Origin: Patescibacteria group bacterium
Lineage (GTDB): Bacteria; Patescibacteriota; Patescibacteriia; JAQUQO01
Length of the DNA stretch: 64,000 nt
Assembly (NCBI GenBank): GCA_028716045.1
Contig: JAQUQO010000001.1
Span: 64,942 to 128,941 of the forward strand
Direction: 5' to 3'
In this document: one piece after another, positions 1-64,000 of the stretch
Layout: every line of letters starts with the position of its first letter
Position numbering within the stretch: the first letter of the stretch is position 1
Notes under the pieces: model-generated
What the model saw: the letters and a program-made list of their open reading frames with translations, nothing else
Database searches by the model: none
What the model was told of the DNA's origin: nothing
Translations under genes and position numbers: made by a program

Positions 1-2043
1 TTGGATTTTCTTTCCACAATATCACCCTCGTTACATTCGGGGCATTTAACCCCCGTTTCCTTAGCAAGGGATTTTATATTTTTACATTCCGGATATTTTG
101 AACAACCCAAAAATTTCCCGAAGCGGCCCCTTTTTATCACCATCGGCGAGCCGCATTTGGCGCAGAGTTCATCAGTTATTTCTTCTTCCGGTTTATTATC
201 AGTTCCGATATTTTTGGTATTTTTACAAGCTGGATAGTTAGAGCAAGCCAAGAATCTGCCGAACCGTCCGGTTTTTATCACCATCGGCGAGCCGCACTTG
301 GCGCAAACCTTGTCAGTCGGTTCTTCGGTGATTTCTTTTTTACTCACCTCTTCGTATTTCTTGTCCAGATTTTCTTTAAATGGTCCGTAAAATTCTTTAA
401 TCATCGGCTGCCATTCTTTTTTATCGTTAGCGATGGCATCCAGCTCATCTTCCATTTTGGCGGTAAATTTGTAGTCCACAATTTGCGAAAAATGTTTTAT
501 CAATAAATCAATAACGAGAAAGGCGATGTCTTTGGGTTTGAGCCGGCGATTTTCATCGCGCTCCACGTAGCCCCTGTCAATGATAGTGCTGATGGTCGGC
601 GCGTAGGTGGATGGGCGGCCGATACCGTATTCTTCCAGAGTTTTAACAAGGGTGGCATCGGAATATCTGGCCGGCGGTTCGGTAAAATGTTGGGCGGGGA
701 TAATTTTCAGAAGATTTACTTTTTCCTCGGTGTCAATTGGCGGCAGAACATTTTCCTCGGTCTGCAGGGGGTAAATTTTTAAAAACCCGGCAAATTTTAT
801 AATAGAACCCTTGGCTCGGAAAATATCTTTTTGGGAATCGACAATGTCAATAATAGTGTTATCAATTATCGCTTCCGCCATTTGCGAAGCCAGCGCTCTT
901 TGCCAGATTAATTTATATAATTTATATTGTCGGGGGTCTAAAAAGTTTTTAATTGCTTCGGGGTGGCGGTTGACATCGGTCGGACGAATGGCTTCGTGAG
1001 CTTCCTGCGCCAGTTTGGATTGTTTTTTAAAGAAGCGCGCTTTGCTCCGGCCATACTCCGCCCCCAAATTATTTTTTATGTAATCTTGGGAGTCTTTTAA
1101 AAATTTTTCAGAAAGATTGACGGAATCGGTGCGCATATAAGTAATCAGGCCAATGGCGCCCTCGCTGCCGAGCTCCACGCCCTCATAAAGTTGCTGGGCG
1201 AGCATCATAGTTTGTTTGGCAGAATATCCCAAGCGATGATTGGCCGCTTGCTGGAGAGTGGAAGTCGTAAAAGGCGGGAGCGGAGATTTTTTAGTTTCTT
1301 TTTTGATGACCTCGGCAATTTTATAATCACCTTTTTCCAATTCTTTTTTAATTTGCGTCGCTTCAGTTTCAGAACCAATATCCATTTTGCCGATTTTTTT
1401 TCCGGCCAGTCTATACAGCGCGGCGGTGATTTTTTCTTTTTTGGCCGTGGCAAACTCACCGGCAATGCTCCAGTACTCTTCTTTCTTAAAATTTTGAATT
1501 TCTCTTTCTCTTTCCACGGTCAGCCGCACGGCCACAGATTGGACGCGCCCGGCCGAAAGACCCTTGGCCACCTTTTTCCAGAGAAACGGGGAAAGCTCAT
1601 AACCAACCAGCCGGTCCAGCACGCGGCGGGCTTGCTGGGCATCCACTAAATCCTGATTGATGGCGCGGGGAGTTTTAAGGGCGTTTAAAATCGCTTCCTT
1701 GGTAATTTCATGGAAAACAATTCTTTGGTATTTATTTTTTGGCAAATCCAGAGCGTAAGTCAGGTGCCAGGCAATCGCTTCTCCTTCGCGGTCTTCATCG
1801 GACGCCAGAATAATCTCTGCGGCTTTGCTGGCGGCTTTTTTAAGCAGGGTCACCTGTTTTTGTTTGCTCCGCGGAATGATGTATTGCGGTTCAAAATTAT
1901 TGGGGATATCAATACCCATTTTGCTTTTAGGCAAATCGCGAATATGGCCGAAAGACGATTCCACGCGGTAATTTTTATCTAAAAATTTACCGATAGTTTT
2001 GGCCTTGGTAGGAGATTCCACGATGACTAGTTTAGTTGACATG
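1..2043 (-). CDS. topA: DNA topoisomerase I (C-terminal zinc-ribbon region runs off the window start)
   Basis: Reverse-strand translation from ATG at 2043..2041 gives MSTKLVIVESPTKAKTIGKFL (Toprim start), then the type IA topoisomerase core, and CxxC...CxxC zinc-ribbon repeats near coordinate 1. The ORF has no stop inside the window. Confidence 0.9.
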
Positions 2044-2124
2044 TTAGAGGTATTGTATTAAACTATTTAGACGTTTAAATTTTTGCTTTTTAATAACTGT
2101 AATTCTGATAAAAGGAGGGAAATA

Positions 2125-2910
2125 ATGTATGTTTTATCAGGAAAAAAGATAGATTGGAAAGCGCCGGAGAAATATCTCTACGGCGATACTCCGCTTGATG
2201 AAGTGGCTGGAGATATCCCTTTGATTTTGTCGGTGCCCCACGACGGTCATTTGACTGAAATTTGCAAAAACGGCCAAGTGGTTCCTCTTAAGCGCGTGGC
2301 TCCGAACGAAAAAAGAGACGGCGGAGTGAAGTTTATCGCGTGGAACATTATAAAAAATGTTGTTGAGCGCACTGGGTGTTGCCCTTATCTTCTGGTGCAA
2401 CAGGTCCATCGGCAGTATATCAACGAAAGTATTCGTAAGTTATACTACCAAAAGATTTTAGAGCGCGCAAGCGATGTTCACTCGCGCTTCGGCCATTGCG
2501 TCGTCTTAGACCTCCACGGATTTTCTAAACCAGGGAGATTTGAGGACTCCGACCTGGTCCTCGGGACTATGCATCGGGAAACGGTGAATCCGGCACATAA
2601 TCTGGACCGCGGGCTGGCTTTTTATCTTGGATTAATCGGCGACTATACAATTTATCTTCCTAATGCCATAGCTTTTAGGGGAGAAATGTATGATGGCACG
2701 GGTCAGGGCTATCCAACGGTGATAAATTATTTAAACCAGGAGTTTAAAAAGAACGGCGGACGGGGTAATTTTATCCAAATTGAAATTCATGGCAGATTTC
2801 GGGGGAGAGACGAAGAAGAGCGGGCCAAAGGCGAATTATTATCAAAATATTTTGCCGAAGCCTTGATTAATTTATTCACCGAATTAAAAATGAATGCCAA
2901 GCGCTCTTAA
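2125..2910 (+). CDS. N-formylglutamate amidohydrolase-like (FGase family) zinc hydrolase
   Basis: Start ATG 2125 lies 7 nt after a strong AAGGAGG RBS (2112-2118). Motifs SVPHDGH and VVLDLHGFS resemble the FGase family metal-binding signatures. The family call is tentative. Confidence 0.4.
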   Translation: MYVLSGKKIDWKAPEKYLYGDTPLDEVAGDIPLILSVPHDGHLTEICKNGQVVPLKRVAPNEKRDGGVKFIAWNIIKNVVERTGCCPYLLVQQVHRQYINESIRKLYYQKILERASDVHSRFGHCVVLDLHGFSKPGRFEDSDLVLGTMHRETVNPAHNLDRGLAFYLGLIGDYTIYLPNAIAFRGEMYDGTGQGYPTVINYLNQEFKKNGGRGNFIQIEIHGRFRGRDEEERAKGELLSKYFAEALINLFTELKMNAKRS

Positions 2911-2924
2911 ACAGAGCGCTTTTT

Positions 2925-4034
2925 TTATCTCGCCAAAATATAATTCATGCCGCCTAAATTTTTAACCTTGCCCTTCATCTCCATCAGCGTCAGGGCGCTG
3001 GCCGTTTCCGCGGCGTTCAGTTTAGTTTCTCGCACCAGCTCGTCAATATGTTTCGGTTCTTTGGAAAGATAAAGCAACAGTTTTTCTTCAGAGGGATTAT
3101 CAGCAAGAATTTTTTGGTTGGCGGTAAATATCTCCGAGTTTTCCAGATTTAATGTTTCTAAAATATCCTCGGCGGAAGTTACGGCCCGCGCCCCCATTTT
3201 TATTAAATTATTGGGTCCGATGGAGGTTTTACTGTAGATATTGCCCGGCACGGCAAAGACCTCGCGGTTTTGTTCCAGGGCACAGCGGGCGGTGATGAGC
3301 GCGCCGGATTCTTCGCCCGCTTCCACAATAAGCGTTCCCAGAGAAAGCCCGGCGATAATTCTGTTTCTCGCGGGGAAGTGGTGCTTCAGGGGCGGGGTGC
3401 CGATGGGGTGTTCAGAAATTATCGCTCCTCCCTCGGCAATGATTTTTTCCGCCAGACAGCGATTGGCCACCGGATAAACGCTGTTTTTATCAGCCCCGCT
3501 TCCGAGAACCGCCAAAGTTTTACCGCGGTTATTAAGGGCAGCAAGATGCGCCAAGGCATCAACACCCAAAGCCAGCCCGCTGATGACGGTAATTTTATTT
3601 TGCGCCAGCCGCGCGGCAATTTCCTCCGTCACCTGTCGGCCGTAAGGCGAAATTTTTCTCGTGCCGACAACGGCAATGGTAAAGTCGTTGTTGATATCGT
3701 GGAGCGAGCCGCGATAATACAACAAATACGGGGCGTTGTATATTTCCTTGAGCAGTTTGGGATATCCGGCATCTTTGATGGTGATAATTTTCAGGTTCTC
3801 TTCTTCTACTTTTTGCCATTCTCTATCCGGCTCTATCTCTTGGCGTTTAATGATGAATTCTTCGGCAATGTTTTCTTCCAGCCCCGCTTTTTTTAGTTCC
3901 GAAAAAGAAGCCCGCCACGCACCGGCTATGTCGGGGAAATAATTTAATAATTTATTAAATCGGACCGGACCGATTTTGGGGAATTGAGTAAGAGCTACCC
4001 AATAAGAAAGTTCATTTGCCATTTTCTTTAACAA
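2925..4034 (-). CDS. dprA: DNA processing protein DprA/Smf
   Basis: GTRKISPYGRQVTEEIAARLAQNKITVISGLALGVDALAHLAAL...AVLGSGAD is a Rossmann-like DprA core. It is followed by a C-terminal winged-helix-like tail. Confidence 0.9.
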   Translation of the reverse strand: MLKKMANELSYWVALTQFPKIGPVRFNKLLNYFPDIAGAWRASFSELKKAGLEENIAEEFIIKRQEIEPDREWQKVEEENLKIITIKDAGYPKLLKEIYNAPYLLYYRGSLHDINNDFTIAVVGTRKISPYGRQVTEEIAARLAQNKITVISGLALGVDALAHLAALNNRGKTLAVLGSGADKNSVYPVANRCLAEKIIAEGGAIISEHPIGTPPLKHHFPARNRIIAGLSLGTLIVEAGEESGALITARCALEQNREVFAVPGNIYSKTSIGPNNLIKMGARAVTSAEDILETLNLENSEIFTANQKILADNPSEEKLLLYLSKEPKHIDELVRETKLNAAETASALTLMEMKGKVKNLGGMNYILAR

Positions 4035-4103
4035 AAATGATTATTTGTAATATAATATAAATGTTGGTATTATTATAGCACAAACTTTTCAGAGGAGGGA
4101 AAA

Positions 4104-4211
4104 ATGTTAGAATTTGAGACATGGAAAATTGCTGTTGTCGTCGCAGGAGCGGTGGCTTTTGTGGCGATATGGTGGGGGCTGAAAAAAATAGCTAAAAGAA
4201 AGCTCTTTTGA
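4104..4211 (+). CDS. 35-aa small hydrophobic protein (hypothetical)
   Basis: GAGGAGG RBS at 4091-4098 precedes ATG 4104. The product MLEFETWKIAVVVAGAVAFVAIWWGLKKIAKRKLF is a single TM helix, and a rho-independent terminator follows. Not in the ORF track (too short). Confidence 0.3.
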   Translation: MLEFETWKIAVVVAGAVAFVAIWWGLKKIAKRKLF

Positions 4212-4249
4212 AAAAGAAAAAGCGGGCCGGCCAAGTTGAAAAAAAGGAT

Positions 4250-4284
4250 GTTCCCGTTCCAAATTTTAGGAACGGGATTTTTTT
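4250..4284 (+). terminator. Rho-independent terminator
   Basis: TCCCGTTCC (4252-4260) and GGAACGGGA (4269-4277) form a 9-bp stem with an 8-nt loop. Seven T residues follow at 4278-4284. Confidence 0.55.
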
Positions 4285-4288
4285 ATCC

Positions 4289-4343
4289 TTGACACGTCGG
4301 TCGCGACAGACGTGTCTTGACAGAAAACGGTAATTATTATATC
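4289..4343 (+). promoter_or_regulatory. Putative promoter with overlapping palindromic operator upstream of the FHA-domain gene
   Basis: There are two TTGACA hexamers (4289-4294, 4317-4322). They bracket a perfect 8-bp inverted repeat GACACGTC-N10-GACGTGTC (4291-4316) whose centre is the palindrome GTCGCGAC. An AT-rich TATTAT/TATATC -10-like stretch lies at 4335-4343. Confidence 0.3.
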
Positions 4344-4413
4344 ATTTTCTAATTAGTTGTTTGAAAATAAAGTGTTTTTTTGTTGTTAACCTATAATTTA
4401 GGAGGAAAAAGAA

Positions 4414-6183
4414 ATGAGCGACGAAAAGAAGAATGGGAATGGGGACACGGATGGTAAAGAGGGCGAAACTCCAAAGAAGCCAGGTACAAGTTCAATGCGG
4501 CTCGGCGAATTGCTGGTGCGGGAAAATCTTATTTCAGCGCAGCAATTGCAAAGGGCGATTGAGGCCCAGCGGGTTGAGGGTGGAAGGTTAAATTTCCACC
4601 TTACCAAGTTGGGGCTGATTGATGAAAAGCAGTTAACCGGGTTTCTTGCTAAGCAGTATCGTATTCCGGCGGTTGATTTGCGGAAGATTGAAATCTCTCC
4701 CGAAATCATTAAGCTCATCCCTAAAGAGCTCGCCGAGAAGCATATGGTTATCGCCATAACACGCAACGAGCAGACGTTAATGCTCGCGATGAGCGACCCG
4801 TCAAACATCTTTGCCATTGACGACGTCAAGTTTATCACCGACTACAATATTGAAGCGGTGGTGGCGTCGGAAGAGGCGATTCTGGAGGCAATTGATAAGT
4901 ATTATGGGAAAGGTGAAGAAAAAGAAAAATTTTTGGGACCGCCCGTATTTGAAAAGCCGGGCCCCGAGGATATAGCAAGGGTAAACGAGGAAATGGCCAA
5001 TGACGCACCGGTGGTAAAACTGGTTAACTTGATTCTTCTTGACGCCATTAAGAAGGCAGCAACGGAGATTTATCTTGCTTACGCAAAAGCTGGCGGTTTT
5101 TCCGTAGAGTATTGTATTAACGGCGAGAAAAACCAGGCGATGATTCCGCCCCAAAAGTTACAGCCGGCTATTTTCGCCCGTCTGAAAATAATGGCCGGAC
5201 TGGATATTAGTAAGGTCGGGATTCTCCAAATAGGCACAATAGAGTTAAAGTTTAACGATGATGCCGACGCTTTCGTATTTTACCTTTGTGTTTTGCCCGA
5301 TGGAGGAGAAAGGAAAGAAGAAATTACCATCTTTTTGCGAGGTAAAAAAACGGGAACCGCTGCGATAGAGAGAAACTTTTGTAGGCAGTTTAGGAAACCC
5401 ACTGGCATACCCAACAAAGAAAATAAAGAGCCGCTGAAGTATGTTTTGCGGTTTATCGCCGGCAAATACAAGGGCGGCAGTTTTCCGCTCGAAGCGGATA
5501 AGGAGATTATACTCGGCCGTTCAGCTGACTGCGATGTAGCTCTTGTGGAGGATATGGTCAGTAAAAGACATGCTCGCATTACCTGTGGAAAAAACGAATT
5601 CTATATCCAAGATTTAGGCACCACCAATGGCACTTTTGTCAATGGAGAACGGGTACAAAAAAAGAAACTCGTTGTTGGCGATAGAATAACGATTGGGGCC
5701 AGTGTTTTAAAAATGACGGCGGGTGAAGCTGCGAGTCCTCCCGATTTCTCCGACATTAAGCCGGAAATGAATGAATTAATGGAAAAGTTTAAGCCGCAGG
5801 AAGTATCGGGAAAACAGAAAGTAGCGGAGAAAAAGAAAAGGGAGCAAAGCAAAAAACCGCCGAAATATATTCTTACCGTTACAGCTGGTCCATATCAGGG
5901 GGGAGAACGCCCGCTTGACCTCAAGGAGGGAGAAGCTCTAATAATCGGCCATTCAAGCGAAATGGATATAGCGCTTCCGAGAGACGATGAGGTTAGTCAG
6001 AAACACGCTCGCATCACTCGCGAAAACGGGAAATACTATATTGCCGATCTTTACTCCGAAAGCGGTACTTATGTGAATAAAAAGCGGCTGAATCCGGTTG
6101 AGAAAAAGGCAATCGGCCCCGGCGATATTATCAAAATCGGGACTAACGAATTTCGGCTGGATAAGGGAAAAAAGAAAAAGTAG
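4414..6183 (+). CDS. PilB/GspE N-terminal (MshEN-like + N2) domain protein fused to two FHA domains; no ATPase core
   Basis: Residues about 28-165 match the T2SS-E N-terminal domain (RLGELLVRENLISAQQLQRAIEAQ ... LGLIDEKQLTGFLAKQY ... MSDPSNIFAIDDVKF). Residues about 190-275 match the PilB N2 domain (DAPVVKLVNLILLDAIKKAATEIY...IFARLKIMAGLDIS). No Walker A/B is present. Two FHA-like segments follow (GRSADCDVALVEDMVSKRHARI...TNGTFVNGERV and GHSSEMDIALPRDDEVSQKHARI...SGTYVNKKRL). Confidence 0.75.
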   Translation: MSDEKKNGNGDTDGKEGETPKKPGTSSMRLGELLVRENLISAQQLQRAIEAQRVEGGRLNFHLTKLGLIDEKQLTGFLAKQYRIPAVDLRKIEISPEIIKLIPKELAEKHMVIAITRNEQTLMLAMSDPSNIFAIDDVKFITDYNIEAVVASEEAILEAIDKYYGKGEEKEKFLGPPVFEKPGPEDIARVNEEMANDAPVVKLVNLILLDAIKKAATEIYLAYAKAGGFSVEYCINGEKNQAMIPPQKLQPAIFARLKIMAGLDISKVGILQIGTIELKFNDDADAFVFYLCVLPDGGERKEEITIFLRGKKTGTAAIERNFCRQFRKPTGIPNKENKEPLKYVLRFIAGKYKGGSFPLEADKEIILGRSADCDVALVEDMVSKRHARITCGKNEFYIQDLGTTNGTFVNGERVQKKKLVVGDRITIGASVLKMTAGEAASPPDFSDIKPEMNELMEKFKPQEVSGKQKVAEKKKREQSKKPPKYILTVTAGPYQGGERPLDLKEGEALIIGHSSEMDIALPRDDEVSQKHARITRENGKYYIADLYSESGTYVNKKRLNPVEKKAIGPGDIIKIGTNEFRLDKGKKKK

Positions 6184-6207
6184 CCAAGACAATAATTCCC
6201 AAAACAA

Positions 6208-6242
6208 AATCCCTTCCGATAAATATCGGAGAGGGATTTTTT
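6208..6242. terminator. Bidirectional terminator between convergent FHA gene and pth
   Basis: AAATCCCTTCCGAT and ATCGGAGAGGGATTT form an imperfect long stem with loop AAAT. T-rich tracts follow on the + strand and A-rich tracts on the other strand. Confidence 0.45.
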
Positions 6243-6253
6243 ATTTTTATGCT

Positions 6254-6793
6254 TTAATTATATTTATTCATCGCTCTTTCGGCGCTTTCAGTAAGGATTG
6301 TCAGCAGCGCCTCTTTGGCGGTTTTGATTACGTTCTTTAATTTTTTTTCTTCGCTCGGCGAGAATCGCTGCAGGACAAATTTTTCGGCGGGAATTTTAGC
6401 TCTTTGGTTGTTGGCTGTACCAAGGCGCACTCGCGTAAAATCAGGGGACTTTATTTTTTTCAGCACTGATTCCAAGCCTTTATGCCCGCCGGAAGAACCC
6501 GATTTTTTAATGCGCATTGTGCCGAAGGGCAGGTCAAGGTCATCATAAACCACGATGATATTTTCCGGCTTTATTTTATAAAATTGTTTAGTTGTTGCCA
6601 CTGCTTCCCCCGACAAATTCATAAAAGTTTGCGGTTTTAGATAAATTGTATTTTTTTCTTTGGCAATCTCCCCTTTGAGTTTTTTATTTTCTTTCCAATC
6701 CAAATCCAGGGCATCTAAAACGCGCCAGCCGATATTGTGTCTGGTTTTTTCGTATTCTTTGCCCGGGTTGCCGAGGCCGACAATTAATTTCAT
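6254..6793 (-). CDS. pth: Peptidyl-tRNA hydrolase
   Basis: MKLIVGLGNPGKEYEKTRHNIGWRVLD is the canonical Pth N-terminus. The 179-aa length fits. Confidence 0.92.
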   Translation of the reverse strand: MKLIVGLGNPGKEYEKTRHNIGWRVLDALDLDWKENKKLKGEIAKEKNTIYLKPQTFMNLSGEAVATTKQFYKIKPENIIVVYDDLDLPFGTMRIKKSGSSGGHKGLESVLKKIKSPDFTRVRLGTANNQRAKIPAEKFVLQRFSPSEEKKLKNVIKTAKEALLTILTESAERAMNKYN

Positions 6794-6809
6794 GTATTTA
6801 TGATAAATT

Positions 6810-8207
6810 TTAACGATGTTTTATTACCAAATGAATCGGTGTGCCCGTAAAACCAAAAGTTTTCCGCATTTGTTTTTCTATAAAGCGGACGTAATTTTCG
6901 TCCAGAACGACTTTTTTACTGATGATAATTTGAAACTTCGGCGGGTTGGTGTCAATTTGGTTTATTTCATAAATATAAGGATGGCGCGTTGGTTTGCCAA
7001 ATCCTCCGCCGGTGGCGCCGCTGCCTCTGGTCGGCGGGTGTATTTTAATTATTTTTTTCAAGAATTTATCCAATTGGCTTTGAGTGATTTCTTTGTTTCT
7101 TTCGGCACAAACTTCCAGAGCCAAATCTAAAGTTTTTCTGGCGCTTTTGCCGGTTTTGGCGGAAATAAAAATTATCGGCGCCCAAGAGAGCTGGGGCAGA
7201 CGGGAATAATAATAATCAACGAATTTGTTGATGGTGGCAGAATCTTTTTCTTCAATTAAATCCCATTTGTTGGCGATTATAATAATTCCCACTCCATAGT
7301 TAACTATAGTTTCGGCAAGTTGGGAATCCTGCACGGTAAGCGCTTCGCTCGCGTCGGTGACAAAAAAGGCGATGTCGGATTCCCCCAAGCTTTGAATGCT
7401 TTTAGCCACGCCCATTCTTTCCAGACCAGATTCCACTCTGGCTTTTTTTCTGATACCCGCGGTGTCCACCAGCAGAAAGTTTTTATTTTTATATTCCATC
7501 AAGATATTTTCCGGTTCTCTGGTGGTATGGGCAATGGGACTGGTGATGACGCGCTCTTCGCCGAGTAGCGCGTTTAAGAGAGACGATTTGCCGACGTTGG
7601 GCTTGCCGATAAAAGAAATTTTGATGCTCTCTACCTTTTCCAGAGTGGTTTTCTTGATTTTTAATTTTTTGAAAGTGTCGGTCAGTTTATCCAGCAGGTC
7701 GCCCACGCCCGAACCGTTGGCCGCGGAAATAGCCGTTGGTTCGCCTAAATTGAGTTTGGGCCATTCCAAAGAAAGATATTCGGCTCTTAATTTTGGATTA
7801 TCAATTTTATTTATCACCAAAATCGTCGGTTTGCGGGTTTGTTTTATCGCTCTAGCCAGTTCTTTATCGGGTGAAAGAATCCCTTCGCGCCCGTCCACCA
7901 TAAAAATAATCACCTCCGCTTCGTCCAAAGCGATTTGAGTTTGCTTTTGAATGGCCTCCTCAATTTCTTCCCCGGCCTTAAATCCGGTTTTTCGTATTGC
8001 CATAATACCACCGGTGTCAATGATTTTAAAACCATAACCATTCCAAAAAGTGTCGGCAAAGTGGCGGTCGCGCGTAGTTCCGGGAACGGGAGAAGTCAAA
8101 GAAAGGTGTTTTTCCGCCAGACGATTAAAAAGCGTGGATTTACCCACATTCATTTTGCCGATGATTACTACTTTGGGCAGTTGGTTTTTGGAAGATTTAG
8201 TTAACAT
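6810..8207 (-). CDS. der: Ribosome-associated GTPase Der/EngA
   Basis: Two tandem GTPase domains (VVIIGKMNVGKSTLFN and ISFIGKPNVGKSSLLN) are followed by a KH-like C-terminal domain. The start is chosen at the internal Met (MLTKSS...). The upstream ATG at 8267 would overlap the LCP gene by 59 nt. Confidence 0.85.
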   Translation of the reverse strand: MLTKSSKNQLPKVVIIGKMNVGKSTLFNRLAEKHLSLTSPVPGTTRDRHFADTFWNGYGFKIIDTGGIMAIRKTGFKAGEEIEEAIQKQTQIALDEAEVIIFMVDGREGILSPDKELARAIKQTRKPTILVINKIDNPKLRAEYLSLEWPKLNLGEPTAISAANGSGVGDLLDKLTDTFKKLKIKKTTLEKVESIKISFIGKPNVGKSSLLNALLGEERVITSPIAHTTREPENILMEYKNKNFLLVDTAGIRKKARVESGLERMGVAKSIQSLGESDIAFFVTDASEALTVQDSQLAETIVNYGVGIIIIANKWDLIEEKDSATINKFVDYYYSRLPQLSWAPIIFISAKTGKSARKTLDLALEVCAERNKEITQSQLDKFLKKIIKIHPPTRGSGATGGGFGKPTRHPYIYEINQIDTNPPKFQIIISKKVVLDENYVRFIEKQMRKTFGFTGTPIHLVIKHR

Positions 8208-8208
8208 C

Positions 8209-9783
8209 TTAGTTGGTGTTAGGCAACATCGGACGGGTAGCCAGATTGCCGTTTTTAATGGCGCCATTTAAAAGTTCTTCGTTAAAAATAAGCGGGATGG
8301 TGTTTTGCCCGAGAATAATTAAAAAATCCGCCGCGCTATTTATATTTTTTTTATAGAGTTGCGCGGTTTCAGAATTCAATAACATATTACCCGTACCAGA
8401 GAGAGAGGTAGTCAACCATCCCGGGAGAGTGAGGGCGATATTGGCGTTCAGCTCTTCTTTAAGGGTGCGCAGGGCTTCCGGCTCTTGGCCGTCCGTTAAA
8501 TCGTAAATGATAGTTTTGGTGTAATCTTGTTTTTCCGCGTTGCCGATTTTGATGGTTTCGTAGCCATATTTATATAGCCGGTAGGAAGTTTTCCCTGCCA
8601 GCCCATTCTTTTTTGTCCCATTTAAAATTTCCAGCCGGATTGGTTTTTTTGTTTCCATGCTGTTGATGGCGATACTGGTGGGCGTGGAAGTAAAGATGTT
8701 TTGAGCAAGATAGGATAATTCCGACCAGTCGCCTGATTTTGGTTTTAAAATAAAGGCGCCATCAATAGTGACAGCCGAATAAAGAAGATTGTCGGGGCTG
8801 TCGTCAATAATATGGCGGACAATTTTTTCAGTGTCTATTTTTTTAGCCACATCAACAAACTTTAAAATTTCCCAAATTTCCAGATTAGTGGAAACATTGT
8901 CTTTTATGGTGTTATAGACCGAGGTTATTTTTTTAGGGTTAAGAAAGGTGGAGAAAGAAAGCGCTTTGTCTTTGGCGGCTGTTAAAACGTTCTGTTGTCT
9001 TTTGGCGCGGGCAAAATCGCCCCCCTCTGCGCCCAAAGCGTGGCGAGAGCGAGCGTATTTAAGAGCTAATTCTCCATCCATTTTTTGCCAGCCCTTTTCT
9101 ATGTAAAGGCGCTCAAATCTTGATTCGTATGGTTCGGCGTTTTCTTTACCCATAATGGGATATTGGGGATCGTCCAAAGTATTTTCCACATAAATTTCTA
9201 ACCCTCCCAGGGCGTCAATTAACTCTTCAAACCCCGCAAAGTCAACTCGGACATAATAGTGGATAGGAATGTCAAAAACATTTTCGATAGTCTTTTGGGC
9301 GATAATCGGGCCACGGCCTTTTTTATCAAATTCCCCGAGCGCGTTGGCAGCGTTAATTCTTCGCCAGATATTTTGTTCGGCGAGAGGCACATAGAGGTCT
9401 CTAGGTATAGAAAGTATAGCCGCCTGATTTTTTTTAAGGTCAACACTTAGGATGATGTTAGTATCAGTTAATTGTGACCCATCGTGAGTCCCACCCCCGA
9501 TACCCAAAAGCAGAATATTTATCCGTCCTTCCTTTTCTCCCCGCAAAGTTTTATCTTCGCTGGTGACCAAATGTTTTAGTTGAGTCCAAATGCCGCTTGG
9601 GGTTTCGGCGGTTTTCCCCCCTGTTGTGTCCTCACCCCCAAAGAAATTATAAGAAATAAATCCGGCGCCGAGGATAAGAATAACGGCAAAAAGGCAAATC
9701 AAAAATTTGCCGGCGATAATTTTTGTCGAATTTTTTTTATCCCCTTCAAAAGGATTAATTAGATTTAGTTTGGGCAAAGTCAT
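8209..9783 (-). CDS. LytR-CpsA-Psr (LCP) family cell-envelope phosphotransferase with LytR_C domain
   Basis: An N-terminal TM helix is followed by the LCP core (NILLLGIGGGTHDGSQLTDTNIILSVDLKKNQAAILSIPRDLY). The start is placed at MTLPKL because the 12 codons up to ATG 9819 are an AT-rich, promoter-like stretch. Confidence 0.8.
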   Translation of the reverse strand: MTLPKLNLINPFEGDKKNSTKIIAGKFLICLFAVILILGAGFISYNFFGGEDTTGGKTAETPSGIWTQLKHLVTSEDKTLRGEKEGRINILLLGIGGGTHDGSQLTDTNIILSVDLKKNQAAILSIPRDLYVPLAEQNIWRRINAANALGEFDKKGRGPIIAQKTIENVFDIPIHYYVRVDFAGFEELIDALGGLEIYVENTLDDPQYPIMGKENAEPYESRFERLYIEKGWQKMDGELALKYARSRHALGAEGGDFARAKRQQNVLTAAKDKALSFSTFLNPKKITSVYNTIKDNVSTNLEIWEILKFVDVAKKIDTEKIVRHIIDDSPDNLLYSAVTIDGAFILKPKSGDWSELSYLAQNIFTSTPTSIAINSMETKKPIRLEILNGTKKNGLAGKTSYRLYKYGYETIKIGNAEKQDYTKTIIYDLTDGQEPEALRTLKEELNANIALTLPGWLTTSLSGTGNMLLNSETAQLYKKNINSAADFLIILGQNTIPLIFNEELLNGAIKNGNLATRPMLPNTN

Positions 9784-9940
9784 TAGGTTGATTATATAAA
9801 ATTTTTTTAAGAAATACAAATCAGCGGGGGATAGCCAGGGATTATGGAGCAGGAGTTAGAAAGCGAAAATTTCCTTTCCTCATAGTGAGAGATTTCTCTA
9901 AAATATGAGGAGGGGCGGGCGGGGGAGTTAAAAAAGCAGT

Positions 9941-9968
9941 TTACTTTTTATTCATTATATATTATAAT
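9941..9968 (+). promoter_or_regulatory. Putative sigma70-type promoter for tRNA-Val/lepB/hisS
   Basis: TTACTT (9941-9946), a 16-nt spacer, then TATAAT (9963-9968), about 85 nt upstream of tRNA-Val. Confidence 0.3.
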
Positions 9969-10054
9969 GAGAACACAATTAACTTTTTGTGGAATTTTTG
10001 ATAAAAAGTGTTTTTTGTTATCTAAAATATTGCTTCGGCGGGGGCAGAAAGAAG

Positions 10055-10128
10055 GCTCGTGTAGCTCAGTTGGTTAGAGCGTACGGTTCACATCCGTAAG
10101 GTCCCTGGTTCGAGCCCAGGCACGAGCA
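10055..10128 (+). tRNA. tRNA-Val (anticodon CAC)
   Basis: Cloverleaf GCTCGTG/CACGAGC acceptor, D stem GCTC/GAGC, anticodon stem TACGG/CCGTA with loop TTCACAT, and T arm CCTGG-TTCGAGC-CCAGG. Confidence 0.85.
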
Positions 10129-10145
10129 CACGGCATTATTAAAAT

Positions 10146-10748
10146 ATGACTAAATACAATAAAGACATCTTTAAAAAACACAGCGGGTGGGGCGAGGATA
10201 TAAGCGATTTTATAATTGAGCTGGTGAAAGTGGTGATTATTTCTTTGATAGTCATTGTCCCGGTCAGGTATTTTTTGATACAACCCTTTTACGTTAAAGG
10301 CGCTTCCATGGAACCGAATTTTTATGACCACGAATATCTGATTATTGACGAAATCTCTTATCGGCTGGAAATGCCCCAGCGAGGCGATATCGTTGTTTTT
10401 AAATATCCGCAGGACCCCAGCCAGTATTTTATCAAAAGAGTTATTGGTTTGCCGGATGAGCGGATTATTGTGAAAGACGGAGGGGTTTATCTTTATGATG
10501 AGAACAAAAAACAGGAGATTCTCCTGGACGAAAGAGATTATTTGAGCGCGACAGTTTTAACCCCCGGGAGAATTGATATAGAATTAGGCGAGGGAGAATA
10601 CTTTGTTTTGGGCGATAATCGCAGTTCCAGCCTGGATTCCCGAACTTTCGGCCCGATAGCTGAACCCTTTATTGTCGGTAAGGCCTGGATTAGGGGTTGG
10701 CCGTTTAATAAGATAAAAATTTTTAATAACCCAAGTTATAATCTGTAA
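10146..10748 (+). CDS. lepB: Signal peptidase I
   Basis: An N-terminal TM helix, the catalytic Ser box GASMEPNF, a Lys box near RVIGLPDE, and GDNRSSSLDSR. Confidence 0.9.
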   Translation: MTKYNKDIFKKHSGWGEDISDFIIELVKVVIISLIVIVPVRYFLIQPFYVKGASMEPNFYDHEYLIIDEISYRLEMPQRGDIVVFKYPQDPSQYFIKRVIGLPDERIIVKDGGVYLYDENKKQEILLDERDYLSATVLTPGRIDIELGEGEYFVLGDNRSSSLDSRTFGPIAEPFIVGKAWIRGWPFNKIKIFNNPSYNL

Positions 10749-10765
10749 AAATTTATTTTAAAAAT

Positions 10766-12241
10766 ATGGGTCGCAAACCAAAAAATAAAAAAAGTCCATT
10801 CAGGGCGCGGTTCTTTGGCAGACACGGGCAGACTAAAGCGGTTAAAAAACCTGTGGATGACAATACCCCAAAACCAGAGGAAAGGAAGACAAAAATCAAA
10901 ACTCCGCAATTACTCCGCGGGATGAAAGACATTTTACCTAATGAACAAAAATATTGGTATTACATTATCAATAAAGCCGAGGCCTTGGCTTGGGGTTATA
11001 CTTTCGGACGGATTGATACCCCGATTTTAGAATCCACGGATTTATTTGTGAGAACCATCGGCAAACAGACGGACATTATTGAAAAGGAAATGTTTTCTTT
11101 TGAGGACCAGGGCGGAGATAGCGTTACTTTGCGCCCGGAGGGGACGGCCTCCATCGCCCGGGCGTTTATAGAGCATGGCATGATTAATTTGCCCCAGCCG
11201 GTCAAGCTTTTTTATTGCGGTCCGATGTTCCGTTACGATCGTCCGCAAGCCGGCAGACAACGCCAATTTCATCAGGTGGGGTTTGAGGTTTTGGGCGATG
11301 CCAGCCCGGTCGTAGACGCTCAGCTGGTGATTTTGGCACATAATTTTTGTAAAGAGTTGGGCTTAGACGTCAATGCCCAGATAAACAGTATCGGTTGTTC
11401 AACTTGCCGCACGGAGTATAAAAAAGAGTTAATTGAATATTTTCGCTCTAAACGAAGCTCGCTTTGCGAAAATTGCAAAAGAAGATTAGCTAAAAATCCT
11501 TTACGTCTTTTGGATTGTAAAGAAGAGGGCTGTGTTAAGATCAGAGAAGAGGCGCCCCAGCTGGTGGATTGGCTTTGTGAACCTTGTAAGAATCACTTTG
11601 TAAAAGTTTTGGAATATTTAGATGAGGCAGAGGTGCCGTATATTTTAAATCCTTATTTGGTCAGAGGGCTTGATTATTATAACCGTACCGCCTTTGAAAT
11701 TTGGCCGGCGGACAATATCCCGGAACCGGAGAAAAAGAAAGAGGAGGAAATTAAATCCGAAGAAAAGAAAGAAGAGGAAAAAGAGATAGCCCAGCCCTTA
11801 AGGCAGAATGCGCTGGGCGGCGGCGGACGTTATGACACGCTTATTTACGGTTTAGGAGGGCGCGATACGCCGGCTTGCGGATTCGCCATAGGGATTGAAC
11901 GTTTGATTCTGAAAATTAAGGAAGCGGGCGTGGAAGTTGATGACCCGACTAAACCCCAGATTTTTTTGGCCCAGCTCGGGGAAACCGCCAAAAGAAAGGC
12001 TTTGGTGTTATTTGAAGAATTGAGGCGTAATAATATCCGCGTGGCGGAAAGCTTTGCCAAAGACAGTTTAAGGCAGCAGCTGGAAATGGCCAATAGATTG
12101 GGCGTAAAATTAACCTTGATTTTAGGGCAGAAAGAGGTTATGGATGGGACGATTTTAATCAGGGATATGGAGGGCGGGATACAGGAAGTTATTGATTTTA
12201 ATAAAACCATAGAAGAGATAAAGAAGAGGTTGGATATTTAG
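10766..12241 (+). CDS. hisS: Histidine--tRNA ligase (with basic N-terminal extension and K/E-rich insertion)
   Basis: Class II motifs (LLRGMKDILP, SVTLRPEGTASIARAF, GGGRYDTL) and a C-terminal anticodon-binding domain. An about 45-aa basic N-terminal extension and the insert EPEKKKEEEIKSEEKKEEEKEIAQP are lineage-specific. Confidence 0.9.
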   Translation: MGRKPKNKKSPFRARFFGRHGQTKAVKKPVDDNTPKPEERKTKIKTPQLLRGMKDILPNEQKYWYYIINKAEALAWGYTFGRIDTPILESTDLFVRTIGKQTDIIEKEMFSFEDQGGDSVTLRPEGTASIARAFIEHGMINLPQPVKLFYCGPMFRYDRPQAGRQRQFHQVGFEVLGDASPVVDAQLVILAHNFCKELGLDVNAQINSIGCSTCRTEYKKELIEYFRSKRSSLCENCKRRLAKNPLRLLDCKEEGCVKIREEAPQLVDWLCEPCKNHFVKVLEYLDEAEVPYILNPYLVRGLDYYNRTAFEIWPADNIPEPEKKKEEEIKSEEKKEEEKEIAQPLRQNALGGGGRYDTLIYGLGGRDTPACGFAIGIERLILKIKEAGVEVDDPTKPQIFLAQLGETAKRKALVLFEELRRNNIRVAESFAKDSLRQQLEMANRLGVKLTLILGQKEVMDGTILIRDMEGGIQEVIDFNKTIEEIKKRLDI

Positions 12242-12259
12242 AATACCAGGAAAATTAAA

Positions 12260-12290
12260 GACCCGTCAGTCGCGACTGACGGGTCTTTTT
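12260..12290 (+). terminator. Rho-independent terminator after hisS
   Basis: GACCCGTCAG / CTGACGGGTC is a perfect 10-bp stem with loop TCGCGA. TTTTT follows. Confidence 0.6.
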
Positions 12291-12307
12291 AATAAATTTT
12301 AGCCAAT

Positions 12308-12336
12308 TTGACGTTATTTAAAAAAAATACTATTAT
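12308..12336 (+). promoter_or_regulatory. Putative promoter for rpsU
   Basis: TTGACG (12308-12313), a 17-nt spacer, then TATTAT (12331-12336) extended by TAATA. A GGGGAGGTGA RBS precedes the GTG start. Confidence 0.35.
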
Positions 12337-12377
12337 AATAAAGAGATTCTAAATATTAACAGGGGAGGTGAAAACCC

Positions 12378-12629
12378 GTGTCTTTTGAAATTAAGCGCAA
12401 AAGAGGGGAAACTTTTGAAGCAATGCTCAGGCGTTTTAACCGCCGGATGATTCAGAGCAAAAAGCTCATCCAGGTAAAAGAGGGCTTGCACTTTAAGAGA
12501 ACTACCAATAAAAATTTGCGCAAGCGTTCAGCTCTGCATCGCTTAAAAGTAAGAGCAGAAAAAGAGTACTTGCGGAAAATCGGCAAGCTCAAAGAAGAGG
12601 ATTATAAAAATAAATTTTTTAGGAAATAA
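12378..12629 (+). CDS. rpsU: 30S ribosomal protein S21
   Basis: GTG start after the AGGGGAGGTGA RBS. The basic 83-aa product has the S21 pattern (FEAMLRRFNRR...KRSALHRLKVRAEKE). Confidence 0.85.
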   Translation: MSFEIKRKRGETFEAMLRRFNRRMIQSKKLIQVKEGLHFKRTTNKNLRKRSALHRLKVRAEKEYLRKIGKLKEEDYKNKFFRK

Positions 12630-12641
12630 TACGCTTTAACT

Positions 12642-13088
12642 ATGAATTTACAAGAGCGTATTGAGGCCGATTTCATCGCGGCCCTAAAAGGCAAAAAAGA
12701 AAGCGAAGTGTCCATACTGCGCCTGCTTAAAGCCGCTTTAAAAAATGCCAGAATCAGCAAAATGAAAGATTTAACCGAAGCCGATGCGGAGAAAGTTATC
12801 AGAAGCGAAATAAAAAAAATGCAGGATTCCATCGTGGAATATAAAAGAGGCGGCAGAGAAGATTTAGCGGACAAAGAAGAAAGAGAGATAGCCATTTTAA
12901 AAAAATATTTGCCGGCAGAATTGGCAGAGGAAGAGCTTAAAAAAATAGTTGATGAAGCGGTGAAGAGTTTAAACGCTTCCGCCCCGGCGGATTTTGGCAA
13001 GGTGATGAAAGAAGTCGTGAAAATGGCGGCGGGCCGAGCCGGCGGAAATAAATTAGCCGAGGTAGTTAAGAACAAATTAGGGGGATAA
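12642..13088 (+). CDS. GatB/YqeY domain protein
   Basis: MNLQERIEADFIAALKGKKESEVSILRLLKAALKN is the typical YqeY family N-terminus. The product is 148 aa. Confidence 0.8.
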   Translation: MNLQERIEADFIAALKGKKESEVSILRLLKAALKNARISKMKDLTEADAEKVIRSEIKKMQDSIVEYKRGGREDLADKEEREIAILKKYLPAELAEEELKKIVDEAVKSLNASAPADFGKVMKEVVKMAAGRAGGNKLAEVVKNKLGG

Positions 13089-13089
13089 T

Positions 13090-14844
13090 ATGCTTGTCAA
13101 AAAAAAGTTATTTTTAGAGATAACTGTCCTAACGGTATTTTTTGTCGTGACGGTTATTTTTTTATTTCCCTATTTTGTCCAAGCGCAAGTTGACACAGGA
13201 CTGGGTTATTTAGAAAGTTCCGGTTTGGCAGTTACCGATATCAGAATAACCATCGCGCGGATTATCCGTATCGCTCTCGGGCTTTTAGGGGCGATCGCCA
13301 CGGTGATAATTTTATATGGCGGATTTCTTTGGATGACCGCCGCCGGCAATGAGGAAAAAATGGAGACCGCCAAAAAAATTTTAAAGAACGGGGCTATTGG
13401 ACTGGCGATAATTATTACTTCTTTTTCCATCGCCAGTTTTGTTTTAAATTCACTTCTTAGGGCCACGGGCGTTACGGTCGGGGGCGGGGAGACGCCGGCA
13501 ACGGGCGCGGGCGGCGGGGGTTTGGGGTTTGGCATTATCCAAAGCCATTATCCGGCCCGCAATGCCAAAGAGATACCTCGCAACACAAAAGTTGTCGTTA
13601 CTTTCAAAGAATCAATCAAGGCAGATACTCTTATTAAAGACGGGGCTGATGAAGGCGAAATCCCTGGAGATTCACTTTCTGATCGTCTGATTACCACCAG
13701 CGTGCGTATTATTAAAAAAGGCGACTCCTTTCAAACGGGACCGTTTGTAGAGGCCTCGGCCATGGCAACAAGCGATAATAAAACTTTTGTTTTTAAGCCC
13801 TTGGATCTTTTGGGCAGTTCCTCTGTTTCTACTGATTATATCGTTCTTCTTTCTAATGACATCAAGAAAGCGGATGGCAAAAATGCTTTTAGCGGCGCCG
13901 ACCGGTGTGAAAATAATTCGGGGGTATATTGTTGGGGGTTTACCGTGAGCACTTTTGTTGATATCACCCCACCCCAAGTGGTAAATGTTTTTCCGGCAAA
14001 CGATTCCGAGGGCAAAAATCCGGTAGCGCGGAACGCCGTAGCGCAGATAAATTTTTCCGAACCAATTGACCCTTTGTCCGCCGCTGGCGTCTTTCCTCCC
14101 TTTGAGAATATTAGCGTAAAGGAAAATGGGGTGGCAAAAGAGGGTGGATATAATATAGGCAATGAGTACCAAGCAGTGGAATTTATTCCCAATGTTCTTT
14201 GCGGGCAGAATTCCTGCGGGCAAGATGTTTTTTGTCTGCCGCCCAACGCTCAATTAACAGCTTTGGCCAAATCAATTGACCCGGAAAAAGTGAGTTTCCC
14301 GTACGGGGGAGTGGTTGATATGTGTGACAACCCCTTGGATGGCGACGGCGACGGGGCGGTTGATAAAAAAGAAGGAGATAATTATCCGGATAATTATTCC
14401 TGGTCTTTTGCTACCAGCGATGAGGTTGATTTAACCTCGCCAGCCGTAGAAAAAATAATTCATCAAAATAAAGATAATACCGGAGAATTCATCTCTCCGC
14501 CGGATGGCGTGAGCGATATTTTGGATAATATTAATAAAACAGAACCCATAGAAATATATTTCAGTAAAGCGATGATGGTTAGTTTAATAAATAATTCTAA
14601 CGTGGTCATCGAGCCGCAGGACGCTAAGTGGTATGGCTGGTTTTACCCGATTTCTAAAAATGAAAGCGTGGAAGTTGATGGCCGAACGTTAAGGAAAACG
14701 CGGACCAGCTTAAAACACGATATCTTTTTTGAATCCAGCGGTTATTGGCCGAGTATTTCTTCACAGCTTAAAGATGTTTACCAAAATTGTCTTTGGGACT
14801 CGGCGAACAAGAAGGTCCCCGGTCCGGAGATAGTGACGCCGTAA
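13090..14844 (+). CDS. Membrane-anchored extracellular protein with N-terminal VirB2/TrbC-type pilin-like two-helix domain and Ig-like region
   Basis: After a signal/TM comes GLGYLESSGL...IRIALGLLGAIATVIILYGGFLWMTAAGNEEKMETAKKILKNGAIGLAIIITSFSIASFVL (helix-loop-helix, res about 36-122), then a Gly linker and beta-rich domains. The N-domain is paralogous to that of the next gene. Confidence 0.65.
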   Translation: MLVKKKLFLEITVLTVFFVVTVIFLFPYFVQAQVDTGLGYLESSGLAVTDIRITIARIIRIALGLLGAIATVIILYGGFLWMTAAGNEEKMETAKKILKNGAIGLAIIITSFSIASFVLNSLLRATGVTVGGGETPATGAGGGGLGFGIIQSHYPARNAKEIPRNTKVVVTFKESIKADTLIKDGADEGEIPGDSLSDRLITTSVRIIKKGDSFQTGPFVEASAMATSDNKTFVFKPLDLLGSSSVSTDYIVLLSNDIKKADGKNAFSGADRCENNSGVYCWGFTVSTFVDITPPQVVNVFPANDSEGKNPVARNAVAQINFSEPIDPLSAAGVFPPFENISVKENGVAKEGGYNIGNEYQAVEFIPNVLCGQNSCGQDVFCLPPNAQLTALAKSIDPEKVSFPYGGVVDMCDNPLDGDGDGAVDKKEGDNYPDNYSWSFATSDEVDLTSPAVEKIIHQNKDNTGEFISPPDGVSDILDNINKTEPIEIYFSKAMMVSLINNSNVVIEPQDAKWYGWFYPISKNESVEVDGRTLRKTRTSLKHDIFFESSGYWPSISSQLKDVYQNCLWDSANKKVPGPEIVTP

Positions 14845-14871
14845 TTTTTATTTTACAATTTTTAATTTTCA

Positions 14872-17800
14872 ATGAAATCGCGAAAGCTAACAATTAAAAT
14901 TTTATTGGCCGCAAGTTTATTGCTGGCAATTTTCTTTTTAGGGAAACCCGTTTTGGCCCAAGTGGACGCTGGTTTGGGTTATTTGGAACAGTCGGGGCTG
15001 GGGACGGCTGATATCAGGGTGACTATTGCCAATATCATCCGCATAATTTTGGGATTTTTAGGCACTCTGGCGGTAGTGATTGTTTTAATTGGAGGTTTCA
15101 AATGGATGACCGCCGCCGGCAATGAGGAAAAGCTGGCCGGGGCTAAGAAGTTGCTTCTTAACGGAGCTATTGGTTTAGTTATTGTGCTATTTTCTTTTGG
15201 TATTGCCAGTTTCGTAATTTCCAGATTGATGCAGGCGACTGGCGGGGGAGGAGGCGGCGTTGTCGGTGGCGAAGTCCCCGGCGGCGGGGTTTTTTATCCC
15301 AACAATTTAGTAGTGAAAAGTATTACTCCGCAGGGGCCGGTGCCCATTCGCAATGTTAAGGTCAGAGTAATCTTTAACAAAGAAATAAAACCGGAGAGTG
15401 TGACGGGGAAAATAGAAGTAAGGAGGGCGAATGATGATTCTGAAGCAGCCGGCAATTTTGATATTGGCTCCCGGTCGGTGGAATTTTCGCCGTCAGCGGC
15501 TTGCCCCGAGCCTAATCAAAATTTAAAATGTTTTGATTCCAATACTGAATATCGGGTTGAGATTAAAGAAGGGGTCAAAAGTGCTGATGATAAAGATTTA
15601 AAATGCGGCGGCGCTTATCCTAAGTGCAATGGATTTTTTACCACTGGCGATTTAGTTGATGTCACTCCGCCCACGGGGGTAATCACCAACCCCGATGACG
15701 GAGGAAGCTTTAGTGTGGACGATTCAGTTCTGCTTCAGGCGGCAACCAAAGATGACAGCGGTATCGGCCTCGTGGAATTTTATGTTGACGGCCGTTTGAT
15801 TGATAGCGACGGGCCGGAGGGGCCGACGGCGTCAACTTATCTTGCCGAAGGATATTGGGAAACGGCGGGCGTGGAGCTTCTGTCCAGACATGAAATTTAT
15901 GCTCAGGTTTTTGATATTAACGACCACAAAACAAATACGGATAAAATTTACGCTCTCGCCCGGGCCAAACACTGTTTTAACGGGATTAAAGATGAAAAAG
16001 AAGAGGGCGTGGATTGCGGCGGAGAGCGCGAGGCCAAAGATTATTGCGGCGCCTGCGCCGGTGGTGATTGCGACCGCGCGGACAAAGACGCCGGGACCTG
16101 TGCCGCGCCAGACAATACTTTTTGCGCTTCGGGATATTGTGAATCAACAACCTGTAAATGTCAGATTCACCTGAAAATATCTAATATCTACTCCGGAGAT
16201 AAAAATGATTTTGCCGGCCTGAACCCCAATGGTTCGCCGGGCAATTATTTAACTATTAAAGGAGAAGGTTTCGGGCGTTCCTTGGGGCAAGTGATTTTTT
16301 TAGGCAGCGACCTTTCTTCGGACGATAAAATAGCCGCGCTCGCGTCTTGCAGTTCTGCTTGGCAAGATAAGCAGGTAGTAGTGGAAATTCCGGCCGGCGT
16401 GGTCGATGGATCAATTAAATTAATTACTGGCAATAAAGCCGAGGACAGCACGGATGACGCCTATGGGCCGATTATCAATGATTTCCAGTTAAATGACAGT
16501 AAACGTCCTGGCATCTGCGAAGTTTCTCCGCGCGAAGGAGTGGAGGGCGGCGATTTGAATATCAGCGGCAAAGGATTCGGCGACCAAGCAGGCGCTTTAT
16601 ATTTCGGCTCGGAAATTTTGAAAAAAATAAACAGCTGGCAAGACGGTAAGATTTCCTCGGTCATTCCCAATTTTAATTTAGGGGATTACTTAGTTTTAAT
16701 AAAAGCCGGAGAAGAATTTAGCAACGGCGTCAATTTTTCTTTAATTGAGGGCAAAAGTGTCGGGCCGCATGTTGATTATCTAAATCCGGAAAAAGGGAGA
16801 AAGGGCCAATATGTTACCATTGTCGGTTCGCGTTTTGGCAGTGGCCAAGGAACAGTCAATTTTATCAACCGGGCCAAAGGCAATGCTATTTTAGCCAGTA
16901 CTGATTTTCCGGCAGCTTGCCAGAGCAGCTGGTGGCGCGATAATTACGTGATTGTCCGCGTTCCGGAGATTGGTGATGGAACTTACGACCTAGTTTTAAC
17001 CACCGCCAAAAATCGCGACAGCAATCCCGTTCCCTTTGAAGTGACTGGCGATCCTTTAACGCCCGGCATTTGTAATTTGAATCCTGATAATGGGCTAGTG
17101 AATACCAAGGTTAATATCAGCGGCGGGGGATTTGCTTCATTAGGCAGTGAGAGCCGAATTGATTTCTGGCAAAATAAAAAAGCCGAAGCGGTTTCCTGGA
17201 GTGATGACAAGATATTTACCACCGTCCCCCCGGATACCCAGACCGGTCCGGTGTTTGTGACAAGCAATGAAAAAAAAGACGGGGCTAACCTCGTAAGCAA
17301 TCGTATTCCTTTTCGAGTAGGCGCGTGCGAAAAAGATTCTTGCTTGGAGGGGGAAACTTGTTGCGGCGACGGTATTTGCCGCGGAACTTGTTTTGATGAA
17401 ATCAGTAAAGCCAAATATCGCTGGTATTTTAATACCGGAGAATTGCCGAAAATTCCTCAAGTGGTGGAAGAGTGCGCGGCTAATTCCGCGCCCAGTCCTG
17501 TGCCCTTTTCCAAATTTGGCAATACCGACGTTTGTCTTAATGTGATTCCCTCGGCTCGTTTCAGCGTGCCGATGCAATACGAAACTTTAATTAAAGAAAA
17601 TATTCTTTTTGAGGAATGCGCCACCGGAGCGGAGGGGAAGATGATTTGTATTCCGGTGGAGGATTATTCCATAGCGATTTCCAGTTCTAAGGATTCCGAA
17701 TCAGGAAAAGACAGATTTGAGATTTACCCTGGCGGCAAAGGTTCGGGCGTTAATTTAAAATCTAATACTTCTTACAGGGTGGTTCTAACCACGGCTTTAC

Positions 17801-20800
17801 GCGGAGCGGACACGGAGGGAAAGACCGGCGCCAATATGATTGCCAATGTGGAAGAATGCGGTCAGGGCAATGCTTATTGTTGGGGATTTAAAACCGGCGA
17901 CAAGCTTTGCGATATCGGGGATATCAATGTTCTCCCGTCACCTAACACCCTAAGAAGCGCCGACGCGCAGAGCGATTATGAGGTTGTGGTTCGTGCTAAG
18001 GATAATTCTTGCTGGGGAATAAATCCGTTCGCTTACGACTGGTGGTGGATAATTGCCGACCCGTCTAAGGCCGATGTCACTAACGCAGAGTTGGATGGTA
18101 AGGGTCTGCCGGAGCAGATAGTCACGGCTAAAAATGAAACCCTGCCGGACAGACCTACGCAAGTTATGGCCGATACTGAAGACAAACTCGGCGACGGGGA
18201 GTTGCACATCAATTACGCTTTTCCGGCGGTCATTAATCATTCGCCCGCGTGCCAAAACGGAATTTGCTCCAACGCGGAGATTTCCGCCACTTTCAATGTC
18301 CAATTGGAAAATTATGAAGACAATATTCTGCTTTATAAATGCGCTGAAGAGAGCTGTAAATATTTAAGCGAAATTCCGGTGGCTTATACGTCGGAAAAAA
18401 TCGCCAAGACGGGCGGGGAGGAAGTAAATGAAAAAATTACGCTGACCATTCTCGGTGAAAATGAGTTTTTAGAGAAAGATACCTGGTATCGCGTGCAAGT
18501 TAAGGGCGGGGATAACGGCGTCAAATCAAAGGGCGGCGAGCGCAGTTTAATCGGCGGAAATGATGGCGCTGATTATTCTTGGAAGTTTCAAACGCGCGAT
18601 AACGATAAAATTTGCGACGTGGAACAAGTTGAAGTGTTTCCGAGAAAAACCACTTTATATTACATCGGGCAGAGAAAAGAATTGACGAGTTCCGTGTCGG
18701 GTCCGGAAGACGCTTGCGGCAATGGGCAAAGTTTAGCGGTCAGAACAAATAACCCCGACACCGGCGCCAGCTTGGATAATTATAATTGGCAATGGGAAAG
18801 TAGCGTGCCGAATTTAGTGACTCTCACGGGCAGCGCTCTCGGCAGAGTGGCGCCATGGGACGGTGAATTAATTGATGCTAATCCCATAATTGGCGGGGCG
18901 TGTTCTTCAAAATGCCTGCGCGTTGGTTCTAAAACCGGCGGAGCGATTTGCGGCAATGGGGTTTGGGAAAAAGGCGAAGATTGCGATGGCGGAGGGGGGT
19001 GTTCGGCAAAATGTCTTAGCGCCGGTTCAGTCAGTCCGGCGGTTTGCGGCGACGGCTATATCGGCGCTCCCGATAAAAAATACGAATATAAAAATTATCT
19101 GACTGACCTAAGAGCCGGGAGGTTACCCGCTGATTTTAAATCTTTCGGCGAGGAGTGCGACGATGGCAAACATTGCGCCAATGGGGCTTATTGCAGTAGC
19201 GACACTGAATGCGAGTTGGTAATGAGGGGGTTCTGCGGCACGCCCGCCAATTTTGAGTTATGCAAAGATAATAATTGGGCCACTTTTGATAAAGACGGCA
19301 AAAAATTAGAATCCATATTGGATAAAAAATGTCAGCCTCGTTCCAGTGATAGTTGCAGTGGGCAGTGTCTAAATGAAGGAGCGGCTTTTGAATTGGGTAC
19401 CTGCGGCAATGGGCAAATCGGCGGAGGAGAAGATTGTGACGATGGCAATCGCCAGCCGGGCGACGGTTGCAGCGCGGCTTGTCTTAATGAAGGGTCAGCG
19501 GCAGGGGCGGCGGTTTGCCAAAATGCGATAGTCGAAAGCAAGTGGGAAGATTGCGACGAGGGCGCTGGAAATAATCCCGCCGCCGGTTGCAGTAATAGCT
19601 GTTTAAACGAAGGGTCAAGGGTTACTCCTTGCGCTTATTTTTTTGATAAAATTGTTTGCGGCCGGCAAGGATATTGTCAGTGGGACGAGATGAGTGAAGA
19701 TGACCCCAGCGATGACCTTTGCGTTTATAATAATGTTTGTGAAAGTAAAACCGAAATTAAGTGCCTTGGCCTTGAGGCTTGTCGTTGGGTAGATAACGAA
19801 TGTCATAAGGCCATCTGCGGAGATGGCGCGGTAGATATCAGCGAGGATTGCGATGATGGCAATTTAAGAGCTGGCGACGGTTGTAGCGCAAAGTGCGTTA
19901 AAGAGGGGGCATCTTTAACTTATACCAATGCTTCGGTCTGCGGCGATGGAGAAATCAAGACGGGTGAAGAATGCGATTCCGGCAGTGGCGACGGCAAGAA
20001 AGACCCGTATCAGGCGGTGACGGCCATTGATTCTACTCCTACGTCGGCGATTATTAAGGCCAGCGTGAATAATGCGGCGGGGAAGAAAATTTCTTGCGAT
20101 GGTGAAGGATGCGCCGAAGTAGAAGTGGTTTGCGTTTGTAGCGATGATGATTATTGTGAAGGATATTCCGAGAATTTGGCCTGCAATCAGGTGAATCGCT
20201 GCTGTTATCCGCGGCCGACCATAGTCGCGGTAAAACCAGCTCACGATAACGACCCCGAAGAGCCAAATGCCTGTCCCAATGGAGTTTTAGAAGTAGAGTT
20301 TGACCAACAAATGGACTTGGCGAGCCTGGCTGAAAATATTAAATTATATCATTTACAATTAAATACTCCCTGCAATCAAGAAGCTTTGTCTTGGCATGAG
20401 AAACTTGGCAAGTGGGCGAAAAACATGTTTGCCAAAATAGGTCTGGCGGCCGTTCCGGAATACTGGTGTCCGGTGGCGGGAGCGGTGCGAACCGTCACTT
20501 TGGATAACGGGGGCAATAAAATAAATAAAGCGGAGTTTGTTCCTAACGATATTTTAGATGTTAATAATACTTATCGTCTGTTTGTAAAAATAGACAATGA
20601 GACCACTGCCGCCATTACCGAAGGCGTGCGCAGTTTGACTGGAGGGGTGGGGGTTAAAGAAGTAGACGCCGCGGGCGGCAACACACATTTTAAAATAGAT
20701 GAAAGCACCGGCAGAATGGAAGAAAGTTCCGGCAATTTTGACCGTTATTTCTTCGCGCATTTTGTCACCGGTATGGAGATTTGCCAGGTGGAGCAGGTTG

Positions 20801-23800
20801 TTTTTAAACGGCCGGCAGAGGGAGGTAAAGTAATTGACCCTTATATTTTTAGAAGAGCTGCTGACGAAGAAATTTTTGAAGTGGAGGCACAAACGGAGAA
20901 CGGTCAACCCTTGCGGCCCTTTCCCGAATATCATTGGTCATGGAGTTGGCAGCCAGGTGAGACCGGTTTAGTTAAAGTTTCCAGCCAAGACAAATATTGC
21001 AGCATCACCAAAAAGGATTGTTCTGATAAAGAAGTCGGCACTCAATGTTCTGTCGCGGACGGCATTTGTGTTTTAAGTGATATCCAAACGATAACGCCGG
21101 AAAATAACAGCGGAGATACGACACTCACGGTGACCGCCGAGATACTGAACGATGAATTAAATAAACCCGCGACTAAAGGAGAGAAAGTGGAAGGAGTTAT
21201 TGATATCAAGAATCGTATTTGCGAGAATTTGTGGTCATCAGCGCAGAACGATGAATATAAATGGCTGGAGGCCTCAACGTATCTTTTCGAATCAGACCTT
21301 TTAAAAATATCACCCATTTCTGGTAATTTTTCCACTTGGTATTGCCGCGATGCTGGTAATCCGGATAAAACCGAAGATGACTTACCGGATTTAAATATAA
21401 TTACAGTGGCCGAAGAAGGGACTGGTATCAGAGAATATTTGTTCAAAGACCCCTCCACTCCCGCCGCGGTTGGCTTTAGAATTTTACCCAATCTTAAACA
21501 TTTATCGCTTTTAAATTGGTATAAAGAGCAAGAAGGATTAAGCGGCAATCCGCAGACGATGGGGACCATTGACGGGTATTCAGCTCTTCGCGACGGCAAC
21601 ACTGTTTATATTAATTTTGCCAACAACAGTACCAAATGTTTTAACGCGGACTCTTGTTTTATTGACGCTATCTATACCAACGTGCTGGCGGTCTCCTTTA
21701 CTGAAACCGGCGGACAAAACATCCAAAATATCTTCAATCAGTTGGTTAAATATCTAAAATTTAATGAAAGTTTTTATCCGCATGGTCCCGGAAGCTCCAG
21801 CCGCTCCTTTTATTCCAATAATGCCATTGCCAATGCCGCCAAAGCTCAACTACTTCGCGATACGCGGCGCTGGGAGGATTTGACTGATATTGCCGCCACC
21901 TTGAATAATTACGCCGAGAATCATAGCGGCCAATATCCAAAAATTGAGGCCGGTTCTTTCCTCCCTGGTTTAACAATCAGCGCTTGGCCGTCTTGGAACA
22001 CGGTTTTGGGCAATAATTTAGGCATGGCTTTGCCCGAAGACCCTAAGAATGAATTTTCCGCTGACTGTTCGGAAGGAACTTTTCTTGATGAGCCGTTTAA
22101 TGCCGCCACTTGCTGGTCAAGCAAAGGAGCTTTCTATTGTCCCCAAAATTCTCATATCTATTGGTATAACCATCGCGCTGATGGGCAATATAATTTGGCG
22201 GGAGAATTTGAATTTAATGCTAACGAGGAAACAGCGGAGTATTTGTGGAGGTTAGACAGCGCAAAACAGAATTATCAGTTGTTAAGAAATATCTATATCA
22301 CCGTTTCTTCTGACGCGGCCGGAGGACCGTCCTGCAATTCCACACCCGCCAGTCCGATAAAGGGCGTTTGCGGTGACGGTTATATTGATTTAAATGAGGT
22401 TTGCGATGGTGCGGGTTATTTTGAAATCAAAGATAATAATAATTACCCTTGCCGCGCTTATTATACTTGTAAGTCGGATTGCTCGGCTAAAATATATAAG
22501 GATTCTTCCGGCAAGGAAGTGGAAATAAAAACATCGTCCGAGGAAACAAATTTAGCAGCGTCCATTTGCCAGTATGTTGGCAGGTGCGGCGACGGAATTG
22601 TCAGTGGTCCCGAAACCTGTGATGATGGTGTGGAACGCAATGGGCAGTATGGTCGTTGCCCGAAAAGTTGCCGGCAGTCTGATGCCGTTAAATGCGGTGA
22701 TTATAATATTGATAAACCATTTGAAGTTTGTGATAAGGGAGGCAAGACAGAATATGGCGGTACTAAGAGAGAAAATTCTTGTCGTTGGGATTGTTTGGCC
22801 TATGGCCCGTATTGCGGCGACAAAGTGGTGGAGGAAGAATATGGGGAAGTTTGTGAATTAGGGGAGATAGTGACTCCACAGGAAAATTGTCCAATAGTTG
22901 ATGGTTATCAGCAATTTAAAAAATATCAATGTAGTTCTGATTGCCAGAAATGGAACTTAGTTGCCGATTGTTCTTCTCTCGGACAGCAGTGCGGCAATAA
23001 AATAAAAGAAGGTACTGAAGAATGCGATGACGGTAAAAATACGGGAGATAAGGATCAAAACGGCATTCCCGATGGTAATGAAGACGCTTGTAATAATGAT
23101 TGTAAATTAACTGTTTGCGGGGACAGTAAAATTCAAAATCCCAATGGGCTGGGGCAGAAAGAAGAATGTGATTTGGGGGCGGGAGTCAATGGGGTGAGTT
23201 GTCGAGAAAAATTGCCTTATAGTGAAGGAATAAATGAAGCTCCGCAACAATGCACTTATTGCGATGCCAATTGCCGGAGCGTGCGCGTCCAGGGCCCATA
23301 TTGCGGTGACGGAATAATAGATGTCGGCCACGAAGAGTGCGACGGCAATAATAATCTGGAATATTGCGAGGACGGAATCAGGGTAAGAAAGCTGACTTGC
23401 AATAATTCCTGCGATTGGGATAAGGGCAAAGAGTGCGAATACGTCGGTGAAGGAGAAAGCTGCACAGTTGGCGGCGGAGACGAGCAGGTTTGCGATGCCG
23501 GAATGGGTTGTGTGAATGGCAAATGCCAGAAATGTTTTGATAATAATGGTCGGGTTAAACCGGAATGTCAAGCGGTCAGCGGTTTTATTAAACCCTTTGA
23601 TTATTGCACTAACAATTCTCAATGTTTGCAGGCCTATGATTTGAGTTGGAAATGCTCGTCCGCGCTTAAACTTTGCTTGCCGGAAACTATAATAACTGCC
23701 GGTCTTTATGGGAAGTCCTGCCCGGGCGGTTTAACCCAACATGGAGGTCTTTGCTATTATCGGGCTTCAAATAATCAAGTCACGGACGGCAAATGCCCGA

Positions 23801-25203
23801 CATTAAATATGGACTTGCTGTTAAACCGAGGAATAAAGCAATTGGAATTTGAAAAATTTAAAGGCCTAGCCAACAATCCAATAACTGGAAATTTTGTTTT
23901 ATGCGTTTTTGACGCTGAAAATTATAAGAAGAATATTTGTAGCAGTTCCGCTTGCGGTGGCGATTGCGGGCATGCGGATAATAGTTGGTCGGATTTTTGC
24001 CCGTCAGCTAGACCAAACAGCGACCAACCGAATGAACAATGTTCGGGTGGTTCCTGTAATCAACAGTCGGGGAGTATCTTGGGTAAATTTAGCTGTCGTT
24101 ATACAGATACTTGTGGCAATTCGTGTTTGCTGACGGGGTTTGGTTGTTGCAATGGTTCTGTCTATGATTTAGGGGTGGAAAAATGCGAAAATAATCAAAT
24201 ACTTTGTCAGGAAACAGGCAGTGGTCAGACAGACAATGTGCCACCGGAAGATAAAATGGATTCTTGCTATAATAAATGTTGCGATAACGATGAGTATTGC
24301 TCTTCTGCCACTCAATCTTGCGTGGAATGTGAGAAAGACAACCATTGCAGTGATAATGATAAAGATAAGTTTTGTGTTAATTATGAATGTGTGGAATGTC
24401 GGGAGAATGCTAATTGTATCGGCGGAAAAATTTGTTTAAATAATCAATGTGCCGACGCGCCACAGTGCCAGGTTGACAGTGATTGTAAGGTAATGGGGGC
24501 AAATGCAAAATGTGTTAATAAAAAATGTGGGTGCTCCTCCAGCTGTTCAGGCAAGCAGTGCGGTGATGACGGTTGTGGCGGGGATTGCGGAGAGTGTCGG
24601 GAGAGCTGGAGTTGTAGCGGTAATACGTCAGTACACAAAACATCGTCTTGTAAGAATAATCAATGTACAGAAGAGCGGATTGATTGTAGTAATAAGGGTG
24701 GATGCGATTCAGCGACTGGTAAATGTAAGGGTTGCACATCGGTGGAGCATACTTCCAAAAACGCCGTTAAATATACTAAATGTTTTGATGGTGACGCTTG
24801 GTGGGTGGATGGTTGCGGTCAAAAAGATGGTCTTTATGAAAATTGCAGTGATGTAGAGATTTGTGAGAAGAATGAGGCCGAGCCGGCGGGATGTGAGTGT
24901 AAATACGGAGATTGTACTTCAAATGTTTGTGTTCCTCGACCGGGCCTAGAACTTTGTGTGGAAGGAACATGTACTTATCTTCGCGAGTGTGTTTATGGTT
25001 GTTTTACGGAACCGCGGCAATGCGATAACGTTTGTTATGGCGGCGAATGCGTTGAGTGCAATCCGAAAGGCACCTCTTGCCATAATACGACGTCAACGGA
25101 CGGGGCTTGTAATGGAAGAATATGCGAGATTTTAGGATGTCAAAAACATTGGGTTTGTAATACTGCCGGTAAAAAAGTTTATGAGTGTGGTAGTTGTCCA
25201 TAA
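14872..25203 (+). CDS. Giant (3443 aa) secreted cysteine-rich adhesin-like protein with N-terminal pilin-like anchor, IPT/TIG repeats and Myxococcus-type Cys-rich repeats
   Basis: It is a single uninterrupted 10.3-kb ORF. The N-terminal domain is paralogous to 13090 (…LIGGFKWMTAAGNEEKLAGAKKLLLNGAIGL…). There are at least 4 IPT/TIG-like repeats (…GNYLTIKGEGFG…, PGICEVSPREGVEGGDLNISGKGFG…). Repeats of CG(D/N)G..x..E(E/D)CDDGN...GDGCS..C follow across about 18.9-20.2 kb. The C-terminal 900 aa are packed with CxxC/EGF- or follistatin-like cysteine knots. Confidence 0.8.
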   Translation: MKSRKLTIKILLAASLLLAIFFLGKPVLAQVDAGLGYLEQSGLGTADIRVTIANIIRIILGFLGTLAVVIVLIGGFKWMTAAGNEEKLAGAKKLLLNGAIGLVIVLFSFGIASFVISRLMQATGGGGGGVVGGEVPGGGVFYPNNLVVKSITPQGPVPIRNVKVRVIFNKEIKPESVTGKIEVRRANDDSEAAGNFDIGSRSVEFSPSAACPEPNQNLKCFDSNTEYRVEIKEGVKSADDKDLKCGGAYPKCNGFFTTGDLVDVTPPTGVITNPDDGGSFSVDDSVLLQAATKDDSGIGLVEFYVDGRLIDSDGPEGPTASTYLAEGYWETAGVELLSRHEIYAQVFDINDHKTNTDKIYALARAKHCFNGIKDEKEEGVDCGGEREAKDYCGACAGGDCDRADKDAGTCAAPDNTFCASGYCESTTCKCQIHLKISNIYSGDKNDFAGLNPNGSPGNYLTIKGEGFGRSLGQVIFLGSDLSSDDKIAALASCSSAWQDKQVVVEIPAGVVDGSIKLITGNKAEDSTDDAYGPIINDFQLNDSKRPGICEVSPREGVEGGDLNISGKGFGDQAGALYFGSEILKKINSWQDGKISSVIPNFNLGDYLVLIKAGEEFSNGVNFSLIEGKSVGPHVDYLNPEKGRKGQYVTIVGSRFGSGQGTVNFINRAKGNAILASTDFPAACQSSWWRDNYVIVRVPEIGDGTYDLVLTTAKNRDSNPVPFEVTGDPLTPGICNLNPDNGLVNTKVNISGGGFASLGSESRIDFWQNKKAEAVSWSDDKIFTTVPPDTQTGPVFVTSNEKKDGANLVSNRIPFRVGACEKDSCLEGETCCGDGICRGTCFDEISKAKYRWYFNTGELPKIPQVVEECAANSAPSPVPFSKFGNTDVCLNVIPSARFSVPMQYETLIKENILFEECATGAEGKMICIPVEDYSIAISSSKDSESGKDRFEIYPGGKGSGVNLKSNTSYRVVLTTALRGADTEGKTGANMIANVEECGQGNAYCWGFKTGDKLCDIGDINVLPSPNTLRSADAQSDYEVVVRAKDNSCWGINPFAYDWWWIIADPSKADVTNAELDGKGLPEQIVTAKNETLPDRPTQVMADTEDKLGDGELHINYAFPAVINHSPACQNGICSNAEISATFNVQLENYEDNILLYKCAEESCKYLSEIPVAYTSEKIAKTGGEEVNEKITLTILGENEFLEKDTWYRVQVKGGDNGVKSKGGERSLIGGNDGADYSWKFQTRDNDKICDVEQVEVFPRKTTLYYIGQRKELTSSVSGPEDACGNGQSLAVRTNNPDTGASLDNYNWQWESSVPNLVTLTGSALGRVAPWDGELIDANPIIGGACSSKCLRVGSKTGGAICGNGVWEKGEDCDGGGGCSAKCLSAGSVSPAVCGDGYIGAPDKKYEYKNYLTDLRAGRLPADFKSFGEECDDGKHCANGAYCSSDTECELVMRGFCGTPANFELCKDNNWATFDKDGKKLESILDKKCQPRSSDSCSGQCLNEGAAFELGTCGNGQIGGGEDCDDGNRQPGDGCSAACLNEGSAAGAAVCQNAIVESKWEDCDEGAGNNPAAGCSNSCLNEGSRVTPCAYFFDKIVCGRQGYCQWDEMSEDDPSDDLCVYNNVCESKTEIKCLGLEACRWVDNECHKAICGDGAVDISEDCDDGNLRAGDGCSAKCVKEGASLTYTNASVCGDGEIKTGEECDSGSGDGKKDPYQAVTAIDSTPTSAIIKASVNNAAGKKISCDGEGCAEVEVVCVCSDDDYCEGYSENLACNQVNRCCYPRPTIVAVKPAHDNDPEEPNACPNGVLEVEFDQQMDLASLAENIKLYHLQLNTPCNQEALSWHEKLGKWAKNMFAKIGLAAVPEYWCPVAGAVRTVTLDNGGNKINKAEFVPNDILDVNNTYRLFVKIDNETTAAITEGVRSLTGGVGVKEVDAAGGNTHFKIDESTGRMEESSGNFDRYFFAHFVTGMEICQVEQVVFKRPAEGGKVIDPYIFRRAADEEIFEVEAQTENGQPLRPFPEYHWSWSWQPGETGLVKVSSQDKYCSITKKDCSDKEVGTQCSVADGICVLSDIQTITPENNSGDTTLTVTAEILNDELNKPATKGEKVEGVIDIKNRICENLWSSAQNDEYKWLEASTYLFESDLLKISPISGNFSTWYCRDAGNPDKTEDDLPDLNIITVAEEGTGIREYLFKDPSTPAAVGFRILPNLKHLSLLNWYKEQEGLSGNPQTMGTIDGYSALRDGNTVYINFANNSTKCFNADSCFIDAIYTNVLAVSFTETGGQNIQNIFNQLVKYLKFNESFYPHGPGSSSRSFYSNNAIANAAKAQLLRDTRRWEDLTDIAATLNNYAENHSGQYPKIEAGSFLPGLTISAWPSWNTVLGNNLGMALPEDPKNEFSADCSEGTFLDEPFNAATCWSSKGAFYCPQNSHIYWYNHRADGQYNLAGEFEFNANEETAEYLWRLDSAKQNYQLLRNIYITVSSDAAGGPSCNSTPASPIKGVCGDGYIDLNEVCDGAGYFEIKDNNNYPCRAYYTCKSDCSAKIYKDSSGKEVEIKTSSEETNLAASICQYVGRCGDGIVSGPETCDDGVERNGQYGRCPKSCRQSDAVKCGDYNIDKPFEVCDKGGKTEYGGTKRENSCRWDCLAYGPYCGDKVVEEEYGEVCELGEIVTPQENCPIVDGYQQFKKYQCSSDCQKWNLVADCSSLGQQCGNKIKEGTEECDDGKNTGDKDQNGIPDGNEDACNNDCKLTVCGDSKIQNPNGLGQKEECDLGAGVNGVSCREKLPYSEGINEAPQQCTYCDANCRSVRVQGPYCGDGIIDVGHEECDGNNNLEYCEDGIRVRKLTCNNSCDWDKGKECEYVGEGESCTVGGGDEQVCDAGMGCVNGKCQKCFDNNGRVKPECQAVSGFIKPFDYCTNNSQCLQAYDLSWKCSSALKLCLPETIITAGLYGKSCPGGLTQHGGLCYYRASNNQVTDGKCPTLNMDLLLNRGIKQLEFEKFKGLANNPITGNFVLCVFDAENYKKNICSSSACGGDCGHADNSWSDFCPSARPNSDQPNEQCSGGSCNQQSGSILGKFSCRYTDTCGNSCLLTGFGCCNGSVYDLGVEKCENNQILCQETGSGQTDNVPPEDKMDSCYNKCCDNDEYCSSATQSCVECEKDNHCSDNDKDKFCVNYECVECRENANCIGGKICLNNQCADAPQCQVDSDCKVMGANAKCVNKKCGCSSSCSGKQCGDDGCGGDCGECRESWSCSGNTSVHKTSSCKNNQCTEERIDCSNKGGCDSATGKCKGCTSVEHTSKNAVKYTKCFDGDAWWVDGCGQKDGLYENCSDVEICEKNEAEPAGCECKYGDCTSNVCVPRPGLELCVEGTCTYLRECVYGCFTEPRQCDNVCYGGECVECNPKGTSCHNTTSTDGACNGRICEILGCQKHWVCNTAGKKVYECGSCP

Positions 25204-25216
25204 ATAATAAAATGTA

Positions 25217-25906
25217 ATGTCATTATCAAAGCGAAAAATTTTGATGATTGGGCTGGCGGTAATAATAGTTTGCCTTGTTTTGCTAATGTTTTATAAGAGA
25301 GATAGAGAAAATGCTGATGTTTTGGACGAGGCAGAAATTCAGAACATATTATCGAATGAAGATATCGCATTGAAAGAATTAGTAGGTATTGATAAAGAAG
25401 CGGCCGAGCGATTGGCTATTATGTACAACAATGGCCAATCGGGGGCTAGAGATTCGGACGGAGACGGCATTACCGATGAAGATGAAAAAAATTACAGAGT
25501 TTTTACTGGTTCTATGGAGGACATACAAAAAGCCGGGCTAGATCCCCAAAATATCACGGAGAAGGATATTGAAAAACTAGATTCAGAATTATTTTTAGTA
25601 TTAAATCCGGAGAATAAAGATACGGATGGTGACGGGGCAAGCGATGGAGAAGAAATATTTAAATATTTTACGGACCCATGGGATCAGGATAGTGATGGCG
25701 ACGGTATCTTAGACGGAGAAGAAATTGCTAAATATAATACGTTGCCTAATAATCCTGACACCGACGGCGATATTTTATCGGATTATGACGAGATATTTAA
25801 GTATAAAACAGACCCTCTGAAAGCCGATACCGATGGTGACGGATTTCGCGATGATATGGAAATTAGTAATGGATTTAATCCCTCGGGGGAGGGGAAATTA
25901 GAATAA
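25217..25906 (+). CDS. Single-TM protein with thrombospondin type-3-like Ca-binding repeats (DTDGDG)
   Basis: An N-terminal TM helix, then repeated D-x-D-x-DG-x-x-D-x-x-E units (DSDGDGITDEDE, DTDGDGASDGEE, DSDGDGILDGEE, DTDGDILSDYDE, DTDGDGFRDDME). It ends NGFNPSGEGKLE. Confidence 0.7.
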   Translation: MSLSKRKILMIGLAVIIVCLVLLMFYKRDRENADVLDEAEIQNILSNEDIALKELVGIDKEAAERLAIMYNNGQSGARDSDGDGITDEDEKNYRVFTGSMEDIQKAGLDPQNITEKDIEKLDSELFLVLNPENKDTDGDGASDGEEIFKYFTDPWDQDSDGDGILDGEEIAKYNTLPNNPDTDGDILSDYDEIFKYKTDPLKADTDGDGFRDDMEISNGFNPSGEGKLE

Positions 25907-25944
25907 AAATATAACATACAATTTATTATTTAATTTTAATTCTT

Positions 25945-26649
25945 ATGTTTGAAGACAATAAAAACGCGTCCAGACCGGTTCCTCCCTCTAATCTGCCGAC
26001 TGGCGGCAAGGAACCAGAAGATATTTTGGCCGGAGTGGAGAAAACTCCGTCGGCGGCTTCTTTTGTCCCTCCTCCGCGTCCGGTCACTTCGTCATCCTTA
26101 AAAATGGGGGGTATTCCGACTCCGCCTCTCCCGGGACCCCAATTGCCAGAGAAAAAAAGTTCAGCCAAGATTTTTTGGTTGGTTATTATTATAATAATTT
26201 TAGTTGGCATGGGTTTTGGCGGGTGGTATTGGTATTCGCAATTAAGCGGCGGTTCGGAGGCGGAGATTCAGCTTGAGGAACAGCCGAGTGAAGAAACTTT
26301 TACCCCAGTTGAGAATATTGAAGAATTGAATATGGCGGAGGAAGAAACTCCGGCAGTAACGACTCCGGAAACTGGCAACGAAGAAACGACATTGCCTCCC
26401 GCGGAAGTTCCCGAGAATTTAGATACTGACGGCGATGGTTTAACCGATGAGGAAGAAATACAATTAGGCACAGACCCCAGCAAGGTTGATACTGATGGTG
26501 ATGATTTATTTGACCGTGAAGAGGCGAGAATATACAAGACGGACCCGCTTAACCCTGACACCGACGGCGATGGTTATTTAGACGGACAGGAAATTAAGTC
26601 CGGATATAATCCTAGGGGTGAGGGAAAATTATTAGAAATCAATCTGTAA
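25945..26649 (+). CDS. Paralogous TM protein with TSP3-like repeats and Pro-rich cytoplasmic N-tail
   Basis: A Pro-rich N-terminus, a TM helix, an acidic linker, DTDGDGLTDEEE / DTDGDDLFDREE / DTDGDGYLDGQE, and the C-terminus SGYNPRGEGKLLEINL. Confidence 0.7.
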   Translation: MFEDNKNASRPVPPSNLPTGGKEPEDILAGVEKTPSAASFVPPPRPVTSSSLKMGGIPTPPLPGPQLPEKKSSAKIFWLVIIIIILVGMGFGGWYWYSQLSGGSEAEIQLEEQPSEETFTPVENIEELNMAEEETPAVTTPETGNEETTLPPAEVPENLDTDGDGLTDEEEIQLGTDPSKVDTDGDDLFDREEARIYKTDPLNPDTDGDGYLDGQEIKSGYNPRGEGKLLEINL

Positions 26650-26685
26650 TAAAATGTTTAAACTTTAGGCAGTGAGGCAAGTTTT

Positions 26686-27672
26686 ATGGTTAATTTTAAT
26701 AATACGGAGAATAGACAAATAGAAAATACCCAGACAGTTGAGTCACCTCCGAGAGTGGGGGAGATTTATGTTATGCCCGAAAGATTTTATTTAAACCAAA
26801 GGGAAAAGGCGGGCAAAGGGTTAAAAATAGTTTTAATTGGGGGCGGAATTTTTATTGTTTGTGTGGTTGCCGCCGCCATTTTTGTTTTAAAGATGCCAGC
26901 GAGTGAAGCCCCGTTGCCGGTAGTTGAAAATGTGTTGCCAAAGGAAGAGATAGCGCCACCGCCGGAGGAAGTTAAGGTTGTTGAAGAAAAAAAAGAAGAA
27001 CCCGCTCCGTTAGCAGAAGAAATAACAGAGGAACCGGAAATTTCAAAAGAGGAAGAATCGTCACCCCCAGTCGTGACTTTGCCCAATATGCCGGCGGTTG
27101 GCCTAGATACCGACCGCGATAACTTTACCGATGCAGAGGAAACAATTTTTGGGACCGGTGTTAATTTACCAGATACCGACGAAGATGGTTATTTAGATGG
27201 TAATGAGGTAGCTAATTTATATAATCCCTTAGCTAAAGAAGGGATGCTTAAAGATTCTAATTTGGTTAAAATTTATAATAATTCGCAGTTTGGTTATAGT
27301 ATTTTTTACCCCTTAACCTGGGTGAGTAGAGTGATTGATAATACTGGTAAAGAAGTTATTTTTAATTCCGATACCGGAGAATTTATCCAGGTTATAGTTG
27401 AGGAAAATTCTTTGGGGCTTTCACCGCTTGATTGGTATCTGAATCAATCTCCGGGGATAGCCAAAGAGCAGATTCAGCCCGTTGAAACAAAAAATTTTTC
27501 CGGAGTATCAAGTTTAGACACGCTTACTGTTTATTTAGTGCCTAAAAATGGCGATGGGAAAAATATTTTTATTGTCACTTATAATATAGGGACGAAATCG
27601 GAAATGAGTTTTAAAACAATTTTCCAAATGATGGTAAATAGTTTTACTTTTAATCCAGGCGCTTCTTTATGA
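26686..27672 (+). CDS. Paralogous TM protein with TSP3-like repeats plus C-terminal beta-rich domain
   Basis: A TM helix, a Glu/Pro-rich linker, DTDRDNFTDAEE / DTDEDGYLDGNE, then NLYNPLAKEGMLKDSN and an about 130-aa extra C-terminal domain. Confidence 0.65.
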   Translation: MVNFNNTENRQIENTQTVESPPRVGEIYVMPERFYLNQREKAGKGLKIVLIGGGIFIVCVVAAAIFVLKMPASEAPLPVVENVLPKEEIAPPPEEVKVVEEKKEEPAPLAEEITEEPEISKEEESSPPVVTLPNMPAVGLDTDRDNFTDAEETIFGTGVNLPDTDEDGYLDGNEVANLYNPLAKEGMLKDSNLVKIYNNSQFGYSIFYPLTWVSRVIDNTGKEVIFNSDTGEFIQVIVEENSLGLSPLDWYLNQSPGIAKEQIQPVETKNFSGVSSLDTLTVYLVPKNGDGKNIFIVTYNIGTKSEMSFKTIFQMMVNSFTFNPGASL

Positions 27673-28100
27673 AGAGATTAGAAATAAATCAGCTGGCCGG
27701 TCGTCGTTTAAGGAAGAATGTTTTTACCGCGGTTTTTACAAAATTTTTAAAAAATGTCAAACGTAAAGGAAAAGGAGTTAGGGTTTCTTTAGCTATCGTT
27801 GATAACAGAATAATTAAGAAATTAAACAGTATTTATAGAAATAAAAAATTACCAACAGATGTGCTAAGTTTTTCTTATGGAGGGGAGAGCGGCAGAGAGG
27901 GGGAAATCATAATTTCCTATCCCCAAGCGAAAAAACAAGCAAAAGTTTACAGACATTCTTTAGAGAAAGAAATGCAGATTCTTTTTACCCACGGACTCTT
28001 GCACTTAGTCGGTTTTGACCACAAAACAGAAAAAGATAAAGTAAGGATGCATAAAAAAGAATGTGAAATTTTAGGGGAAGGCCTGTGCGAGAGGAATTAA
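27669..28100 (+). CDS. ybeY: rRNA maturation endoribonuclease YbeY
   Basis: HGLLHLVGFDH zinc-binding motif. The start overlaps the upstream stop (ATGA). Confidence 0.9.
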   Translation: MKRLEINQLAGRRLRKNVFTAVFTKFLKNVKRKGKGVRVSLAIVDNRIIKKLNSIYRNKKLPTDVLSFSYGGESGREGEIIISYPQAKKQAKVYRHSLEKEMQILFTHGLLHLVGFDHKTEKDKVRMHKKECEILGEGLCERN

Positions 28101-28119
28101 AAATTTAGACCGAATTTTT

Positions 28120-28491
28120 ATGTTGAGCTTATCAAGATTTTTCAAAAGTTTTCGTTACGCCGGCCGGGGCTTAAGGCAAGTTTTTAGGGAAGAACAAAGT
28201 TTTCGTTTACAGATTTTAGCGGCAATTTTAGTGGTAATTTTAGCATTTTATTTTCAAATTGCTACTTGGCAGATTATTGTTTTATTTTTAGTTATTACTT
28301 TAGTTTTAGTATTGGAGCTGATTAATAGTATTTTTGAAAGGATGGTGGATATAATCAAGCCCGGGATTCATGAATATGTCAGGGGGATTAAAGATATTAT
28401 GGCCGCGGCTGTTTTATTAGCTTCTTTAGCGGCAATAATAATTGGCCTTTTCATTTTTTGGCCATATTTGAGGGCAGTTGTTAGTTTTTGA
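28120..28491 (+). CDS. dgkA: Diacylglycerol/undecaprenol kinase (DgkA family)
   Basis: Three TM helices and the conserved LELINSIFERMVD (E-N-E-D) active-site segment. The product is 123 aa. Confidence 0.8.
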   Translation: MLSLSRFFKSFRYAGRGLRQVFREEQSFRLQILAAILVVILAFYFQIATWQIIVLFLVITLVLVLELINSIFERMVDIIKPGIHEYVRGIKDIMAAAVLLASLAAIIIGLFIFWPYLRAVVSF

Positions 28492-28562
28492 TTTAAAATT
28501 TACAAATTAAAAATTGTATTTTCCCCTTTGCTTTTTAAATTAATTATTGTTATCATAAAGAT

Positions 28563-29810
28563 ATGATAAATGAAATTATTACCGGTTTGGACGTTGGCTC
28601 TTCGGCAGTGAGGATAGTGGTTGGGCAAAAGGATTCTCCGGAAGCAAAATTGCGGATTGTTGGTATTGCCGAAGTTCCTTCAGCCGGTGTAAATAAAGGA
28701 GTAATCACCAGCATTGATGATGCCAGCAATGCTATTTCGGCTTGTTTGGAAAAGGCCGAGAGAATGGTAGGCATACCGCTGGAACAGGCCTGGGTGGGAG
28801 TTTCGGGTCCTAATATTTTATCCCAAAGCAGTAAGGGAGTGGTGGCCGTTTCCAAGGTTGATGGAGAGATAAAAGAGGAGGATGTTGAACGCGCTATCGA
28901 GGCAGCCAAGACCGTAGTCAGTCCGCCAAACTACGAAATACTTCACGTGATTCCCAAAACCTTTACCGTTGATGGACAAGGAGGGATGAAGGACCCTATT
29001 GGTATGACCGGCATAAGATTAGAGGTGGATACACAAATTATTCAGGGTCTTTCCTCACAAGTTAATAATTTAACTAAATGTATTTATCGGACCGGTTTGG
29101 ATATAGAGGATTTAGTTTTTTCTATTTTAGCCGCTTCTGAAGCAGTAGCGACAAATAGACAAAAAGAACTTGGAACCGTGGTCATAAATATCGGCAGTTC
29201 CACGACCAGCCTTATTGTTTTTGAAGAAGGAGAGGTCATCCACACCGCCGTCTTACCTATCGGCGGAGATCATATAACTGCCGATATTGCCATAGGGCTA
29301 AGAATCTCTATTGACACAGCGGAGAAAATAAAAATTGAATACGGGTCGGCTCTTTCGCGGGAGTTTAACAAAAAAGAAGAAATCAATTTAGCGGAACTCG
29401 GGTCGGAAGAGGGCGTGGTTTCTCTGCGTTACGTGGCCGAAATAATTGAAGCCCGCGCGGAGGAAATTTTTGATAAAGTTGATAATGAACTTAAAAAAAT
29501 AGACCGCAGTGGTCTTCTGCCCGCCGGAGCTATTTTAACCGGAGGGAGTGTTAAGTTACGGGGGATAGTGGAGGTGGCTAAAAAACAGTTGCGCTTGCCG
29601 GCGGCCATTGGGCATGCCAAAGAAATAATATCCGCGATTGATAAGACGAATGATATTTCTTTCACTACCGCAGTCGGTTTAGTTTTATGGGGTGAGCAGA
29701 TTTTATCGCAGAATAAATCAAGTAAATTAACTCAATTTGTTTCGCGTTTTAAAAGTATTGATAAAGCGACGGGCCAGATAAGAAAATGGTTTAAAAATTT
29801 GTTGCCCTAA
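28563..29810 (+). CDS. ftsA: Cell division protein FtsA
   Basis: Actin-like ATPase with the LDVGSSAVRIVVGQ phosphate-1 motif and an FtsA-typical domain order. Confidence 0.9.
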   Translation: MINEIITGLDVGSSAVRIVVGQKDSPEAKLRIVGIAEVPSAGVNKGVITSIDDASNAISACLEKAERMVGIPLEQAWVGVSGPNILSQSSKGVVAVSKVDGEIKEEDVERAIEAAKTVVSPPNYEILHVIPKTFTVDGQGGMKDPIGMTGIRLEVDTQIIQGLSSQVNNLTKCIYRTGLDIEDLVFSILAASEAVATNRQKELGTVVINIGSSTTSLIVFEEGEVIHTAVLPIGGDHITADIAIGLRISIDTAEKIKIEYGSALSREFNKKEEINLAELGSEEGVVSLRYVAEIIEARAEEIFDKVDNELKKIDRSGLLPAGAILTGGSVKLRGIVEVAKKQLRLPAAIGHAKEIISAIDKTNDISFTTAVGLVLWGEQILSQNKSSKLTQFVSRFKSIDKATGQIRKWFKNLLP

Positions 29811-29838
29811 TTGGCGGAATTAAAGAGATCTATTATTC

Positions 29839-29867
29839 TTGACGTTTTTCCCGATACTCGTTATCAT
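29839..29867 (+). promoter_or_regulatory. Putative promoter for ftsZ
   Basis: TTGACG (29839-29844), a 17-nt spacer, then TATCAT (29862-29867) followed by ATAATA, about 40 nt upstream of the ftsZ ATG. Confidence 0.4.
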
Positions 29868-29907
29868 ATAATAAATTCCAGTAAATATTATAAATTTATC
29901 CTTTTAT

Positions 29908-31125
29908 ATGAAAGAAGTTAAACCAGAAGTGGAAACTTTTGCTAAAATTAAAGTAGTCGGCGTGGGCGGAAGCGGCGGTTCGGCTGTCAATAGAATGGTG
30001 AAATCAAATATCCAGGGTGTGGAATTTATTGCTATTAATACCGATGTCCAGGCTCTTCATTATTCCCAGGCCCCGACCAAATTACAGATCGGTAAGACGG
30101 TGACGCGAGGATTAGGCGCAGGCATGAATGCGGATTTAGGAAGACAATCGGCCGAAGAAAATCAAAATGAGATCAGGGATGTCCTGAAGGGGGCGGATAT
30201 GGTTTTTATCACTTGCGGTTTGGGTGGAGGAACAGGTACGGGAGCTGCTCCAATTGTCGCCCAACTTTCTCGGGAGATAGGCGCTTTAACTGTGGCGGTG
30301 GTGACTAAGCCGTTTTCTTTTGAAGGAGCCCAGAGAAGAGAATTGGCGGAAAAAGGCCTGGATAATTTAAGAGATAAAGTAGACACGATAATTACCATAC
30401 CTAATGATCGCCTGCTTCAGATTATAGACAAAAGGACCTCTTTGTTGGAAGCTTTTTCAATAGTAGATAACGTATTGGAACAAGGCGTGCGCGGTATATC
30501 GGAAATCATCACCGTCCCCGGGCTTATTAATGTTGATTTTGCCGATGTAAAAGCCGTTATGGCTGATACTGGCTCGGCTTTAATGGGAATCGGCTGCGCT
30601 AAAGGAGAAGCGAGAGCAGTAGAAGCGGCTAAGGCGGCCGTTTCTAGTCCGCTTTTGGAATCTTCTATTGAGGGCGCCAAGGGGATACTTTTTACTATTG
30701 CCGGTAGTCCCGATTTGGGCATGCACGAAGTAGATGAGGCCGCTAAAATTGTTACTTCCTCTGCCGACCCAAGCGCTAAGATTATCTTTGGCGCGGTGAT
30801 TGATAAAGAGATGAAGGACGAAGTAAAAGTTACGGTGGTGGCTACGGGTTTTGACAACAGAGACTTGTCTCATTTAATCGGCAATAATATCAGTCGGGTG
30901 GAACAAAATAATTATCAGCCGACCACTTTTGTGCAATCTAAAGTTAATAAGCCGTCGGTTGAAGAAAAAAAAGAAGAAAGGCAGCCAGTCGCCCGAAAGG
31001 AATTTATCAAGAAACCGTTAAAAAGAGATTTTACTGTCAAAAGCAATGAGTTCAAAAAAAATATCGTCGGCGAAGAAGACGAGGATTTAGAAATTCCAGC
31101 CTTTATCAGAAGAAAAATGATGTAG
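29908..31125 (+). CDS. ftsZ: Cell division protein FtsZ
   Basis: The tubulin signature [10 protein letters not shown], the NTDVQAL T7 loop and a variable C-terminal tail. Confidence 0.95.
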
Positions 31126-31166
31126 AGAGTATCGGCGGAAAGGCAGGGGCGATGACTTTTTTATAA

Positions 31167-31198
31167 AAAACAGTTCGTTTAGGCGAGCTGTTTTAAAA
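31167..31198 (+). terminator. Putative rho-independent terminator after ftsZ
   Basis: AAAACAGTTCG / CGAGCTGTTTT stem with one G-U pair and loop TTTAGG. A TTTT-rich tract follows. Confidence 0.4.
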
Positions 31199-31253
31199 TT
31201 TCCAGAAGAGTGTTATAATAATAAGAGCTATTTTTAATTTTTAATTTATTTTT

Positions 31254-31763
31254 ATGCATTGCCCTGTTTGCAATAACATTGATACTAAAGTAAATGATTC
31301 GCGTTTAACTTCTGATAATTTAGGTATCCGACGGCGTCGAGAATGTCTAAAATGCGGGTTTAGATTTTCCACCATAGAAGAGATGGAAATTTTAGATTTG
31401 ACAGTAACAAAAAGAAATGGCGAGAAAGAGGCTTACTCCCGGGAAAAAATTGAGCGGGGGCTAAAGAAAGCTCTGGAAAAAAGGCCGGTTATGGCCGAGG
31501 ACTTTAAAAAGCTTATTCATAATATTGAGCGCGATATCCAGAAGAAAAAGAAGCGCGAAATCACCAGCAAGGAAATTGGCGAGATAATAATGAAAAAATT
31601 GAAAAATTTTGACGAAGTCGCTTACATCCGTTTTGCTTCAGTTTATCGTTCCTTCGAAGATGTGGAGACCTTTCAGAGAGAGTTAAATAACCTTTTAAGG
31701 CCGTCGTCCCGTTCAGCGGCCGTAAAGAAGAAAAATTTATGGAGGAAGAAATCAAAAAAATAG
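31254..31763 (+). CDS. nrdR: Transcriptional repressor NrdR (zinc ribbon + ATP-cone)
   Basis: The MHCPVCNN...CLKCGFRFST zinc ribbon, then an ATP-cone (VTKRNGEKEAYSREKIERGL). Confidence 0.9.
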   Translation: MHCPVCNNIDTKVNDSRLTSDNLGIRRRRECLKCGFRFSTIEEMEILDLTVTKRNGEKEAYSREKIERGLKKALEKRPVMAEDFKKLIHNIERDIQKKKKREITSKEIGEIIMKKLKNFDEVAYIRFASVYRSFEDVETFQRELNNLLRPSSRSAAVKKKNLWRKKSKK

Positions 31764-31951
31764 CAGATAATCAAGGGGAGATTTTACGGCGCTTAAAGAA
31801 GATAGAATTTTGTATTAAACTGGCCGGGGCTTGGGCTGTTTTAAAAATAATATTATTTTTAATACCTCTGATTTTAGCGGTCATCTATTTACCGCCGTAT
31901 ATTAGGGAGATTGTTAGTGATTATTTAAATTTGATAAATAGAATGAATTGA
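31739..31951 (+). CDS. Small membrane protein (hypothetical)
   Basis: The 70-aa ORF has one or two TM helices and overlaps the nrdR 3' end by 25 nt. It is speculative. Confidence 0.35.
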   Translation: MEEEIKKIADNQGEILRRLKKIEFCIKLAGAWAVLKIILFLIPLILAVIYLPPYIREIVSDYLNLINRMN

Positions 31952-31952
31952 G

Positions 31953-32273
31953 ATGCGCGATTTTAAAAAGTCGGTTTTAGCCCTCACCGCCCGGATACCT
32001 AGCGGCAGAGTTACAACCTATAAAATTTTATCCCACGCCGCCGGTCACTCTGGGGCCTGGCGCGCCGTGGCTAATGTTTTGGCAAAGAATAAAAATTATA
32101 AAGAGATACCTTGCCATCGCGTTATAAAGTCAGATGGGAGCTTGGGGGAGTATAATCGGGGAGTAAAAAAGAAAAGAAAATTGTTATTGGAGGAGGGGGT
32201 GAGGGTAGGGAAGAAAAAGATAGTTGAATTGGAGCGGAATTTGTACTATTTTAAGTTCAACAAAAATAAATAA
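31953..32273 (+). CDS. MGMT-family (O6-alkylguanine-DNA alkyltransferase C-terminal domain) protein
   Basis: The IPCHRVI active-site motif sits in an about 100-aa winged-helix domain (TTYKILSHAAGHSGAWRAVANVL). Confidence 0.75.
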   Translation: MRDFKKSVLALTARIPSGRVTTYKILSHAAGHSGAWRAVANVLAKNKNYKEIPCHRVIKSDGSLGEYNRGVKKKRKLLLEEGVRVGKKKIVELERNLYYFKFNKNK

Positions 32274-32282
32274 TCGAAACAT

Positions 32283-33563
32283 ATGTCTGAACAACAATTT
32301 TATTCATTCAAAAAAATAATTGTCGTCGCCATTTTGGTGAGTTTAGTTGTTGGAGGAATTACCGGAGGTGTAGCCGGAGTTATCTTGGGGAGTTTGGCAA
32401 AAACCGCTCCGGAGTGGCTTAGCGGTTTTGGTTTAGAACTTAAGAATAACGGCGATGATTCAATTAAAGAAAAGAACAAAATTGTAACCGTGGAAGAAGA
32501 GTCGGCAACCATTGACGCGGTAAAAAAAGTTTCTCCGTCGGTTGTCAGTATAGTAATCACCAAAGATTTAAGTAAAATTTATAATTTGACCGGTCCCAAT
32601 ATTTTCCCCTTTGACGATTTTTTTGAGTTTGGTTTCCCCTCTAATAATAATGGCACTGATTCGGGAGACGGTAATTCGGATGTAGAGAAAACAGAAGTCG
32701 GCGGCGGGACGGGATTTATTATTTCAGCCGATGGTCTCATTTTAACTAATAAGCACGTAGTTTCTGATAATGAAGCGAGCTATACGGTTATTACGAGCGG
32801 TGGGGAACGTTATGAAGCCAAAGTTTTAAGTGAGGATTTTTTAAATGATATTGCTATTTTAAAAATAGATGCCAAGAATCTGCCGGTAGTGGAGTTCGGC
32901 AATTCCGATGATTTGGAAATAGGTCAGACCGTTATTGCTATTGGCAATACTTTGGCAGAATATAGAAATACCGTCACTAAAGGAGTTATCAGCGGAATTG
33001 ACAGAAAGGTGACCGCCGGTGACGGGCTGGGTCAAAGCGAGGTGATAGAAGGCGCGATTCAGACTGATGCAGCTATTAATCCGGGCAATTCCGGCGGGCC
33101 ACTCATCAATTTATCTGGGCAAGTTATAGGTGTTAATACTGCCATCAACCGTTCGGGGCAACTCGTGGGGTTCGCTATCCCGATAAACAGCGTAAAGCCG
33201 GCGATTGAAAGTGTCAAAACATACGGGAAAATAATCAGGCCGTTTTTAGGAGTGCGCTATGTTTTATTAAACGAACAAATTGCTAAAGCTAATAATCTTA
33301 GCGTTGATTACGGAGCTTTAATTATTCGCGGCAGGAATACGACCGATTTAGCTATTATCCCGGGAAGCCCGGCGGATAAGGCGGGCCTAGTGGAGAACGA
33401 TATTATTTTGGAAATTAACGGTCAGAAAATAGATGCGGAAACTAATTTAGCTCGCCAGATAGTCAAATATCAGCCCGGCGAGGAAGTAGAAATGAAGATT
33501 TATAATAAGGGCGAGGAGAAAATAGTAAAAGTGAAGTTAGAAGAATATAAGGAGAATCAGTAG
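32283..33563 (+). CDS. htrA: HtrA/DegP-family serine protease with PDZ domain
   Basis: An N-terminal TM helix, a trypsin-like core (GTGFIISADGLILTNKHVV, GNSGGPLINLSGQVIGVNTAI), and a C-terminal PDZ domain. Confidence 0.85.
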   Translation: MSEQQFYSFKKIIVVAILVSLVVGGITGGVAGVILGSLAKTAPEWLSGFGLELKNNGDDSIKEKNKIVTVEEESATIDAVKKVSPSVVSIVITKDLSKIYNLTGPNIFPFDDFFEFGFPSNNNGTDSGDGNSDVEKTEVGGGTGFIISADGLILTNKHVVSDNEASYTVITSGGERYEAKVLSEDFLNDIAILKIDAKNLPVVEFGNSDDLEIGQTVIAIGNTLAEYRNTVTKGVISGIDRKVTAGDGLGQSEVIEGAIQTDAAINPGNSGGPLINLSGQVIGVNTAINRSGQLVGFAIPINSVKPAIESVKTYGKIIRPFLGVRYVLLNEQIAKANNLSVDYGALIIRGRNTTDLAIIPGSPADKAGLVENDIILEINGQKIDAETNLARQIVKYQPGEEVEMKIYNKGEEKIVKVKLEEYKENQ

Positions 33564-33604
33564 AAACCAGAGTGTTAAAATTTTAATGTCAAATATCAAA
33601 TTTT

Positions 33605-34703
33605 ATGTCTGACGTTTTAAATAAATTTTTTGAACTCCAAAAACGGGTCAAGGAAACACGGAGGTTGCTTTGACCATGTCCAAAAGCTGCAAAAACTAAA
33701 GGAGCTGGAAAGAGAGATGGCTGAACCGGAGTTTTGGTCTAACCAAAAAAAAGCAAAAAAGATTAGCCAACAGTTTACGGAGTTAGAGGAAGAGCTGGAA
33801 ATTTGGGGAAAATTATCAGGGGAAATAAATGATTTGATTGAGATTCTAAAATCTTCACCTGCGGACAAAGAAATTTCAAAAGAGTCGGGGAAAAGATTGG
33901 CGGATTTAGAAAGGCGGTTTAGCGGATTGGAGTTTGCTTTGCTTTTTCGTGGTAAGCATGACCGAGCTAACGCTATTTTGTCTATTAATGCCGGTGCCGG
34001 AGGGGTTGACGCGCAGGATTGGGCAGAAATGCTTTTAAGGATGTATTCAAGGTTTGCCGAAAGGAAAGGTTGGCAGGTCAAAATTTTAGAAGAAAGCCGC
34101 GGGAACGAGGCAGGCATAAAAAGTGTTACGATTCAGATGGCCGGCACTTACGCGTACGGCTGGTTAAAATCCGAAGCCGGAGTTCATCGTTTGGTGCGTA
34201 TTTCGCCTTTTGACGCGGCCAAGATGCGCCACACCTCATTTTCTTCCGTGGAAGTTTTGCCCGAATTGGAGACTGCGGAAATAAAGATAGACCCAAACGA
34301 TTTAAGAATAGATACTTTTATGTCTTCCGGACATGGCGGGCAGGGAGTCAATACTACTTATTCGGCGGTGCGGATTGTCCATATCCCAACGGGACTAAGC
34401 GCCGCTTGTCAGAATGAACGTTCGCAGGCGCAAAATAAAGAAATGGCTTTGAAAATTATCGCCGCCAAATTGCAAACTTTTTTAGAAAACGAGCAGAAGA
34501 AGGAAAGAGAAAAAATTCGCGGGGAGGTTAAGCCGGCGGAGTGGGGCAGTCAGATTCGTTCCTATGTTTTACACCCTTATAAAATGATTAAGGACCATCG
34601 CACCGGCTTTGAGACAAGTGAGGTTAGGGAGGTGCTGGATGGAGAATTAGAAAAGATTATTGAAGCATATCTGAGAGCCGGAATTAGACAGTATTTTTAT
34701 TAA
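33605..34703 (+). CDS. prfB: Peptide chain release factor 2 (programmed +1 frameshift at CTT TGA C, 33668-33674)
   Basis: Frame 0 from ATG 33605 encodes MSDVLNKFFELQKRVKETRRLL and ends at an in-frame TGA (33671). GGAGG lies 3 nt upstream of CTT-TGA-C. The +1 frame continues DHVQKLQKL... through the SPF-like region and the GGQ motif (SGHGGQGVNTT). Confidence 0.9.
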
Positions 34704-34710
34704 TTTTTTT

Positions 34711-35655
34711 ATGTCCAGAGTTTTAGTTACCGGCGGAGCGGGATTTGTCGGTTCTCATCTCGTTGATGCGTTGATTAAAAAAGATTTTAAAGTTGTAGCG
34801 GTTGATGATTTATCAACCGGCAAAAAATCCAATCTTAACCCCCGCGCTAAATTTTATAAATTAGATATCTCCGGCCCGAAGCTGGAGAATGTTTTTAAAA
34901 AAGAAAAACCAGATTACGTTTTTCACTACGCCGCCCAGATGGACGTGAGAAAATCGGTGGCCGACCCTTTATTTGACGCGCGCGTCAATATCTTGGGCGG
35001 GCTGAATGTTATTGCTAACGCGCAAAAATATAAAATCAAAAAAATAATTTTTGCTTCCTCCGGAGGGGCGGTATATGGAGAATCCTCACTCTTGCCAACG
35101 CCGGAGAGCGCCCCCACCAACCCCGTGTGCCCTTACGGTGTCAGCAAACTCGCTGCCGAAAAATACCTGTGTTATTTTTGGAAGCAATTTGGTATTCCTT
35201 ACGTCGCGTTGCGTTTCGCCAATATCTACGGGCCTCGCCAACGGTCAGACGGCGAGGCAGGAGTGGTGGCTATTTTCATCAGTAAGATTTTGCAGGGCGA
35301 ACAGCCAATTATTAACGGCGACGGACGGCAGACGAGGGACTATGTTTATATTGATGACGTGGTTAAGGCCAGTTTGGTGGCTTTAAAAAAATCAGCCGCT
35401 GGTTCTTATAACATCGGTACTGGGCGGGAGACGGATGTAAACAAAATTTTTAAACTCATTGCGAAAAATTTCGCGTATCCGGTAAAAGTAATCCGCGGCC
35501 CCGCTAAACCGGGCGAGCAGAGGAGGAGTGTTCTTGATGCCCGAAAAATAAAAAAAGAATTGGGCTGGTCGCCGCGAATTTCCATTGAAGAGGGGATTAA
35601 AAAAACAGCAGAGTGGATAAAAAAATTTAAAATTAAAAATGGAAAATTACAATGA
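34711..35655 (+). CDS. NAD-dependent epimerase/dehydratase (GalE-like)
   Basis: The VLVTGGAGFVGSHL Rossmann motif, a YxxxK catalytic pair and a 314-aa length. Substrate unknown. Confidence 0.8.
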   Translation: MSRVLVTGGAGFVGSHLVDALIKKDFKVVAVDDLSTGKKSNLNPRAKFYKLDISGPKLENVFKKEKPDYVFHYAAQMDVRKSVADPLFDARVNILGGLNVIANAQKYKIKKIIFASSGGAVYGESSLLPTPESAPTNPVCPYGVSKLAAEKYLCYFWKQFGIPYVALRFANIYGPRQRSDGEAGVVAIFISKILQGEQPIINGDGRQTRDYVYIDDVVKASLVALKKSAAGSYNIGTGRETDVNKIFKLIAKNFAYPVKVIRGPAKPGEQRRSVLDARKIKKELGWSPRISIEEGIKKTAEWIKKFKIKNGKLQ

Positions 35656-36004
35656 AAAATTAAAAATTGACATCAAAAAGAGGGCCTATATTTTTAGTTT
35701 AGAAATATTGCGATTTTTGCGGGGTTTAGATAGGAAAGATTGGATACTTGAGGTAATGACTAAACAACTGCTCCGTTGCGCTACAAGCATTGGTGCCAAT
35801 ATTATTGAGGCGCAGGCCGCTAGTTCAAGGAAAGATTTTATTAATTTTCTCACCGTCGCCCTAAAATCAGCTAATGAAACAAAATATTGGCTCGGCTTAC
35901 TGCGCGATGGTCAAAAATTAGACATCGACAAACTTTTAAAGGAAGTAGATGAACTTTCTAAGATACTTGCTGCTATTATTATGAGTGCAAAAGGTAAAAG
36001 ATAA
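35639..36004 (+). CDS. Four-helix-bundle protein (rRNA intervening-sequence protein family, TIGR02436-like)
   Basis: The 121-aa helical product has a family-typical pattern (AYIFSLEILRFLRGL...ETKYWLGLLRD). Confidence 0.7.
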   Translation: MENYNEKLKIDIKKRAYIFSLEILRFLRGLDRKDWILEVMTKQLLRCATSIGANIIEAQAASSRKDFINFLTVALKSANETKYWLGLLRDGQKLDIDKLLKEVDELSKILAAIIMSAKGKR

Positions 36005-36030
36005 TTTTACATTTTGCATTTTTAATTTTT

Positions 36031-36882
36031 ATGATGAATCTTTCTTCTCTTAGTTTTATTCGCCAACTATGCATTGATAATGGCATCAGCCCGCAAAAAC
36101 ATCGCGGGCAGAATTTTTTAGTGGACAAAAATGTGCTGGATAAAATGTTGAGGTTAGCCGAGGTCAAAAAGACGGATACAATCTTGGAGATTGGCCCGGG
36201 CTTCGGCGTTTTGACCGAAGCGCTGGCGCGCCAAGCCAAAAAAGTTGTGGCCGTGGAGTTGGATAAAAAAATCTTCCCGATTTTAAAGAATACCTTTAGG
36301 GGCCATAAGAATATAATATTAGTTAACGAGGATATTTTAAAATTTAGAGTTACAAGTTATAAGTTTCAAGATTTGGGTTATCGCCTCATTGCCAACCTGC
36401 CATACAGCATTACTTCCGCCGTTTTACAAAAATTTTTGACAGACGAACCTCGCCCCAAGGATATAATTATATTAATCCAGTGGGACGTTGCCGAGCGCAT
36501 TTTGGCCAAACCGGGCGAGATGAGCTTACTCGCCATAAGCGTCCAATTGTACGGCCAGCCGGAAATTTTAATGAAAGTGCGACCCGGAAGTTTTTGGCCA
36601 AAGCCGGGGGTAGAGAGCGCCCTTTTGAAAATCGAAGTAGGGGAAAGGCATGGAGGGTCAAAGGAAGATTTTGATGACCGCCTTTTTTGGCAGGTAGTTA
36701 AAGCCGGGTTTCGGGCAAAAAGAAAGCAATTGGTAAATAACTTGTCTAGGAATTTAGAAATATCGAAAGAAACGGCAGTAAAGTGGATAATTGCGGCCGG
36801 GTTGGACCCCAAGATAAGGGCGGAAGGGTTAAGCGTGGAAGATTGGCTAAGGTTAGCTAAAATTACTCCAATTAAAGCATAA
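36031..36882 (+). CDS. rsmA: 16S rRNA (adenine1518/1519-N6)-dimethyltransferase RsmA/KsgA
   Basis: GQNFLVD, the SAM-binding LEIGPGFGVLTEAL, and NLPYSITS. Confidence 0.9.
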   Translation: MMNLSSLSFIRQLCIDNGISPQKHRGQNFLVDKNVLDKMLRLAEVKKTDTILEIGPGFGVLTEALARQAKKVVAVELDKKIFPILKNTFRGHKNIILVNEDILKFRVTSYKFQDLGYRLIANLPYSITSAVLQKFLTDEPRPKDIIILIQWDVAERILAKPGEMSLLAISVQLYGQPEILMKVRPGSFWPKPGVESALLKIEVGERHGGSKEDFDDRLFWQVVKAGFRAKRKQLVNNLSRNLEISKETAVKWIIAAGLDPKIRAEGLSVEDWLRLAKITPIKA

Positions 36883-36978
36883 AAATCAGCAGCTCTCAGA
36901 AGGTTTCCCTTTATTTTGGTTTTATGCTATAATTTTATAAAAGTTGGTTAGCCAAGGAAGCAGAAAAGTTTCTTAATT

Positions 36979-37863
36979 TTGATTTTATATATGATGCCCG
37001 AAGATTACGAAAAAAATATTGATTTACCGGGCGATTTTAATACATACGGAGCAGAGGGGGGCGAAGGAGAGAAGGAAGAAAGGCGCGTCAAGCCCGCTTC
37101 AAAAGGAAAGGCAAATTTTATCTTTGCCGCGGTTTTTATTTTAGCCATAACCGGAGTAGCGCTCGGTTTTTCCAATTATTATAACAATATAAAGGGGCCG
37201 TTCGTTTTTAAGGGTTCTGAAAACGAGGAAGCCAGCGGTTCGGTGAATAAAGAAGCCCAGGATAGTTTGGATTTGCGCAATAAAGATACGGATAGCGACG
37301 GCTTAAATGATTATGATGAATTATATGTTTACAACACCTCCCCATATTTAGACGATTCGGACTCTGATAATTATAAAGACAAGGAAGAGATTGATAAGGG
37401 CTATGACCCAAACTGCCCGGCCGGGCGAGTTTGTATTTCGTCACCGTCTGAAAGTTCAACCGCCACGGAAGAAACAGCTACTAATTTAACAGCGGCGGAA
37501 GAAGAAATTTTAAATCAAGGGCAAAAACTTCTTTCCGGGTCTTTATCCCTTGATGAATTAAGAGCGCTTCTTAAGGAAATGGGAATGAGCGCGGCGCAGG
37601 TTGATAGTTTAAGTGACGAAGATTTAAAAAAACTTTACGATAAGACCTTGCAGGAAGTGCAAAAGCAGGTTGTGGCCGGGGAAAGTTCCTCGGGCACAGC
37701 AGAAACGCAGAATGGCGAGAGCACCAAACTCCCAGCGTCAGATTCCATCACTCCGGAGCAGATTAGGCAGCTCTTAATCGCCGGCGGGATGAAAGAAAGC
37801 GACCTTGAGGGAATAAGTGACGAGGAGCTAATTAAACTTTATAAGGAAGCGACGGAAGAATAA
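36979..37863 (+). CDS. TM protein with TSP3-like acidic repeats and C-terminal tandem helical repeat
   Basis: A TM helix, DTDSDGLNDYDE / DDSDSDNYKDKEE repeats, and two copies of about 38 aa of (E)LRxLLxxxGMxxxxxxxxSDE(E/D)LxKLYxxxxEE (res 188-226 and 257-294). It is the fourth member of the 25.2-27.7 kb family. Confidence 0.6.
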   Translation: MILYMMPEDYEKNIDLPGDFNTYGAEGGEGEKEERRVKPASKGKANFIFAAVFILAITGVALGFSNYYNNIKGPFVFKGSENEEASGSVNKEAQDSLDLRNKDTDSDGLNDYDELYVYNTSPYLDDSDSDNYKDKEEIDKGYDPNCPAGRVCISSPSESSTATEETATNLTAAEEEILNQGQKLLSGSLSLDELRALLKEMGMSAAQVDSLSDEDLKKLYDKTLQEVQKQVVAGESSSGTAETQNGESTKLPASDSITPEQIRQLLIAGGMKESDLEGISDEELIKLYKEATEE

Positions 37864-37934
37864 AAATTTAAAAGTCAATCCTTCGACAGGCTCAGGATTG
37901 ACCCTGAGCACAGCCGAATGGGTCAAAATCTAAA

Positions 37935-40900
37935 ATGCAAAATTTCAATTCAAAATTTAAAATTCCGGCGTTAGTTTTGGCCTGTTTTGTTATTTTTAAT
38001 TTTGTGTTTGGGGCAGGGGTCGTTAAGGCGCAATTACCGGTAGTTGATGTAGGATTACAGGGCTGGGAGGCTTATAAAGCCGCGCAAGCCGTTCGTAAAG
38101 AGGGGGAATCAAAAATCGAAGCCGTTTTGGCCACGGCCGCCAAGGTTTCTATTAAAAACACTTTAAAATATTTCAGTCGCAAATTGGCGATGGACACCGC
38201 TACTTATTTAGCGAATAAAGCGGCCGGTCGGGAGAGTTTACTATTTGAAGAGGGGTTTGGCAATTATTTATTAAATACCACTGACGCCGCCGCCGGAGTA
38301 TTTTTGCAGAATTTAAGCGAGCAAAATGGTTTTGCCAAGTTTAATTTTTGTCAGCCGGATTTTGTTATCAGTTTATCTATTTCCCTGGGTTTACAACAGT
38401 ATCAGTATCCGGAGCCGCCAATCTGTACCATTTCAGAATTAGTTAAAAACTGGAAAGATTTTGTTAACAACCCCAGATTCATGGATCACTTTGTCCCTTA
38501 TTTTAGTCCGTATGAAAATGATTTAGGTGTTTCTCTCGGCCTGCAAACTAAGATGATTGAACTCATTTCCGAGCAGGAAAAATTAGCGATTTTAGAGCGT
38601 CTGCCGGAAAAGCCCATGGTGGATTTAACTGACCCGGTCACTAAAAAAATAAAAACTCCGGCTTCTTGGGGATGGGAATCAGTTAAAAGTGCAACGGGAT
38701 TAGCAGGCTCAGAAGTAATGACCTGGACGCTAGATCCCATAGCTGATGCCATAGATGCTTTTGGCAATACTTTTTTAGCCCAGTATTTGCAGTTAACTTT
38801 TCAGGGTCTTTTTTCTCCCAGCGATACCACTGGCGGACTTTATAATCGTTATTCTGGTAGTACGGGCAGAACCACCAAATCCGCGCAGGAATACTACGCC
38901 TCATTTATTGGCACTCCAAAATTAAAGTCCTCCGGCGAAGTTGACATCTATAAACTTATCGCTTGCCCGGAGAATGTTTCGGATGCCGAACAACAGAATT
39001 GCGTGGTTGACCAGCAGTTCTTCCAGGCCATCAGAGAGGGGAAAACAGTCGGAGAGGCCGTTAACGAAGGCCTGCTCCATGGCGATTATTTCTTCGGATA
39101 TAAAGATCCGGTGGGGGGTACGCAGACCGAACAGCCGGACTTGGAAAACGTTTATTCAATTGATAATATGCGCAAACTGCGCTCCATGCGGATTTTGCCG
39201 GTGGGCTGGGAACTGGCGGCGGAGGTTATAAAAAATGAAACAAAAAAACCTACCACTCTCAAGGAGGTAATAGATGGATTTAATAAATACGGAGATGATG
39301 ACGTTTGCGGAACTAGAAATCAATGTTTTATTGAGGCTACCGGTGCTCTGATAGGCAAAACATGTATTAGTGATAGCGATTGTGCTTTAAATGGAGTTAA
39401 GTGCGATATAGGCGAATCGCCATTTTGTAATTTAGTTGATTCCAACTGGGTGCTTAAGGCGCCTAAGCAACGTTGCGATGTTACGGCCTATGGCGCCACT
39501 ACGGTGTCGCAGAGTTCCGCCAGAGAAGAAATTTGCGTGGATACCAAGACCTGTTTGCGTGAAGACGAAAAGGGAAATTGTCTGGCCTGGGGTTATTGCG
39601 ACCGCGAGCGCAATATCTGGAGATTCGGCGGCACGGAATGCCCGGCTTATTATAATTCTTGTGAAGTCTTTACGGATACCGAGGGCGGTAGCGTGGCTTA
39701 TCTTGAAAACACCATTAACAAAGATATTTGCAACGCTTCCAACGCCGGTTGTTCGTGGTATTGCGATGTCGCCGATTCGCAAAGTTTATGGTCCTGCACA
39801 GTGAAAGACGCGGATTTGGGTTTAGCAAGCAATAAAAAATTATATTTCAATAAAGATGTTCAGAGTTGTGATAAATCTAGCGCCGGCTGTACGGAACTTA
39901 TCAGGCCGGCCGTCGGCACCGGCACCAATCTTTTGGTTAATGGAAGTTTTGAAAAATTCAACGGAGAAGTTGACGATGGCAAAAATGATCGAGTTCTGGA
40001 TTGGGAGGTCGTGGCCGGTGGTCCCTCGTCATTAAAAACAGAAATTATTTCAGAATCTTATCCGGGCGCAGGGTCATATTCTCTAAGGGTTACTAAAATT
40101 GGCTCTACGGGCTATCCATTGTCGCAGTCCGTGGGATATTTACGCGCCGGAGTTCCTTACATGATGAGCGGATGGTTTAAGGCCGATAGGGGAGTAAAAA
40201 TAAAAATTTTTGCCATATATAATGAATCCGGAAACTCCGGTCAAATAACGGAAGTGGAATCAGCGGAAGGTAATGGGGGGTGGCAGAACATTGAATCCGC
40301 GGAACCGTTTATTCTAACCAGAAACGGCCAAGTGGATTTTCGAGTAGCCTTTGTCAGCGGCGGCAGCTTTATTATAGACGCTCTTAAATTAGAAGAAGCG
40401 ACCAAAATTACGAATTATTCCGAATACGGTGCTGATAATCTGGTTTACATAAAGAAAGCTCCGGATTATTTAAAATGTGATACCAATCCGGATAATCCTC
40501 TTTGCGCTTCTTACGCTCCTTTTTGCCAGGCCGAGGAAGTCGGTTGTGAACTCTTTACTCCAACCAACGGCGACCCGGGCGTTCCCGGCATTGTTACTTC
40601 CAATGACCTTTGTCCGGCAAGCTGTATTGGTTATGATATGTTTTTGGAGCATCCCACGCAGTTTGACGTCGGAGCTTTTGACGGTTCAGAAGATTATTTT
40701 ATTCCTTCCACCGCCCGAGGATGTACCGCCGTGGGTTGTGAGGAATTTACCAATTTAGACACGGAAAAAATTGAATATTTTTCCGAACTGCGGCTTTGTG
40801 AAAAGCCGAACGGGGCTCTACCCGTATTTTATACTTGGGAGGGTTCAGACCAAACTGGCTATCAGCTCAAAGTTTGGAATTTAAAAGCGGCGTCGAGCGG

Positions 40901-43900
40901 TGCTCCGCTTTGCGTCGGGCGCAGTATTAATGATACTGATATTGATTGCGATTGCGAAGACGAATATGGGGAAAACCCCGATTGCCGGCAATTTTATGAC
41001 GTGAATGGAGGGGTGCATTACAGATATTATTCTAAAACCATCACGATTGCCGATGATTGCCATCCTTACAGGCAGACGCAGAGAATTTCCCAATTAGAAT
41101 GCGAGGCGTTAGGAGCTAATCTCACTGATTCGCCGATTTATTTTGATGCCAATACCCAGACCTGCGTTTATCATGGTTATCCGGCGGAGAGTGCGATATG
41201 TCCCGCCGCGGAAGACGGTTGTCGCGAATACAAAGGTAATTACGCTGAAAATATCGCAGTTATTTTCAATGATAATTTTGAAGCGGGGATACCGGCCGGC
41301 TGGGGAGCCAAGGGTGCGCGTTCGGTTTTAAGCGCTGATTCTCTGTCTGTGGGAGGACATTCTTTATTGGTATCCAACACTTCAACTGATGGTTTATATA
41401 AGGATATAACCGGGCAAATCGTAACCAATAAAGTTTATTCCTTATCTTTCTGGGCGAAAGGTAAGGGAACGGTGGAGGTAGGATTTTCCGATGAGATGGG
41501 CAGATTAGGTTCCAGTTCGTTTTTATTCGGCACGGCGGATTTGAAACCAGAATGGAAATTGTATTCTTTGGGGACAGTCATTTTCCCGGCACCGGAAGAG
41601 GGCAATAAATTTTATCTGATGTTTAAAGGTTTGCAATCCGGCGCGGATTATTATTTTGACAATATTATTTTGAAAGAAGTGCAGGAGAGATTACTCTTGG
41701 TGCAGGATTCGTGGAAAACTCCGGCGGAGTGCGATGCGGATAATAGTGGCAATTATTTACCGCGAGCGCAAGTCGGTTGTCAGGGTTATTTTGACCGTAA
41801 TGGCGTGGCTTATAATTTAAAATCTTTTGACAAACTTTGCCGCGAGTCAGCCGTGGGCTGCCATGAATTTATTGATACTAAAAATTCCGAGGCCGGATAC
41901 GCGGAGGTAAAAAACGCCGTTTGCTGGCGGCCGGAGAGTAATTTGTCTGGCGATTATCTTTGTCAGCGCGAAGGTAACAATGTCTGCACTATAGAAACTG
42001 GCAAGGTTTATTGCCGTTATGATATTGCCGACCCGGCTGACCCTTATGAAGGGCTGAAAACGAGTGATCGTTGCACCCTCGGGTCGGTCTGCACGCAATT
42101 AAACGGTTGTTCTTGTAAAAAAGGCGGTTCAAATGCAATAAGCTGTTGGGCAAACAAAGGTGAGACCACTTGTCTGCCTAAGGGCGACGCGGCCACAGTG
42201 GTGGTGCCGCGGGATAACTTCGTGTATCTGGCGGAAAATGAAAAATACTCTTGCAGTAAACAAGCCAGGGGCTGTAAAGAACTAGGCCAGCCGACAATTG
42301 ATATTGAGAATAAAATCGCCGGCTGGGAGTCCACTTATCTTAAAGATTTACCCGATAGTTACAATGCGACGTTGTGCGAGCCGCGGGCGGTGAATTGTAA
42401 AGAATACAAAGCGAAAGATAAATTATTATATTTTAAGGACCCGGGAGCTAAGCTGTGTGATTACCGCATAGATGAAAATGTCACAAACGAAAATGTCGCA
42501 GGGAAAATTCAAACCGGCTGGTTTAAGAAGGACACGCAAGAACCGTGTTTTGGCAATTATCAGTTGTTGAAAAATGCCGATTCCAAATATGATGGTTGGG
42601 CCGGTGTCTGCGCGGAAGAATACAGTGGCTGCGAAGAGTTTATTGACCCGGTGGCTACTACCCCGAGTCATCCGGAAGGCCAGCCGTATTATTATTTGGA
42701 TAATGACAAGCTGGACCGTTCTTCTTGCAACGGGCAAGTAAGCCTGCGAGATGGCTGTGTTCTCTTTAACGAAACCAGCAATCCTAATATCTACTGGAAT
42801 GCTCCGATGTCGTATAGAACCAGTGAGAAGAATAATAATAATCTTGTGAATCCGGTAAAATATTCAACGGATAATCGTTTTTGCGCGACGGCTAATCAAT
42901 CCGCTATTTTTGATGGTTTACCCTGTTCAAAAGATAGTGATTGTCAAAAACAACCGGGCACAACTTGCCAGATTATAGATTCATCAAATTCTTCAATTTG
43001 TCGCAGGAAATCCGATAAAACAGAAGGATATATTTGGTTTAAAAATAGCCAGTGTAATTCTGACAGCGATTGCCGTTCAGTCACCGGCGGATTTATTGAA
43101 GACAAATGTTTGAATTTTGAGCAAGATATAAAAAATCGTTCCGCCGCCAATACTATCCTTAAAGTTACTCGCGACCGCGAGTGCGCCGAGTGGATTGACT
43201 GCACTATTGGAGAGCGCATTAAGGACCCGACGCGCAATAACCAATACCGCAATGTTTGTTACGACATTGGCAGATGTATAGATTTGAAAGAAAACAACGG
43301 CGAGTGCGCCGAGTGGGCGCAGACAGAATGCGATACCGCAGCCGATTGTCTTGAGGGTCAAGAATGTAGTAATAGCCGATGCGCTTATCCCGAATTAACT
43401 AAAGAGGTTTATCAGCAGAGGAGCTTAACCTGGTCTTTAGCCAAGGATTTTTCCGGCTATGCCATCCCGGGTATGAAATCCGCCGAAGGTTTAGCCGAGG
43501 TTAAAAGTTCGGTAAAATATTGTGTGGCTGGCGGGATAAAGAAAATTGGCGAGCCGTGCGATGATAATAATGATTGTGGTGGCGAATATGAAAATATGAG
43601 TGTTTCCGGACAATGCGAAAGTAAATATTATTTAGCAAATTATAATGACAAAATTTTAAATGAATCATGTGAAGGGCTGGAAACTTTGAATGCCAGTTAT
43701 CAACTAGTTGAAGGTGAGGACTTTGCCACAGCATGTGTTATAGATAAATCCTGCCGCTCCTATCCAGATTCATCTTCACCGTTTGATTATAAATTTAAAT
43801 CTACCGATTCCGACGCCGCGCGCTGCGCCGAGAGTTCCATTACTAAAGCCGGATTAACTTTTAATACTTGTGATTGCAGTTATCAGGTAGCCAATGCTTC

Positions 43901-45842
43901 TGGTAAAAAGTTGTATTATCCGACCGGTTTTCAAATACCGGCTTATGTTTGTTCTGTTAGCGGTCAGGCTTGTGACCCAAGAAGTGAAGAAATTATTTGT
44001 CCCGTTGGCGAAGAATGCGTAAAAGTAAAAGACAATTCTCTCAAGCTTGGCTGGAAGGGGTATTGTCTTGAATATGACAATAAAAAGCCCGGGCGTTGTT
44101 TGACTTGGTATCCGATTGATGTGGTTGAAGGGGAGGCGAATCTATTCAGCTACAATCCCGCCGCTACTTACACCCATAGCGGACCGGAGTATTATTGTGA
44201 ATCGTCAGATTTTAGTTTTGCGTGGGGAGATAAAGCTACGCCTTCCGAAGCTACTGTCGGATTACCGAAAGAGTGTGAAAATAAAGATGATATTAATGAT
44301 AGATTATTTGATTGGCCAGAGTATGCATATGACACCACTAGGATTTACGACGAGCTTTGGGGGATTGATAGCGGTTCAATTTCGGGGATGTGGGTAGAAT
44401 TACCAAGACATTTATTAGGTTTATATATAGTAGATGCTGAGGCGGGCGGTGGGTCTTCTACTAAAATTTTATATAAAGGAGACCAACCCAAGTTATACAA
44501 AGATCAAATCGCCAGTATAAATATTTTTATTTCTTCTTCAAGTCACACCAGCACAGGAGCTATGGATTTTAAAGAGGAAGATTTTGATGTCTGCGGAGAA
44601 TATCTAGAGTGTTTAAATGGGACTGATTATGATGACAAGAAAGGGTTTGAAGCTAATAACGGCGATTGTATGGATTTAGCTAGCGAGACAGATTTTGGAA
44701 CATACGGGATAGCCGTCGCTGTTAAAAATGTATTATCGGACGAAAATTCATGGACATATGACATCAGTAATGATCAGGGTTCAGTAAGAATCTACGCTGA
44801 TTTTGCTAATGATAGTTCGTTAAGCAGTTTAACCGTAGAAGCTTATGATAAAGATGGGGTAGGAGCTTTCATAATAGCTGGATATGAGATTAAGTTTCGT
44901 GGTGGGTGCTCAGTTCTTGGGAGGGTGGCAGAGAATGGTAAAAATTATGCTTTTACTAATAACGTAAATGCCAAAGTTAAACTCTCTGATTTACTAGATT
45001 TTAAACAAGATCTTGATATTGACTATCTTTCTAACTGGCAGCCTTGGGGTGGGACGAACGCCTATACTAAGCCGATACATAATAGTGAACATCCTCCGCT
45101 TAACACTTATGTTATTAAAAAAACAGACACTAATTGCGAGTATTGTGGTGCTTTATACAACGATGTATCGATGAAAGAATCACGGCTTTCAAGAGATGGT
45201 GAGGGTATTAATTATGAAAGTTCCTTATTTTGGTTATTTGCGCGGATTTTTGAGCAGTGGAAATTTTCCGATGACAATTTTACTTATAATAAGCCAGTTT
45301 TAAAAGAGTTAGACACGGTTTTACCGATCGGTCAACCAAAGATTACCGGAGTAAAGGTTAATGATGTGAGTGGCAGTCAATCAAAAGTTGAAGTGAATGA
45401 GTTCGGCAAGGTTAGTTTGTCTTTCTATGTATTTGACCCAACCGGCAGAGGTCAGTTGCCGATCCGCGATATTAAAGTTGACTGGGGTGATGAAAGTATT
45501 CAAGAAGTAACCAGTAGTTTTGGTAATTACGCTGACCCTGATGAAGTGGATATATTGGAAAATAAATTTGTTTGCGATTCTTCCAATTGGGGACGTTTTC
45601 CAGAACGTTGTACTAATGAACCGTTGGAATTTTTCCATATTTACCGCGCCAAAGGCATAGTTGATGAGGGAAAACCGTTATGTGATGAAGACCCTGATGA
45701 TGTTAATTGCCGTCTTTGCGAAATTAAAATATCAGCTAAAGATAATATGGCCGACTTGGCGGAATTTCAAAACGATGTCACTCCTCGAGAAACAAAAGTG
45801 ACAGCGGAAACCATGGTCCGGGTTTGTAAAAAATCCAAATAG
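37935..45842 (+). CDS. Giant (2635 aa) secreted cysteine-rich protein with two CBM4/9-like jelly-roll modules
   Basis: A signal peptide and a 7.9-kb uninterrupted ORF. Two segments of about 150 aa (LLVNGSFEKFNGE...IIDALKLEEA at about 39.9-40.4 kb; FEAGIPAGWGA...YFDNIILKEV at about 41.3-41.7 kb) are typical of carbohydrate-binding jelly rolls. Dozens of Cys pairs occur throughout. It lies immediately upstream of the T4SS-like module. Confidence 0.8.
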   Translation: MQNFNSKFKIPALVLACFVIFNFVFGAGVVKAQLPVVDVGLQGWEAYKAAQAVRKEGESKIEAVLATAAKVSIKNTLKYFSRKLAMDTATYLANKAAGRESLLFEEGFGNYLLNTTDAAAGVFLQNLSEQNGFAKFNFCQPDFVISLSISLGLQQYQYPEPPICTISELVKNWKDFVNNPRFMDHFVPYFSPYENDLGVSLGLQTKMIELISEQEKLAILERLPEKPMVDLTDPVTKKIKTPASWGWESVKSATGLAGSEVMTWTLDPIADAIDAFGNTFLAQYLQLTFQGLFSPSDTTGGLYNRYSGSTGRTTKSAQEYYASFIGTPKLKSSGEVDIYKLIACPENVSDAEQQNCVVDQQFFQAIREGKTVGEAVNEGLLHGDYFFGYKDPVGGTQTEQPDLENVYSIDNMRKLRSMRILPVGWELAAEVIKNETKKPTTLKEVIDGFNKYGDDDVCGTRNQCFIEATGALIGKTCISDSDCALNGVKCDIGESPFCNLVDSNWVLKAPKQRCDVTAYGATTVSQSSAREEICVDTKTCLREDEKGNCLAWGYCDRERNIWRFGGTECPAYYNSCEVFTDTEGGSVAYLENTINKDICNASNAGCSWYCDVADSQSLWSCTVKDADLGLASNKKLYFNKDVQSCDKSSAGCTELIRPAVGTGTNLLVNGSFEKFNGEVDDGKNDRVLDWEVVAGGPSSLKTEIISESYPGAGSYSLRVTKIGSTGYPLSQSVGYLRAGVPYMMSGWFKADRGVKIKIFAIYNESGNSGQITEVESAEGNGGWQNIESAEPFILTRNGQVDFRVAFVSGGSFIIDALKLEEATKITNYSEYGADNLVYIKKAPDYLKCDTNPDNPLCASYAPFCQAEEVGCELFTPTNGDPGVPGIVTSNDLCPASCIGYDMFLEHPTQFDVGAFDGSEDYFIPSTARGCTAVGCEEFTNLDTEKIEYFSELRLCEKPNGALPVFYTWEGSDQTGYQLKVWNLKAASSGAPLCVGRSINDTDIDCDCEDEYGENPDCRQFYDVNGGVHYRYYSKTITIADDCHPYRQTQRISQLECEALGANLTDSPIYFDANTQTCVYHGYPAESAICPAAEDGCREYKGNYAENIAVIFNDNFEAGIPAGWGAKGARSVLSADSLSVGGHSLLVSNTSTDGLYKDITGQIVTNKVYSLSFWAKGKGTVEVGFSDEMGRLGSSSFLFGTADLKPEWKLYSLGTVIFPAPEEGNKFYLMFKGLQSGADYYFDNIILKEVQERLLLVQDSWKTPAECDADNSGNYLPRAQVGCQGYFDRNGVAYNLKSFDKLCRESAVGCHEFIDTKNSEAGYAEVKNAVCWRPESNLSGDYLCQREGNNVCTIETGKVYCRYDIADPADPYEGLKTSDRCTLGSVCTQLNGCSCKKGGSNAISCWANKGETTCLPKGDAATVVVPRDNFVYLAENEKYSCSKQARGCKELGQPTIDIENKIAGWESTYLKDLPDSYNATLCEPRAVNCKEYKAKDKLLYFKDPGAKLCDYRIDENVTNENVAGKIQTGWFKKDTQEPCFGNYQLLKNADSKYDGWAGVCAEEYSGCEEFIDPVATTPSHPEGQPYYYLDNDKLDRSSCNGQVSLRDGCVLFNETSNPNIYWNAPMSYRTSEKNNNNLVNPVKYSTDNRFCATANQSAIFDGLPCSKDSDCQKQPGTTCQIIDSSNSSICRRKSDKTEGYIWFKNSQCNSDSDCRSVTGGFIEDKCLNFEQDIKNRSAANTILKVTRDRECAEWIDCTIGERIKDPTRNNQYRNVCYDIGRCIDLKENNGECAEWAQTECDTAADCLEGQECSNSRCAYPELTKEVYQQRSLTWSLAKDFSGYAIPGMKSAEGLAEVKSSVKYCVAGGIKKIGEPCDDNNDCGGEYENMSVSGQCESKYYLANYNDKILNESCEGLETLNASYQLVEGEDFATACVIDKSCRSYPDSSSPFDYKFKSTDSDAARCAESSITKAGLTFNTCDCSYQVANASGKKLYYPTGFQIPAYVCSVSGQACDPRSEEIICPVGEECVKVKDNSLKLGWKGYCLEYDNKKPGRCLTWYPIDVVEGEANLFSYNPAATYTHSGPEYYCESSDFSFAWGDKATPSEATVGLPKECENKDDINDRLFDWPEYAYDTTRIYDELWGIDSGSISGMWVELPRHLLGLYIVDAEAGGGSSTKILYKGDQPKLYKDQIASINIFISSSSHTSTGAMDFKEEDFDVCGEYLECLNGTDYDDKKGFEANNGDCMDLASETDFGTYGIAVAVKNVLSDENSWTYDISNDQGSVRIYADFANDSSLSSLTVEAYDKDGVGAFIIAGYEIKFRGGCSVLGRVAENGKNYAFTNNVNAKVKLSDLLDFKQDLDIDYLSNWQPWGGTNAYTKPIHNSEHPPLNTYVIKKTDTNCEYCGALYNDVSMKESRLSRDGEGINYESSLFWLFARIFEQWKFSDDNFTYNKPVLKELDTVLPIGQPKITGVKVNDVSGSQSKVEVNEFGKVSLSFYVFDPTGRGQLPIRDIKVDWGDESIQEVTSSFGNYADPDEVDILENKFVCDSSNWGRFPERCTNEPLEFFHIYRAKGIVDEGKPLCDEDPDDVNCRLCEIKISAKDNMADLAEFQNDVTPRETKVTAETMVRVCKKSK

Positions 45843-45910
45843 AATAGCGAATAAAAATAAATAAAAGCCAGTCGGTTACACGTTCAAAACTAAAAGTTAT
45901 AAGCCCAAGA

Positions 45911-48661
45911 ATGTTTAAACAACATAAAAAACTCATTCTATCCTTAATCTTGTCCGCGACGATAATTATCGCGGGCGGTTTTCTTATCGGAAATTTTGTT
46001 CACGCGGAAGACCCAGCGGCCACCATAAAAGACAGCTCCACTGCCACGATTCTTCGACTCACCCTCGGTTACATAGTGGAACTTTTTATTTTTCTTGGCG
46101 GTCAGCTTTTAGTTTTACTTCTGAAAGTTTTAAAACTTTTGGCCGGTTATAATGATTTTATTCGCGCCGAACCGGTCCAGTTGGGTTGGGTGGTTATCCG
46201 CGATTTAAGCAACATGTTTTTTATTCTCATCTTGCTGGTTATCGCTTTTGCCACCATCCTGCGGGTGGAATCTTATCAATATAAGAAACTTCTGCCTCGC
46301 CTTCTCATCATGGCGATACTCATAAATTTTTCCAAAACCATCTGCGGATTGTTTATAGATTTTGGGCAGGTGATAATGCTCACTTTTGTCAATGGGTTCG
46401 CGGCGGCTACGGATGTCAATCTTACTGTTGGCTTAGGTATTGATAAAATATTATCCCTGCCGAAAGATTCCTCGGCCACGGTTAATGCTTTAACTATAGT
46501 GGCGGCGTATCTCTTAGCTTTGATTTATATTGTAGTCACTGTTATAACCGTCGCCATTATTTGCTTTACGCTGGCCTATCGCATCGTGATGCTTTGGATT
46601 TTAGTGGTGCTTTCCCCTCTGACTTTTTTATTAAGCGCTTTTCCGCAGGGGCAGAAATTCGCTTCGCAATGGTGGGATGAATTTTCCAAGACCATTGTCA
46701 TCGGTCCGATTTTAGCTTTCTTTTTATGGCTATCTTTGGCGGCCATGCAACCAGCGGCGGATAATCCCAGAAACTCCAGTTTAACCAGGACATTAACCAC
46801 CGAGCAAGAAGAGGATGTGGGAGAAACGGCAACTGGGGACACCGTTTCGCGAGCCATTAGCCAAGCTGACGACTTGAGTGTTTTTGCCACCTTTATTGTG
46901 GGTATCGCTTTAATGTGGGGTGGTATTTATATGTCGCAGAGAATCGGAGGTGAAGTTGGTAGTTTTGCCTCTGGTAAGGCCAGGCAATGGTCGGTGGGTG
47001 CGGCTAGAGGAGCAGCAGGCGCGGCTAAATGGGCCGGCGGTAAATTATGGGGTGGGACGAAAGTTGGAGCAGGCGCACTTGATAGATTGCAAGGGGGCGT
47101 AACGGGCATACAATTCTCTAAAATTCCCGAAAGAATTAAAGCCGGGTTTGCTACCAAAAAAGAAATGGAGGAAAAAGAGATTGCCAAGAAGGCCTTGGCA
47201 ATTCAGCGCCGGGGAGCCGGAGCTGGTTGGTTGCCGGCGTATATGGCGTTTGCCACTCCGGACAAAGCTATTATGGAATATGGTGGTGTGAAGGGAAGAT
47301 TAAAGGCGGCTAATCAAACTCGCCGCATTTTACCGGGGTTGGAGAGTTATAGACAGAAAAAACAGGAAGCGGATATTAAGAGAGCTGATTATAAAAAATT
47401 AGAGGGCGAAAATAAAACGTTGACTGATAAAATAGAAAAACAAGCTGATTTAGAAAAAGAACAGAAGATTTCAGCTGAGAATTTTGGTAGGTTCGGTACT
47501 TCCACCGTGATGTTAGACAAAGTAGGAGACAGAGATATTATTGAAAAATTAGAAGAAGAAAGGGAGCGATTAAGGATACAAGCCGGTGTTCCCGGCGCAA
47601 GCGGAAAAGATAAAAAAGAATTTGAGTATTTAGACGCGATTTTAAGCACTCCCGAAGTTAAACTTTCCGCTTCGGAGTTTAATAAATATGTCGGCAATAA
47701 AAATCCTCTCGCTTTTGAAAATGAAAGGAGTAGGGTGAAAAAAGAAAAAGACAAAGCAGAGGAAAGGTTAAACAGATTTATCGCTAATAATCCCGGATTC
47801 ACAAGAGGAGAAGCAGAAAATACAATAAAAACTAACCAAAACGTAATAGGAAATATTAAAGAAGATGTGAGAAGGATAGAATCGGAATATCTGCCTAATA
47901 TTCCCAAGCATTTAGTGTTTGATGTGGAGGCCAAAAAGGCCGAAGCCGAAGCGCTTAAAAATATTCCGTCCACCGCTGGCTTTCCGGATTTAATGAGAGC
48001 TCTGAAAAAGGCTTTGGCGGATGGTGATGCCTCTACCGCCAACGTTATTTCTAAAAAATTGAGTGAAAATGGGCAGATGGGCGATATGTTGAAAGAAATG
48101 GGTAAAACAGAAGATATAGCTGGTTTTAAGGAGTTTGTTGATAAGGAGCTTTTAAAGGTTAATAAGGACGATAAAAATGCTGCTTATAGTGTTGGCAGTG
48201 AAATGAGCTTGTATGCGGAAAAATCCGGTGACGCCGTTTATGGCGGCATATTTAGAGCAGATCCATCAACCGGTAAGGTTGATGCCGTCAGTGATAATGA
48301 GGCGGTTGATATTATAGCCAAAAGAATATCCAGTAAAGACGCTTCCCAAGCCGTTAAAGTTAAAATATCTTCTTATGTTAAAACGGATATTTTAGGGAAA
48401 AAGAGTTTAACTCCTTTGGGAGCGACAGTGGTTTCTACTTTTGCTCCCGATTTTGAAAAAATGATTTCTAAAGGAACTTTTCCTCCGGCTTTACAAAAAG
48501 CCTTGAGAGATGTTAAGGGCAGTATTGAAAAAATTGTTGGAGTTGGCACATTAACTAAAGAATTGGCCGATAAAATAACCGCGGTGGGTTATGCCACCGG
48601 AGAAGAAGAAATACCGCCTAAAGCTGCGGATTTAATCGCAAAATTGACGGGAGGCCCGTAA
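45911..48661 (+). CDS. Polytopic membrane protein, VirB6/TrbL-like, with about 600-aa charged coiled-coil C-terminal extension
   Basis: A signal or first TM helix, then about 6 TM helices within res 40-290. The remainder is Lys/Glu-rich and predicted helical. Its position at the head of the PrgI-VirB4 block fits VirB6-like, but the topology is only eyeballed. Confidence 0.5.
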   Translation: MFKQHKKLILSLILSATIIIAGGFLIGNFVHAEDPAATIKDSSTATILRLTLGYIVELFIFLGGQLLVLLLKVLKLLAGYNDFIRAEPVQLGWVVIRDLSNMFFILILLVIAFATILRVESYQYKKLLPRLLIMAILINFSKTICGLFIDFGQVIMLTFVNGFAAATDVNLTVGLGIDKILSLPKDSSATVNALTIVAAYLLALIYIVVTVITVAIICFTLAYRIVMLWILVVLSPLTFLLSAFPQGQKFASQWWDEFSKTIVIGPILAFFLWLSLAAMQPAADNPRNSSLTRTLTTEQEEDVGETATGDTVSRAISQADDLSVFATFIVGIALMWGGIYMSQRIGGEVGSFASGKARQWSVGAARGAAGAAKWAGGKLWGGTKVGAGALDRLQGGVTGIQFSKIPERIKAGFATKKEMEEKEIAKKALAIQRRGAGAGWLPAYMAFATPDKAIMEYGGVKGRLKAANQTRRILPGLESYRQKKQEADIKRADYKKLEGENKTLTDKIEKQADLEKEQKISAENFGRFGTSTVMLDKVGDRDIIEKLEEERERLRIQAGVPGASGKDKKEFEYLDAILSTPEVKLSASEFNKYVGNKNPLAFENERSRVKKEKDKAEERLNRFIANNPGFTRGEAENTIKTNQNVIGNIKEDVRRIESEYLPNIPKHLVFDVEAKKAEAEALKNIPSTAGFPDLMRALKKALADGDASTANVISKKLSENGQMGDMLKEMGKTEDIAGFKEFVDKELLKVNKDDKNAAYSVGSEMSLYAEKSGDAVYGGIFRADPSTGKVDAVSDNEAVDIIAKRISSKDASQAVKVKISSYVKTDILGKKSLTPLGATVVSTFAPDFEKMISKGTFPPALQKALRDVKGSIEKIVGVGTLTKELADKITAVGYATGEEEIPPKAADLIAKLTGGP

Positions 48662-48665
48662 ATTT

Positions 48666-49901
48666 ATGTGGGATAAAATAAACAACCAAAAAGTTTTAGA
48701 TGATTTTAAAAGGAGCTTGGATAATGATATTTTGGAATACGATTTGAATGACGCCAAAATTCTTTATACTTCTCTCCGTGATATTTTAGTTAAAGAAAAT
48801 ATTAATGAAACGGGAGGGGCGATGGCCGAGGAATATTATAAATTAATGCGGCAGGCCGGGTTTGTGTCCCTTGCTCTTTTGGAATTTGATGATGCTAAAC
48901 AATTGTTTGCCGAAGGTCTGCCGACTATGTTAGAGTTGAGCGAATTTGACGTTTTGAATGAATTAAAGAAATTTTTTATCTACCGTTTTCCGATACTGGC
49001 CGACCGATTGCTCGCCAAAAACGACTTGCAAAAAATTATAGAGGAGAATAACAAAAGAATAGCGAACGCCGCCGGAGCGGCTATCGGAGAAAAACAACTT
49101 TTTATTGTCAGCGATTGGATTAAAAATTATTTGGCTTATATTAATCAGGCCGAACCGGAAATTTTAAAATTGCAGGAATATCTGGCGCGGTCGGAGGCGA
49201 TGCAAAAAACCAGCGAAGAAGAAAAAAATAAGATAGGCCTTTTGTTGAAGATTTATGATTATTTGCGAATGGCGCAGTTCAAACCGTTTTTGTTAGATGA
49301 GGAATTAACAATAGTTGAGGACGGAGAAACATATACTGTCACCGAGGGGCGGGCGGAAAAGGTGGACCCCAATATAAAAAAATTGATGGCGGATATCAGG
49401 GAAATTTTGGAAAAGGCGCGCGCTCCGGAAGAAGTGGCGACGGCTTACAGCGCGGTCGGTTGGCAAAGGATTTCTAAACCACAAATTTTAAAGAAATATA
49501 AAACTCTGGAAGCGGCGGCAGATAATCTATTTAAAAAAATCGCCGGTAATTTATTGGGGAGCGCGGACAAAGACGAAGCGCTATCCATTTTATATTATTT
49601 AGCAGAGGAAAATAAATTGATGACGTTTTTAAAATCACCGGCCAATTTTAGCGGGCTTAAGGCGTTATTTGCCAAATCAAAAAAATTAACCGACGCCCAA
49701 AAAAACGCCAACATTCCGGAGCTCACGATTTTTTTACAGGCCTTTTTGCGTTATATTTTTGAAGAGTTGCTGGAGATGAGTGTTAATGAAGCGGCTCGCG
49801 AAGGCCAGCGCTTGGCCAACGCACTTAAAAAATCCGGTGGAGCCGATTATTTTGATATTTCCTATTTTGATTTAAATAAAGGGCAATTTGTCTGGAAATA
49901 A
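48666..49901 (+). CDS. Hypothetical soluble protein in T4SS-like module
   Basis: The 411-aa ORF has no TM helix. It is tightly packed, 4 nt after the VirB6-like stop. Confidence 0.5.
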   Translation: MWDKINNQKVLDDFKRSLDNDILEYDLNDAKILYTSLRDILVKENINETGGAMAEEYYKLMRQAGFVSLALLEFDDAKQLFAEGLPTMLELSEFDVLNELKKFFIYRFPILADRLLAKNDLQKIIEENNKRIANAAGAAIGEKQLFIVSDWIKNYLAYINQAEPEILKLQEYLARSEAMQKTSEEEKNKIGLLLKIYDYLRMAQFKPFLLDEELTIVEDGETYTVTEGRAEKVDPNIKKLMADIREILEKARAPEEVATAYSAVGWQRISKPQILKKYKTLEAAADNLFKKIAGNLLGSADKDEALSILYYLAEENKLMTFLKSPANFSGLKALFAKSKKLTDAQKNANIPELTIFLQAFLRYIFEELLEMSVNEAAREGQRLANALKKSGGADYFDISYFDLNKGQFVWK

Positions 49902-51321
49902 TTCTATGGCCGTTGGCAATAAAAAAAATAATAATCATTCGGCAGTTAATACGTTTTCTGATGATGAGGTTTTAGTAAAAGGGGGTGACGGAAAATTTTA
50001 TATTTTAAGAGGAGCAGAATTAGCGCCCTACGAAGCGGCGAGAGGAGAGAGGCCGGTTTTGGATTACAAAAGAATCGCCGAAGAAATAATAGATAAGAGT
50101 GGGAGTGTGGCACTCACGCCGGTTAGGCGGGACCAGCTTTTTAATGTTATCGTTTCCGGCCTAAAGGGCGTGCGCGACAGTTTAGAAATAAAAAATATCC
50201 TTGTAAAACCAATTGGCGTCGGCGGATTAGAATTAAATGAAGACAAGACAAAATTAATTTTGGATTTAATAAAACTCGCCTTGGAAGATAAATTAGGAGC
50301 TGGAACGTCCCGCGGAGAAAAACAGGAAGGGAAAATCGCCTCGGTGGTCTCCGTTACTCCGGCCAGCGATATAAAAAGTTTAGAGAAGCTGGTTAATGAG
50401 GTGGTGGGGATTATCAAAAAGGATTATCCCAAAGAGCTAGAGATGAGATTAAGAGGAATAATATTGACATATCTTAAAGATATTAGAGATAAAAGAGAAA
50501 CGCGTGAAACACTAGAGAGGCAAATAGCCAAGGGCGGAATGTCGTTTGAAAAGGGGCGGGCGGAAAAGCTGGTTAATTTTATTGACGATTTAGAAAAACG
50601 TCGTCAAGCGGGGGAGATGGGGCTGAAAAAAGAATTTCCATCACCTAAAAAAGAATTCCTGGCTGTTCCCGTGAAAGAAGCGTTGGTCGGTGAGTCAAGC
50701 AACAAGGCGGATGTTTCTCAATTTGTGGCTAAAGAAAGGGAGGCCTTTAAGGAGTCAGTTATTTTGAAAGATAAATATTTAGCGCCGCCCCCGCTGGCCA
50801 TTGTTAAGAAGGAAGAAGGCGCTGAGCTTCCCTCAAGGGCATTGGAAAAAGAACTGTCAAAGCCGGGGTTACAAAAATTTGTTCCACCGCTTCGCCCCAA
50901 AATAACGCCCCAGCCGCCGCCAGCCTCCGCACCTTTAAAGCAGACCTTGGTTGTAGAAAGAAAACCGCAGATTCAGGATATAAAATATAAACCGCGGCTG
51001 GTCGGTCCCATAGAAGAACTTCGAACTTTGACTCTCCGCGATTTTCGCAAGCTTTCAGAAGACCCGAAAATCGCCACAGAGAAAATTCAAAATAAGATTA
51101 ACCTTTTAGAAGAAGAATCCTTTGCCAAAAGGATGGAAGGAGCGAGGGCTTGGCAGAAAAGTCCTCTCAATCAGGAATATTTGAAGGTGGGGCAGAAGAG
51201 CTTGCTGGAGGGCAAATCCGTTGAACAAATAATCGCGGAAAATTTAAGTAAATCAAAAGAAAGCTTAAATAAAGCGGAATTTAATGCTATAATGGGATTG
51301 AATAAGAGAATCAGATTATAA
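49888..51321 (+). CDS. Hypothetical protein in T4SS-like module (Pro-rich central segment)
   Basis: The 477-aa ORF overlaps the upstream gene by 14 nt. The central PPLRPKITPQPPPASAPL motif suggests an envelope-spanning or peptidoglycan-interacting role. Confidence 0.5.
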   Translation: MSGNNSMAVGNKKNNNHSAVNTFSDDEVLVKGGDGKFYILRGAELAPYEAARGERPVLDYKRIAEEIIDKSGSVALTPVRRDQLFNVIVSGLKGVRDSLEIKNILVKPIGVGGLELNEDKTKLILDLIKLALEDKLGAGTSRGEKQEGKIASVVSVTPASDIKSLEKLVNEVVGIIKKDYPKELEMRLRGIILTYLKDIRDKRETRETLERQIAKGGMSFEKGRAEKLVNFIDDLEKRRQAGEMGLKKEFPSPKKEFLAVPVKEALVGESSNKADVSQFVAKEREAFKESVILKDKYLAPPPLAIVKKEEGAELPSRALEKELSKPGLQKFVPPLRPKITPQPPPASAPLKQTLVVERKPQIQDIKYKPRLVGPIEELRTLTLRDFRKLSEDPKIATEKIQNKINLLEEESFAKRMEGARAWQKSPLNQEYLKVGQKSLLEGKSVEQIIAENLSKSKESLNKAEFNAIMGLNKRIRL

Positions 51322-51329
51322 TTTTTAAT

Positions 51330-51767
51330 TTGTCTATCATGCGCCAGTTTGTTGTTCCACAATTTATTGACGTTGAGGATAAAATAATCGGCCCGGTTAC
51401 CGTCAGACAGTTTATTATTATGCTGGTGGACGCGGGGTTGATATTTTTGTCGTATAAACTTTTTGATTTTGCCCTTTTCGTGATAGTTGGATTAATTTTG
51501 TTTGGTATTGGAGGAACGATAGCCTTCCTTAAAGTTAATGGCCAGCCGTTTCATTTTTTTATGTTGAACTTAATCCAAACCTACCGCCGGCCTTGGCTGA
51601 AGATTTGGAACAAGGAACTGGAAAATTGGGAAATAAAGGAAAAACTAAAAATAACGGAAGTGAAATTACCGGAAAAACCCAAAGTTAAACCGAAAATTTC
51701 CGCCTCGCGGCTGGCCGAGCTTAGCTTGATTGTCAATACTGGCGGCGTTTATGAAGGGCAAGATTAA
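51330..51767 (+). CDS. PrgI/VirB3-like small two-TM T4SS protein
   Basis: A 145-aa product with two adjacent TM helices (res about 28-80), then KVNGQPFHFFMLNLIQTYRRPWLKIW. It sits directly upstream of VirB4, matching the VirB3/PrgI position and topology. Confidence 0.55.
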   Translation: MSIMRQFVVPQFIDVEDKIIGPVTVRQFIIMLVDAGLIFLSYKLFDFALFVIVGLILFGIGGTIAFLKVNGQPFHFFMLNLIQTYRRPWLKIWNKELENWEIKEKLKITEVKLPEKPKVKPKISASRLAELSLIVNTGGVYEGQD

Positions 51768-51807
51768 TTATCAAAATTTTGGATTCCAAATATAAAATAA
51801 AACTGCC

Positions 51808-52482
51808 ATGCCGGAAAAAACTCCTAAAAAATTAGCCCCATCAACCCAAAAGTTTCTTGATATTTCCGAAATCAGAGATGATTGCGTTATTTTAAAGGAT
51901 GGAACTTTGCGAGCTGTTTTGTTGGCCTCCTCTATCAATTTTGCCCTAAAATCCGAAGATGAGCAGAATGCTTTGATTTCCGCTTATATGAGTTTTCTAA
52001 ATTCTTTTGATTTCCCCCTGCAAATCGTGATTCAGTCACGCAAGCTGGATATTGAGGGCTATTTGGAAAGATTGAAAGATACGGAAAAAACTCAAACCAA
52101 CGAATTATTAAAAATACAAATTGCCGACTATCGCGAATTTATAGCCGAGTTAGTAGAAATCGGAGACATTATGAGCAAGAGTTTTTATGTGGTTATACCT
52201 TATAACCCTCTTACTGATAAACGCAAAGGATTTTGGACAAGAGCGCAGGAACTCTTTACTCCGGCGATAATTTTAAGATTGGGAGAAGATAAATTTCAAA
52301 AAAGAAGACATTATTTGATACAAAGGGTTGGTCATATCCAGTCGGGCCTTGAGAGTATTGGCCTTCATTCGCAATTATTAGATACCCAAAGTTTAATCGA
52401 GCTTTATTATAATGCTTATAATCCGGCAACCTCCAAAGTCCAGAAATTAGTTGAGATAAGCAAGCTTCAAGTTGAGGATTAA
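51808..52482 (+). CDS. T4SS-associated protein; possible detached N-terminal segment of VirB4
   Basis: A 224-aa product, 22 nt upstream of VirB4 in a different frame. Its pattern FLDISEIRDDCVILKDGTLRAVLLASSINFALKSEDEQNALISAYMSFLNSFDFPLQIVIQS resembles the extreme N-terminal region of TrbE/VirB4 proteins, as recalled rather than aligned. Confidence 0.45.
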   Translation: MPEKTPKKLAPSTQKFLDISEIRDDCVILKDGTLRAVLLASSINFALKSEDEQNALISAYMSFLNSFDFPLQIVIQSRKLDIEGYLERLKDTEKTQTNELLKIQIADYREFIAELVEIGDIMSKSFYVVIPYNPLTDKRKGFWTRAQELFTPAIILRLGEDKFQKRRHYLIQRVGHIQSGLESIGLHSQLLDTQSLIELYYNAYNPATSKVQKLVEISKLQVED

Positions 52483-52504
52483 GTGCTTAATATAAAATTT
52501 TAAT

Positions 52505-54361
52505 ATGGCTTTTGCCTTGTTTAAAAAGAAAGAATCTCCCGAAAAGCCAAGCGGTCAAGCGGCGGAAGAAGCGGCCAAGAGTGAAAGAATTCTGTTGGAA
52601 GAGGAAAAAATTTACCGCCGTGGGATTATTTCGGTCCGCGATATCATCGCTCCGGAATCAATGAAAGTGGAGCCGACTTTTATAGTCTTAGGTGACAAAT
52701 TCGTCCGCACCATATTTATAATGACTTATCCGAGGTATATCAATATCGGCTGGTTTGCCCCCATTATTAATCTTAATGTGACTTTGGATGTGGCGATGTA
52801 TTTTTATCCGGTTAAATCGGAAATTATTTTGAAACAGTTGAAAAAGAAAGTCGGGGCTTTGGAAGCGCAGATTATTTCCGACTCCGAAAAGGGCGCTCCC
52901 CGCGACCCCATCAGAGAAACGGCTTTGCGGGACATAGAAAAATTGCGCGATGACCTTACCCAAGGGGTGGAGCATTTTTTTCAATTTGCTCTTTACATCA
53001 CTATTTATGCTGATAGTAAAGAAGCCCTGGATAATATCTCTGAGGATGTAGAATCATTATTTGGAGGAAAACTTATTTATTCCAAAAAAGTTTTATATCA
53101 GGCGGAGCAAGGATTTAATTCCACGCTTCCTTTGGCCAACGATGAGTTGATGATTACCTTTAATATGAACACTTCTCCTTGCGCCTCTTCTTTCCCTTTT
53201 ATTTCTTCGGAATTAACGTCGGACAACGGCATTTTGTACGGTATCAACAGGCACAATAACAGCTTGATTTTATTTGACCGATTTTCTTTACCCAATGCCA
53301 ACGCCGTGGTTTTTGCCACTTCCGGCGCCGGCAAGAGCTACGCCATCAAATTGGAAGTCCTGCGCAGTATGATGATGGGGACAGACGTGTTGGTGATTGA
53401 CCCGGAGAGGGAATATAAGCATCTGGCGGAGGCGGTAGGCGGGGCTTATATTGATATCTCTCTTGGCTCTGACAGCAAAATTAACCCCTTTGATTTGCCG
53501 CGGGCGATGGGGGAAGACACTACCGCAGAAGATATTATCAGAAGCGCCGTCATCACTATCAAGGGTTTGGTACGCCTGATGCTTGGCAAACTTTCGCCGC
53601 AGGAAGATACGATTATTGACCAAGCGTTGCTCCAGACCTACGCCAAAAAAGATATTACGCCGGAAACCGATTTATCGCAGGGGGTGGAAGTCCCGCTAAT
53701 GAAAGATTTTGAAAATATTCTGGAAGGCATGGAAGGCGGAGGGGATTTAGTAATGCGTTTAAGAAAGTATACCGAGGGAACTTTCGCCGGATTGTTCAAT
53801 CATCCGACTAATGTGGATATCAAAAATCAGTTAGTGGTTTTCAGTGTTAGGGATTTAGAAGATGAGTTAAGGCCCTTGGCTATTTACAACATCGTCAATT
53901 TTATCTGGAATGTTGTCCGGAGCGAGCGCAAAAAGAGGATTTTAGTAGTTGATGAGGCCTGGTGGCTGATGCAGAATGAAGATTCAGCCAAGTTTATCTT
54001 TGCTCTTGTGAAACGTTGCCGCAAATATTACATGGGAGTCACCACGATTACGCAGGATGTCAGTGATTTTTTGACTTCTGATTATGGTAAAGCCATTGTG
54101 ACTAATTCCTCTTTACAACTTTTATTAAAGCAATCGCCGGCAGCCATTGATTTAGTGCAAAAAACATTTCTTTTAACCGAAGGCGAGAAATACCTGCTTT
54201 TGGAATGCGGCGTCGGCGAGGGAATATTTTTCGCCGGCTCCAAGCATGCGGCCATAAAAATAGTCGCCTCTTATACCGAAGACCAAATCGTTACCACTAA
54301 TCCCCAGCAATTAATAGAAATAGAGGAGGCGAAAAAAGAGTTTGCCAGAAAAAATAAATAG
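52505..54361 (+). CDS. VirB4/TrbE-family T4SS ATPase
   Basis: The N-region LGDKFVRTIFIMTYPRYINIGW, Walker A VFATSGAGKSYAIK, Walker B RILVVDEAWWLM, and the ITQDVSDF C-motif. Confidence 0.85.
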   Translation: MAFALFKKKESPEKPSGQAAEEAAKSERILLEEEKIYRRGIISVRDIIAPESMKVEPTFIVLGDKFVRTIFIMTYPRYINIGWFAPIINLNVTLDVAMYFYPVKSEIILKQLKKKVGALEAQIISDSEKGAPRDPIRETALRDIEKLRDDLTQGVEHFFQFALYITIYADSKEALDNISEDVESLFGGKLIYSKKVLYQAEQGFNSTLPLANDELMITFNMNTSPCASSFPFISSELTSDNGILYGINRHNNSLILFDRFSLPNANAVVFATSGAGKSYAIKLEVLRSMMMGTDVLVIDPEREYKHLAEAVGGAYIDISLGSDSKINPFDLPRAMGEDTTAEDIIRSAVITIKGLVRLMLGKLSPQEDTIIDQALLQTYAKKDITPETDLSQGVEVPLMKDFENILEGMEGGGDLVMRLRKYTEGTFAGLFNHPTNVDIKNQLVVFSVRDLEDELRPLAIYNIVNFIWNVVRSERKKRILVVDEAWWLMQNEDSAKFIFALVKRCRKYYMGVTTITQDVSDFLTSDYGKAIVTNSSLQLLLKQSPAAIDLVQKTFLLTEGEKYLLLECGVGEGIFFAGSKHAAIKIVASYTEDQIVTTNPQQLIEIEEAKKEFARKNK

Positions 54362-54974
54362 ACCCAGTTATAAAGAAATTATGAATAAAAAAATAAAAAT
54401 AATTTTAATAGCCGCCGCTATTATTTTGGTCTTAATTATACTTTGGATTTTATTTTTTAATAAAGGAGAAAAGCCTGCTTTAATTACCCTCCCTCCCGGC
54501 GGAGAAACATCGGGTATTATTGAAGAAGTCGGACCAACTCCCGCCGTGGAAATACCAAAGCAAGGAATCGTAATTGTTGAGGAGGAGCGCCCCGACGTCA
54601 GCAATCTCGTAAAACTGGCTTCTGCTTTTGCCGAAAGATTCGGCAGCTATTCTAATCAGAGCGATTTTAATAATATCAGGGATCTCCAGATTTTTATGAC
54701 CGACTCCATGGAGGAGTGGTCAGAATCTTTTATTGAAGATAGCCGGGTCAAGAGCGGCGATAGCAGTATTTACTACGGAATTACCACTAAAGCTTTGAAA
54801 GCGGAACTTTCTGAATACGACGAAGCCGGCGGCACGGCCGAGATTTTGGTAAAAACCCAGCGCCGCGAGGCAATGGGCGACACCGGCAATGCCAAGATTT
54901 ATTATCAAGATATTTTAATTAAACTGAAAAAAGAGGGTGATATTTGGAAAATTAACGGCGCCTGGTGGCAGTAA
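54342..54974 (+). CDS. Bitopic membrane protein, VirB8-like topology (speculative)
   Basis: An N-terminal TM helix (KIKIILIAAAIILVLIILWILFF), then an about 150-aa beta-rich ectodomain ending ...ILVKTQRREAMGDTGNAKIYYQDILIKLKKEGDIWKINGAWWQ, which looks NTF2-like. It overlaps the VirB4 stop by 20 nt. Confidence 0.35.
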   Translation: MPEKINRPSYKEIMNKKIKIILIAAAIILVLIILWILFFNKGEKPALITLPPGGETSGIIEEVGPTPAVEIPKQGIVIVEEERPDVSNLVKLASAFAERFGSYSNQSDFNNIRDLQIFMTDSMEEWSESFIEDSRVKSGDSSIYYGITTKALKAELSEYDEAGGTAEILVKTQRREAMGDTGNAKIYYQDILIKLKKEGDIWKINGAWWQ

Positions 54975-54983
54975 TTTGGAAAT

Positions 54984-55730
54984 ATGAACAGCACAGGAGG
55001 GTGGCGTGAAAAAATTTTTGAAGTTAGAAAATTTTTTTTGGATTTGATATTCCCCGTTGAGTGTCTCGGTTGCAAGAGAGAAGGCCAATGGCTTTGTGAC
55101 GATTGTTTTAGAAAAATAAAGCCGATTCTTTCAAATTTTGCCGCTTGCCCTTTTTGCGGAAAGGTGGCGGAGAGTGAAATACCGGGAGAATTATGCGAAA
55201 GGCATAATTTTTATCTGGACGGGATTTGGAGCGCTTGCGATTACAAAGAAAAATTAATAGAAAGAGCTATTTGTTTGTTGAAATATAATTTTGTTGAAGA
55301 TCTAAGCGGCGATTTGGCTAAACTATTAACAAATCATTTAGAGAGATTGCGCGGTTTGGTTGATTTAAATAATTTTTTTAATTATATTGTGCCGGTTCCG
55401 CTTCATTTAAAAAGACGCGCAGAGAGAGGTTTTAATCAGTCAGAACTATTAGCGCGAGAAGTTGCCGATTTTTTATCTCTTCCTTTTCGCAGTGATGTTC
55501 TAAAAAGGGTAAAATATACCCCTCCGCAAGTGTCCCTTGATGGCGAGAAGAGAAGGGTTAATTTAAAAGACGCTTTTTATTGCGACCCGTCAATTAATTT
55601 ACATAATAAAAAGATTTTGCTGATTGATGACGTCTTTACCACTGGCAGCACTTTTAACGAATGCGCGAGAGTTCTTAAAAAATCAGGCGCGGCCTTGGTG
55701 TGGGGGCTAACCATTGCCCGTAGCGGTTAA
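54984..55730 (+). CDS. comFC: ComF family protein (ComFC phosphoribosyltransferase-type competence protein)
   Basis: An N-terminal 4-Cys zinc finger (CLGCKREGQWLCDDC...CPFCGK) and the C-terminal PRTase motif ILLIDDVFTTGST. Confidence 0.8.
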   Translation: MNSTGGWREKIFEVRKFFLDLIFPVECLGCKREGQWLCDDCFRKIKPILSNFAACPFCGKVAESEIPGELCERHNFYLDGIWSACDYKEKLIERAICLLKYNFVEDLSGDLAKLLTNHLERLRGLVDLNNFFNYIVPVPLHLKRRAERGFNQSELLAREVADFLSLPFRSDVLKRVKYTPPQVSLDGEKRRVNLKDAFYCDPSINLHNKKILLIDDVFTTGSTFNECARVLKKSGAALVWGLTIARSG

Positions 55731-55775
55731 GGGTTTACATTTATTATAAATTATGCTAAGGTTATAATACTTTTT

Positions 55776-55939
55776 GGAGAGGTGGCCGAGTTGGCTGTCC
55801 GGTCATCCGACCGGATTGAAAAAGGCGGCACTTGCCCGGTTGAATAACTGGGCACTGCTAACGTGTTGAGGGGTAAAACCTTCCGCGGGTTCGTCCCGTC
55901 ATCCGACGGGACGCCACGGGTTTATCCCGTGGCGAATCC
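55776..55939 (+). pseudogene. Interrupted, 3'-truncated tRNA-Ser(GCU)-like copy with three hairpin insertions
   Basis: It is identical to the intact tRNA-Ser at 56226 over 89 exon-like nt. It carries a 26-nt insert in the D-loop, a 22-nt insert in the anticodon stem and a 41-nt insert in the T-loop, each forming perfect hairpins (TCCGGTC..GACCGGA; TCCCGTC..GACGGGA; CGCCACGGG..CCCGTGGCG). The acceptor 3' strand is absent. Confidence 0.5.
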
Positions 55940-55962
55940 TTTTAGGAATTTGATTTTAGTGT

Positions 55963-56220
55963 ATGTTTTATGTATATTTGTTGTTATTAATTAACGGGGA
56001 TATCTACAAAGGATTTAGCGGCGACTTAAAAAGGAGATTAGAAGAGCACGACAGGGGAAAGGTAGGAGCGACTAGAAATTTTAGACCCGCAAAACTAATT
56101 GGTTATGAAGCATATCTACTAAAAAGCGATGCCGTAAGAAGAGAGGCGTTTTTAAAAACCACGGAGGGCAGAAGATTGCTAAAACAACAGTACAGAGATA
56201 TTATTGATAAAGGTAAATAA
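55963..56220 (+). CDS. GIY-YIG nuclease-domain protein (85 aa)
   Basis: FYVYLLLLINGDIYKGFSGDLKRRLEEHDRG is a GIY...YIG motif with the conserved Arg, Glu (EHD) and Asn. It lies between the two tRNA-Ser copies. Confidence 0.75.
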   Translation: MFYVYLLLLINGDIYKGFSGDLKRRLEEHDRGKVGATRNFRPAKLIGYEAYLLKSDAVRREAFLKTTEGRRLLKQQYRDIIDKGK

Positions 56221-56225
56221 AATTT

Positions 56226-56313
56226 GGAGAGGTGGCCGAGTTGGCTGAAGGCGGCACACTGCTAACGTGTTGAGGGGTAAAACCTTCCGCGGGTTCGAAT
56301 CCCGCCCTCTCCG
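56226..56313 (+). tRNA. tRNA-Ser (anticodon GCU)
   Basis: GGAGAGG/CCTCTCC acceptor, anticodon loop CTGCTAA, a long variable arm GAGGGGTAAAACCTTCC, and T arm GCGGG-TTCGAAT-CCCGC. Confidence 0.85.
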
Positions 56314-56469
56314 CAACGGAATTTAAGGGAGTGGAGGAGAGAGCCCCGCAACTGCTTGCGGGGCGTGGTGGGTTCGAAGACCGCAGCCATGTCCGAGGAG
56401 ATTTTCGGCGACGAGGACGGCGAGGGGCGGTCTGCGACCGAGGAGGCGGAAGCCGACGAGAGTTGTAGA

Positions 56470-56490
56470 CGAATCCCGCCCTCTCCGCCA
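56470..56490 (+). repeat. Direct repeat: 3'-terminal 21 nt of tRNA-Ser(GCU) plus CCA
   Basis: CGAATCCCGCCCTCTCCGCCA repeats the T-loop and acceptor 3' end found at 56297-56313, 155 nt downstream of the intact gene. It looks like an att-type repeat or a remnant of a second copy. Confidence 0.5.
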
Positions 56491-56577
56491 ACCAGAAAAA
56501 AAGACGGTTTTAATCTTACATTTTAGGGAGGCGCGGTAAAGCGGTTGAATGTACCAGTCTTGAATCCGCCCCAGAGC

Positions 56578-56664
56578 GGTGGGATGGCTGAGCGGTTTAA
56601 GGCGACGGTCTTGAAAACCGTTAGAGATGAAAGTCTCTCGTGAGTTCGAATCTCACTCCCACCG
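56578..56664 (+). tRNA. tRNA-Ser (anticodon UGA)
   Basis: GGTGGGA/TCCCACC acceptor, anticodon stem ACGGT/ACCGT with loop CTTGAAA, a long variable arm AGAGATGAAAGTCTCTC, and T arm GTGAG-TTCGAAT-CTCAC. Confidence 0.85.
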
Positions 56665-56743
56665 CCTTAGGGCGGACGAATCCTCCCGCCTCCGCCCGAG
56701 ATTGTTGAGGCGGAGTAAAAAAAGTTATTTTTAATTTAAAAAT

Positions 56744-57244
56744 ATGGAGGAGGTTAAAGAGAGAAAAAATAAATACGAAAATACCCTGATGTCCTGGAGT
56801 TTTCCGGAGTCGGAAAGCTATGAAAGGGGATGGTTGTGGTATGCCGGTGTTTTATTTTTTGGCTTATTATTTTTGATTTATGCCGTTTGGGTGAATAATT
56901 ACCTTTTTGTTTTAATTGTCCTTATTGCTATCATTATAATGTTCACGTATTCTGTCAAAGAACCGGAAGAAGTTAATTTTGTCATAACCGATGAAGGGGT
57001 GGGAGTGAATAGTAAGTTTTATTCCTTTGAGCAGTTAAAAAATTTTTGGATTGTTTATAACCCCCCGTTGGTAAAAAAATTGTTTTTGGAGTTTAAAAGC
57101 AGTATCAGGCCAGAGTTAACGGTTAATTTAGGGGACCAGAACCCGTTAAAAGTAAGGGAAGTTTTGCTGAAACACATAGAAGAAAATTTAGAGAGAGAAG
57201 AAGAGCCGTTTTCCGATGAAGTTGCGCGTTGGTTAAAAATATAG
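56744..57244 (+). CDS. Hypothetical membrane protein (2 TM)
   Basis: GGAGGAGG RBS upstream. The 166-aa product has two TM helices (res about 35-75) and a C-terminal soluble part. Confidence 0.5.
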   Translation: MEEVKERKNKYENTLMSWSFPESESYERGWLWYAGVLFFGLLFLIYAVWVNNYLFVLIVLIAIIIMFTYSVKEPEEVNFVITDEGVGVNSKFYSFEQLKNFWIVYNPPLVKKLFLEFKSSIRPELTVNLGDQNPLKVREVLLKHIEENLEREEEPFSDEVARWLKI

Positions 57245-57361
57245 AAAATCAATACTCAAATCCTAATTTCTCTCCCTTCGGGAGATCCCTCATGGGGGGG
57301 CAGTGTCAAATAGCTTGAACAATTTGACAGCCGGTGTTAGGATTTTGTAGTTTATATATAC

Positions 57362-57436
57362 GCTCTCGTCGTTCAATGGATAGGACGCAAGATTGCGGAT
57401 CTTGCAATGCAGGTTCGATTCCTGCCGGGAGCACCA
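57362..57436 (+). tRNA. tRNA-Arg (anticodon read as GCG; encoded CCA)
   Basis: GCTCTCG/CGGGAGC acceptor (one G-U pair), anticodon stem CAAGA/TCTTG with loop TTGCGGA, T arm GCAGG-TTCGATT-CCTGC, and a 3' CCA. The GCG anticodon is unusual for bacteria. Confidence 0.65.
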
Positions 57437-57447
57437 GAAATTAAAAT

Positions 57448-58083
57448 ATGAATAACTATTTTGAAAATTATATCAGGGCAGTTAAGAAACCACTACCGGA
57501 GATGGTCGAATATTTTGAAAAGGAGAATAATTATTTAAAAGAGCTAGTAGATAAAAATAGCAAGGTTCTTGATGTTGGTTGCGGCAATGGCCGTACTATG
57601 AAATTTTTATCTCCTTTCGTTAGAGAAATTGTTGGTATAGATTATGATGAAAATATGATAAAAGAAGCAGAGAAAAATTTGGCGGCCAATAAGAATGTCA
57701 AACTTTTGCTCGAAGATTTTTTTAGAACTAATTTTAAAGATAAATTTGATTTGACTTTCGCTTCTTATAATTTATTAGGGTCGAGCGAGATACTAGAAAA
57801 TCAGAAAGAAGTTTTTATAAATAAAATGGTGGATAATACAAATCCCGGCGGGCACACTGTATTTTCTGTTTGGAGTGATAAAGGGTTAGATTTTGCTAAA
57901 AAATATTATTCCTCTATAGGAGATATGGTTAAAGATATTAGAAATAATATTGTTATTACTAACGTAGGAGAATTTAAGAGGTTCACTAAAAAAGAATTAA
58001 CAAAATTAGCTAACCGAGTTACTGATAATTTTAAGATTACTGAATTGGCAGGCATATTTTATTTATTAGATATTAAAGTTTAG
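57448..58083 (+). CDS. Class I SAM-dependent methyltransferase
   Basis: The VLDVGCGNGRTMKFL motif I. The 211-aa product has unknown substrate. Confidence 0.7.
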   Translation: MNNYFENYIRAVKKPLPEMVEYFEKENNYLKELVDKNSKVLDVGCGNGRTMKFLSPFVREIVGIDYDENMIKEAEKNLAANKNVKLLLEDFFRTNFKDKFDLTFASYNLLGSSEILENQKEVFINKMVDNTNPGGHTVFSVWSDKGLDFAKKYYSSIGDMVKDIRNNIVITNVGEFKRFTKKELTKLANRVTDNFKITELAGIFYLLDIKV

Positions 58084-58089
58084 GGTCAT

Positions 58090-60228
58090 ATGTTTGTTCT
58101 TGCCACCCCAGTATCCCATTTGACCCGCGTTGGCAGGGTTACAGCTAAGCAATTAGAGAAGATAGGCATTGAGACCGTTGAGGATCTCATTTTTTATTAT
58201 CCTTTTCGCTATGACGATTTAAGCCGGGTTTTGACCATAGATAAGTTATTCCCCGGGGTTGAGGCGACCGTTCGGGGGCGGGTAGAGCTCATAAAAAATC
58301 GCCGCAGTCCGGTGAAAAAGAAAATCCTCACCGAAGCCATTGTTTCCGATGACACCGGCTCCCTCAAGGTTGTTTGGTTTAATCAGCCGTTTTTAACTAA
58401 AAATATCAGGCCCGGTGATGTGATTTATTTGGCTGGCAAGGCGAACTTTGATTATCGGGAGATAGAATTCGTCAATCCGGTATATGAAATAGTAAGAAGA
58501 GGAGCGCCCTTGAATACCGCGGCTATTGTGCCGGTTTATCATCTGACTGGCAGGATAACCCAAAAGCAATTGCGTTTTTTAATTAAACATTCATTGGACT
58601 TCATCGGCGAAGTGCCGGAATGGTTGCCTAAAGATATTATTAAAAGACGCGATTTTATTTCTATCACCGAGGCCCTAAGGCAAATTCATTTTCCCGCGTC
58701 TTGGGCGGAAGTGGAAGAAGCGGAGTCCAGATTAAAGTTTGACGAACTATTTTTATTTCAGCTTTTGGCCCAAAGGATAAAACATTTATTAAAAAAGAGT
58801 CGGGCTATCCCGATTGAATTTAAGAAAAGACAAACCGTAAAATTTGTAAATAGCTTGCCGTTTAAGCTCACTAATGACCAACGTTTGGCCGCTTGGGAAA
58901 TTATCAAGGATTTAGAGGGCGATAGGCCGATGAACCGATTACTTGAAGGTGATGTGGGTTCCGGCAAAACCGTGGTGGCTGCCATGGCGATGCTCAATGT
59001 CGTTTTAAATAAACACCAAGCGGCTTTGATGGCCGCCACGGACATTTTGGCGCGACAGCATTATAAAACCATTTGTAAATTGTTGGCCGATTTTAATATA
59101 AAAATCGGGCTGGTGACGAGAAGCGAGAAGAAGATAAATTATAAATTAGGAGCTAGAAATCCAGTAGGGGGTAAAAAAAATTTTGATTCAAGATTCGTAA
59201 CTCATAATTCGGATATAATTATCGGCACGCACGCTTTAATTTCCGCCAAAGGCGCCGTGCCCGCCGACAGGCACGGACCCGCCTCTGGCGGGCAGGATAA
59301 AATTGAGTTTAAGAATTTAGCCCTTACCATTATTGACGAACAACATCGTTTCGGCGTGGAACAAAGAAAGTTTTTAAAAGCCAATAGCGGCCAATCCGGA
59401 ATTACTCCTCATTTTCTATCTATGACCGCCACGCCCATACCGCGCTCTTTGGCCCTTGCTCTATATGGCGATTTGGATTTATCTATCATTAAAGAAATGC
59501 CCAAAGGAAGGAAGAAGATATTAACCAAAATTGTTGACTCCAAAAATCGAAGCGGGGCTTACGAGTTTATCAGAGAAAAAGTAAAAGAGGGGAGGCAGGT
59601 TTTTGTCATTTGCCCGTTGATTAATCCGTCTGATAAATTAGGCGTAAAATCAGTAGCTGAAGAATATCAAAAATTAAGGAAAGATATTTTTCCAGAATTT
59701 AAAATAGAAGCTCTGCACGGCAAATTACCAAGCGCGGCCAAAGAGAAAATTATGACCGAGTTTTCGGAAAATAAAATAAATGTTTTAGTTTCCACTTCGG
59801 TGGTGGAAGTCGGTATTGATGTTCCCAACGCCACGATTATGATGATTGAAGGAGCGGAAAGATTCGGGCTGGCCCAACTTCATCAGTTTCGCGGGCGCGT
59901 GGGCAGAGGAGAACACCAATCTTATTGTTTGCTTTTCAGTGACAATCTTGTTGGGCAAACTAAAGAAAGATTGCGCGCCTTAGTCAGTAGTAACGACGGC
60001 TTTGCTTTGGCTGAAAAGGATTTGGCTTTAAGGGGCCCAGGGGAGGTTTATGGCACGCAACAGTCGGGGATTATTGATTTAAAATTAGCCAAATTAACCG
60101 ATTTTTTAATTATTAAACAAGCCAAAGAAGAAGCGGAAAAGATTATTGCCGACGACCCGGAATTTAAAAAGTACGCGGAGATAAAAGCTCGGCTAAGATT
60201 AGCGGAAGAAGCGGTTCATTTGGAATAG
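58090..60228 (+). CDS. recG: ATP-dependent DNA helicase RecG
   Basis: A wedge/OB N-domain (…FYYPFRYDD…), helicase motifs GDVGSGKT and DEQHRFG, and a C-terminal TRG motif region. Confidence 0.9.
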   Translation: MFVLATPVSHLTRVGRVTAKQLEKIGIETVEDLIFYYPFRYDDLSRVLTIDKLFPGVEATVRGRVELIKNRRSPVKKKILTEAIVSDDTGSLKVVWFNQPFLTKNIRPGDVIYLAGKANFDYREIEFVNPVYEIVRRGAPLNTAAIVPVYHLTGRITQKQLRFLIKHSLDFIGEVPEWLPKDIIKRRDFISITEALRQIHFPASWAEVEEAESRLKFDELFLFQLLAQRIKHLLKKSRAIPIEFKKRQTVKFVNSLPFKLTNDQRLAAWEIIKDLEGDRPMNRLLEGDVGSGKTVVAAMAMLNVVLNKHQAALMAATDILARQHYKTICKLLADFNIKIGLVTRSEKKINYKLGARNPVGGKKNFDSRFVTHNSDIIIGTHALISAKGAVPADRHGPASGGQDKIEFKNLALTIIDEQHRFGVEQRKFLKANSGQSGITPHFLSMTATPIPRSLALALYGDLDLSIIKEMPKGRKKILTKIVDSKNRSGAYEFIREKVKEGRQVFVICPLINPSDKLGVKSVAEEYQKLRKDIFPEFKIEALHGKLPSAAKEKIMTEFSENKINVLVSTSVVEVGIDVPNATIMMIEGAERFGLAQLHQFRGRVGRGEHQSYCLLFSDNLVGQTKERLRALVSSNDGFALAEKDLALRGPGEVYGTQQSGIIDLKLAKLTDFLIIKQAKEEAEKIIADDPEFKKYAEIKARLRLAEEAVHLE

Positions 60229-60320
60229 TTAAAAGTTTGACAAGATTGAAAGGGTATGTTAACATAAAAACATCGTTCTTTCTAATCCCCAAATTAAACA
60301 ATGGAAAAAGGAGGTTTTCA

Positions 60321-60821
60321 ATGTCAATGTCGGGAAAAAATGGTAATGGGAACAATGGCAATGACCGCAGGGTAAAGATTAAGGGAATTATGAGTGCAGA
60401 CGTCGGAAAGTCAGCGTTTTGTGGTAAATCACGAGAAGTAATCCCCTCGTATGAACCAAGATTCCCGTTTTTTGTGTGCGTGATTAAACCCGATCCATTT
60501 AAAGGGATAATGGTATCGCTCGGACGCAATTTCCCGGAGATAAAAAATCGGCTTTGTTCCGCGATAAATGGGAAAAAGCGGGAAAGTAAGGAGGAAGGAA
60601 TAGCGGTAAGAAAAATTTTAAAAGCGGAAGATACGACGACGTTAGTGGAGGGGTTGAATAAACTGGGTCGCCTTATTATAAAAGGTACGATTAAAAAAAA
60701 GAGGGCCCGAACCAATTATATCCGTCCTTTCAGTGAGGCGCTGAGGATTTATTTTGATGACTACGAGGAACAGCAGAAGTTTTCCCCCTCGTTGCATTTT
60801 GGGTCCTCAGTCACATTATAA
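60321..60821 (+). CDS. Hypothetical protein
   Basis: A strong AAGGAGG RBS (60307-60313) lies 7 nt before ATG 60321. The 166-aa basic product has no recognised motif. The track ORF starts earlier at 60237, but that start lacks an RBS. Confidence 0.5.
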   Translation: MSMSGKNGNGNNGNDRRVKIKGIMSADVGKSAFCGKSREVIPSYEPRFPFFVCVIKPDPFKGIMVSLGRNFPEIKNRLCSAINGKKRESKEEGIAVRKILKAEDTTTLVEGLNKLGRLIIKGTIKKKRARTNYIRPFSEALRIYFDDYEEQQKFSPSLHFGSSVTL

Positions 60822-60851
60822 ATTAAGTGCTTAGCGGGGATTTAAAACATA

Positions 60852-60896
60852 AAACCGTCTCGTCCCGAGTACTCGGGGTTTGAGCGGTTTTTTTAT
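60852..60896. terminator. Bidirectional rho-independent terminator between convergent genes
   Basis: The palindrome CCCGAGT-ACTCGGG sits within a longer stem AAACCG...CGGTTT. TTTTTTTATTT follows on the + strand and A-rich sequence on the - strand. Confidence 0.5.
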
Positions 60897-60911
60897 TTGC
60901 ACCTTCATTTA

Positions 60912-61472
60912 TTATTTAGATATCGCCGGACTGTTTTTTAGATAAAATCTCCAGGGTTTGTGTTTCCATTCCTCGGCATAATCAATGCCGATTCGTTTGG
61001 CGGATTTAATTTGGCGTTTATTATTTTTTTCTCCTTCCGTAATATAAAGCTCGTCGCCGTTTAATTTTTTTCCATTTAATTTTTTATCAATTTTCATTTC
61101 GCGGCAAAGTTTTCCCGGGCCATCCATTAATTTGGGATTATTATTTTTAAATCCGGCGACTGGTTCTAAGACGCGGATGAGCACAGCCGCCGGATAATTT
61201 CTATTTTCCGTGACGATATTAAAACAATAGTACATACCGTAGATTAAATAAATATAAGCCCGGCCGGCTTCGCCAAACATCAATTCCGTGCGCGGTGTGC
61301 GGCCGCGGGAAGCGTGGCTGGCCTTGTCTTCCGGACCGACATAGGCCTCGGTTTCCACAATCCGGCCGACTAATTTTTTCTTGCCGATTTTTCGCACCAG
61401 ATATTTCCCCAGTAATTTTTTAGCGACTTTTAGAGTCGGCTGATTATAAAATTTTGGAGGCAGTTTTTTCAT
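60912..61472 (-). CDS. mpg: DNA-3-methyladenine glycosylase (Mpg/AAG family)
   Basis: LLGKYLVRKIGKKKLVGRIVETEAYVGPEDKASHA...AGRAYIYLIYGMYYCFNIV is the AAG-family core. Confidence 0.85.
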   Translation of the reverse strand: MKKLPPKFYNQPTLKVAKKLLGKYLVRKIGKKKLVGRIVETEAYVGPEDKASHASRGRTPRTELMFGEAGRAYIYLIYGMYYCFNIVTENRNYPAAVLIRVLEPVAGFKNNNPKLMDGPGKLCREMKIDKKLNGKKLNGDELYITEGEKNNKRQIKSAKRIGIDYAEEWKHKPWRFYLKNSPAISK

Positions 61473-61558
61473 AAGAAAATCCCGACCGAAGTCTGCTTGC
61501 CAATAAGGCAGGCGCTGTGGGTCGGGTGGGAAGTTTTAGATAATTTAAATTCTTATTC

Positions 61559-62899
61559 TTATAACAATTCCAAAGCTTGAAACAGTGAAGTGGCTTCTAT
61601 CAGTTTCAATTTAGTCGTGATTTTCTGGCTTAATTTAGGTAAAATGACCGTTTTAAATCCCAATTTTTCTATCTCCTTTAATCGTCTCTCCAGTTGATTT
61701 ATGCCGCGTATTTCCCCACCAAGGCCTATTTCCCCTAAAATGACCGTATTCGCGTCTAAACCCTTATTTTTGGCCGCTGAAGCAATGGCCAGGGCCACGG
61801 CCAGGTCCGCAGCCGGTTCCTGGATTTTTAGCCCGCCGGCGACGTTCAGATAGACATCGGAAGCATTAAGATTTATTTTAGCCCTTTGAGTTAATACGGC
61901 AATTAAAACCTGCAGGCGGTTAGGGTTAAAGCCCTCGGATTTTCTTTGGGGATAGCCGAAGTTAGTTCTATTTACCAGCGCCTGTATTTCTACAAGGAGC
62001 GGACGCGAACCCTCTAAAATACAGGTGATTGCTGAACCCGGTGACGGAGTATTTTTATTTTGTAAAAAGATTAAAGATGGATTTTTTACTTCTTCCATAC
62101 CACCGCCCGTCATTTCAAAAACGCCGACTTCGCCGGCGGAGCCAAAGCGATTTTTCACCGTGCGAAGCAGACGATAAGATTGATAACGCTCGCCTTCCAG
62201 ATAAATTACGGTATCAACCAAGTGTTCCAAAGTTTTTGGTCCGGCTACCAATCCTTCCTTCGTCACGTGTCCGATGATGAATACAGGGATATTATTTTTT
62301 TTGGCGGTTTCCAGAAGTCTGACCGTGGAAGCCCGGACTTGGCTGATGCTTCCGGCCTCGCTCGGAATATCCGGAGAGTAAATCGTTTGGATGGAATCAA
62401 TAATCGCGAGAATGGGCTTTTCTTTTTCCAGAGTGGCCACGATGGCGTTAACATCTGTTTCTCCTAAAAATGAAATATTTTTTCCGGAGAGTTTTAGCCG
62501 CTCCAAACGCAGTTTAATTTGTTCTCCAGATTCCTCACCGGAAACATAAAGCACGTTTCTGGTGTCGGACACCTTCGCGGCGATTTGGAGAATCAATGTT
62601 GATTTGCCGATTCCCGGTTCCCCGCCCAGAAGAGTTAAACTGCCCGGAACAATCCCTCCGCCGACGACTGCGTCAAATTCTTCCAAGCTGGTTTTTATTC
62701 TGGGGAATTGCAGGTGGTTTATTTCGGAAAATTTTACAGTTTTGCCGGCCACCGCCAGGGATTTTTTTTCTTCCTTAGTCGTAGTCGTCGCCACTTGTTC
62801 CAGCGTGCCCCAAGCCCCGCATTCCAAACACCGCCCGCCCCATTTTGGAGTTTGCGCGCCGCATTTGGAACATTCATATATTAAAAAGGATTTTGGCAT
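61559..62899 (-). CDS. radA: DNA repair protein RadA/Sms
   Basis: An N-terminal C4 zinc finger (CSKCGAQTPKWGGRCLECGAW), the RecA-like Walker A GGEPGIGKSTL, the KNRFG motif and a Lon-like C-terminal domain. Confidence 0.92.
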   Translation of the reverse strand: MPKSFLIYECSKCGAQTPKWGGRCLECGAWGTLEQVATTTTKEEKKSLAVAGKTVKFSEINHLQFPRIKTSLEEFDAVVGGGIVPGSLTLLGGEPGIGKSTLILQIAAKVSDTRNVLYVSGEESGEQIKLRLERLKLSGKNISFLGETDVNAIVATLEKEKPILAIIDSIQTIYSPDIPSEAGSISQVRASTVRLLETAKKNNIPVFIIGHVTKEGLVAGPKTLEHLVDTVIYLEGERYQSYRLLRTVKNRFGSAGEVGVFEMTGGGMEEVKNPSLIFLQNKNTPSPGSAITCILEGSRPLLVEIQALVNRTNFGYPQRKSEGFNPNRLQVLIAVLTQRAKINLNASDVYLNVAGGLKIQEPAADLAVALAIASAAKNKGLDANTVILGEIGLGGEIRGINQLERRLKEIEKLGFKTVILPKLSQKITTKLKLIEATSLFQALELL

Positions 62900-62905
62900 A
62901 AAATT

Positions 62906-64000
62906 TTATTGCTGTTTTCCGCCAAGCTGTTGGCAGAAATTATTATAGTATTTGCTGGCGCTTCTGGCGTATTCTGCCGCTTGTTCGTTTTTGCCTTTGA
63001 CGCCGCTTGCTCCGCCGTTATAGCCGGCGAAAGTCAGGGCAATATCTCCTCCGGACATAGGAAGGATAGTTTGAGATATTAATTTTCCCGAATATTCCAT
63101 GGAGTTCGTTTTGCCGTTTGTTCCGTGGAAGAAATCTACGCAAGATGAGGAAGCCTGCGCGCAGTGGCCGCAAGGCGGGATTTGGCAAGTAAAACCATAG
63201 TCGCCGTTTCCTTGACCAATGGACGTTTTTTCCTCTGCGGAAGCGTTCTTTTGTATTGTTTTAGTGGAGCAACTATAACCAAGGCCATCCAAAGTGTCGG
63301 GCATTAATTGGGTTACGCCTACTTCTCCGCAGGGGCCCCTTTTGGCTTGGGCGTTACCGCGATTTTCTTGTTGGAAAATCGCGGCCATGATTAGCGGGTC
63401 CACTGCCGCTCTCTTGGCCGCAGTGAGAACATCGGCATCAATAACTTGCGCTAATTTGGTTTCATCATATCCTTTGCACGGTAAAACACTGCCCTTTAAT
63501 TCTTTGGCGCTTTCAATGCTTTCTTTAACGGCAGCTTCCAAATAACGAATACTTAACGGTTTTAATTTTACCAGCCCCGGGTTTATTTCATAGAGAATCA
63601 GGTATGACCCCAGCGCTAAAAATAATCCGATGACTGCTCCTTTGATATAATCTTTCGCCTGATTAACCCTGTCCGGGCTTCCTCCGGCCGTCAGCCAAAT
63701 TGTACCTCCGATGGCAATCATAATAATTGCCACAATACCGACGATGCCTAGGGCGTAATTGTAGATAGCGGCGATGTATTCGGCTATCCACGGGATTTGC
63801 AGGTATTTTTTCCCGCCGATTTCTAATTCGGTAGGACCGGAAAATTTACTAAAATCGCCAATGGGTATTTGCAGGTCGGGCAGAACAATTTTCGGCGCGG
63901 GTTCGCCGGAAGGCGGCGGAGTTTGTGGGGCCGCAGGTTTAATACATTTATATTTGTTGGAAGTATAGGGTTCGCCGCCTACAATCCGCACATCTGTTCC
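62906..64000 (-). CDS. Lytic transglycosylase (SLT domain, VirB1-like) fused to N-terminal VirB2/TrbC-type pilin-like domain; 5' end may lie outside window
   Basis: IAAIYNYALGIVGIVAIIMIAIGGTIWLTAGGSPDRVNQAKDYIKGAVIGLFLALGSYLIL matches the helix-loop-helix domain of the 13090 and 14872 products. The C-terminal half has the SLT catalytic motif IFQQENRG...GEVGVTQLMP and ends GYNGGASG. The first in-window start is GTG at 63991, and the frame stays open to the window edge. Confidence 0.7.
   Translation of the reverse strand, partial: GTDVRIVGGEPYTSNKYKCIKPAAPQTPPPSGEPAPKIVLPDLQIPIGDFSKFSGPTELEIGGKKYLQIPWIAEYIAAIYNYALGIVGIVAIIMIAIGGTIWLTAGGSPDRVNQAKDYIKGAVIGLFLALGSYLILYEINPGLVKLKPLSIRYLEAAVKESIESAKELKGSVLPCKGYDETKLAQVIDADVLTAAKRAAVDPLIMAAIFQQENRGNAQAKRGPCGEVGVTQLMPDTLDGLGYSCSTKTIQKNASAEEKTSIGQGNGDYGFTCQIPPCGHCAQASSSCVDFFHGTNGKTNSMEYSGKLISQTILPMSGGDIALTFAGYNGGASGVKGKNEQAAEYARSASKYYNNFCQQLGGKQQ

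Follow-up and report, generated by a model that had tools for sequence, protein, structure and literature searches.

What could a protein do that begins like PilB, lacks the ATPase domain of PilB and ends in two FHA domains? An intact open reading frame of 589 amino acids (4414-6183, plus strand) raises this question. It lies in a 64,000-nucleotide stretch of DNA from a member of the Patescibacteria (CPR), hereafter the window. Type IV pili are central to host attachment and DNA uptake in Patescibacteria, and, to our knowledge, nothing is known about pilus regulation in these minimal cells. The original prediction envisioned an MshEN/N1 plus N2 module joined through a linker to two FHA domains, without the ATPase, and working as a signalling adaptor. 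Pfam, NCBIfam, a PDB search and the predicted structure all bear this architecture out. The features of the locus are as follows.

4291-4316, no strand assigned: 26-nt palindrome, GACACGTCGGTCG followed by CGACAGACGTGTC; 13-nt arms, 92% complementary (12 of 13 pairs).
4317-4345, plus: sigma-70-like promoter, TTGACA-17 nt-TATCAT; 11 of 12 matches, a consensus match only.
4400-4405, plus: ribosome-binding site AGGAGG, 8 nt 5′ of the ATG, read from the sequence.
4414-4494, plus: aa 1-27, N-terminal extension rich in Lys, Gly and Asp, disordered; aa 9-23 have a pLDDT below 50.
4498-4656, plus: aa 29-81, MshEN_N four-helix module, RLGELLVRENLISAQQLQRAIEAQ - RVEGG - RLNFHLTKLGLIDEKQLTGFLAKQ; NF053729 (c-di-GMP_motif), 53 bits against a cutoff of 38.
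4657-4917, plus: aa 82-168, MshEN_C (GSPII/T2SSE_N); Pfam PF05157 (MshEN), E 1e-21; pLDDT about 95.
4918-4992, plus: aa 169-193, disordered linker between N1 and N2; aa 168-191 have a pLDDT below 50.
4993-5349, plus: aa 194-312, PilB-type N2 domain; T2SSE profile positions 2-90 and predicted fold.
5350-5433, plus: aa 313-340, linker replacing the C-terminal ATPase domain; aa 311-329 have a pLDDT below 50.
5434-5727, plus: aa 341-438, FHA1; Pfam FHA at aa 366-428, canonical residues.
5728-5859, plus: aa 439-482, Lys/Glu/Pro-rich low-complexity linker; from the translation, no Pfam domain match.
5860-6159, plus: aa 483-582, FHA2, a tandem copy that has diverged from FHA1; PDB FHA matches at aa 483-578.
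6160-6183, plus: aa 583-589, C-terminal tail DKGKKKK and stop codon; from the translation.
6214-6231, plus: weak terminator-like hairpin 3′ of the stop; 7 pairs, 3 of them G-C, then a T-rich tail.

The profile scans matched MshEN, a partial T2SSE and two FHA stretches. MshEN/N1 as a whole spans aa 29-168. The T2SSE match (aa 194-283) covers positions 2-90 of the 370 in the Pfam profile only, which correspond to N2 and not to the ATPase core. Similarly, the NCBIfam PilB model TIGR02538 was matched at positions 2-263 of 564 only, with 166 bits against a cutoff of 676, and the PDB sequence search recovered M. xanthus PilB over its residues 2-263 (E 4e-70). Alignment to full-length PilBs collapses after about aa 312. 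The C-terminal ATPase domain is absent, with its Walker A and B motifs, Asp and His boxes and Zn-binding Cys motif, and the protein is no member of the PilB/GspE extension ATPase family. The strongest Pfam signal of the protein comes from the two FHA (PF00498) stretches (E 2e-40 overall). The predicted-structure model spans aa 1-329. The end of the N-terminal extension, KPGTSSM, is shared with a full-length Myxococcota PilB, P0001.

The Shine-Dalgarno sequence was graded strong. The palindrome, written in full as GACACGTCGGTCGCGACAGACGTGTC, adjoins the -35 hexamer on its upstream side. Its core, CGTCnGTCGCGACnGACG, has one other copy in the window (12260-12285), against a chance expectation of 0.01; that copy runs into a T-run and constitutes the hisS terminator hairpin. 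An operator-like palindrome had been proposed for this promoter. The palindrome itself is real, but its operator role is only putative, since the near-identical second copy is a terminator hairpin; the element may serve either as an operator or as a hairpin. Downstream, pth (minus strand, 6254-6793) converges on the hairpin. The open reading frame is monocistronic and therefore offers no operon partner as an argument. Its neighbours are housekeeping or envelope genes, namely dprA, pth, der and LytR-CpsA-Psr. T4SS pilins and VirB4/TraG-like ATPases are encoded in the window. About 85 kb, comprising the window and roughly 10 kb on each side, contained no type IV pilus genes (no full-length PilB, PilM or PilC), no Hanks kinase, no PP2C phosphatase and no c-di-GMP enzymes (GGDEF, EAL or HD-GYP). 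The identical 589-aa protein is encoded on 812-kb and 928-kb contigs of two MAGs and in two independent Logan assemblies, and the agreement of these four assemblies rules out a misassembly or chimera. PADLOC anti-phage models returned no family at E ≤ 0.01, and a defence-system role was set aside.

N1 is the best preserved part of the PilB-like half. Conserved PilB columns are kept at 30 of 33 positions in MshEN_N and at 36 of 50 in MshEN_C. MshEN_N is 94% identical to that of P0001, and N1 overall 82%; MshEN_C is 75 to 76% identical both to P0001 and to P0133, an ortholog from a second CPR genome. In GspE and PilB, MshEN_C is the putative docking part for GspL or PilM, and for PilZ. The N1 model superposes on the MshE-c-di-GMP structure 5htl with a TM of 0.76. 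The two 24-residue c-di-GMP motifs sit in MshEN_N. Ten of the 12 contact residues are identical (R29, L30, G31, L45, Q52, R58, L59, L74, L78 and Q81), and I49 conservatively replaces a motif Leu, so that 11 of 12 are kept or conservatively replaced. Earlier, one Gly was thought to be replaced by Asn. The change is confirmed; however, it occurs at two positions, N38 and N60. N38 stands for the turn Gly of motif I, and Asn is found there in 99 of 103 close PilB relatives. N60 stands for the third residue of the motif II RLG triplet, which is Gly in 102 of the 103, and it aligns to Gly40 of Vibrio cholerae MshE. The MshE variants G40I and G11L showed no c-di-GMP-induced stabilisation, and G11I abolished binding (PMC5013675).

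Neither the strict nor the relaxed published c-di-GMP motif pattern matches aa 29-81. Motif I of M. xanthus PilB, which is identical to ours over 15 residues, likewise fails the published patterns, although M. xanthus PilB binds c-di-GMP according to the passage of PMC11656802 that cites Dye et al. 2023. In P0133, the two RLG triplets read GIG and SIE, and a 4-residue insertion is present; this ortholog has lost the Arg of each motif as well as the Gly of motif II, while its N1 as a whole is still conserved. The c-di-GMP input therefore appears weakened in our protein, since N60 replaces the Gly40 equivalent that nearly all relatives keep and since the motifs of the ortholog are lost. Judged on these residues, c-di-GMP binding by the protein is doubtful. 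The resemblance to known c-di-GMP binders thus stands at the level of the curated model, whose cutoff was passed, and not at that of the full set of key residues. Loss of the key MshEN positions, which the original prediction had named as evidence against itself, is seen in P0133 and partly in our protein. This is a cautionary case of an MshEN motif that scores above the HMM threshold and yet is without a residue essential for c-di-GMP binding in MshE.

The strong conservation of N1 with respect to PilB does not extend to N2. The predicted N2 fold comprises a helix, three strands, a helix and three strands (pLDDT 82 to 88, then 65 to 69), and the model fits the G. metallireducens PilB N2D with an rmsd of 1.6 to 2.2 Å over 111 to 117 residues. 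In this predicted structure, the hydrophobic core is retained. N2 keeps 47 of 87 conserved PilB columns, the other 40 being changed, and shares 52% identity with P0001; PilBs among themselves share about 81% across N2. The losses cluster at invariant His, Arg, Asp and Glu residues, and the replacements include H220Y, R230S, R232E, R234C, D236N, E267K, R268V, R269G, P271L, D273I and R275T. Thus, the conserved polar motifs DIH(V/I)EP, RxRxRxDG and ERRLPQDGR are not retained. In PilB, a contact between N1 and the PilM stator has been inferred, and the N2 of one protomer sits on the neighbouring protomer's C-terminal domain (PMC11656802).

Both FHA domains had been taken as phosphothreonine binders. 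Both give FHA matches, and the canonical residues are all present in FHA1, whereas FHA2 lacks the key Arg and Asn. FHA1 carries every canonical phosphothreonine-binding residue (G368, R369, S383, H386, N405, G406 and T407). In FHA2, the phosphate-binding Arg, found in 136 of 142 family members, has given way to His513, and the conserved Asn, found in 135 of 142, to Ser550; S528, H531 and a fold-level match are kept. The two domains are 41% identical to each other (E 1e-24). The N-terminal FHA of Myxococcota FHA-PATAN (DUF4388) proteins is 54 to 64% identical to FHA1 and 37 to 46% identical to FHA2, with FHA1 reaching 64% to P0278. The FHA subfamily of FHA1 is otherwise fused to PATAN. Our protein has no match to PF14332 (PATAN), whereas P0278 has one (E 6e-17). 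PATAN binds PilB1 and PilC in Synechocystis (bioRxiv 10.1101/2021.06.11.447907).

The host belongs to the Patescibacteria, yet both halves of the protein best match a single Myxococcota MAG, GCA_054682455.1, which encodes both the full-length PilB P0001 and the FHA-PATAN protein P0278. P0001 was found on one NCBI contig only. No other protein combining MshEN or N2 with FHA was found among about 1.8 and 5.8 billion proteins searched. The same architecture was not recovered by a full-length word search, by a search with the C-terminal half or by phmmer on 1.84 billion representatives; in the phmmer top 150, ten multi-stretch or FHA-region matches were checked with Pfam. A scan of genome contigs for the architecture gave nothing, and one of metagenome contigs gave one weak FHA match only. 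Among the matches listed in a scan of genome contigs with the N1 alignment, there were no Patescibacteria and only PilBs of Myxococcota, Bdellovibrionota and ‘Deltaproteobacteria’, at up to 66% identity. A full-text literature search gave no paper treating DUF4388 together with FHA and none naming JAQTRY, GCA_028711565, BAAHET or the source SRR run.

The known carriers of the family are two organisms only. The second CPR genome encodes P0133 at the same dprA-pth locus (L010), where N1 alone is followed by an unrelated 80-aa tail. No N2 or FHA remnants were detected at L010 by tblastn; a 6-residue match there (TIELKF against TVEVKF, E 6.7) was treated as noise. N1 has a pN of 0.18 and a pS of 0.80, with synonymous sites saturated. 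Corresponding values for the flanking DprA are 0.17 and 0.76, and Der is equal too. N1 is under purifying selection, and its agreement with DprA indicates that it is selected and old. Recent horizontal transfer is ruled out, as synonymous sites are saturated with respect to P0001 and GC is barely raised (46% against 43%; GC3 of the N-terminal half, 54%). Since P0133 lacks N2 and FHA, conserved selection is demonstrable for N1 only, and the N2 and FHA domains could be lineage-specific baggage.

Judged from its domains, the signalling adaptor of the original prediction is still the most reasonable reading of this protein. We tentatively favour, at somewhat below an even chance, an ATPase-less, PilB-like adaptor or decoy that would tie Ser/Thr phosphorylation to the type IV pilus machinery. 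The gene would be a functional, lineage-specific CPR gene built from Myxococcota-type parts, in which the 5′ third of pilB, coding for the N-terminal extension, N1/MshEN and N2, is followed by two tandem copies of an FHA of the FHA-PATAN kind. Its product may act as a PilB look-alike at the cytoplasmic base of a type IV or competence pilus. N1, its conserved business end, would dock at the site of PilB N1, with either the PilM/PilC platform or an N1-binding cofactor as its partner. N2, devoid of its conserved charges, might serve as a scaffold, or cap a PilB subunit without supporting catalysis. FHA1 would bind a phosphothreonine protein, so that Ser/Thr phosphorylation could recruit, retain or release the decoy and thereby tune pilus assembly. 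FHA2 is probably a structural or phospho-independent interaction module, and c-di-GMP would be at best a weakened input and not a conserved one. All of the binding partners, as well as the direction of regulation, are what we infer. Since N1 comes from a distant phylum, its compatibility with CPR pilus proteins is an assumption.

Alternatively, the MshEN ligand itself could be the primary input, gating FHA contacts with a pilus or secretion machine. The passing score of NF053729, the well-kept contact residues, the near identity of MshEN_N to that of a genuine PilB and the motif I shared with M. xanthus PilB, a reported binder in the cited passage of PMC11656802, are consistent with such a sensor, as is the fusion of MshEN to many signalling domains elsewhere (PMC5013675). 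Nevertheless, N60 occupies a position whose Gly variants in MshE lose the ligand effect, and the roughly 85 kb examined contain no GGDEF, EAL or HD-GYP genes. P0133 keeps a conserved N1 despite its lost motifs; therefore, ligand binding is not what selection maintains in this family, and we regard the sensor as distinctly unlikely. A general FHA scaffold unrelated to pili, serving for example in envelope or division phospho-signalling like actinobacterial FhaA or FhaB/FipA, is unlikely as well, and so is the accompanying proposal that the captured N1-N2 is merely an interaction or oligomerisation module. FHA does give the strongest Pfam signal, the neighbouring genes are of the housekeeping and envelope type with no pilus genes nearby, and NF049868 (FhaB/FipA) reaches 147 bits, above its cutoff of 125, although only through summing the two FHA copies. 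However, it is N1 that is conserved across two CPR lineages, one of which lacks any FHA in this protein. Furthermore, the known roles of N1/GSPII all relate to c-di-GMP or to the ATPases of type II secretion and type IV pili, and elsewhere this FHA subfamily goes together with PATAN, a PilB binder.

Could the gene instead be a decaying remnant of a horizontally acquired pilB that was truncated differently in each of two CPR lineages and now does little or nothing? The missing ATPase, the lost catalytic-face residues of N2, the reduction of P0133 to N1 with a foreign tail and the eroding c-di-GMP motifs would all fit, and a unique architecture suits an accident. Against this stand the intact frame with its strong ribosome-binding site, an N1 as constrained as DprA and Der, the complete canonical set of FHA1 and the preserved fold and hydrophobic core of N2, which make decay improbable. 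The truncated pseudogene that the original prediction had allowed for is not supported, given the purifying selection on N1 and the intact reading frame. It is also highly improbable that the protein imitates the PilB N-terminus and the FHA protein of a Myxococcota-like host and disturbs the pilus or phospho-signalling of that host, and equally so that the CPR type IV secretion-like system of the window delivers it. The match of both halves to one Myxococcota MAG, the 94% identity of MshEN_N to P0001 despite saturated synonymous sites, the T4SS genes and the Lys-rich C-terminal tail speak for mimicry. But no secretion signal is demonstrable, P0133 has a different C-terminus and eroded motifs, and no evidence places the donor together with the CPR organism, P0001 having been found on a single NCBI contig and the literature search having given no paper that names these accessions. 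There is similarly little likelihood that an episymbiont captured the PilB head and FHA module of its host by host-to-symbiont gene flow, with the chimera titrating the pilus platform or phospho-signalling, the host's or its own, during attachment. If true, relatives of GCA_054682455.1 would be the candidate host lineage of this uncultured Patescibacteria clade.

Should our preferred reading of an ATPase-less adaptor hold, the protein would give the first hint that Ser/Thr phosphorylation feeds into CPR pilus control. Such a natural PilB without its ATPase would also be a tool for probing the partners of N1 and N2, two poorly understood domains, uncoupled from catalysis. Moreover, the affinity of both halves to one Myxococcota lineage offers a concrete case, open to testing, of an ultra-small symbiont capturing modules across phyla, and may help to identify its host.

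Similarity to the FHA scaffolds of other secretion machines, T6SS Fha1/TagH and T3SS YscD/SctD (TIGR03354, TIGR02500 and NF041660, all below family cutoffs), and to the PDB entries of the FHA regulators GarA, OdhI and archaeal ArnA, is confined to the FHA level, and these proteins share no other domain or context with ours. With PilB (TIGR02538), MshE and GspE (structures 3JC8, 5TSG/5TSH and 5HTL), N1/MshEN and N2 are homologous over 263 profile positions; unlike PilB, our protein has no ATPase domain, has its invariant N2 charges replaced and has gained two FHA domains. MshEN is likewise a portable signalling module in the non-ATPase proteins described by Wang et al. 2016 (PMC5013675), where its partners are REC, HD-GYP, CheA, CheX, cyclases, Ser/Thr kinases and glycosyltransferases such as NfrB. 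FHA is not reported as a partner in that paper, and the sole ‘FHA’ string in its supplement falls inside a protein sequence. In contrast to those MshEN proteins, ours keeps the PilB N2 and has Asn at the Gly40 equivalent.

The FHA-PATAN proteins of Myxococcota (PF14332, DUF4388/PatA_N), such as P0278, have the FHA type and the signature (I/L)(S/A)GKYxGGxFPL in common with our protein. In each of the two architectures, FHA of this type is attached to a module related to PilB, PATAN being a binder of PilB1 and PilC in Synechocystis. In our protein, however, PATAN is absent, and the FHA is duplicated and lies C-terminal to the PilB fragment. The Tad-type pilus ATPases CpaF of class III (PMC12019362) and M. 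xanthus KilF (PMC8460266) are also fused to FHA. They differ from our protein in having an active ATPase, a single N-terminal FHA and no MshEN, and in belonging to the Tad branch. As in our protein, FHA is joined via a disordered region to a motor module of the PilT/VirB11 family, and CpaF class III and KilF thus constitute a precedent for phosphothreonine control of pilus motors.

HMM scans upheld the predicted fusion of a PilB N-terminus (MshEN plus N2) to two FHA domains, with no ATPase. Pfam places MshEN at aa 82-168 (E 1e-21) and recognizes two FHA domains (E 2e-40). Its T2SSE match at aa 194-283 spans only profile positions 2-90 of 370, which indicates an N2 domain without the ATPase core. 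In NCBIfam, the PilB equivalog model covers the protein only at positions 2-263 of 564 (166 bits vs a cutoff of 676), and the model for the MshE-type c-di-GMP motif scores 53 bits at aa 29-81 (cutoff 38). The nearest solved structure is Myxococcus xanthus PilB (residues 2-263, E 4e-70). The AlphaFold model of aa 1-329 reached a pLDDT of ~95 in N1 (the MshEN module) and 82-88 across most of N2, with disordered linkers. Foldseek superimposed N1 onto MshE-c-di-GMP (TM 0.76) and N2 onto the N2D of Geobacter metallireducens PilB (rmsd 1.6-2.2 Å).

A word-indexed search of 5.8 billion proteins, run with the whole protein and with its C-terminal half, found none that joins MshEN or N2 to FHA. Neither exhaustive phmmer against 1.84 billion representatives, in which the ten multi-stretch or FHA-region matches of the best 150 were checked with Pfam, nor pattern scans across collections of genomes and metagenomes retrieved one. 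The architecture is so far unique. GenBank labels the protein "FHA domain-containing protein" and nothing more. The top representative phmmer match, P0128 (297 aa), carries two tandem complete MshEN domains, itself another PilB-N1 architecture without an ATPase.

The gene lies in an 812-kb contig of GCA_028711565.1 ("Patescibacteria group bacterium"), and an identical protein occurs on a 928-kb contig of a second MAG, as well as in two Logan assemblies made independently. It is monocistronic, flanked by divergent dprA and convergent pth, with the following features.

4291-4316, no strand: 26-nt palindrome abutting the -35 hexamer
4317-4345, + strand: promoter-like TTGACA-17-TATCAT, matching the consensus at 11 of 12 positions
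8 nt ahead of the ATG, + strand: AGGAGG ribosome-binding site, from the sequence
4414-6183, + strand: intact ORF encoding 589 aa

The palindrome, originally described as operator-like, is real. Its core, CGTCnGTCGCGACnGACG, recurs in the window only at 12260-12285, also a 26-nt palindrome (chance expectation, 0.01 copies). This second palindrome is followed by a T-run (TTTTT) and functions as the terminator hairpin of hisS; therefore, an operator role at 4291-4316 is possible but unsupported. The two may be copies of a hairpin repeat or sites for the same binding factor. Between dprA and the gene, a tiny ORF (4105-4212, + strand) encodes a 35-aa single-helix membrane peptide, MLEFETWKIAVVVAGAVAFVAIWWGLKKIAKRKLF, and is served by a terminator of its own (4252-4277). 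At the equivalent place (about 3795-3869), contig L010 of a second CPR genome encodes a similar peptide of 24 aa, MGTYIIIGVGIVVLGAMLWYGIKK.

The ~85 kb read around the gene showed no gene for a pilus, a kinase, a phosphatase or a c-di-GMP enzyme. The sole nucleotide second-messenger enzyme in that region is a RelA/SpoT-family (p)ppGpp synthetase/hydrolase (HD_4, RelA_SpoT, TGS) ~5 kb upstream (L001, a locus extending upstream of the window, 3269-4705), adjoining parAB and topA. The window, with its T4SS-type pilins, VirB4/TraG-like ATPases, giant surface proteins and LytR-CpsA-Psr, looks typical of CPR. Two adjacent genes at 13090-25203 (+) encode 584-aa and 3443-aa proteins that each open with T4SS_pilin (PF18895) followed by Ig-like domains (Big_5, TIG, Big_7, DUF4215); the larger is a giant pilin-anchored surface protein. 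Calcium-binding repeats of the bacterial thrombospondin type-3 kind (TSP3_bac) occur in two tandem ~230-aa paralogs at 25217-26649 (+), and another giant protein, of 2635 aa and containing CBM_4_9, is encoded at 37935-45842. The type IV secretion cluster at 45911-55730 (+) and 62906-63991 (-) resembles a conjugation system and is typical of CPR. Its products include a P-loop ATPase of the VirB4/TraG type (52505-54361), a ComF-like phosphoribosyltransferase (54984-55730), a T4SS_pilin-SLT lytic transglycosylase and several proteins without a Pfam match; in the L009 annotation of this cluster, PrgI-like and TraC-like genes are named.

An ortholog, P0133, was found at the same position on a related lower-GC CPR contig (TopA, 256-aa gene, DprA, small membrane peptide, P0133, Pth, Der, LytR) and in two sequencing runs. 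Its 241 aa comprise MshEN and an unrelated ~80-aa tail, and no N2 or FHA remnant was detectable at the locus. N1 is 69% identical between the two proteins (pN 0.18, pS 0.80), on par with the flanking orthologs (64-73% identity; pN 0.17 and pS 0.76 for DprA). This indicates vertical inheritance and purifying selection on N1 since the lineages split. Together with the intact ORF, such selection argues against the gene being a truncated pseudogene of PilB.

The gene, although in a CPR genome, is assembled from Myxococcota-type parts. Over the N-terminal half, identity to full-length Myxococcota and "Deltaproteobacteria" PilBs is 53-59%. The closest is P0001, a 597-aa PilB adjoining PilT on a contig of the Myxococcota MAG GCA_054682455.1 that looks typical of large genomes, with 82% identity in N1, 94% in MshEN_N and a common pre-motif KPGTSSM. 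Among the matches listed in a genome scan with the N1 alignment, only Myxococcota, Bdellovibrionota and "Deltaproteobacteria" loci appeared (≤66% identity) and no Patescibacteria. The C-terminal half best matches the ~310-aa FHA-PATAN (DUF4388) family common in Myxococcota (FHA1 54-64%, FHA2 37-46%). FHA1 and FHA2 share 41% identity, which marks FHA2 as a diverged tandem duplicate. The top FHA match, P0278, is from the same MAG as P0001 (loci L004 and L006, on contigs 17 and 18). The lead of P0001 over other N1 matches is large; that of P0278 for FHA1 is marginal. A recent transfer was ruled out, as comparison with P0001 shows saturation at synonymous sites (pS 0.90) and the GC content is only slightly above the genome background. 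The FHA-PATAN family itself, abundant in Myxococcota, appears uncharacterised; in loci L007 and L008 its gene adjoins that of a second FHA protein (590 aa).

Most c-di-GMP contact residues are kept (R29, L30, G31, L45, Q52, R58, L59, L74, L78, Q81), and I49 is a conservative replacement. The prediction of an MshEN motif pair with one Gly replaced by Asn needs correcting to two such positions. N38, in place of the turn Gly, is the norm in this PilB clade (99/103), including M. xanthus PilB, which has been reported to bind c-di-GMP (Dye et al. 2023, as cited in PMC11656802). N60, by contrast, occupies the position equivalent to Gly40 of MshE, where 102 of 103 relatives have Gly. In Vibrio cholerae MshE, the guanine is read by the backbone at Gly11 and Gly40; ligand-induced stabilisation is absent in G40I and G11L, and G11I abolishes binding and function (PMC5013675). 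In P0133, the RLG triplet has become GIG in motif I and SIE in motif II, and there is a 4-residue insertion. Considering N60, the MshE mutants and these changes, binding of c-di-GMP by this protein is doubtful, and it is not the property that the family conserves.

The PilB-conserved columns are retained unevenly: 30/33 in MshEN_N, 36/50 in MshEN_C and 47/87 in N2. In PilB, N2 of one protomer rests on the neighbour's ATPase domain (PMC11656802). Here, N2 keeps its fold but has lost the conserved charged surface with which it would normally serve that domain (H220Y, R230S, R232E, R234C, D236N, E267K, R268V, R269G, P271L, D273I and R275T among the losses). FHA1 has all canonical residues (G368, R369, S383, H386, N405, G406). 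FHA2, with His513 for Arg and Ser550 for Asn, is probably not a classical phosphothreonine binder, judging by these residues.

The most economical reading, which we hold tentatively and in which we infer every partner, is an ATPase-less PilB look-alike that would dock through N1 at the base of a type IV or competence pilus. A phosphothreonine ligand of FHA1 would control this association, and the protein may act as a decoy, competitor or recruitment adaptor. The original interpretation as a signalling adaptor is borne out in part. For PilB, contact between N1 and the PilM stator is presumed from the analogous GspE-GspL complex, and cofactors such as PilZ bind N1 (PMC11656802). Furthermore, the usual partner of this FHA subfamily is PATAN, which binds PilB1 and PilC in Synechocystis (bioRxiv 10.1101/2021.06.11.447907).

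An FHA scaffold unrelated to pili is unlikely, though the strongest of the rivals; the neighbourhood free of pilus genes would suit it, and the conserved N1 would not. That the protein is a true c-di-GMP sensor, as its contact residues would allow, is rather improbable given N60. We give little credence to a decaying remnant of horizontal transfer: the missing ATPase and the eroded N2 surface would fit, and purifying selection on N1 argues against it. Slimmer still is the chance of a factor that mimics and targets a Myxococcota-like host; the likeness to P0001, kept although synonymous sites are saturated, would agree with it, and the altered motifs of P0133 would not. Demonstration of either host mimicry or the pilus-decoy function would make the protein of greater interest.

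FHA domains have been found fused to pilus-family ATPases in class III CpaF (PMC12019362) and in M. xanthus KilF (PMC8460266), whereas the present protein lacks the ATPase. It is a novel variation on two known kinds, signalling proteins with MshEN domains and pilus motor modules linked to FHA.

Follow-up and report, generated by a model that had tools for sequence, protein, structure and literature searches.

VirB2-like pilin modules fused to putative extracellular cargo in an uncultured member of the Patescibacteria

Results

The window analyzed here is a stretch of 64,000 nucleotides from the genome of an uncultured ultra-small bacterium (Patescibacteria), and a two-helix module of some 90 amino acids is common to three of its open reading frames, or ORFs (Table 1). 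The first two, encoding a 584-aa protein and a 3,443-aa giant, are neighbors on the plus strand. The third is read from the minus strand and crosses the window's end; the complete gene (L003:8732-9994) encodes a 420-aa protein with an SLT lytic transglycosylase domain. In the translations of the three segments, the module consists of a hydrophobic helix, the motif GG(F/T)xW(M/L)TA(A/G)G(N/S), an AK-bearing polar loop, the motif (A/V)IGL, and a second hydrophobic helix.

Table 1. Features of the window discussed in the text
Feature	Position	Strand	Remarks
Signal peptidase I (S26)	10146..10748	+	Peptidase_S26 148 bits; upstream of the two modular-pilin genes, a conserved placement
Modular pilin 1, 584 aa	13090..14844	+	PF18895 38.4 bits; Big_5 51.8 bits
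Signal peptide of modular pilin 1, residues 1-32	13090-13185	+	ends ...VQA/QVD
Pilin hairpin of modular pilin 1, residues 33-125	13186-13464	+	
Gly-rich disordered linker of modular pilin 1, residues 126-143			
Three Ig-like beta-sandwich domains of modular pilin 1, after the linker			first is Big_5
Modular pilin 2 (giant), 3443 aa	14872..25203	+	PF18895 31.6 bits (28.2 for the full-length giant)
Signal peptide of giant, residues 1-29	14872-14958	+	ends ...VLA/QVD
Pilin hairpin of giant, residues 30-122	14959-15237	+	poly-Gly linker next
Extended VirB6/TrbL-like polytopic membrane protein, 916 aa	45911..48661	+	TrbL E = 0.0064, below cut-off; weak assignment
PrgI/VirB3-like protein, 145 aa	51330..51767	+	PF12666 30.1 bits (cut-off 27)
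TrsD/TraC-like protein, 224 aa, like VirB4 N-terminal part	51808..52482	+	NF041427 TrsD 1.2e-7, VirB4_plasma 7.8e-10, both below cut-off
VirB4-type ATPase, 618 aa	52505..54361	+	NF045971 CD1110-family VirB4 364.6 bits (cut-off 325); P-loop_TraG 95.8 bits
Pilin-SLT fusion	62906..64000	-	first 56 codons beyond the window; PF18895 42.6 bits
SLT lytic transglycosylase region	~62909-63424	-	PF01464
Pilin hairpin of SLT protein, residues ~110-200	63569-63841	-	

All three proteins exceeded the gathering cut-off (26.6 bits) of PF18895 (T4SS_pilin). A hidden Markov model (HMM) built solely from 120 stand-alone pilins of other genomes retrieved the same ORFs with E values of 3.5e-42, 4.4e-42, and 1.3e-18, the next best of the 635 six-frame ORFs in the window scoring E = 0.86. 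On the 584-aa and 3,443-aa proteins it aligned over positions 5 to 126 of 127, indicating that the whole pilin precursor is present. Two HMMs run against all six-frame ORFs detected neither a fourth, divergent copy of the module nor a small pilin in the window. The shared module proposed in the earlier note was thus borne out. Its assignment to the TrbC/VirB2-type pilins is supported by curated PF18895 membership and through relatives: the TrbC/VirB2 profile PF04956 was matched at E <= 0.01 by 46 of 95 family members (best 5.6e-9), is on record for the orthologues P0179, P0213, P0231, and P0237, and at the same threshold gave no match to the three window proteins themselves. The segments lie where that note had placed them, but what proteins 1 and 2 have in common extends beyond the marked part, running from the signal peptide to the end of helix 2. 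The fusion partners (Ig-like protein, Cys-rich giant, and SLT enzyme) had been named correctly, except that the module of the SLT protein is not at the extreme N terminus but is preceded by a signal peptide plus about 80 aa rich in Cys and Pro. The sole NCBIfam match of all modules was NF045849 (Mbov_0395 family), over 62 to 71 of 80 positions and with 19.9 to 36.8 bits, below its 40-bit cut-off.

Hydropathy analysis found just three hydrophobic segments per protein, i.e., the signal peptide and the two pilin helices. The cleavage sites read from the sequences are of the form AxA/Q, as in ordinary Sec signal peptides, and a polar stretch follows. The outer segments of the module are acidic and free of Lys and Arg, and the interhelix loops carry one to three Lys or Arg residues with a conserved AK(K); among 82 orthologues, A94 and K95 are each at least 90% conserved. 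An acidic, K/R-free segment ahead of helix 1 together with a basic loop implies that both termini are outside and the loop inside, so that whichever cargo a protein bears, be it Ig-like stalk, Cys-rich giant, or SLT enzyme, would be extracellular and joined by a flexible linker rich in Gly. Every cargo belongs to an extracellular class. Judged from its sequence, each protein is a complete pilin precursor with a C-terminal extracellular cargo.

In the AlphaFold2 monomer model (pLDDT 84), the module is a helical hairpin. The model of the 584-aa protein (pLDDT 85.5) comprises helices at residues 51 to 83 and 88 to 125, a linker with pLDDT below 50, and three beta-sandwich domains; the Ig-like part gave weak Foldseek matches to cadherin/Ig ectodomains. 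A Foldseek search of the PDB with the hairpin model returned nothing at E <= 0.001 (top matches, CnrX, CHMP4B, and ATP synthase c subunit), and a profile search of all PDB chain sequences returned zero matches even at E <= 10. The fold is generic, and a structure search is unable to separate the module from any other helical hairpin. This suits a serious rival explanation, namely, that the module is a membrane anchor alone: a duplicated pilin gene would have been reused as a Sec-inserted hairpin with both ends outside that ties surface proteins such as wall hydrolases, a giant adhesin, and an S-layer-like or Ig-like stalk protein to the cytoplasmic membrane, forming no filament and working independently of the type IV secretion apparatus (T4SS). 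Besides, Big_5/Ig-like stalks are typical of cell-surface proteins.

Conservation bears on this explanation from both sides. The full-length profile of the protein of about 600 aa was matched by 2,856 cluster representatives at E <= 1e-30, so this protein is very widespread, and it is conserved like a structural envelope protein, as the anchor explanation would have it. Across 106 orthologues, the hairpin and its loop form the most conserved region, with an entropy of 1.25 to 1.49 bits, the low entropy of membrane helices being partly a compositional effect. The cargo stands at 1.7 to 2.4 bits, the signal peptide, equally hydrophobic, at 2.69 bits, and the linker is the least conserved segment. 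A passive anchor would be expected to drift as the signal peptide does, whereas the hairpin, and above all its polar loop, is conserved best; moreover, every residue that is invariant family-wide is kept in the fused modules.

The cargo of the giant, about 3,300 aa with 6.3% Cys, contains Big_5, Big_7, TIG, DUF4215, and myxo_disulf_rpt domains. Its orthologues range from 1,115 to more than 3,460 aa and follow the gene for the protein of about 600 aa in 26 loci; the two genes are syntenic in 25 or more species. The window and the GenBank record differ by one base, in a homopolymer inside virB4, an A-run at about 53085-53091, which shows that errors able to produce artificial fusions through assembly or gene calling do occur in this assembly. 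Nevertheless, the reading frames are uninterrupted, and more than 100 orthologues (32 to 61% identity) share this architecture, as do the 26 syntenic loci of different species. These conservation data refute a gene-fusion artefact, to which we attach a negligible probability. The earlier note overstated the case in calling the fusion unusual: being widespread in the lineage, the fusion is unusual solely in comparison with classical VirB2/TrbC pilins and with the published literature.

Eight stand-alone pilins are encoded as a tandem array on another contig of the same genome. Among them, the 125-aa P0002 is 51 to 59% identical to the fused modules, whereas the other array members reach 20 to 36%; overall, the closest small pilins share 51 to 65% identity with fused modules. 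Among 470 domain-bearing ORFs in 80 loci, a sample biased toward fused forms, 319 were shorter than 200 aa and 151 were longer. A Pfam scan of 84 array pilins of 200 to 499 aa found no cargo domains, their extra length being mostly an N-terminal Cys-rich extension. When 481 modules were clustered at identities of at least 45%, a single cluster contained 28 of the 29 giants, 34 proteins of the ~600-aa type, and 66 small pilins. The fused modules fall specifically within one pilin subfamily with a stand-alone member in the same genome, which argues against a plain anchor.

Between the two window paralogues, the modules are 68% identical and the adjoining Big_5 domains 33%. Modules of the ~600-aa protein and the giant had an identity of 0.65 within a genome and 0.53 to 0.55 between orthologues, and in 24 genomes the own-genome giant module was closer than 83% of orthologues. 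The unlinked small pilin followed the same trend (0.57 versus 0.49). These sequence comparisons indicate concerted evolution of the fused modules inside each genome. For adjacent paralogues, gene conversion alone can suffice to explain this; that the modules track each other with the unlinked small pilin included is a further point against a passive anchor.

The SLT domain (PF01464) of the 420-aa protein scored 28.1 bits against a cut-off of 21.3 bits, and FQQEN, GVTQLMP, and AGYNGG, which we take to be the SLT motifs, are directly readable. Relatives carry SLT, VanY/M15, NlpC/P60, or phage lysozyme domains C-terminal to the module. Genes for an M48 peptidase, a 205-aa membrane protein, a PD40-like protein, the pilin-SLT fusion, and radA form a conserved series, and an orthologue lies in the same order. 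The fusion gene is on the strand opposite to virB4 and about 8.5 kb downstream of it, with about 10 genes in between. As discussed in PMC12102498, the peptidoglycan hydrolases of monoderm T4SSs are ordinarily held by an N-terminal membrane segment, which is again compatible with the module serving as an anchor.

The genome does contain the T4SS-like core that had been noted earlier, with VirB4 and PrgI/VirB3 above their cut-offs (Table 1). PF26593 (TraC-like) is on record for the 224-aa protein, and the VirB6-like protein has about six to eight hydrophobic segments after overlapping windows are merged. A 2,635-aa giant adjoining the VirB6-like gene was considered as a further carrier of the module; it has a signal peptide alone. 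None of the three fused genes is inside the T4SS cluster, and the end of the pair lies about 27 kb upstream of virB4 and about 21 kb from the first cluster gene, that of the VirB6-like protein. In 72 related loci, no VirB4, VirB3, or VirB6 was found within 10 kb of the pilin genes, and a search for T4SS genes beside pilin arrays or modular pairs in 80 related loci found none. The location of the fused pair among housekeeping genes (S26, HisRS, and YqeY), away from the T4SS cluster, counts against a role in the T4SS. The housekeeping neighborhood recurs in 25 of the 26 loci, and this, with the absence of T4SS genes within 10 kb, favors the anchor explanation. Weighing all these points, we consider a plain anchor quite possible, at somewhat below an even chance.

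S26 and HisRS genes are present in 25 of 26 pair loci, the S26 gene being four genes upstream of the pair. The C terminus of RP4 TrbC is trimmed by the S26-like protease TraF, a model for a third explanation in which the module serves as a pro-domain or a handle for export: it would bring the precursor to the membrane or the T4SS, and the cargo would then be cut off in the Gly-rich linker and be released or passed to the cell wall. Three points speak for it: helix 2 is followed at once by the disordered linker in proteins 1 and 2, the peptidase gene has a conserved placement, and the giant has no other anchor. Against it, no cleavage motif was found, the linker is the least conserved segment, HisRS separates the S26 gene from the pair, and the S26 protein resembles housekeeping LepB. 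A functional link between this peptidase and the modular pilins is only a possibility, and we regard processing of this kind as improbable.

Discussion

In the reading that we prefer, the three proteins may be modular members of the VirB2-like pilin family (PF18895), that is, minor pilins that display their cargo from the membrane or from a pilus; on the sequence data, we see this as about evenly balanced between true and false. Of the earlier note's interpretation, the pilin family, the topology, and the T4SS-like core are supported, and incorporation into the apparatus, or presentation by it, would be a hypothesis. As minor pilins, their hairpin would be no passive anchor but would have retained compatibility with the 125-aa stand-alone pilin that this genome also encodes. 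Given such compatibility, fused proteins in the membrane pool could be extracted by the T4SS and enter an assembly with that pilin, in which they would be rare subunits. Before or without polymerization, the same proteins would be membrane-tethered surface proteins. Structures of T-, N-, and F-pili show the basic residues of the loop pointing into the lumen (10.1101/2022.04.28.489814). We infer by analogy a lumen-facing role of the conserved loop residues A94 and K95. With a VirB2-type loop directed toward the lumen, the chain ends would lie at the outer surface and a C-terminal cargo would project from the filament; if a fused subunit were incorporated first, its cargo would sit at the filament tip. 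The pilus would gain adhesive and wall-cutting functions against a host bacterium.

Pilus formation by Patescibacteria T4SSs has been called a possibility (PMC12857230). Carried to its full extent, the minor-pilin reading predicts a heteropolymeric VirB2-type pilus composed of a small major pilin and modular pilins bearing Cys-rich giants, Ig-like stalks, and four classes of peptidoglycan hydrolases, a display filament that would grip and breach the host wall. This we put forward tentatively and think rather unlikely. An appendage of about 3,300 aa is sterically demanding in a tightly packed five-start filament, which counts against the giant being a pilus subunit. Peptides fused to the C terminus of F-pilin have been displayed on F pili, which is background here and does not enter our evidence.

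Patescibacteria account for much of the diversity of bacteria, and they lead a life of attachment to other microbes. We know of no relaxase or coupling protein in their T4SS, and this system and its small pilins are essential in the only species that is genetically tractable. If pilins carry adhesins and wall-degrading enzymes, this T4SS acquires a concrete, testable function, i.e., attachment to the host envelope and its local breaching. Since giant cargoes vary from about 1,100 to more than 3,400 aa between species, they would also furnish a list of candidate determinants of host specificity. Should the heteropolymeric pilus be real, these would be the first modular VirB2-family pilins and would offer a mechanism for the essentiality of the T4SS and pilins in epibiotic growth. 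If instead the module is an anchor only, genome surveys could not equate a PF18895 match with a pilus subunit; in our sample, which is biased toward fused forms, roughly one in three ORFs with the domain is something other than a small pilin. A pilin subunit may serve this bacterium as a means of anchoring or displaying adhesins and enzymes that degrade cell walls.

The family has already been published as VirB2-like pilins of Patescibacteria T4SSs (PMC10633639, PMC12102498). Its small members are essential and form arrays in Southlakia epibionticum (Wang 2023, PMC10633639; surveyed by Quinonero-Coronel 2025, PMC12102498). The window proteins resemble these pilins in Pfam family, signal peptide, hairpin, and the motif GG..W.TA.G...AK...GL. 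The published small pilins are stand-alone proteins of 110 to 215 aa, whereas the window proteins are 584, 3,443, and 420 aa long, with 220 to 3,300 aa of C-terminal cargo, and lie outside the array and not beside virB4. Fused forms are unmentioned in the available portions of the two papers, and we found no description in the literature of fused, modular, or giant VirB2-like pilins or of F-pilin C-terminal fusions with such an architecture. A preprint on a novel pilus system in CPR (10.64898/2026.03.03.709456) deals with unrelated Ig-fold donor-strand pilins. The pilin domain itself is already catalogued. The Mbov_0395 pilin-like protein of Mycoplasma ICEs (NF045849) likewise belongs to a monoderm T4SS but, unlike the window proteins, is an 80-aa stand-alone protein.

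With VirB2, TrbC, TraA, and TraM (PF04956), the window proteins share a signal peptide, two membrane helices, and a short basic loop, and their mature N terminus starts with Gln, as in VirB2 (QSAG...). The classical pilins polymerize into five-start helical pili that contain phospholipid at a 1:1 ratio. To our knowledge, classical conjugative pilins are never fused to large domains. A further difference is the machinery, which is here of a monoderm type (PrgI, TrsD, and CD1110-type VirB4) that is classically without a pilin. pIP501 TraG and PrgK are membrane-anchored, VirB1-like hydrolases of monoderm T4SSs (cited in PMC12102498). The 420-aa protein is similar to them in that a hydrophobic segment at its N-terminal side would keep the SLT domain at the outer face of the membrane and in that the genome encodes a T4SS of the monoderm type. 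It differs in using a pilin-family hairpin as the anchor, in lacking a CHAP domain, and in having radA and a PD40-like gene, not T4SS genes, as neighbors.

A parallel in design is found in PilB and PilC of Streptococcus sanguinis, which are modular type IV pilins (PMC8179133, PMC9934059). There too, a polymerization module compatible with the major pilin has an adhesive module grafted onto its C terminus, and a plain filament is made functional. In the window proteins, the signal peptide is of the ordinary AxA kind, neither a class III signal peptide nor a prepilin-peptidase site is present, and both the proteins and the machines are unrelated, so the resemblance is an analogy of design only. 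If the minor-pilin reading is true, the modular-pilin principle, known only for type 4 pili, would extend to the unrelated conjugative-pilus family.

Three window proteins share a pilin module

Each of the three segments in which the earlier note had seen a common two-helix motif lies within one long open reading frame (ORF), and the translations show the motif as claimed. All three proteins, i.e., the 584-aa protein, the 3443-aa giant, and the pilin-SLT protein, matched PF18895 (T4SS_pilin, "Type IV secretion system pilin") with 38.4, 31.6/28.2, and 42.6 bits, respectively (gathering cutoff, 26.6 bits). Besides, a hidden Markov model (HMM) whose training set was limited to 120 small pilins from other genomes detected them with E values of 3.5e-42, 4.4e-42, and 1.3e-18, while the runner-up among the 635 six-frame ORFs of the window had an E value of 0.86, and no fourth module copy was found in this search. 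Since these independent models agree, the likeness among the three modules is beyond chance.

The partner domains were likewise recovered by domain search: Ig-like Big_5 in the 584-aa protein; Big_5, Big_7, TIG, DUF4215, and a myxococcal Cys-rich repeat in the giant, of which 6.3% of residues are Cys; and SLT in the third protein. The module was said to be N-terminal in all three, which holds for the 584-aa protein and the giant but not for pilin-SLT. The latter, whose full length of 420 aa was obtained from neighboring DNA reached via the RadA gene, consists of a signal peptide (...IVNA/AD), a Cys/Pro-rich stretch of ~80 aa, the module at residues ~110-200, and the SLT domain. In the 584-aa protein and the giant, the common region is the entire pilin precursor and not merely an anchor-like segment: positions 5-126 of the 127 in the small-pilin HMM aligned, signal peptide included, and both have an AxA/Q-type cleavage site (VQA/QVD and VLA/QVD, respectively).

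Module-bearing ORFs, T4SS-like genes, and other features of the window
Feature	Position	Strand	Size	Remark
MshEN/T2SSE/FHA protein	4414-6183	+	589 aa	MshEN domain, start of T2SSE ATPase domain, two FHA domains
S26 signal peptidase I	10146-10748	+		probably housekeeping LepB
Module-bearing ORF	13090-14844	+	584 aa
Module-bearing ORF	14872-25203	+	3443 aa
Three membrane-anchored proteins	25217-27672	+		two with bacterial TSP3 (calcium-binding) repeats (Pfam), third without
Second giant	37935-45842	+	2635 aa	signal peptide only; CBM_4_9 carbohydrate-binding domain
VirB6/TrbL-like	within 45.9-54.4 kb		916 aa	weak match
PrgI/VirB3	within 45.9-54.4 kb			30.1 bits (cutoff, 27)
TrsD/TraC-like protein	51808-52482	+	224 aa
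VirB4 ATPase	52505-54361	+	618 aa	NCBIfam NF045971, 364.6 bits (cutoff, 325)
Module-bearing ORF (pilin-SLT)	62906-63991	-	part of 420 aa	overruns window end

Relationship to known pilins

The assignment to the conjugative pilins proved correct: in addition to PF18895, the TrbC/VirB2 family (PF04956) was matched among relatives, namely by 46 of 95 family members at an E value of ≤0.01 (best, 5.6e-9), and such a match is on record for several orthologues of the 584-aa protein. None of the three window proteins matched PF04956 at this threshold. The tie to classical pilins is thus one of sequence, through these PF04956 matches; fold searches with the helical hairpin were uninformative, the fold being generic, and a PDB sequence profile search with the module gave zero matches.

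The VirB2-like pilin family of the Patescibacteria T4SS is already published and is not new. A published survey describes these pilins (PF18895 and PF04956) as a T4SS feature present in 1948 assemblies, often encoded in tandem arrays of 2 to 11 divergent genes, and considers an origin by borrowing from diderm systems (PMC12102498). Southlakia epibionticum cannot grow epibiotically without a six-gene pilin array (PMC10633639 and its supplement), and a 2025 review regards a pilus in these monoderms as a remarkable possibility, unproven (PMC12857230). The sole NCBIfam match of all modules, below the cutoff, was NF045849 ("Mbov_0395 family pilin-like conjugal transfer protein"), a family of Mycoplasma ICEs, and the window VirB4 likewise resembles a Mycoplasma ICE ATPase. 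These two likenesses suggest that the pilin-like gene may be an original component of monoderm T4SS and not one taken from diderm systems.

Distribution of the fusions

The fusion of pilin with cargo is conserved and common. More than 100 full-length relatives (32 to 61% identity) from Uhr-, Falkow-, Magasanik-, and Komeilibacteria have the architecture of the 584-aa protein (pilin, Big_5, and two more beta domains), and 2856 cluster representatives among 1.84 billion matched the full-length profile at an E value of ≤1e-30. The best 150 of these were all below 1e-159, and nearly all of them begin within the N-terminal pilin region and cover almost the whole profile. Other genomes keep the gene order (S26 signal peptidase, HisRS, small ORF, YqeY, ~600-aa fusion, giant fusion, and TSP3-repeat proteins) with about 40% identity, and among 80 species-representative loci this order was found in 25 of the 26 with the pair. 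These conservation data rule out an assembly or gene-calling artefact.

The 470 domain-bearing ORFs in the 80 loci, a sample in which relatives of the fused modules are overrepresented, were all in the same orientation and comprised 319 of <200 aa, 87 of 200 to 499 aa, 36 of 500 to 999 aa, and 28 of ≥1000 aa. Most of the 200- to 499-aa ORFs are extended at the N terminus by a Cys-rich stretch and lack a further Pfam domain, and the giants range from 1115 to >3460 aa. As far as found, this cargo-bearing architecture, widespread in sequence databases, is apparently undescribed: the accessible parts of the literature gave no description of pilin domains with large fused cargo.

The closest module relatives of pilin-SLT carry differing wall hydrolases at the C-terminal side of the module, namely an SLT, VanY/Peptidase_M15, NlpC/P60, or phage-type lysozyme domain. 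An orthologue with 41% identity has the same neighborhood, i.e., an M48 peptidase, a 205- to 215-aa membrane protein, a PD40-like protein, pilin-SLT, and RadA. Two genes lie upstream of pilin-SLT just past the window end (L003:6841-8730, in the locus extending the window), in an order kept in another metagenome contig; their products are a membrane protein of 205 aa and a PD40/beta-propeller-like protein of 417 aa, whose membrane segment is N-terminal. In another Patescibacterium, a DsbA/thioredoxin-like gene adjoins a pilin-NlpC/P60 fusion (L089:3239-6415), which fits the disulfide-rich extracellular parts of the fusion proteins.

Topology and cargo

Hydrophobic segments number exactly three in each protein: one is the signal peptide, and the others are the helices of the hairpin. 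The stretch from the signal peptide to helix 1 contains zero K/R and two to three acidic residues, and the conserved AK(K) sits in the interhelix loop; this pattern fits a topology with both termini outside and the loop inside. The AlphaFold2 (AF2) model of the module consists of two long helices (pLDDT, 84). That of the entire 584-aa protein (pLDDT, 85.5; pTM, 0.76) has a signal helix, a hairpin (51-83 and 88-125), a Gly-rich disordered linker (127-142), and three beta-sandwich domains, which in fold searches weakly resembled cadherin/Ig ectodomains and CopC-like Big_5. Together, the topology and the model predict an extracellular cargo held by a flexible tether. It is improbable that the module is a pro-domain cleaved off in the linker.

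Minor pilin or membrane anchor

The same genome encodes eight stand-alone pilins of 112 to 213 aa in a tandem array (L006:8970-12719; GCA_028711565.1, JAQTRY010000002.1), the first with an N-terminal Cys-rich extension and the last with a Cys-rich tail at its C terminus. The motif is also clear in a 152-aa member for which no Pfam match is on record. The 125-aa pilin P0002 showed 51 to 59% identity to the 584-aa protein and the giant over their first ~130 residues, mature N terminus included, whereas the other members showed just 20 to 36% to the fused modules. When 481 modules were clustered at ≥45% identity, a single cluster took in 28 of 29 giants, 34 of the ~600-aa proteins, and 66 small pilins, and at a slightly looser threshold all 29 giants were in it; C-terminal cargo was rare in the other pilin subfamilies.

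Conservation among 106 orthologues of the 584-aa protein was highest in the hairpin and polar loop (entropy, 1.25 to 1.49 bits), compared with 1.7 to 2.4 bits in the cargo and 2.69 bits in the signal peptide, which is as hydrophobic as the hairpin and serves as an internal composition control. The 584-aa protein and the giant share 68% identity in the module versus 33% in the adjoining Big_5. The pair is syntenic in 24 to 26 genomes, so the duplication is old. Modules of the pair within a genome were nevertheless more alike (0.65) than orthologues across genomes (0.53 to 0.55), and the giant module of the same genome ranked above 83% of the orthologous ones; the same trend was seen for the unlinked small pilin (0.57 versus 0.49, 12 comparisons only). 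Gene conversion between adjacent genes could explain part of this likeness.

That the module is purely a membrane anchor, taken from a pilin gene, is a serious possibility at somewhat below an even chance, although the likeness to P0002, the subfamily clustering, the hairpin conservation, and the within-genome likeness are not expected of a passive anchor. The most likely account, to which we give about an even chance, is that the three proteins are modular minor pilins. Sec would insert them as N-out/C-out hairpins, membrane resident with the cargo outside, and the fused modules would stay compatible with the P0002-type small pilin; owing to this compatibility, the T4SS could take them into the filament. 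In solved T-, N-, and F-pili, the loop with basic residues faces the lumen (10.1101/2022.04.28.489814), and by analogy with this geometry cargo at the C terminus would stick out from the filament surface or tip. An appendage of 3300 aa could be tolerable only on rare subunits.

T4SS core and surroundings

The T4SS-like core of this genome is present in the window at 45.9-54.4 kb and is of the monoderm type. As described for Patescibacteria T4SS, the VirB4 function is divided between the TrsD/TraC-like protein and the ATPase. The virB4 A-run at ~53085-53091 has one A more in the window (CCAAAAAAG) than in GenBank record JAQTRY010000001.1 (CCAAAAAG), the contig of GCA_028711565.1 that encodes the 584-aa protein. 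Gene calls in that record give two pieces (214 and 398 aa) in place of the ORF that is intact in the window; either misassembly or slipped-strand variation could account for the extra A.

VirB4, VirB3, and VirB6 were found close to modular genes or pilin arrays in none of 72 related loci, and in this genome the modular genes and pilin array are 8 to 27 kb from the T4SS genes or on another contig. The genes surrounding the modular ones are ordinary chromosomal genes (HisRS, FtsA, FtsZ, RF1, RecG, RadA, DprA, and YbeY). Because T4SS neighbors are missing, the T4SS connection of the modular proteins rests on domain homology.

The VirB6-like gene directly follows that of the second giant, ahead of which a membrane protein of 294 aa is encoded. 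The acidic repeats of the latter resemble TSP3 repeats; it has only a weak, subthreshold NCBIfam match (MtsD) and none in Pfam. TSP3- or collagen-like proteins take the same place after the giant fusion in other genomes as the three membrane-anchored proteins do here. Of the 26 related loci, 25 keep the S26 peptidase gene at the same place upstream of the pair; in the RP4 system, an S26-like protease carries out TrbC maturation. The domain combination of the MshEN/T2SSE/FHA protein is unusual and regulator-like, with a possible relation to type IV pili.

Comparison with known systems

The domain and the small pilins were already known, and the cargo-bearing architecture is apparently new. Cargo-bearing pilins would provide testable functions for an essential, enigmatic T4SS machine. 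In design, the window proteins are like the modular type IV pilins of Streptococcus sanguinis (PMC8179133), although they are unrelated to these and lack a prepilin-peptidase signal.

Follow-up and report, generated by a model that had tools for sequence, protein, structure and literature searches.

The giant gene and its domains

In the window (the whole stretch of DNA analysed, 64 000 nucleotides), whose source is an ultrasmall bacterium of the Patescibacteria (CPR), probably of class ABY1, one reading frame encodes a protein of 3443 amino acids (Table 1). This protein has been deposited as MDD5043548.1 with the annotation 'Ig-like domain-containing protein' and is identical in sequence to MDD5490242.1 (two NCBI accessions; 927 681 bp contig). 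The initial annotation, made from the sequence alone, had proposed a single giant ORF at this position, and the ORF is a real gene: the frame is uninterrupted, and a frameshift artefact is unlikely because the identical protein is found under two accessions and recurs in run SRR22315508 as assembled independently by Logan. The protein contains 216 cysteines (6.3% of its residues) and, by hydropathy, has hydrophobic segments only at aa 4–30, 48–75 and 88–120, all N-terminal, followed by some 3300 residues with no more of them. No LPXTG, RTX or T1SS signal was found; the C-terminus (...KKVYECGSCP) carries no hydrophobic segment, and no RTX family of Pfam matched. Pfam and NCBIfam scans across all 3443 residues detected no enzymatic or toxin domain, and the domain scans found none with a known binding specificity. 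Apart from the upstream paralog, blastp detected no internal duplication; the gene has no tandem repeats at the DNA level, and the other giant ORF of the window (37935–45842) shows no homology to it. A diversity-generating retroelement was considered and rejected, as the 3′ end of the gene lies in no long direct repeat and a Pfam scan of the 41 larger ORFs of the window found no reverse transcriptase domain.

Table 1. Features of the giant gene and of its surroundings, with positions in the window.
Feature	Residues	Position (nt)	Strand	Basis or remark
Upstream paralog: same signal peptide and VirB2-like hairpin, Big_5 domains	584 aa	13090..14844	+	Pfam
Giant ORF	3443 aa	14872..25203	+	single uninterrupted ATG-to-stop frame
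Sec-type signal peptide (MKSRK...PVLA/QVD)	1–29	14872..14958	+	hydrophobic aa 4–30
VirB2/TrbC-like two-helix hairpin (T4SS_pilin), charged loop WMTAAGNEEKLAGAKK	48–118	15013..15225	+	PF18895
Gly-rich linker	123–146	15238..15309	+	read off the sequence
Big_5 and Big_7, Ig-like	147–241, 267–314	15310..15813	+	Pfam
Cys-rich insert	367–431	15970..16164	+	matched in 71/71 related giants
Four IPT/TIG domains	449–527, 546–598, 632–723, 731–804	16216..17283	+	Pfam and internal profile
Small Cys knot (aa 818–842), then beta-rich stalk		17323..18948	+	conserved in about 60/71 giants
Cys-rich array 1, six Myxococcus-type (DUF4215/TIGR02232) units, 36 Cys		18949..20031	+	HMM and motif
Weak Big_5 start (aa 1781–1825) and beta-rich region without assignment		20212..21423	+	E 0.0069
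Conserved unnamed (central) module	~2185–2460	21424..22251	+	1308 relatives
Cys-rich array 2, seven degenerate CG(D/N)x units, 36 Cys	2500–2860	22369..23451	+	motif
Lineage-specific tail, 583 aa, 80 Cys	2861–3443	23452..25200	+	no match in the 80 loci
Three membrane-anchored proteins, downstream		25217..27672	+	syntenic with the giant
Monoderm-type T4SS core		45911..54361	+	20.7 kb 3′ of the giant's stop
VirB2-like hairpin fused to SLT lytic transglycosylase, beside RadA		62906..64000	−	Pfam, local HMM

The proximal part of the protein is dominated by Ig-like folds. At least four IPT/TIG domains had been proposed at about 16.15–17.3 kb, and four were indeed detected by Pfam TIG (PF01833; 60.6 bits over four stretches, above the cut-off), their boundaries being set by an internal iterative profile. 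The PDB sequence match of this region is domain D of CGTase. Weak Big_5 matches at aa 883–983 (E 0.0018) and 1118–1241 (E 0.05) both fall below the cut-off, and the beta-rich region between array 1 and the central module aligns end to end in three relatives (P0024, P0025 and P0031).

Two Cys-rich arrays, with 13 repeat units in all by motif (6 + 7), are set into the protein. In array 1 the units start at aa 1360, 1392, 1511, 1549, 1649 and 1690 (CG(D/N)G...ECDDG), matching the earlier count of at least six CG(D/N)G...ECDDGN repeats, and both available models score above their cut-offs (TIGR02232, 57.3 bits against 20.8; PF13948, 34–49 bits against 27). Array 2 was matched in about 15–24 of the 71 related giants. 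A C-terminus very rich in cysteine had also been described and is present, whereas its suggested likeness to EGF, follistatin or Dickkopf modules found no counterpart in Pfam: part of the stretch so described is the second degenerate array, and the true tail follows it. No EGF, follistatin or Dickkopf model matched within aa 2300–3443 (E ≤ 1 for overlapping pieces of 344–501 aa; E ≤ 10 for aa 2330–2500 and 2860–3443), the sole Pfam match there being a weak DUF4215 in array 2. Small disulfide modules form a mosaic in the tail, among them one C.GK.CGDDGCGG.CG.C unit (aa 3225–3242); Pfam detected nothing in it at E ≤ 10, nor did a search against PDB sequences. Predicted disulfides would stabilise these distal parts. 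Six CGDDGCGG-repeat proteins (P0013–P0018) share one unit with the giant, which has 13 units of the TIGR02232/DUF4215 kind; such TIGR02232 and CGDDGCGG proteins come from other sources and consist mostly of repeats, whereas in the giant the repeats form two inserts in an Ig-like stalk.

A VirB2/TrbC-type anchor and a conserved gene pair

The pilin-like anchor of the initial annotation was borne out and can be assigned to a class: it is a T4SS hairpin of the VirB2/TrbC type, not a type IV pilus pilin. PF18895 matched aa 48–115 above its cut-off of 26.6 bits, with 28.2 bits when the full-length protein is scanned and 32.1 bits when aa 1–400 are, while NF045849 scored under its own cut-off; no type IV prepilin motif (class III signal, G-F-T-L-I-E type) was present in any ORF of the window. 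The layout is that of a T4SS pilin, i.e. a signal peptide followed by two hydrophobic helices (aa 48–75 and 88–120) and a short charged loop between them (KWMTAAGNEEKLAGAKK). Alignment A1 displays invariant columns in the hairpin, a conserved A-Q junction at the end of the signal peptide, where cleavage is predicted, and a conserved ATG-GGGG pattern in the Gly-rich linker, a feature which had been recognised earlier; the topology of the hairpin in the membrane is likewise predicted. In two respects the protein departs from T4SS pilins, being 3443 aa long as against about 70–130 aa for the mature proteins, and having virB4 start 27 kb past its stop codon rather than in an adjacent position.

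The giant is the second gene of a pair. The 584-aa gene ends 27 nt before it and encodes a paralog with 40% identity over giant aa 6–274 (blastp), few substitutions across the first 130 aligned residues, and a PF18895 match of 38.4 bits. Adjacent short (about 600 aa) and giant genes, in this order, were found in 61 of 80 related loci. This two-gene cassette is conserved in dozens of related species and had not been described before in the literature searched. It lies in the same housekeeping block throughout, with the order signal peptidase, HisRS, YqeY, pair, TSP3 proteins, YbeY, DAGK, FtsA, FtsZ, which also includes an LCP-family (LytR_cpsA_psr) gene. Among the 80 loci, HisRS is a neighbour in 60, YqeY in 47 and the signal peptidase (S26, three genes upstream of the giant) in 56; proteins like the three encoded downstream, of which two match the TSP3 (Ca-binding) model and the third shows D.D.D-type motifs by eye, directly follow the giant in 33–41.

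The T4SS core of the window comprises a sub-threshold TrbL/VirB6-like match, a PrgI/VirB3-like protein and a VirB4/TraG-type ATPase, and is followed by ComFC, RecG and RadA. The SLT fusion (T4SS_pilin, 42.6 bits; SLT, 28.1 bits) provides the third such hairpin of the window, where no short stand-alone VirB2 gene was found, all three hairpins carrying ectodomains.

One explanation of this arrangement is that the T4SS extracts the hairpins of the 584-aa protein and of the giant and polymerises them, with the giant as a rare or terminal subunit, and thereby displays an adhesin on a pilus. Conjugative pilins expose both of their termini on the outer surface of the pilus, and fusions to the C-terminus of F-pilin can be presented there. 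The bona fide PF18895 match, the presence of a T4SS core in the same window 20–30 kb 3′ of the pair, and the want of a short VirB2 there, with ectodomains on all three hairpins including the VirB1-like SLT protein, speak for this explanation, as does the wide occurrence of VirB2-like gene arrays near virB4 in Patescibacteria (Quinonero-Coronel et al., 2025; PMC12102498). We nevertheless regard it as unlikely: the pair is not beside virB4, the surrounding 10 kb are free of VirB4 and VirB6 homologues in all 80 loci, helical pilin packing is sterically incompatible with 3300 additional residues on each subunit, and Patescibacteria have a T4SS of the monoderm MPF-FATA type, in whose classical members VirB2 pilins are missing.

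The VirB2-like pilins of that study are among the closest known counterparts. They belong to the same Pfam family and phylum, their divergent VirB2-like genes stand in tandem, as in our pair, and the comF, recG and radA context of the T4SS, reported there for class ABY1, recurs in the window. A keyword search of its text returned nothing on the size or on C-terminal fusions of VirB2-like pilins; the hairpin of the giant makes up only the N-terminal 3% of 3443 aa. The giant and its partner, moreover, sit in a housekeeping block, the VirB6-like gene being 20.7 kb and virB4 27 kb away.

Conservation along the protein and the central module

Related ORFs of at least 1300 aa numbered 71 in 80 GTDB loci of related species. 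The 56 that are 3′-complete measure 1404–4064 aa from stop to stop, and some of those cut by locus ends exceed 4200 aa. Conservation and length variation, which the initial annotation had suggested checking among related strains, were observed between species-level loci, over a range of about 1400 to > 4200 aa. All five Pfam families of the giant are also matched by two relatives (P0024, 3663 aa; P0025, 3803 aa). Its whole architecture is that of a vertically inherited Patescibacteria family, for which no description was found in the literature searched, and there was no sign of a eukaryote-like origin, the initial annotation having called the domain mix typical of eukaryote-like adhesion proteins.

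Conservation falls off along the chain. Residues 1–1300 were matched in 60–71 of the 71 related giants and residues 2900–3443 in none; the closest relative (L002) is collinear with aa 5–2859 at 31–35% identity and then stops. The tail from aa 2861 onwards matched none of the 71 giants and no ORF anywhere in the 80 loci, and beyond these loci matches came solely through the single CGDDGCGG-type unit.

Between the stalk and array 2 lies a module which we detected in 1308 representative proteins (E ≤ 1e-3, exhaustive HMMER search). A word-index search had come back blank for aa 1900–2520, a false negative which had made this stretch appear to be an orphan region. The module bears the motifs IR.LPN..H.S...WY and RD..R..DL...YP...GS.L....S.WPSW...LP.DP.N, and has no relative in Pfam and, by profile, no sequence relative in the PDB. 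An alignment-based model of aa 2185–2500 (pLDDT 78, pTM 0.76) shows a beta-rich subdomain together with a helix of 35 residues and a small sheet; single-sequence prediction of aa 2100–2520 reached a pLDDT of 33. Foldseek searches of the PDB with the module model gave nothing significant, the best matches being DcrB and EagT6 (E about 0.03, query-normalised TM ≤ 0.21). The RD..R..DL...YP motif presumably resembles the head of a type IV pilin, an identity which we considered for the second half of the module and which went unsupported: prepilin motifs and PDB sequence matches were absent, and no pilin appeared among the top 50 Foldseek PDB matches listed for the model.

The module is present in 51 of the 71 giants and elsewhere is split or stands alone. 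A stand-alone copy of 287 aa lies directly 3′ of a 2171-aa giant with the same synteny, and three loci (L044, L045 and L056) have the gene divided within the module, the next ORF opening with a new signal peptide. This module of 1308 representative proteins would act as a junction that can be split between two secreted proteins; in some lineages the distal part would be made as a separate secreted protein, which presumably docks back onto the stalk. The upstream paralog, the conserved pair with its synteny, array 2 and the region aa 1776–2500 with the central module had all been left out of the initial annotation.

Separately secreted distal parts could also suggest that the giant is a precursor, its ectodomain being cut after helix 2 at the conserved L-x-A-T-G and then freed, possibly as an effector. 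Such a cut would parallel the way in which signal-peptidase-like enzymes process TrbC/VirB2 pilins at the C-terminus, the A-T-G and Gly-rich motif is conserved directly after helix 2 (alignment A1), and the S26 gene is close by and syntenic. That gene may however be merely the housekeeping LepB, the proposed cleavage site is speculative and the 3443 aa hold no enzymatic or toxin domain (Pfam and NCBIfam scans), and we consider release highly improbable.

A probable surface fibre with a lineage-specific tip

We favour, with a probability of about 60%, the reading that the giant is a surface fibre tethered to the membrane, in which a conserved stalk carries a disulfide-rich tip specific to the lineage, and that it probably serves contact with a host or partner cell. 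Sec export and cleavage of the signal peptide would leave the two helices in the membrane and the charged loop on its inner side, so that the whole C-terminal part would be outside, as in VirB2. The conserved proximal 1300–2450 residues would then act as a spacer or stalk, and the lineage-specific tip would contact a host cell, a partner cell or a surface, a picture which presupposes an extended conformation. A contact role is plausible because the distal 583 aa are lineage-specific and the proximal 1300 aa conserved. As a host-attachment factor, the proposal of the initial annotation, the protein is a candidate; an adhesion or contact role is plausible, and no binding domain of known specificity was found. 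Some Patescibacteria may be free-living, which counts against a host as the target. Saccharibacteria in culture cannot do without their T4SS, nor without several of their predicted surface adhesins (PMC11665869).

The gradient and the synteny also bear on a structural explanation, in which the giant, its 600-aa partner and the TSP3 proteins form a coat or spacer, S-layer-like or wall-like, and take no part in specific attachment. Proteins of the surface-layer type commonly contain Big_5 and TIG domains. The pair is a vertically inherited core element of a block with a signal peptidase, an LCP-family protein, FtsA and FtsZ, such deep conservation among housekeeping genes, next to those for cell division, fits a coat too, nearly all 71 relatives conserve the first 1300 residues of the giant, and the syntenic neighbours carry repeated Ca-binding motifs. 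A purely structural role, on the other hand, leaves the lineage-specific, replaceable distal tip without explanation, does not account for lengths from about 1400 to > 4200 aa, and would require one anchor per 3443 aa, a costly coat for a genome of about 0.9 Mb; we think it quite unlikely.

For the tethered fibre, SiiE and the RTX adhesins (PMC6272769) offer a known parallel. They too present a distal binding region (a candidate one in the giant) on a very long, repetitive Ig-like stalk, and they act in cell contact, the role proposed here. These adhesins are exported by type I systems through C-terminal signals, with the N-terminus retained in the outer membrane (PMC6272769), whereas the giant has a Sec signal, a VirB2-like hairpin and 216 cysteines, with no RTX, T1SS or LPXTG features. 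Giant1–5 of Apilactobacillus kunkeei (PMC12863079) are likewise surface proteins of several thousand residues, which account for much of a small genome, and their genes are consecutive, as in our pair; their anchoring differs, and the likeness is one of description, with no sequence or domain relation established. The giant genes of Omnitrophota (bioRxiv 10.1101/2023.11.21.568195) also encode giant proteins associated with the surface, in bacteria that are ultrasmall and probably depend on a host; they belong to another phylum, with cell-wall degradation as their proposed function, and are compared by description.

The pair is syntenic and class-wide, and its products are obvious candidates for a Patescibacteria contact apparatus. 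The tethered fibre predicts that specificity is carried by the lineage-specific Cys-rich tip. These observations bear on host contact by uncultivated Patescibacteria outside the Saccharibacteria and on the role of VirB2-like 'pilins' and the T4SS. More tentatively, and in our judgement doubtful, the VirB2-like hairpin may be a general module by which this clade sends ectodomains to the T4SS, the partner, the giant and the SLT fusion being co-assembled into a filament or platform. If so, this structure would display an adhesive fibre of several subunits and > 100 nm, onto which distal parts would dock by way of the split module. It would amount to an attachment organelle derived from a conjugative pilus in bacteria with a monoderm-type T4SS, and would give a concrete structural role to the essential, functionally unexplained T4SS of Patescibacteria.

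Counts of PF18895 'pilins' in surveys of Patescibacteria include very large ectodomain fusions, and should be read accordingly.

Architecture of the giant protein

The reading frame at 14872–25203 (+) runs through 3443 codons without interruption. Its exact product is listed twice at NCBI (MDD5043548.1 and MDD5490242.1, both labelled 'Ig-like domain-containing protein' of Patescibacteria group bacterium, on a 927,681-bp contig) and recurs in an independent Logan assembly (run SRR22315508), so that an ORF split by frameshifts can be set aside and the single giant ORF of the initial annotation stands. The protein (to whose residues aa numbers refer) has an unusual composition, with 216 cysteines (6.3%) and 365 glycines, and its only hydrophobic segments lie at aa 4–30, 48–75 and 88–120. 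Behind the signal peptide, two helices form a hairpin around a charged loop, an arrangement of the T4SS VirB2/TrbC type. The 'pilin-like anchor' first proposed is correct in this sense; it is not a type IV pilus pilin, and the window contains no prepilin motif.

Pfam and an internal profile recovered the expected TIG domains in four stretches, a region with a PDB sequence match to domain D of cyclodextrin glycosyltransferases. The anticipated Myxococcus-type Cys-rich repeats were also found, as six units in array 1, together with a second array of seven. The last 583 residues (aa 2861–3443, hereafter the tail) contain 80 cysteines and gave zero matches to Pfam at E ≤ 10 or to PDB sequences, leaving the resemblance to EGF, follistatin or Dickkopf modules first suggested for the C-terminus unsupported. 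Outside proteins match the tail only through a single C.GK.CGDDGCGG.CG.C unit, of which unnamed Cys-rich proteins from metagenomes contain many copies. The whole giant yielded no enzymatic or toxin domain, which counts against a processed, released product, a reading we judge highly improbable.

Positions of domains in the giant protein, T4SS core genes in the window and split giant genes at related loci
Feature	Sequence	Position	Remarks
T4SS_pilin PF18895	giant	aa 48–115	Pfam/NCBIfam scan, above cut-off
Big_5	giant	aa 147–241	Pfam
Big_7	giant	aa 267–314	Pfam
TIG, four stretches	giant	aa 449–527, 546–598, 632–723, 731–804	Pfam; placed by internal profile
Weak Big_5 matches	giant	aa 883–983, 1118–1241, 1781–1825	all sub-cut-off
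DUF4215/TIGR02232 Cys-rich repeats	giant		Pfam and NCBIfam
Array 1, six Myxococcus-type units	giant	aa 1360–1720	motif scan; 36 Cys
Array 2, seven degenerate units	giant	aa 2500–2860	motif scan; 36 Cys
C.GK.CGDDGCGG.CG.C unit	giant	aa 3225–3242	in tail
TrbL/VirB6-like	window, T4SS core	45911–48661	weak match, sub-threshold
PrgI/VirB3-like	window, T4SS core	51330–51767	
VirB4/TraG-type ATPase	window, T4SS core	52505–54361	
Split giant gene	L044	11532–14891 (next ORF)	
Split giant gene	L045	16794–20231 (next ORF)	
Split giant gene	L056	12377–16525 (next ORF)	

The short–giant pair and its genomic context

A paralog of 584 aa (13090–14844) ends 27 nt upstream of the giant, with which it shares the signal peptide and hairpin (40% identity over giant aa 6–274), here followed by Big_5 domains. 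When this N-terminal region was aligned and used to search GTDB, with each species represented by one genome, at least 577 loci proved to encode a relative. Among the labels of the 80 loci fetched are Uhrbacteria, Komeilibacteria, Falkowbacteria, Magasanikiibacteriota and Buchananbacteria; many labels are generic or evidently mislabelled MAG names. They hold 71 hairpin-bearing ORFs of ≥ 1300 aa (giants), 56 of them complete at the 3′ end and 1404–4064 aa long (median ~3200; stop-to-stop lengths, which slightly overestimate the protein), and some that run into a locus end are longer than 4200 aa. A short gene (~550–1000 aa) and a giant are both present at 63 of the 80 loci and adjacent at 61; most of the other loci are cut by contig ends.

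Conserved upstream neighbours of the pair among the 80 loci are signal peptidase (56), HisRS (60) and YqeY (47). TSP3-repeat proteins (33–41) and a 328-aa protein (36) follow the giant, then YbeY, DAGK, FtsA and FtsZ. The surroundings are a vertically inherited core block and not an island; between species the housekeeping neighbours are 50–60% identical and the giants 26–35%. By consensus matching only, a terminator-like hairpin follows HisRS and a promoter-like site precedes YqeY, which suggests a putative single transcription unit.

Four membrane-anchored proteins lie downstream in the window (25217–27672 and 36979–37863, +), the first three directly after the giant and syntenic with it at 33–41 of the 80 related loci. 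Two of the four match the bacterial model for TSP3 (Ca-binding) repeats; those at 26686–27672 and 36979–37863 (+) have no Pfam TSP3 match but display D.D.D-type Ca-binding-like motifs by eye. That the giant and these Ca-binding neighbours form a structural coat or spacer seems quite unlikely to us.

The T4SS core of the window is of the monoderm type and precedes ComFC, RecG and RadA, the same context as reported for the ABY1 class in PMC12102498. A third VirB2-like hairpin (62906–64000, −; T4SS_pilin, 42.6 bits) shares its ORF with an SLT lytic transglycosylase (28.1 bits); this VirB2::VirB1-like fusion adjoins RadA (61559–62899) and runs off the window end. The window showed no VirB2 gene that is short and stands alone, so all three hairpins carry ectodomains, suggesting that the VirB2-like hairpin is a modular anchor or assembly module. 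Display of the giant on a T4SS-derived filament we consider unlikely. Two points speak against direct pilus membership: at none of the 80 loci is the pair less than 10 kb from virB4 or virB6, and a helical pilus could not accommodate a 3300-residue extension on each of its subunits.

In PMC12102498, VirB2-like genes are reported from 1,948 assemblies, with tandem arrays of 2–11 genes and, according to its authors, no adhesins detected; keyword searches of that paper returned no giant fusions of such genes. The giant also alters the reading of 'pilin' counts in these genomes, which include very large ectodomain fusions. According to a structure-universe preprint, PF18895 dominates freshwater-specific structure clusters, as would fit one hairpin carrying many kinds of ectodomain.

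Putative junction module, variable tail and proposed role

A word-index search with giant aa 1900–2520 (window 20569–22431) found zero homologues, whereas exhaustive HMMER with aa 1775–2520 retrieved 1308 representative proteins at E ≤ 1e-3 (204 at E ≤ 1e-30), the word index giving false negatives for this divergent, low-identity family. Many relatives of the module (aa ~2185–2460) are giants of 2000–4671 aa, and the two scanned contain the same five Pfam families as ours; many others are 290–1100 aa long, with the module right behind a signal peptide. AlphaFold2 on a 26-sequence alignment modelled aa 2185–2500 confidently (pLDDT 78, pTM 0.76) as a subdomain rich in beta structure, a helix of 35 residues and a small sheet. 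Pfam and PDB sequences contained no relative and Foldseek-PDB no significant one, the best Foldseek hints being weak (DcrB and EagT6, E ~0.03). A suspected resemblance of its second half to a pilin/pseudopilin head was unsupported.

The module occurs in 51 of the 71 giants at a similar position. Two loci with the gene order described above (L083 and L084) encode it as a stand-alone 287-aa protein directly after a 2171-aa giant. At three others (L044, L045 and L056) the giant stops within the module, and the next ORF (1120–1383 aa) opens with a signal peptide of its own and continues with the module's second half. Being seen in three assemblies with export signals intact, this looks like real gene fission and not sequencing error. 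Such fission suggests a junction role for the module, with the distal part able to exist as a subunit that is secreted separately and docks onto the stalk.

Conservation falls along the giant: by phmmer against the 71 relatives, aa 1–1300 were matched in 60–71, aa 1300–2450 in ~16–52, aa 2500–2860 in ~15–24 and aa 2900–3443 in none. The closest relative (L002) is collinear with aa 5–2859 and ends there, and the tail matched no ORF of the 80 loci and nothing elsewhere in the window. C-termini of most other giants form shared sub-families (54 of 57 match another). With the anchor at the N-terminus, it is the variable part that would lie farthest from the cell.

We infer, with a probability of roughly 0.6, that the giant is a surface fibre that would leave the cell by Sec and stay tethered through its hairpin, with a conserved Ig-like stalk, then disulfide-rich arrays and the junction module, and a lineage-specific tip mediating contact with a host, a partner or a surface. 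Architecture, conservation pattern and context point to this putative function. Such a fibre would offer an uncultivated class a concrete, testable candidate for its contact apparatus. Taken singly, giant Ig-repeat adhesins, Cys-rich repeats of the Myxococcus type and VirB2-like genes of Patescibacteria are already known. Our literature searches found no account of them in the combination seen here: a VirB2-type hairpin anchoring a 2000–4000 aa protein, which is paired with a shorter paralog, fixed class-wide within a housekeeping block, and equipped with a junction module prone to splitting and a tip that can be replaced.

Other features of the window

A second giant ORF (37935–45842, +; 2635 aa, 113 Cys), not homologous to the first, lies directly upstream of the VirB6/TrbL-like gene; besides two CBM_4_9 carbohydrate-binding stretches it contains a hydrophobic N-terminal segment resembling a signal peptide. 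At one related locus (L073) a 30%-identical homologue is found just upstream of the short–giant pair. The 589-aa protein at 4414–6183 (+), with MshEN, two FHA domains and only the N-terminal part of a T2SSE ATPase (profile 2–90 of 370), looks from its domains like a regulator derived from a pilus/secretion ATPase and not an active ATPase. Close behind ComFC, 41 nt from within tRNA-Ser(GCT) (gene at 56226–56314; copies at 55853–55893 and 56257–56297) are repeated exactly ~400 nt ahead of the tRNA gene; this may be an integration scar or a tRNA gene fragment. At the window start, a 114-nt direct repeat (72–185 and 213–326, 78% identical) looks by eye like zinc-ribbon coding units of a minus-strand gene running off the window.
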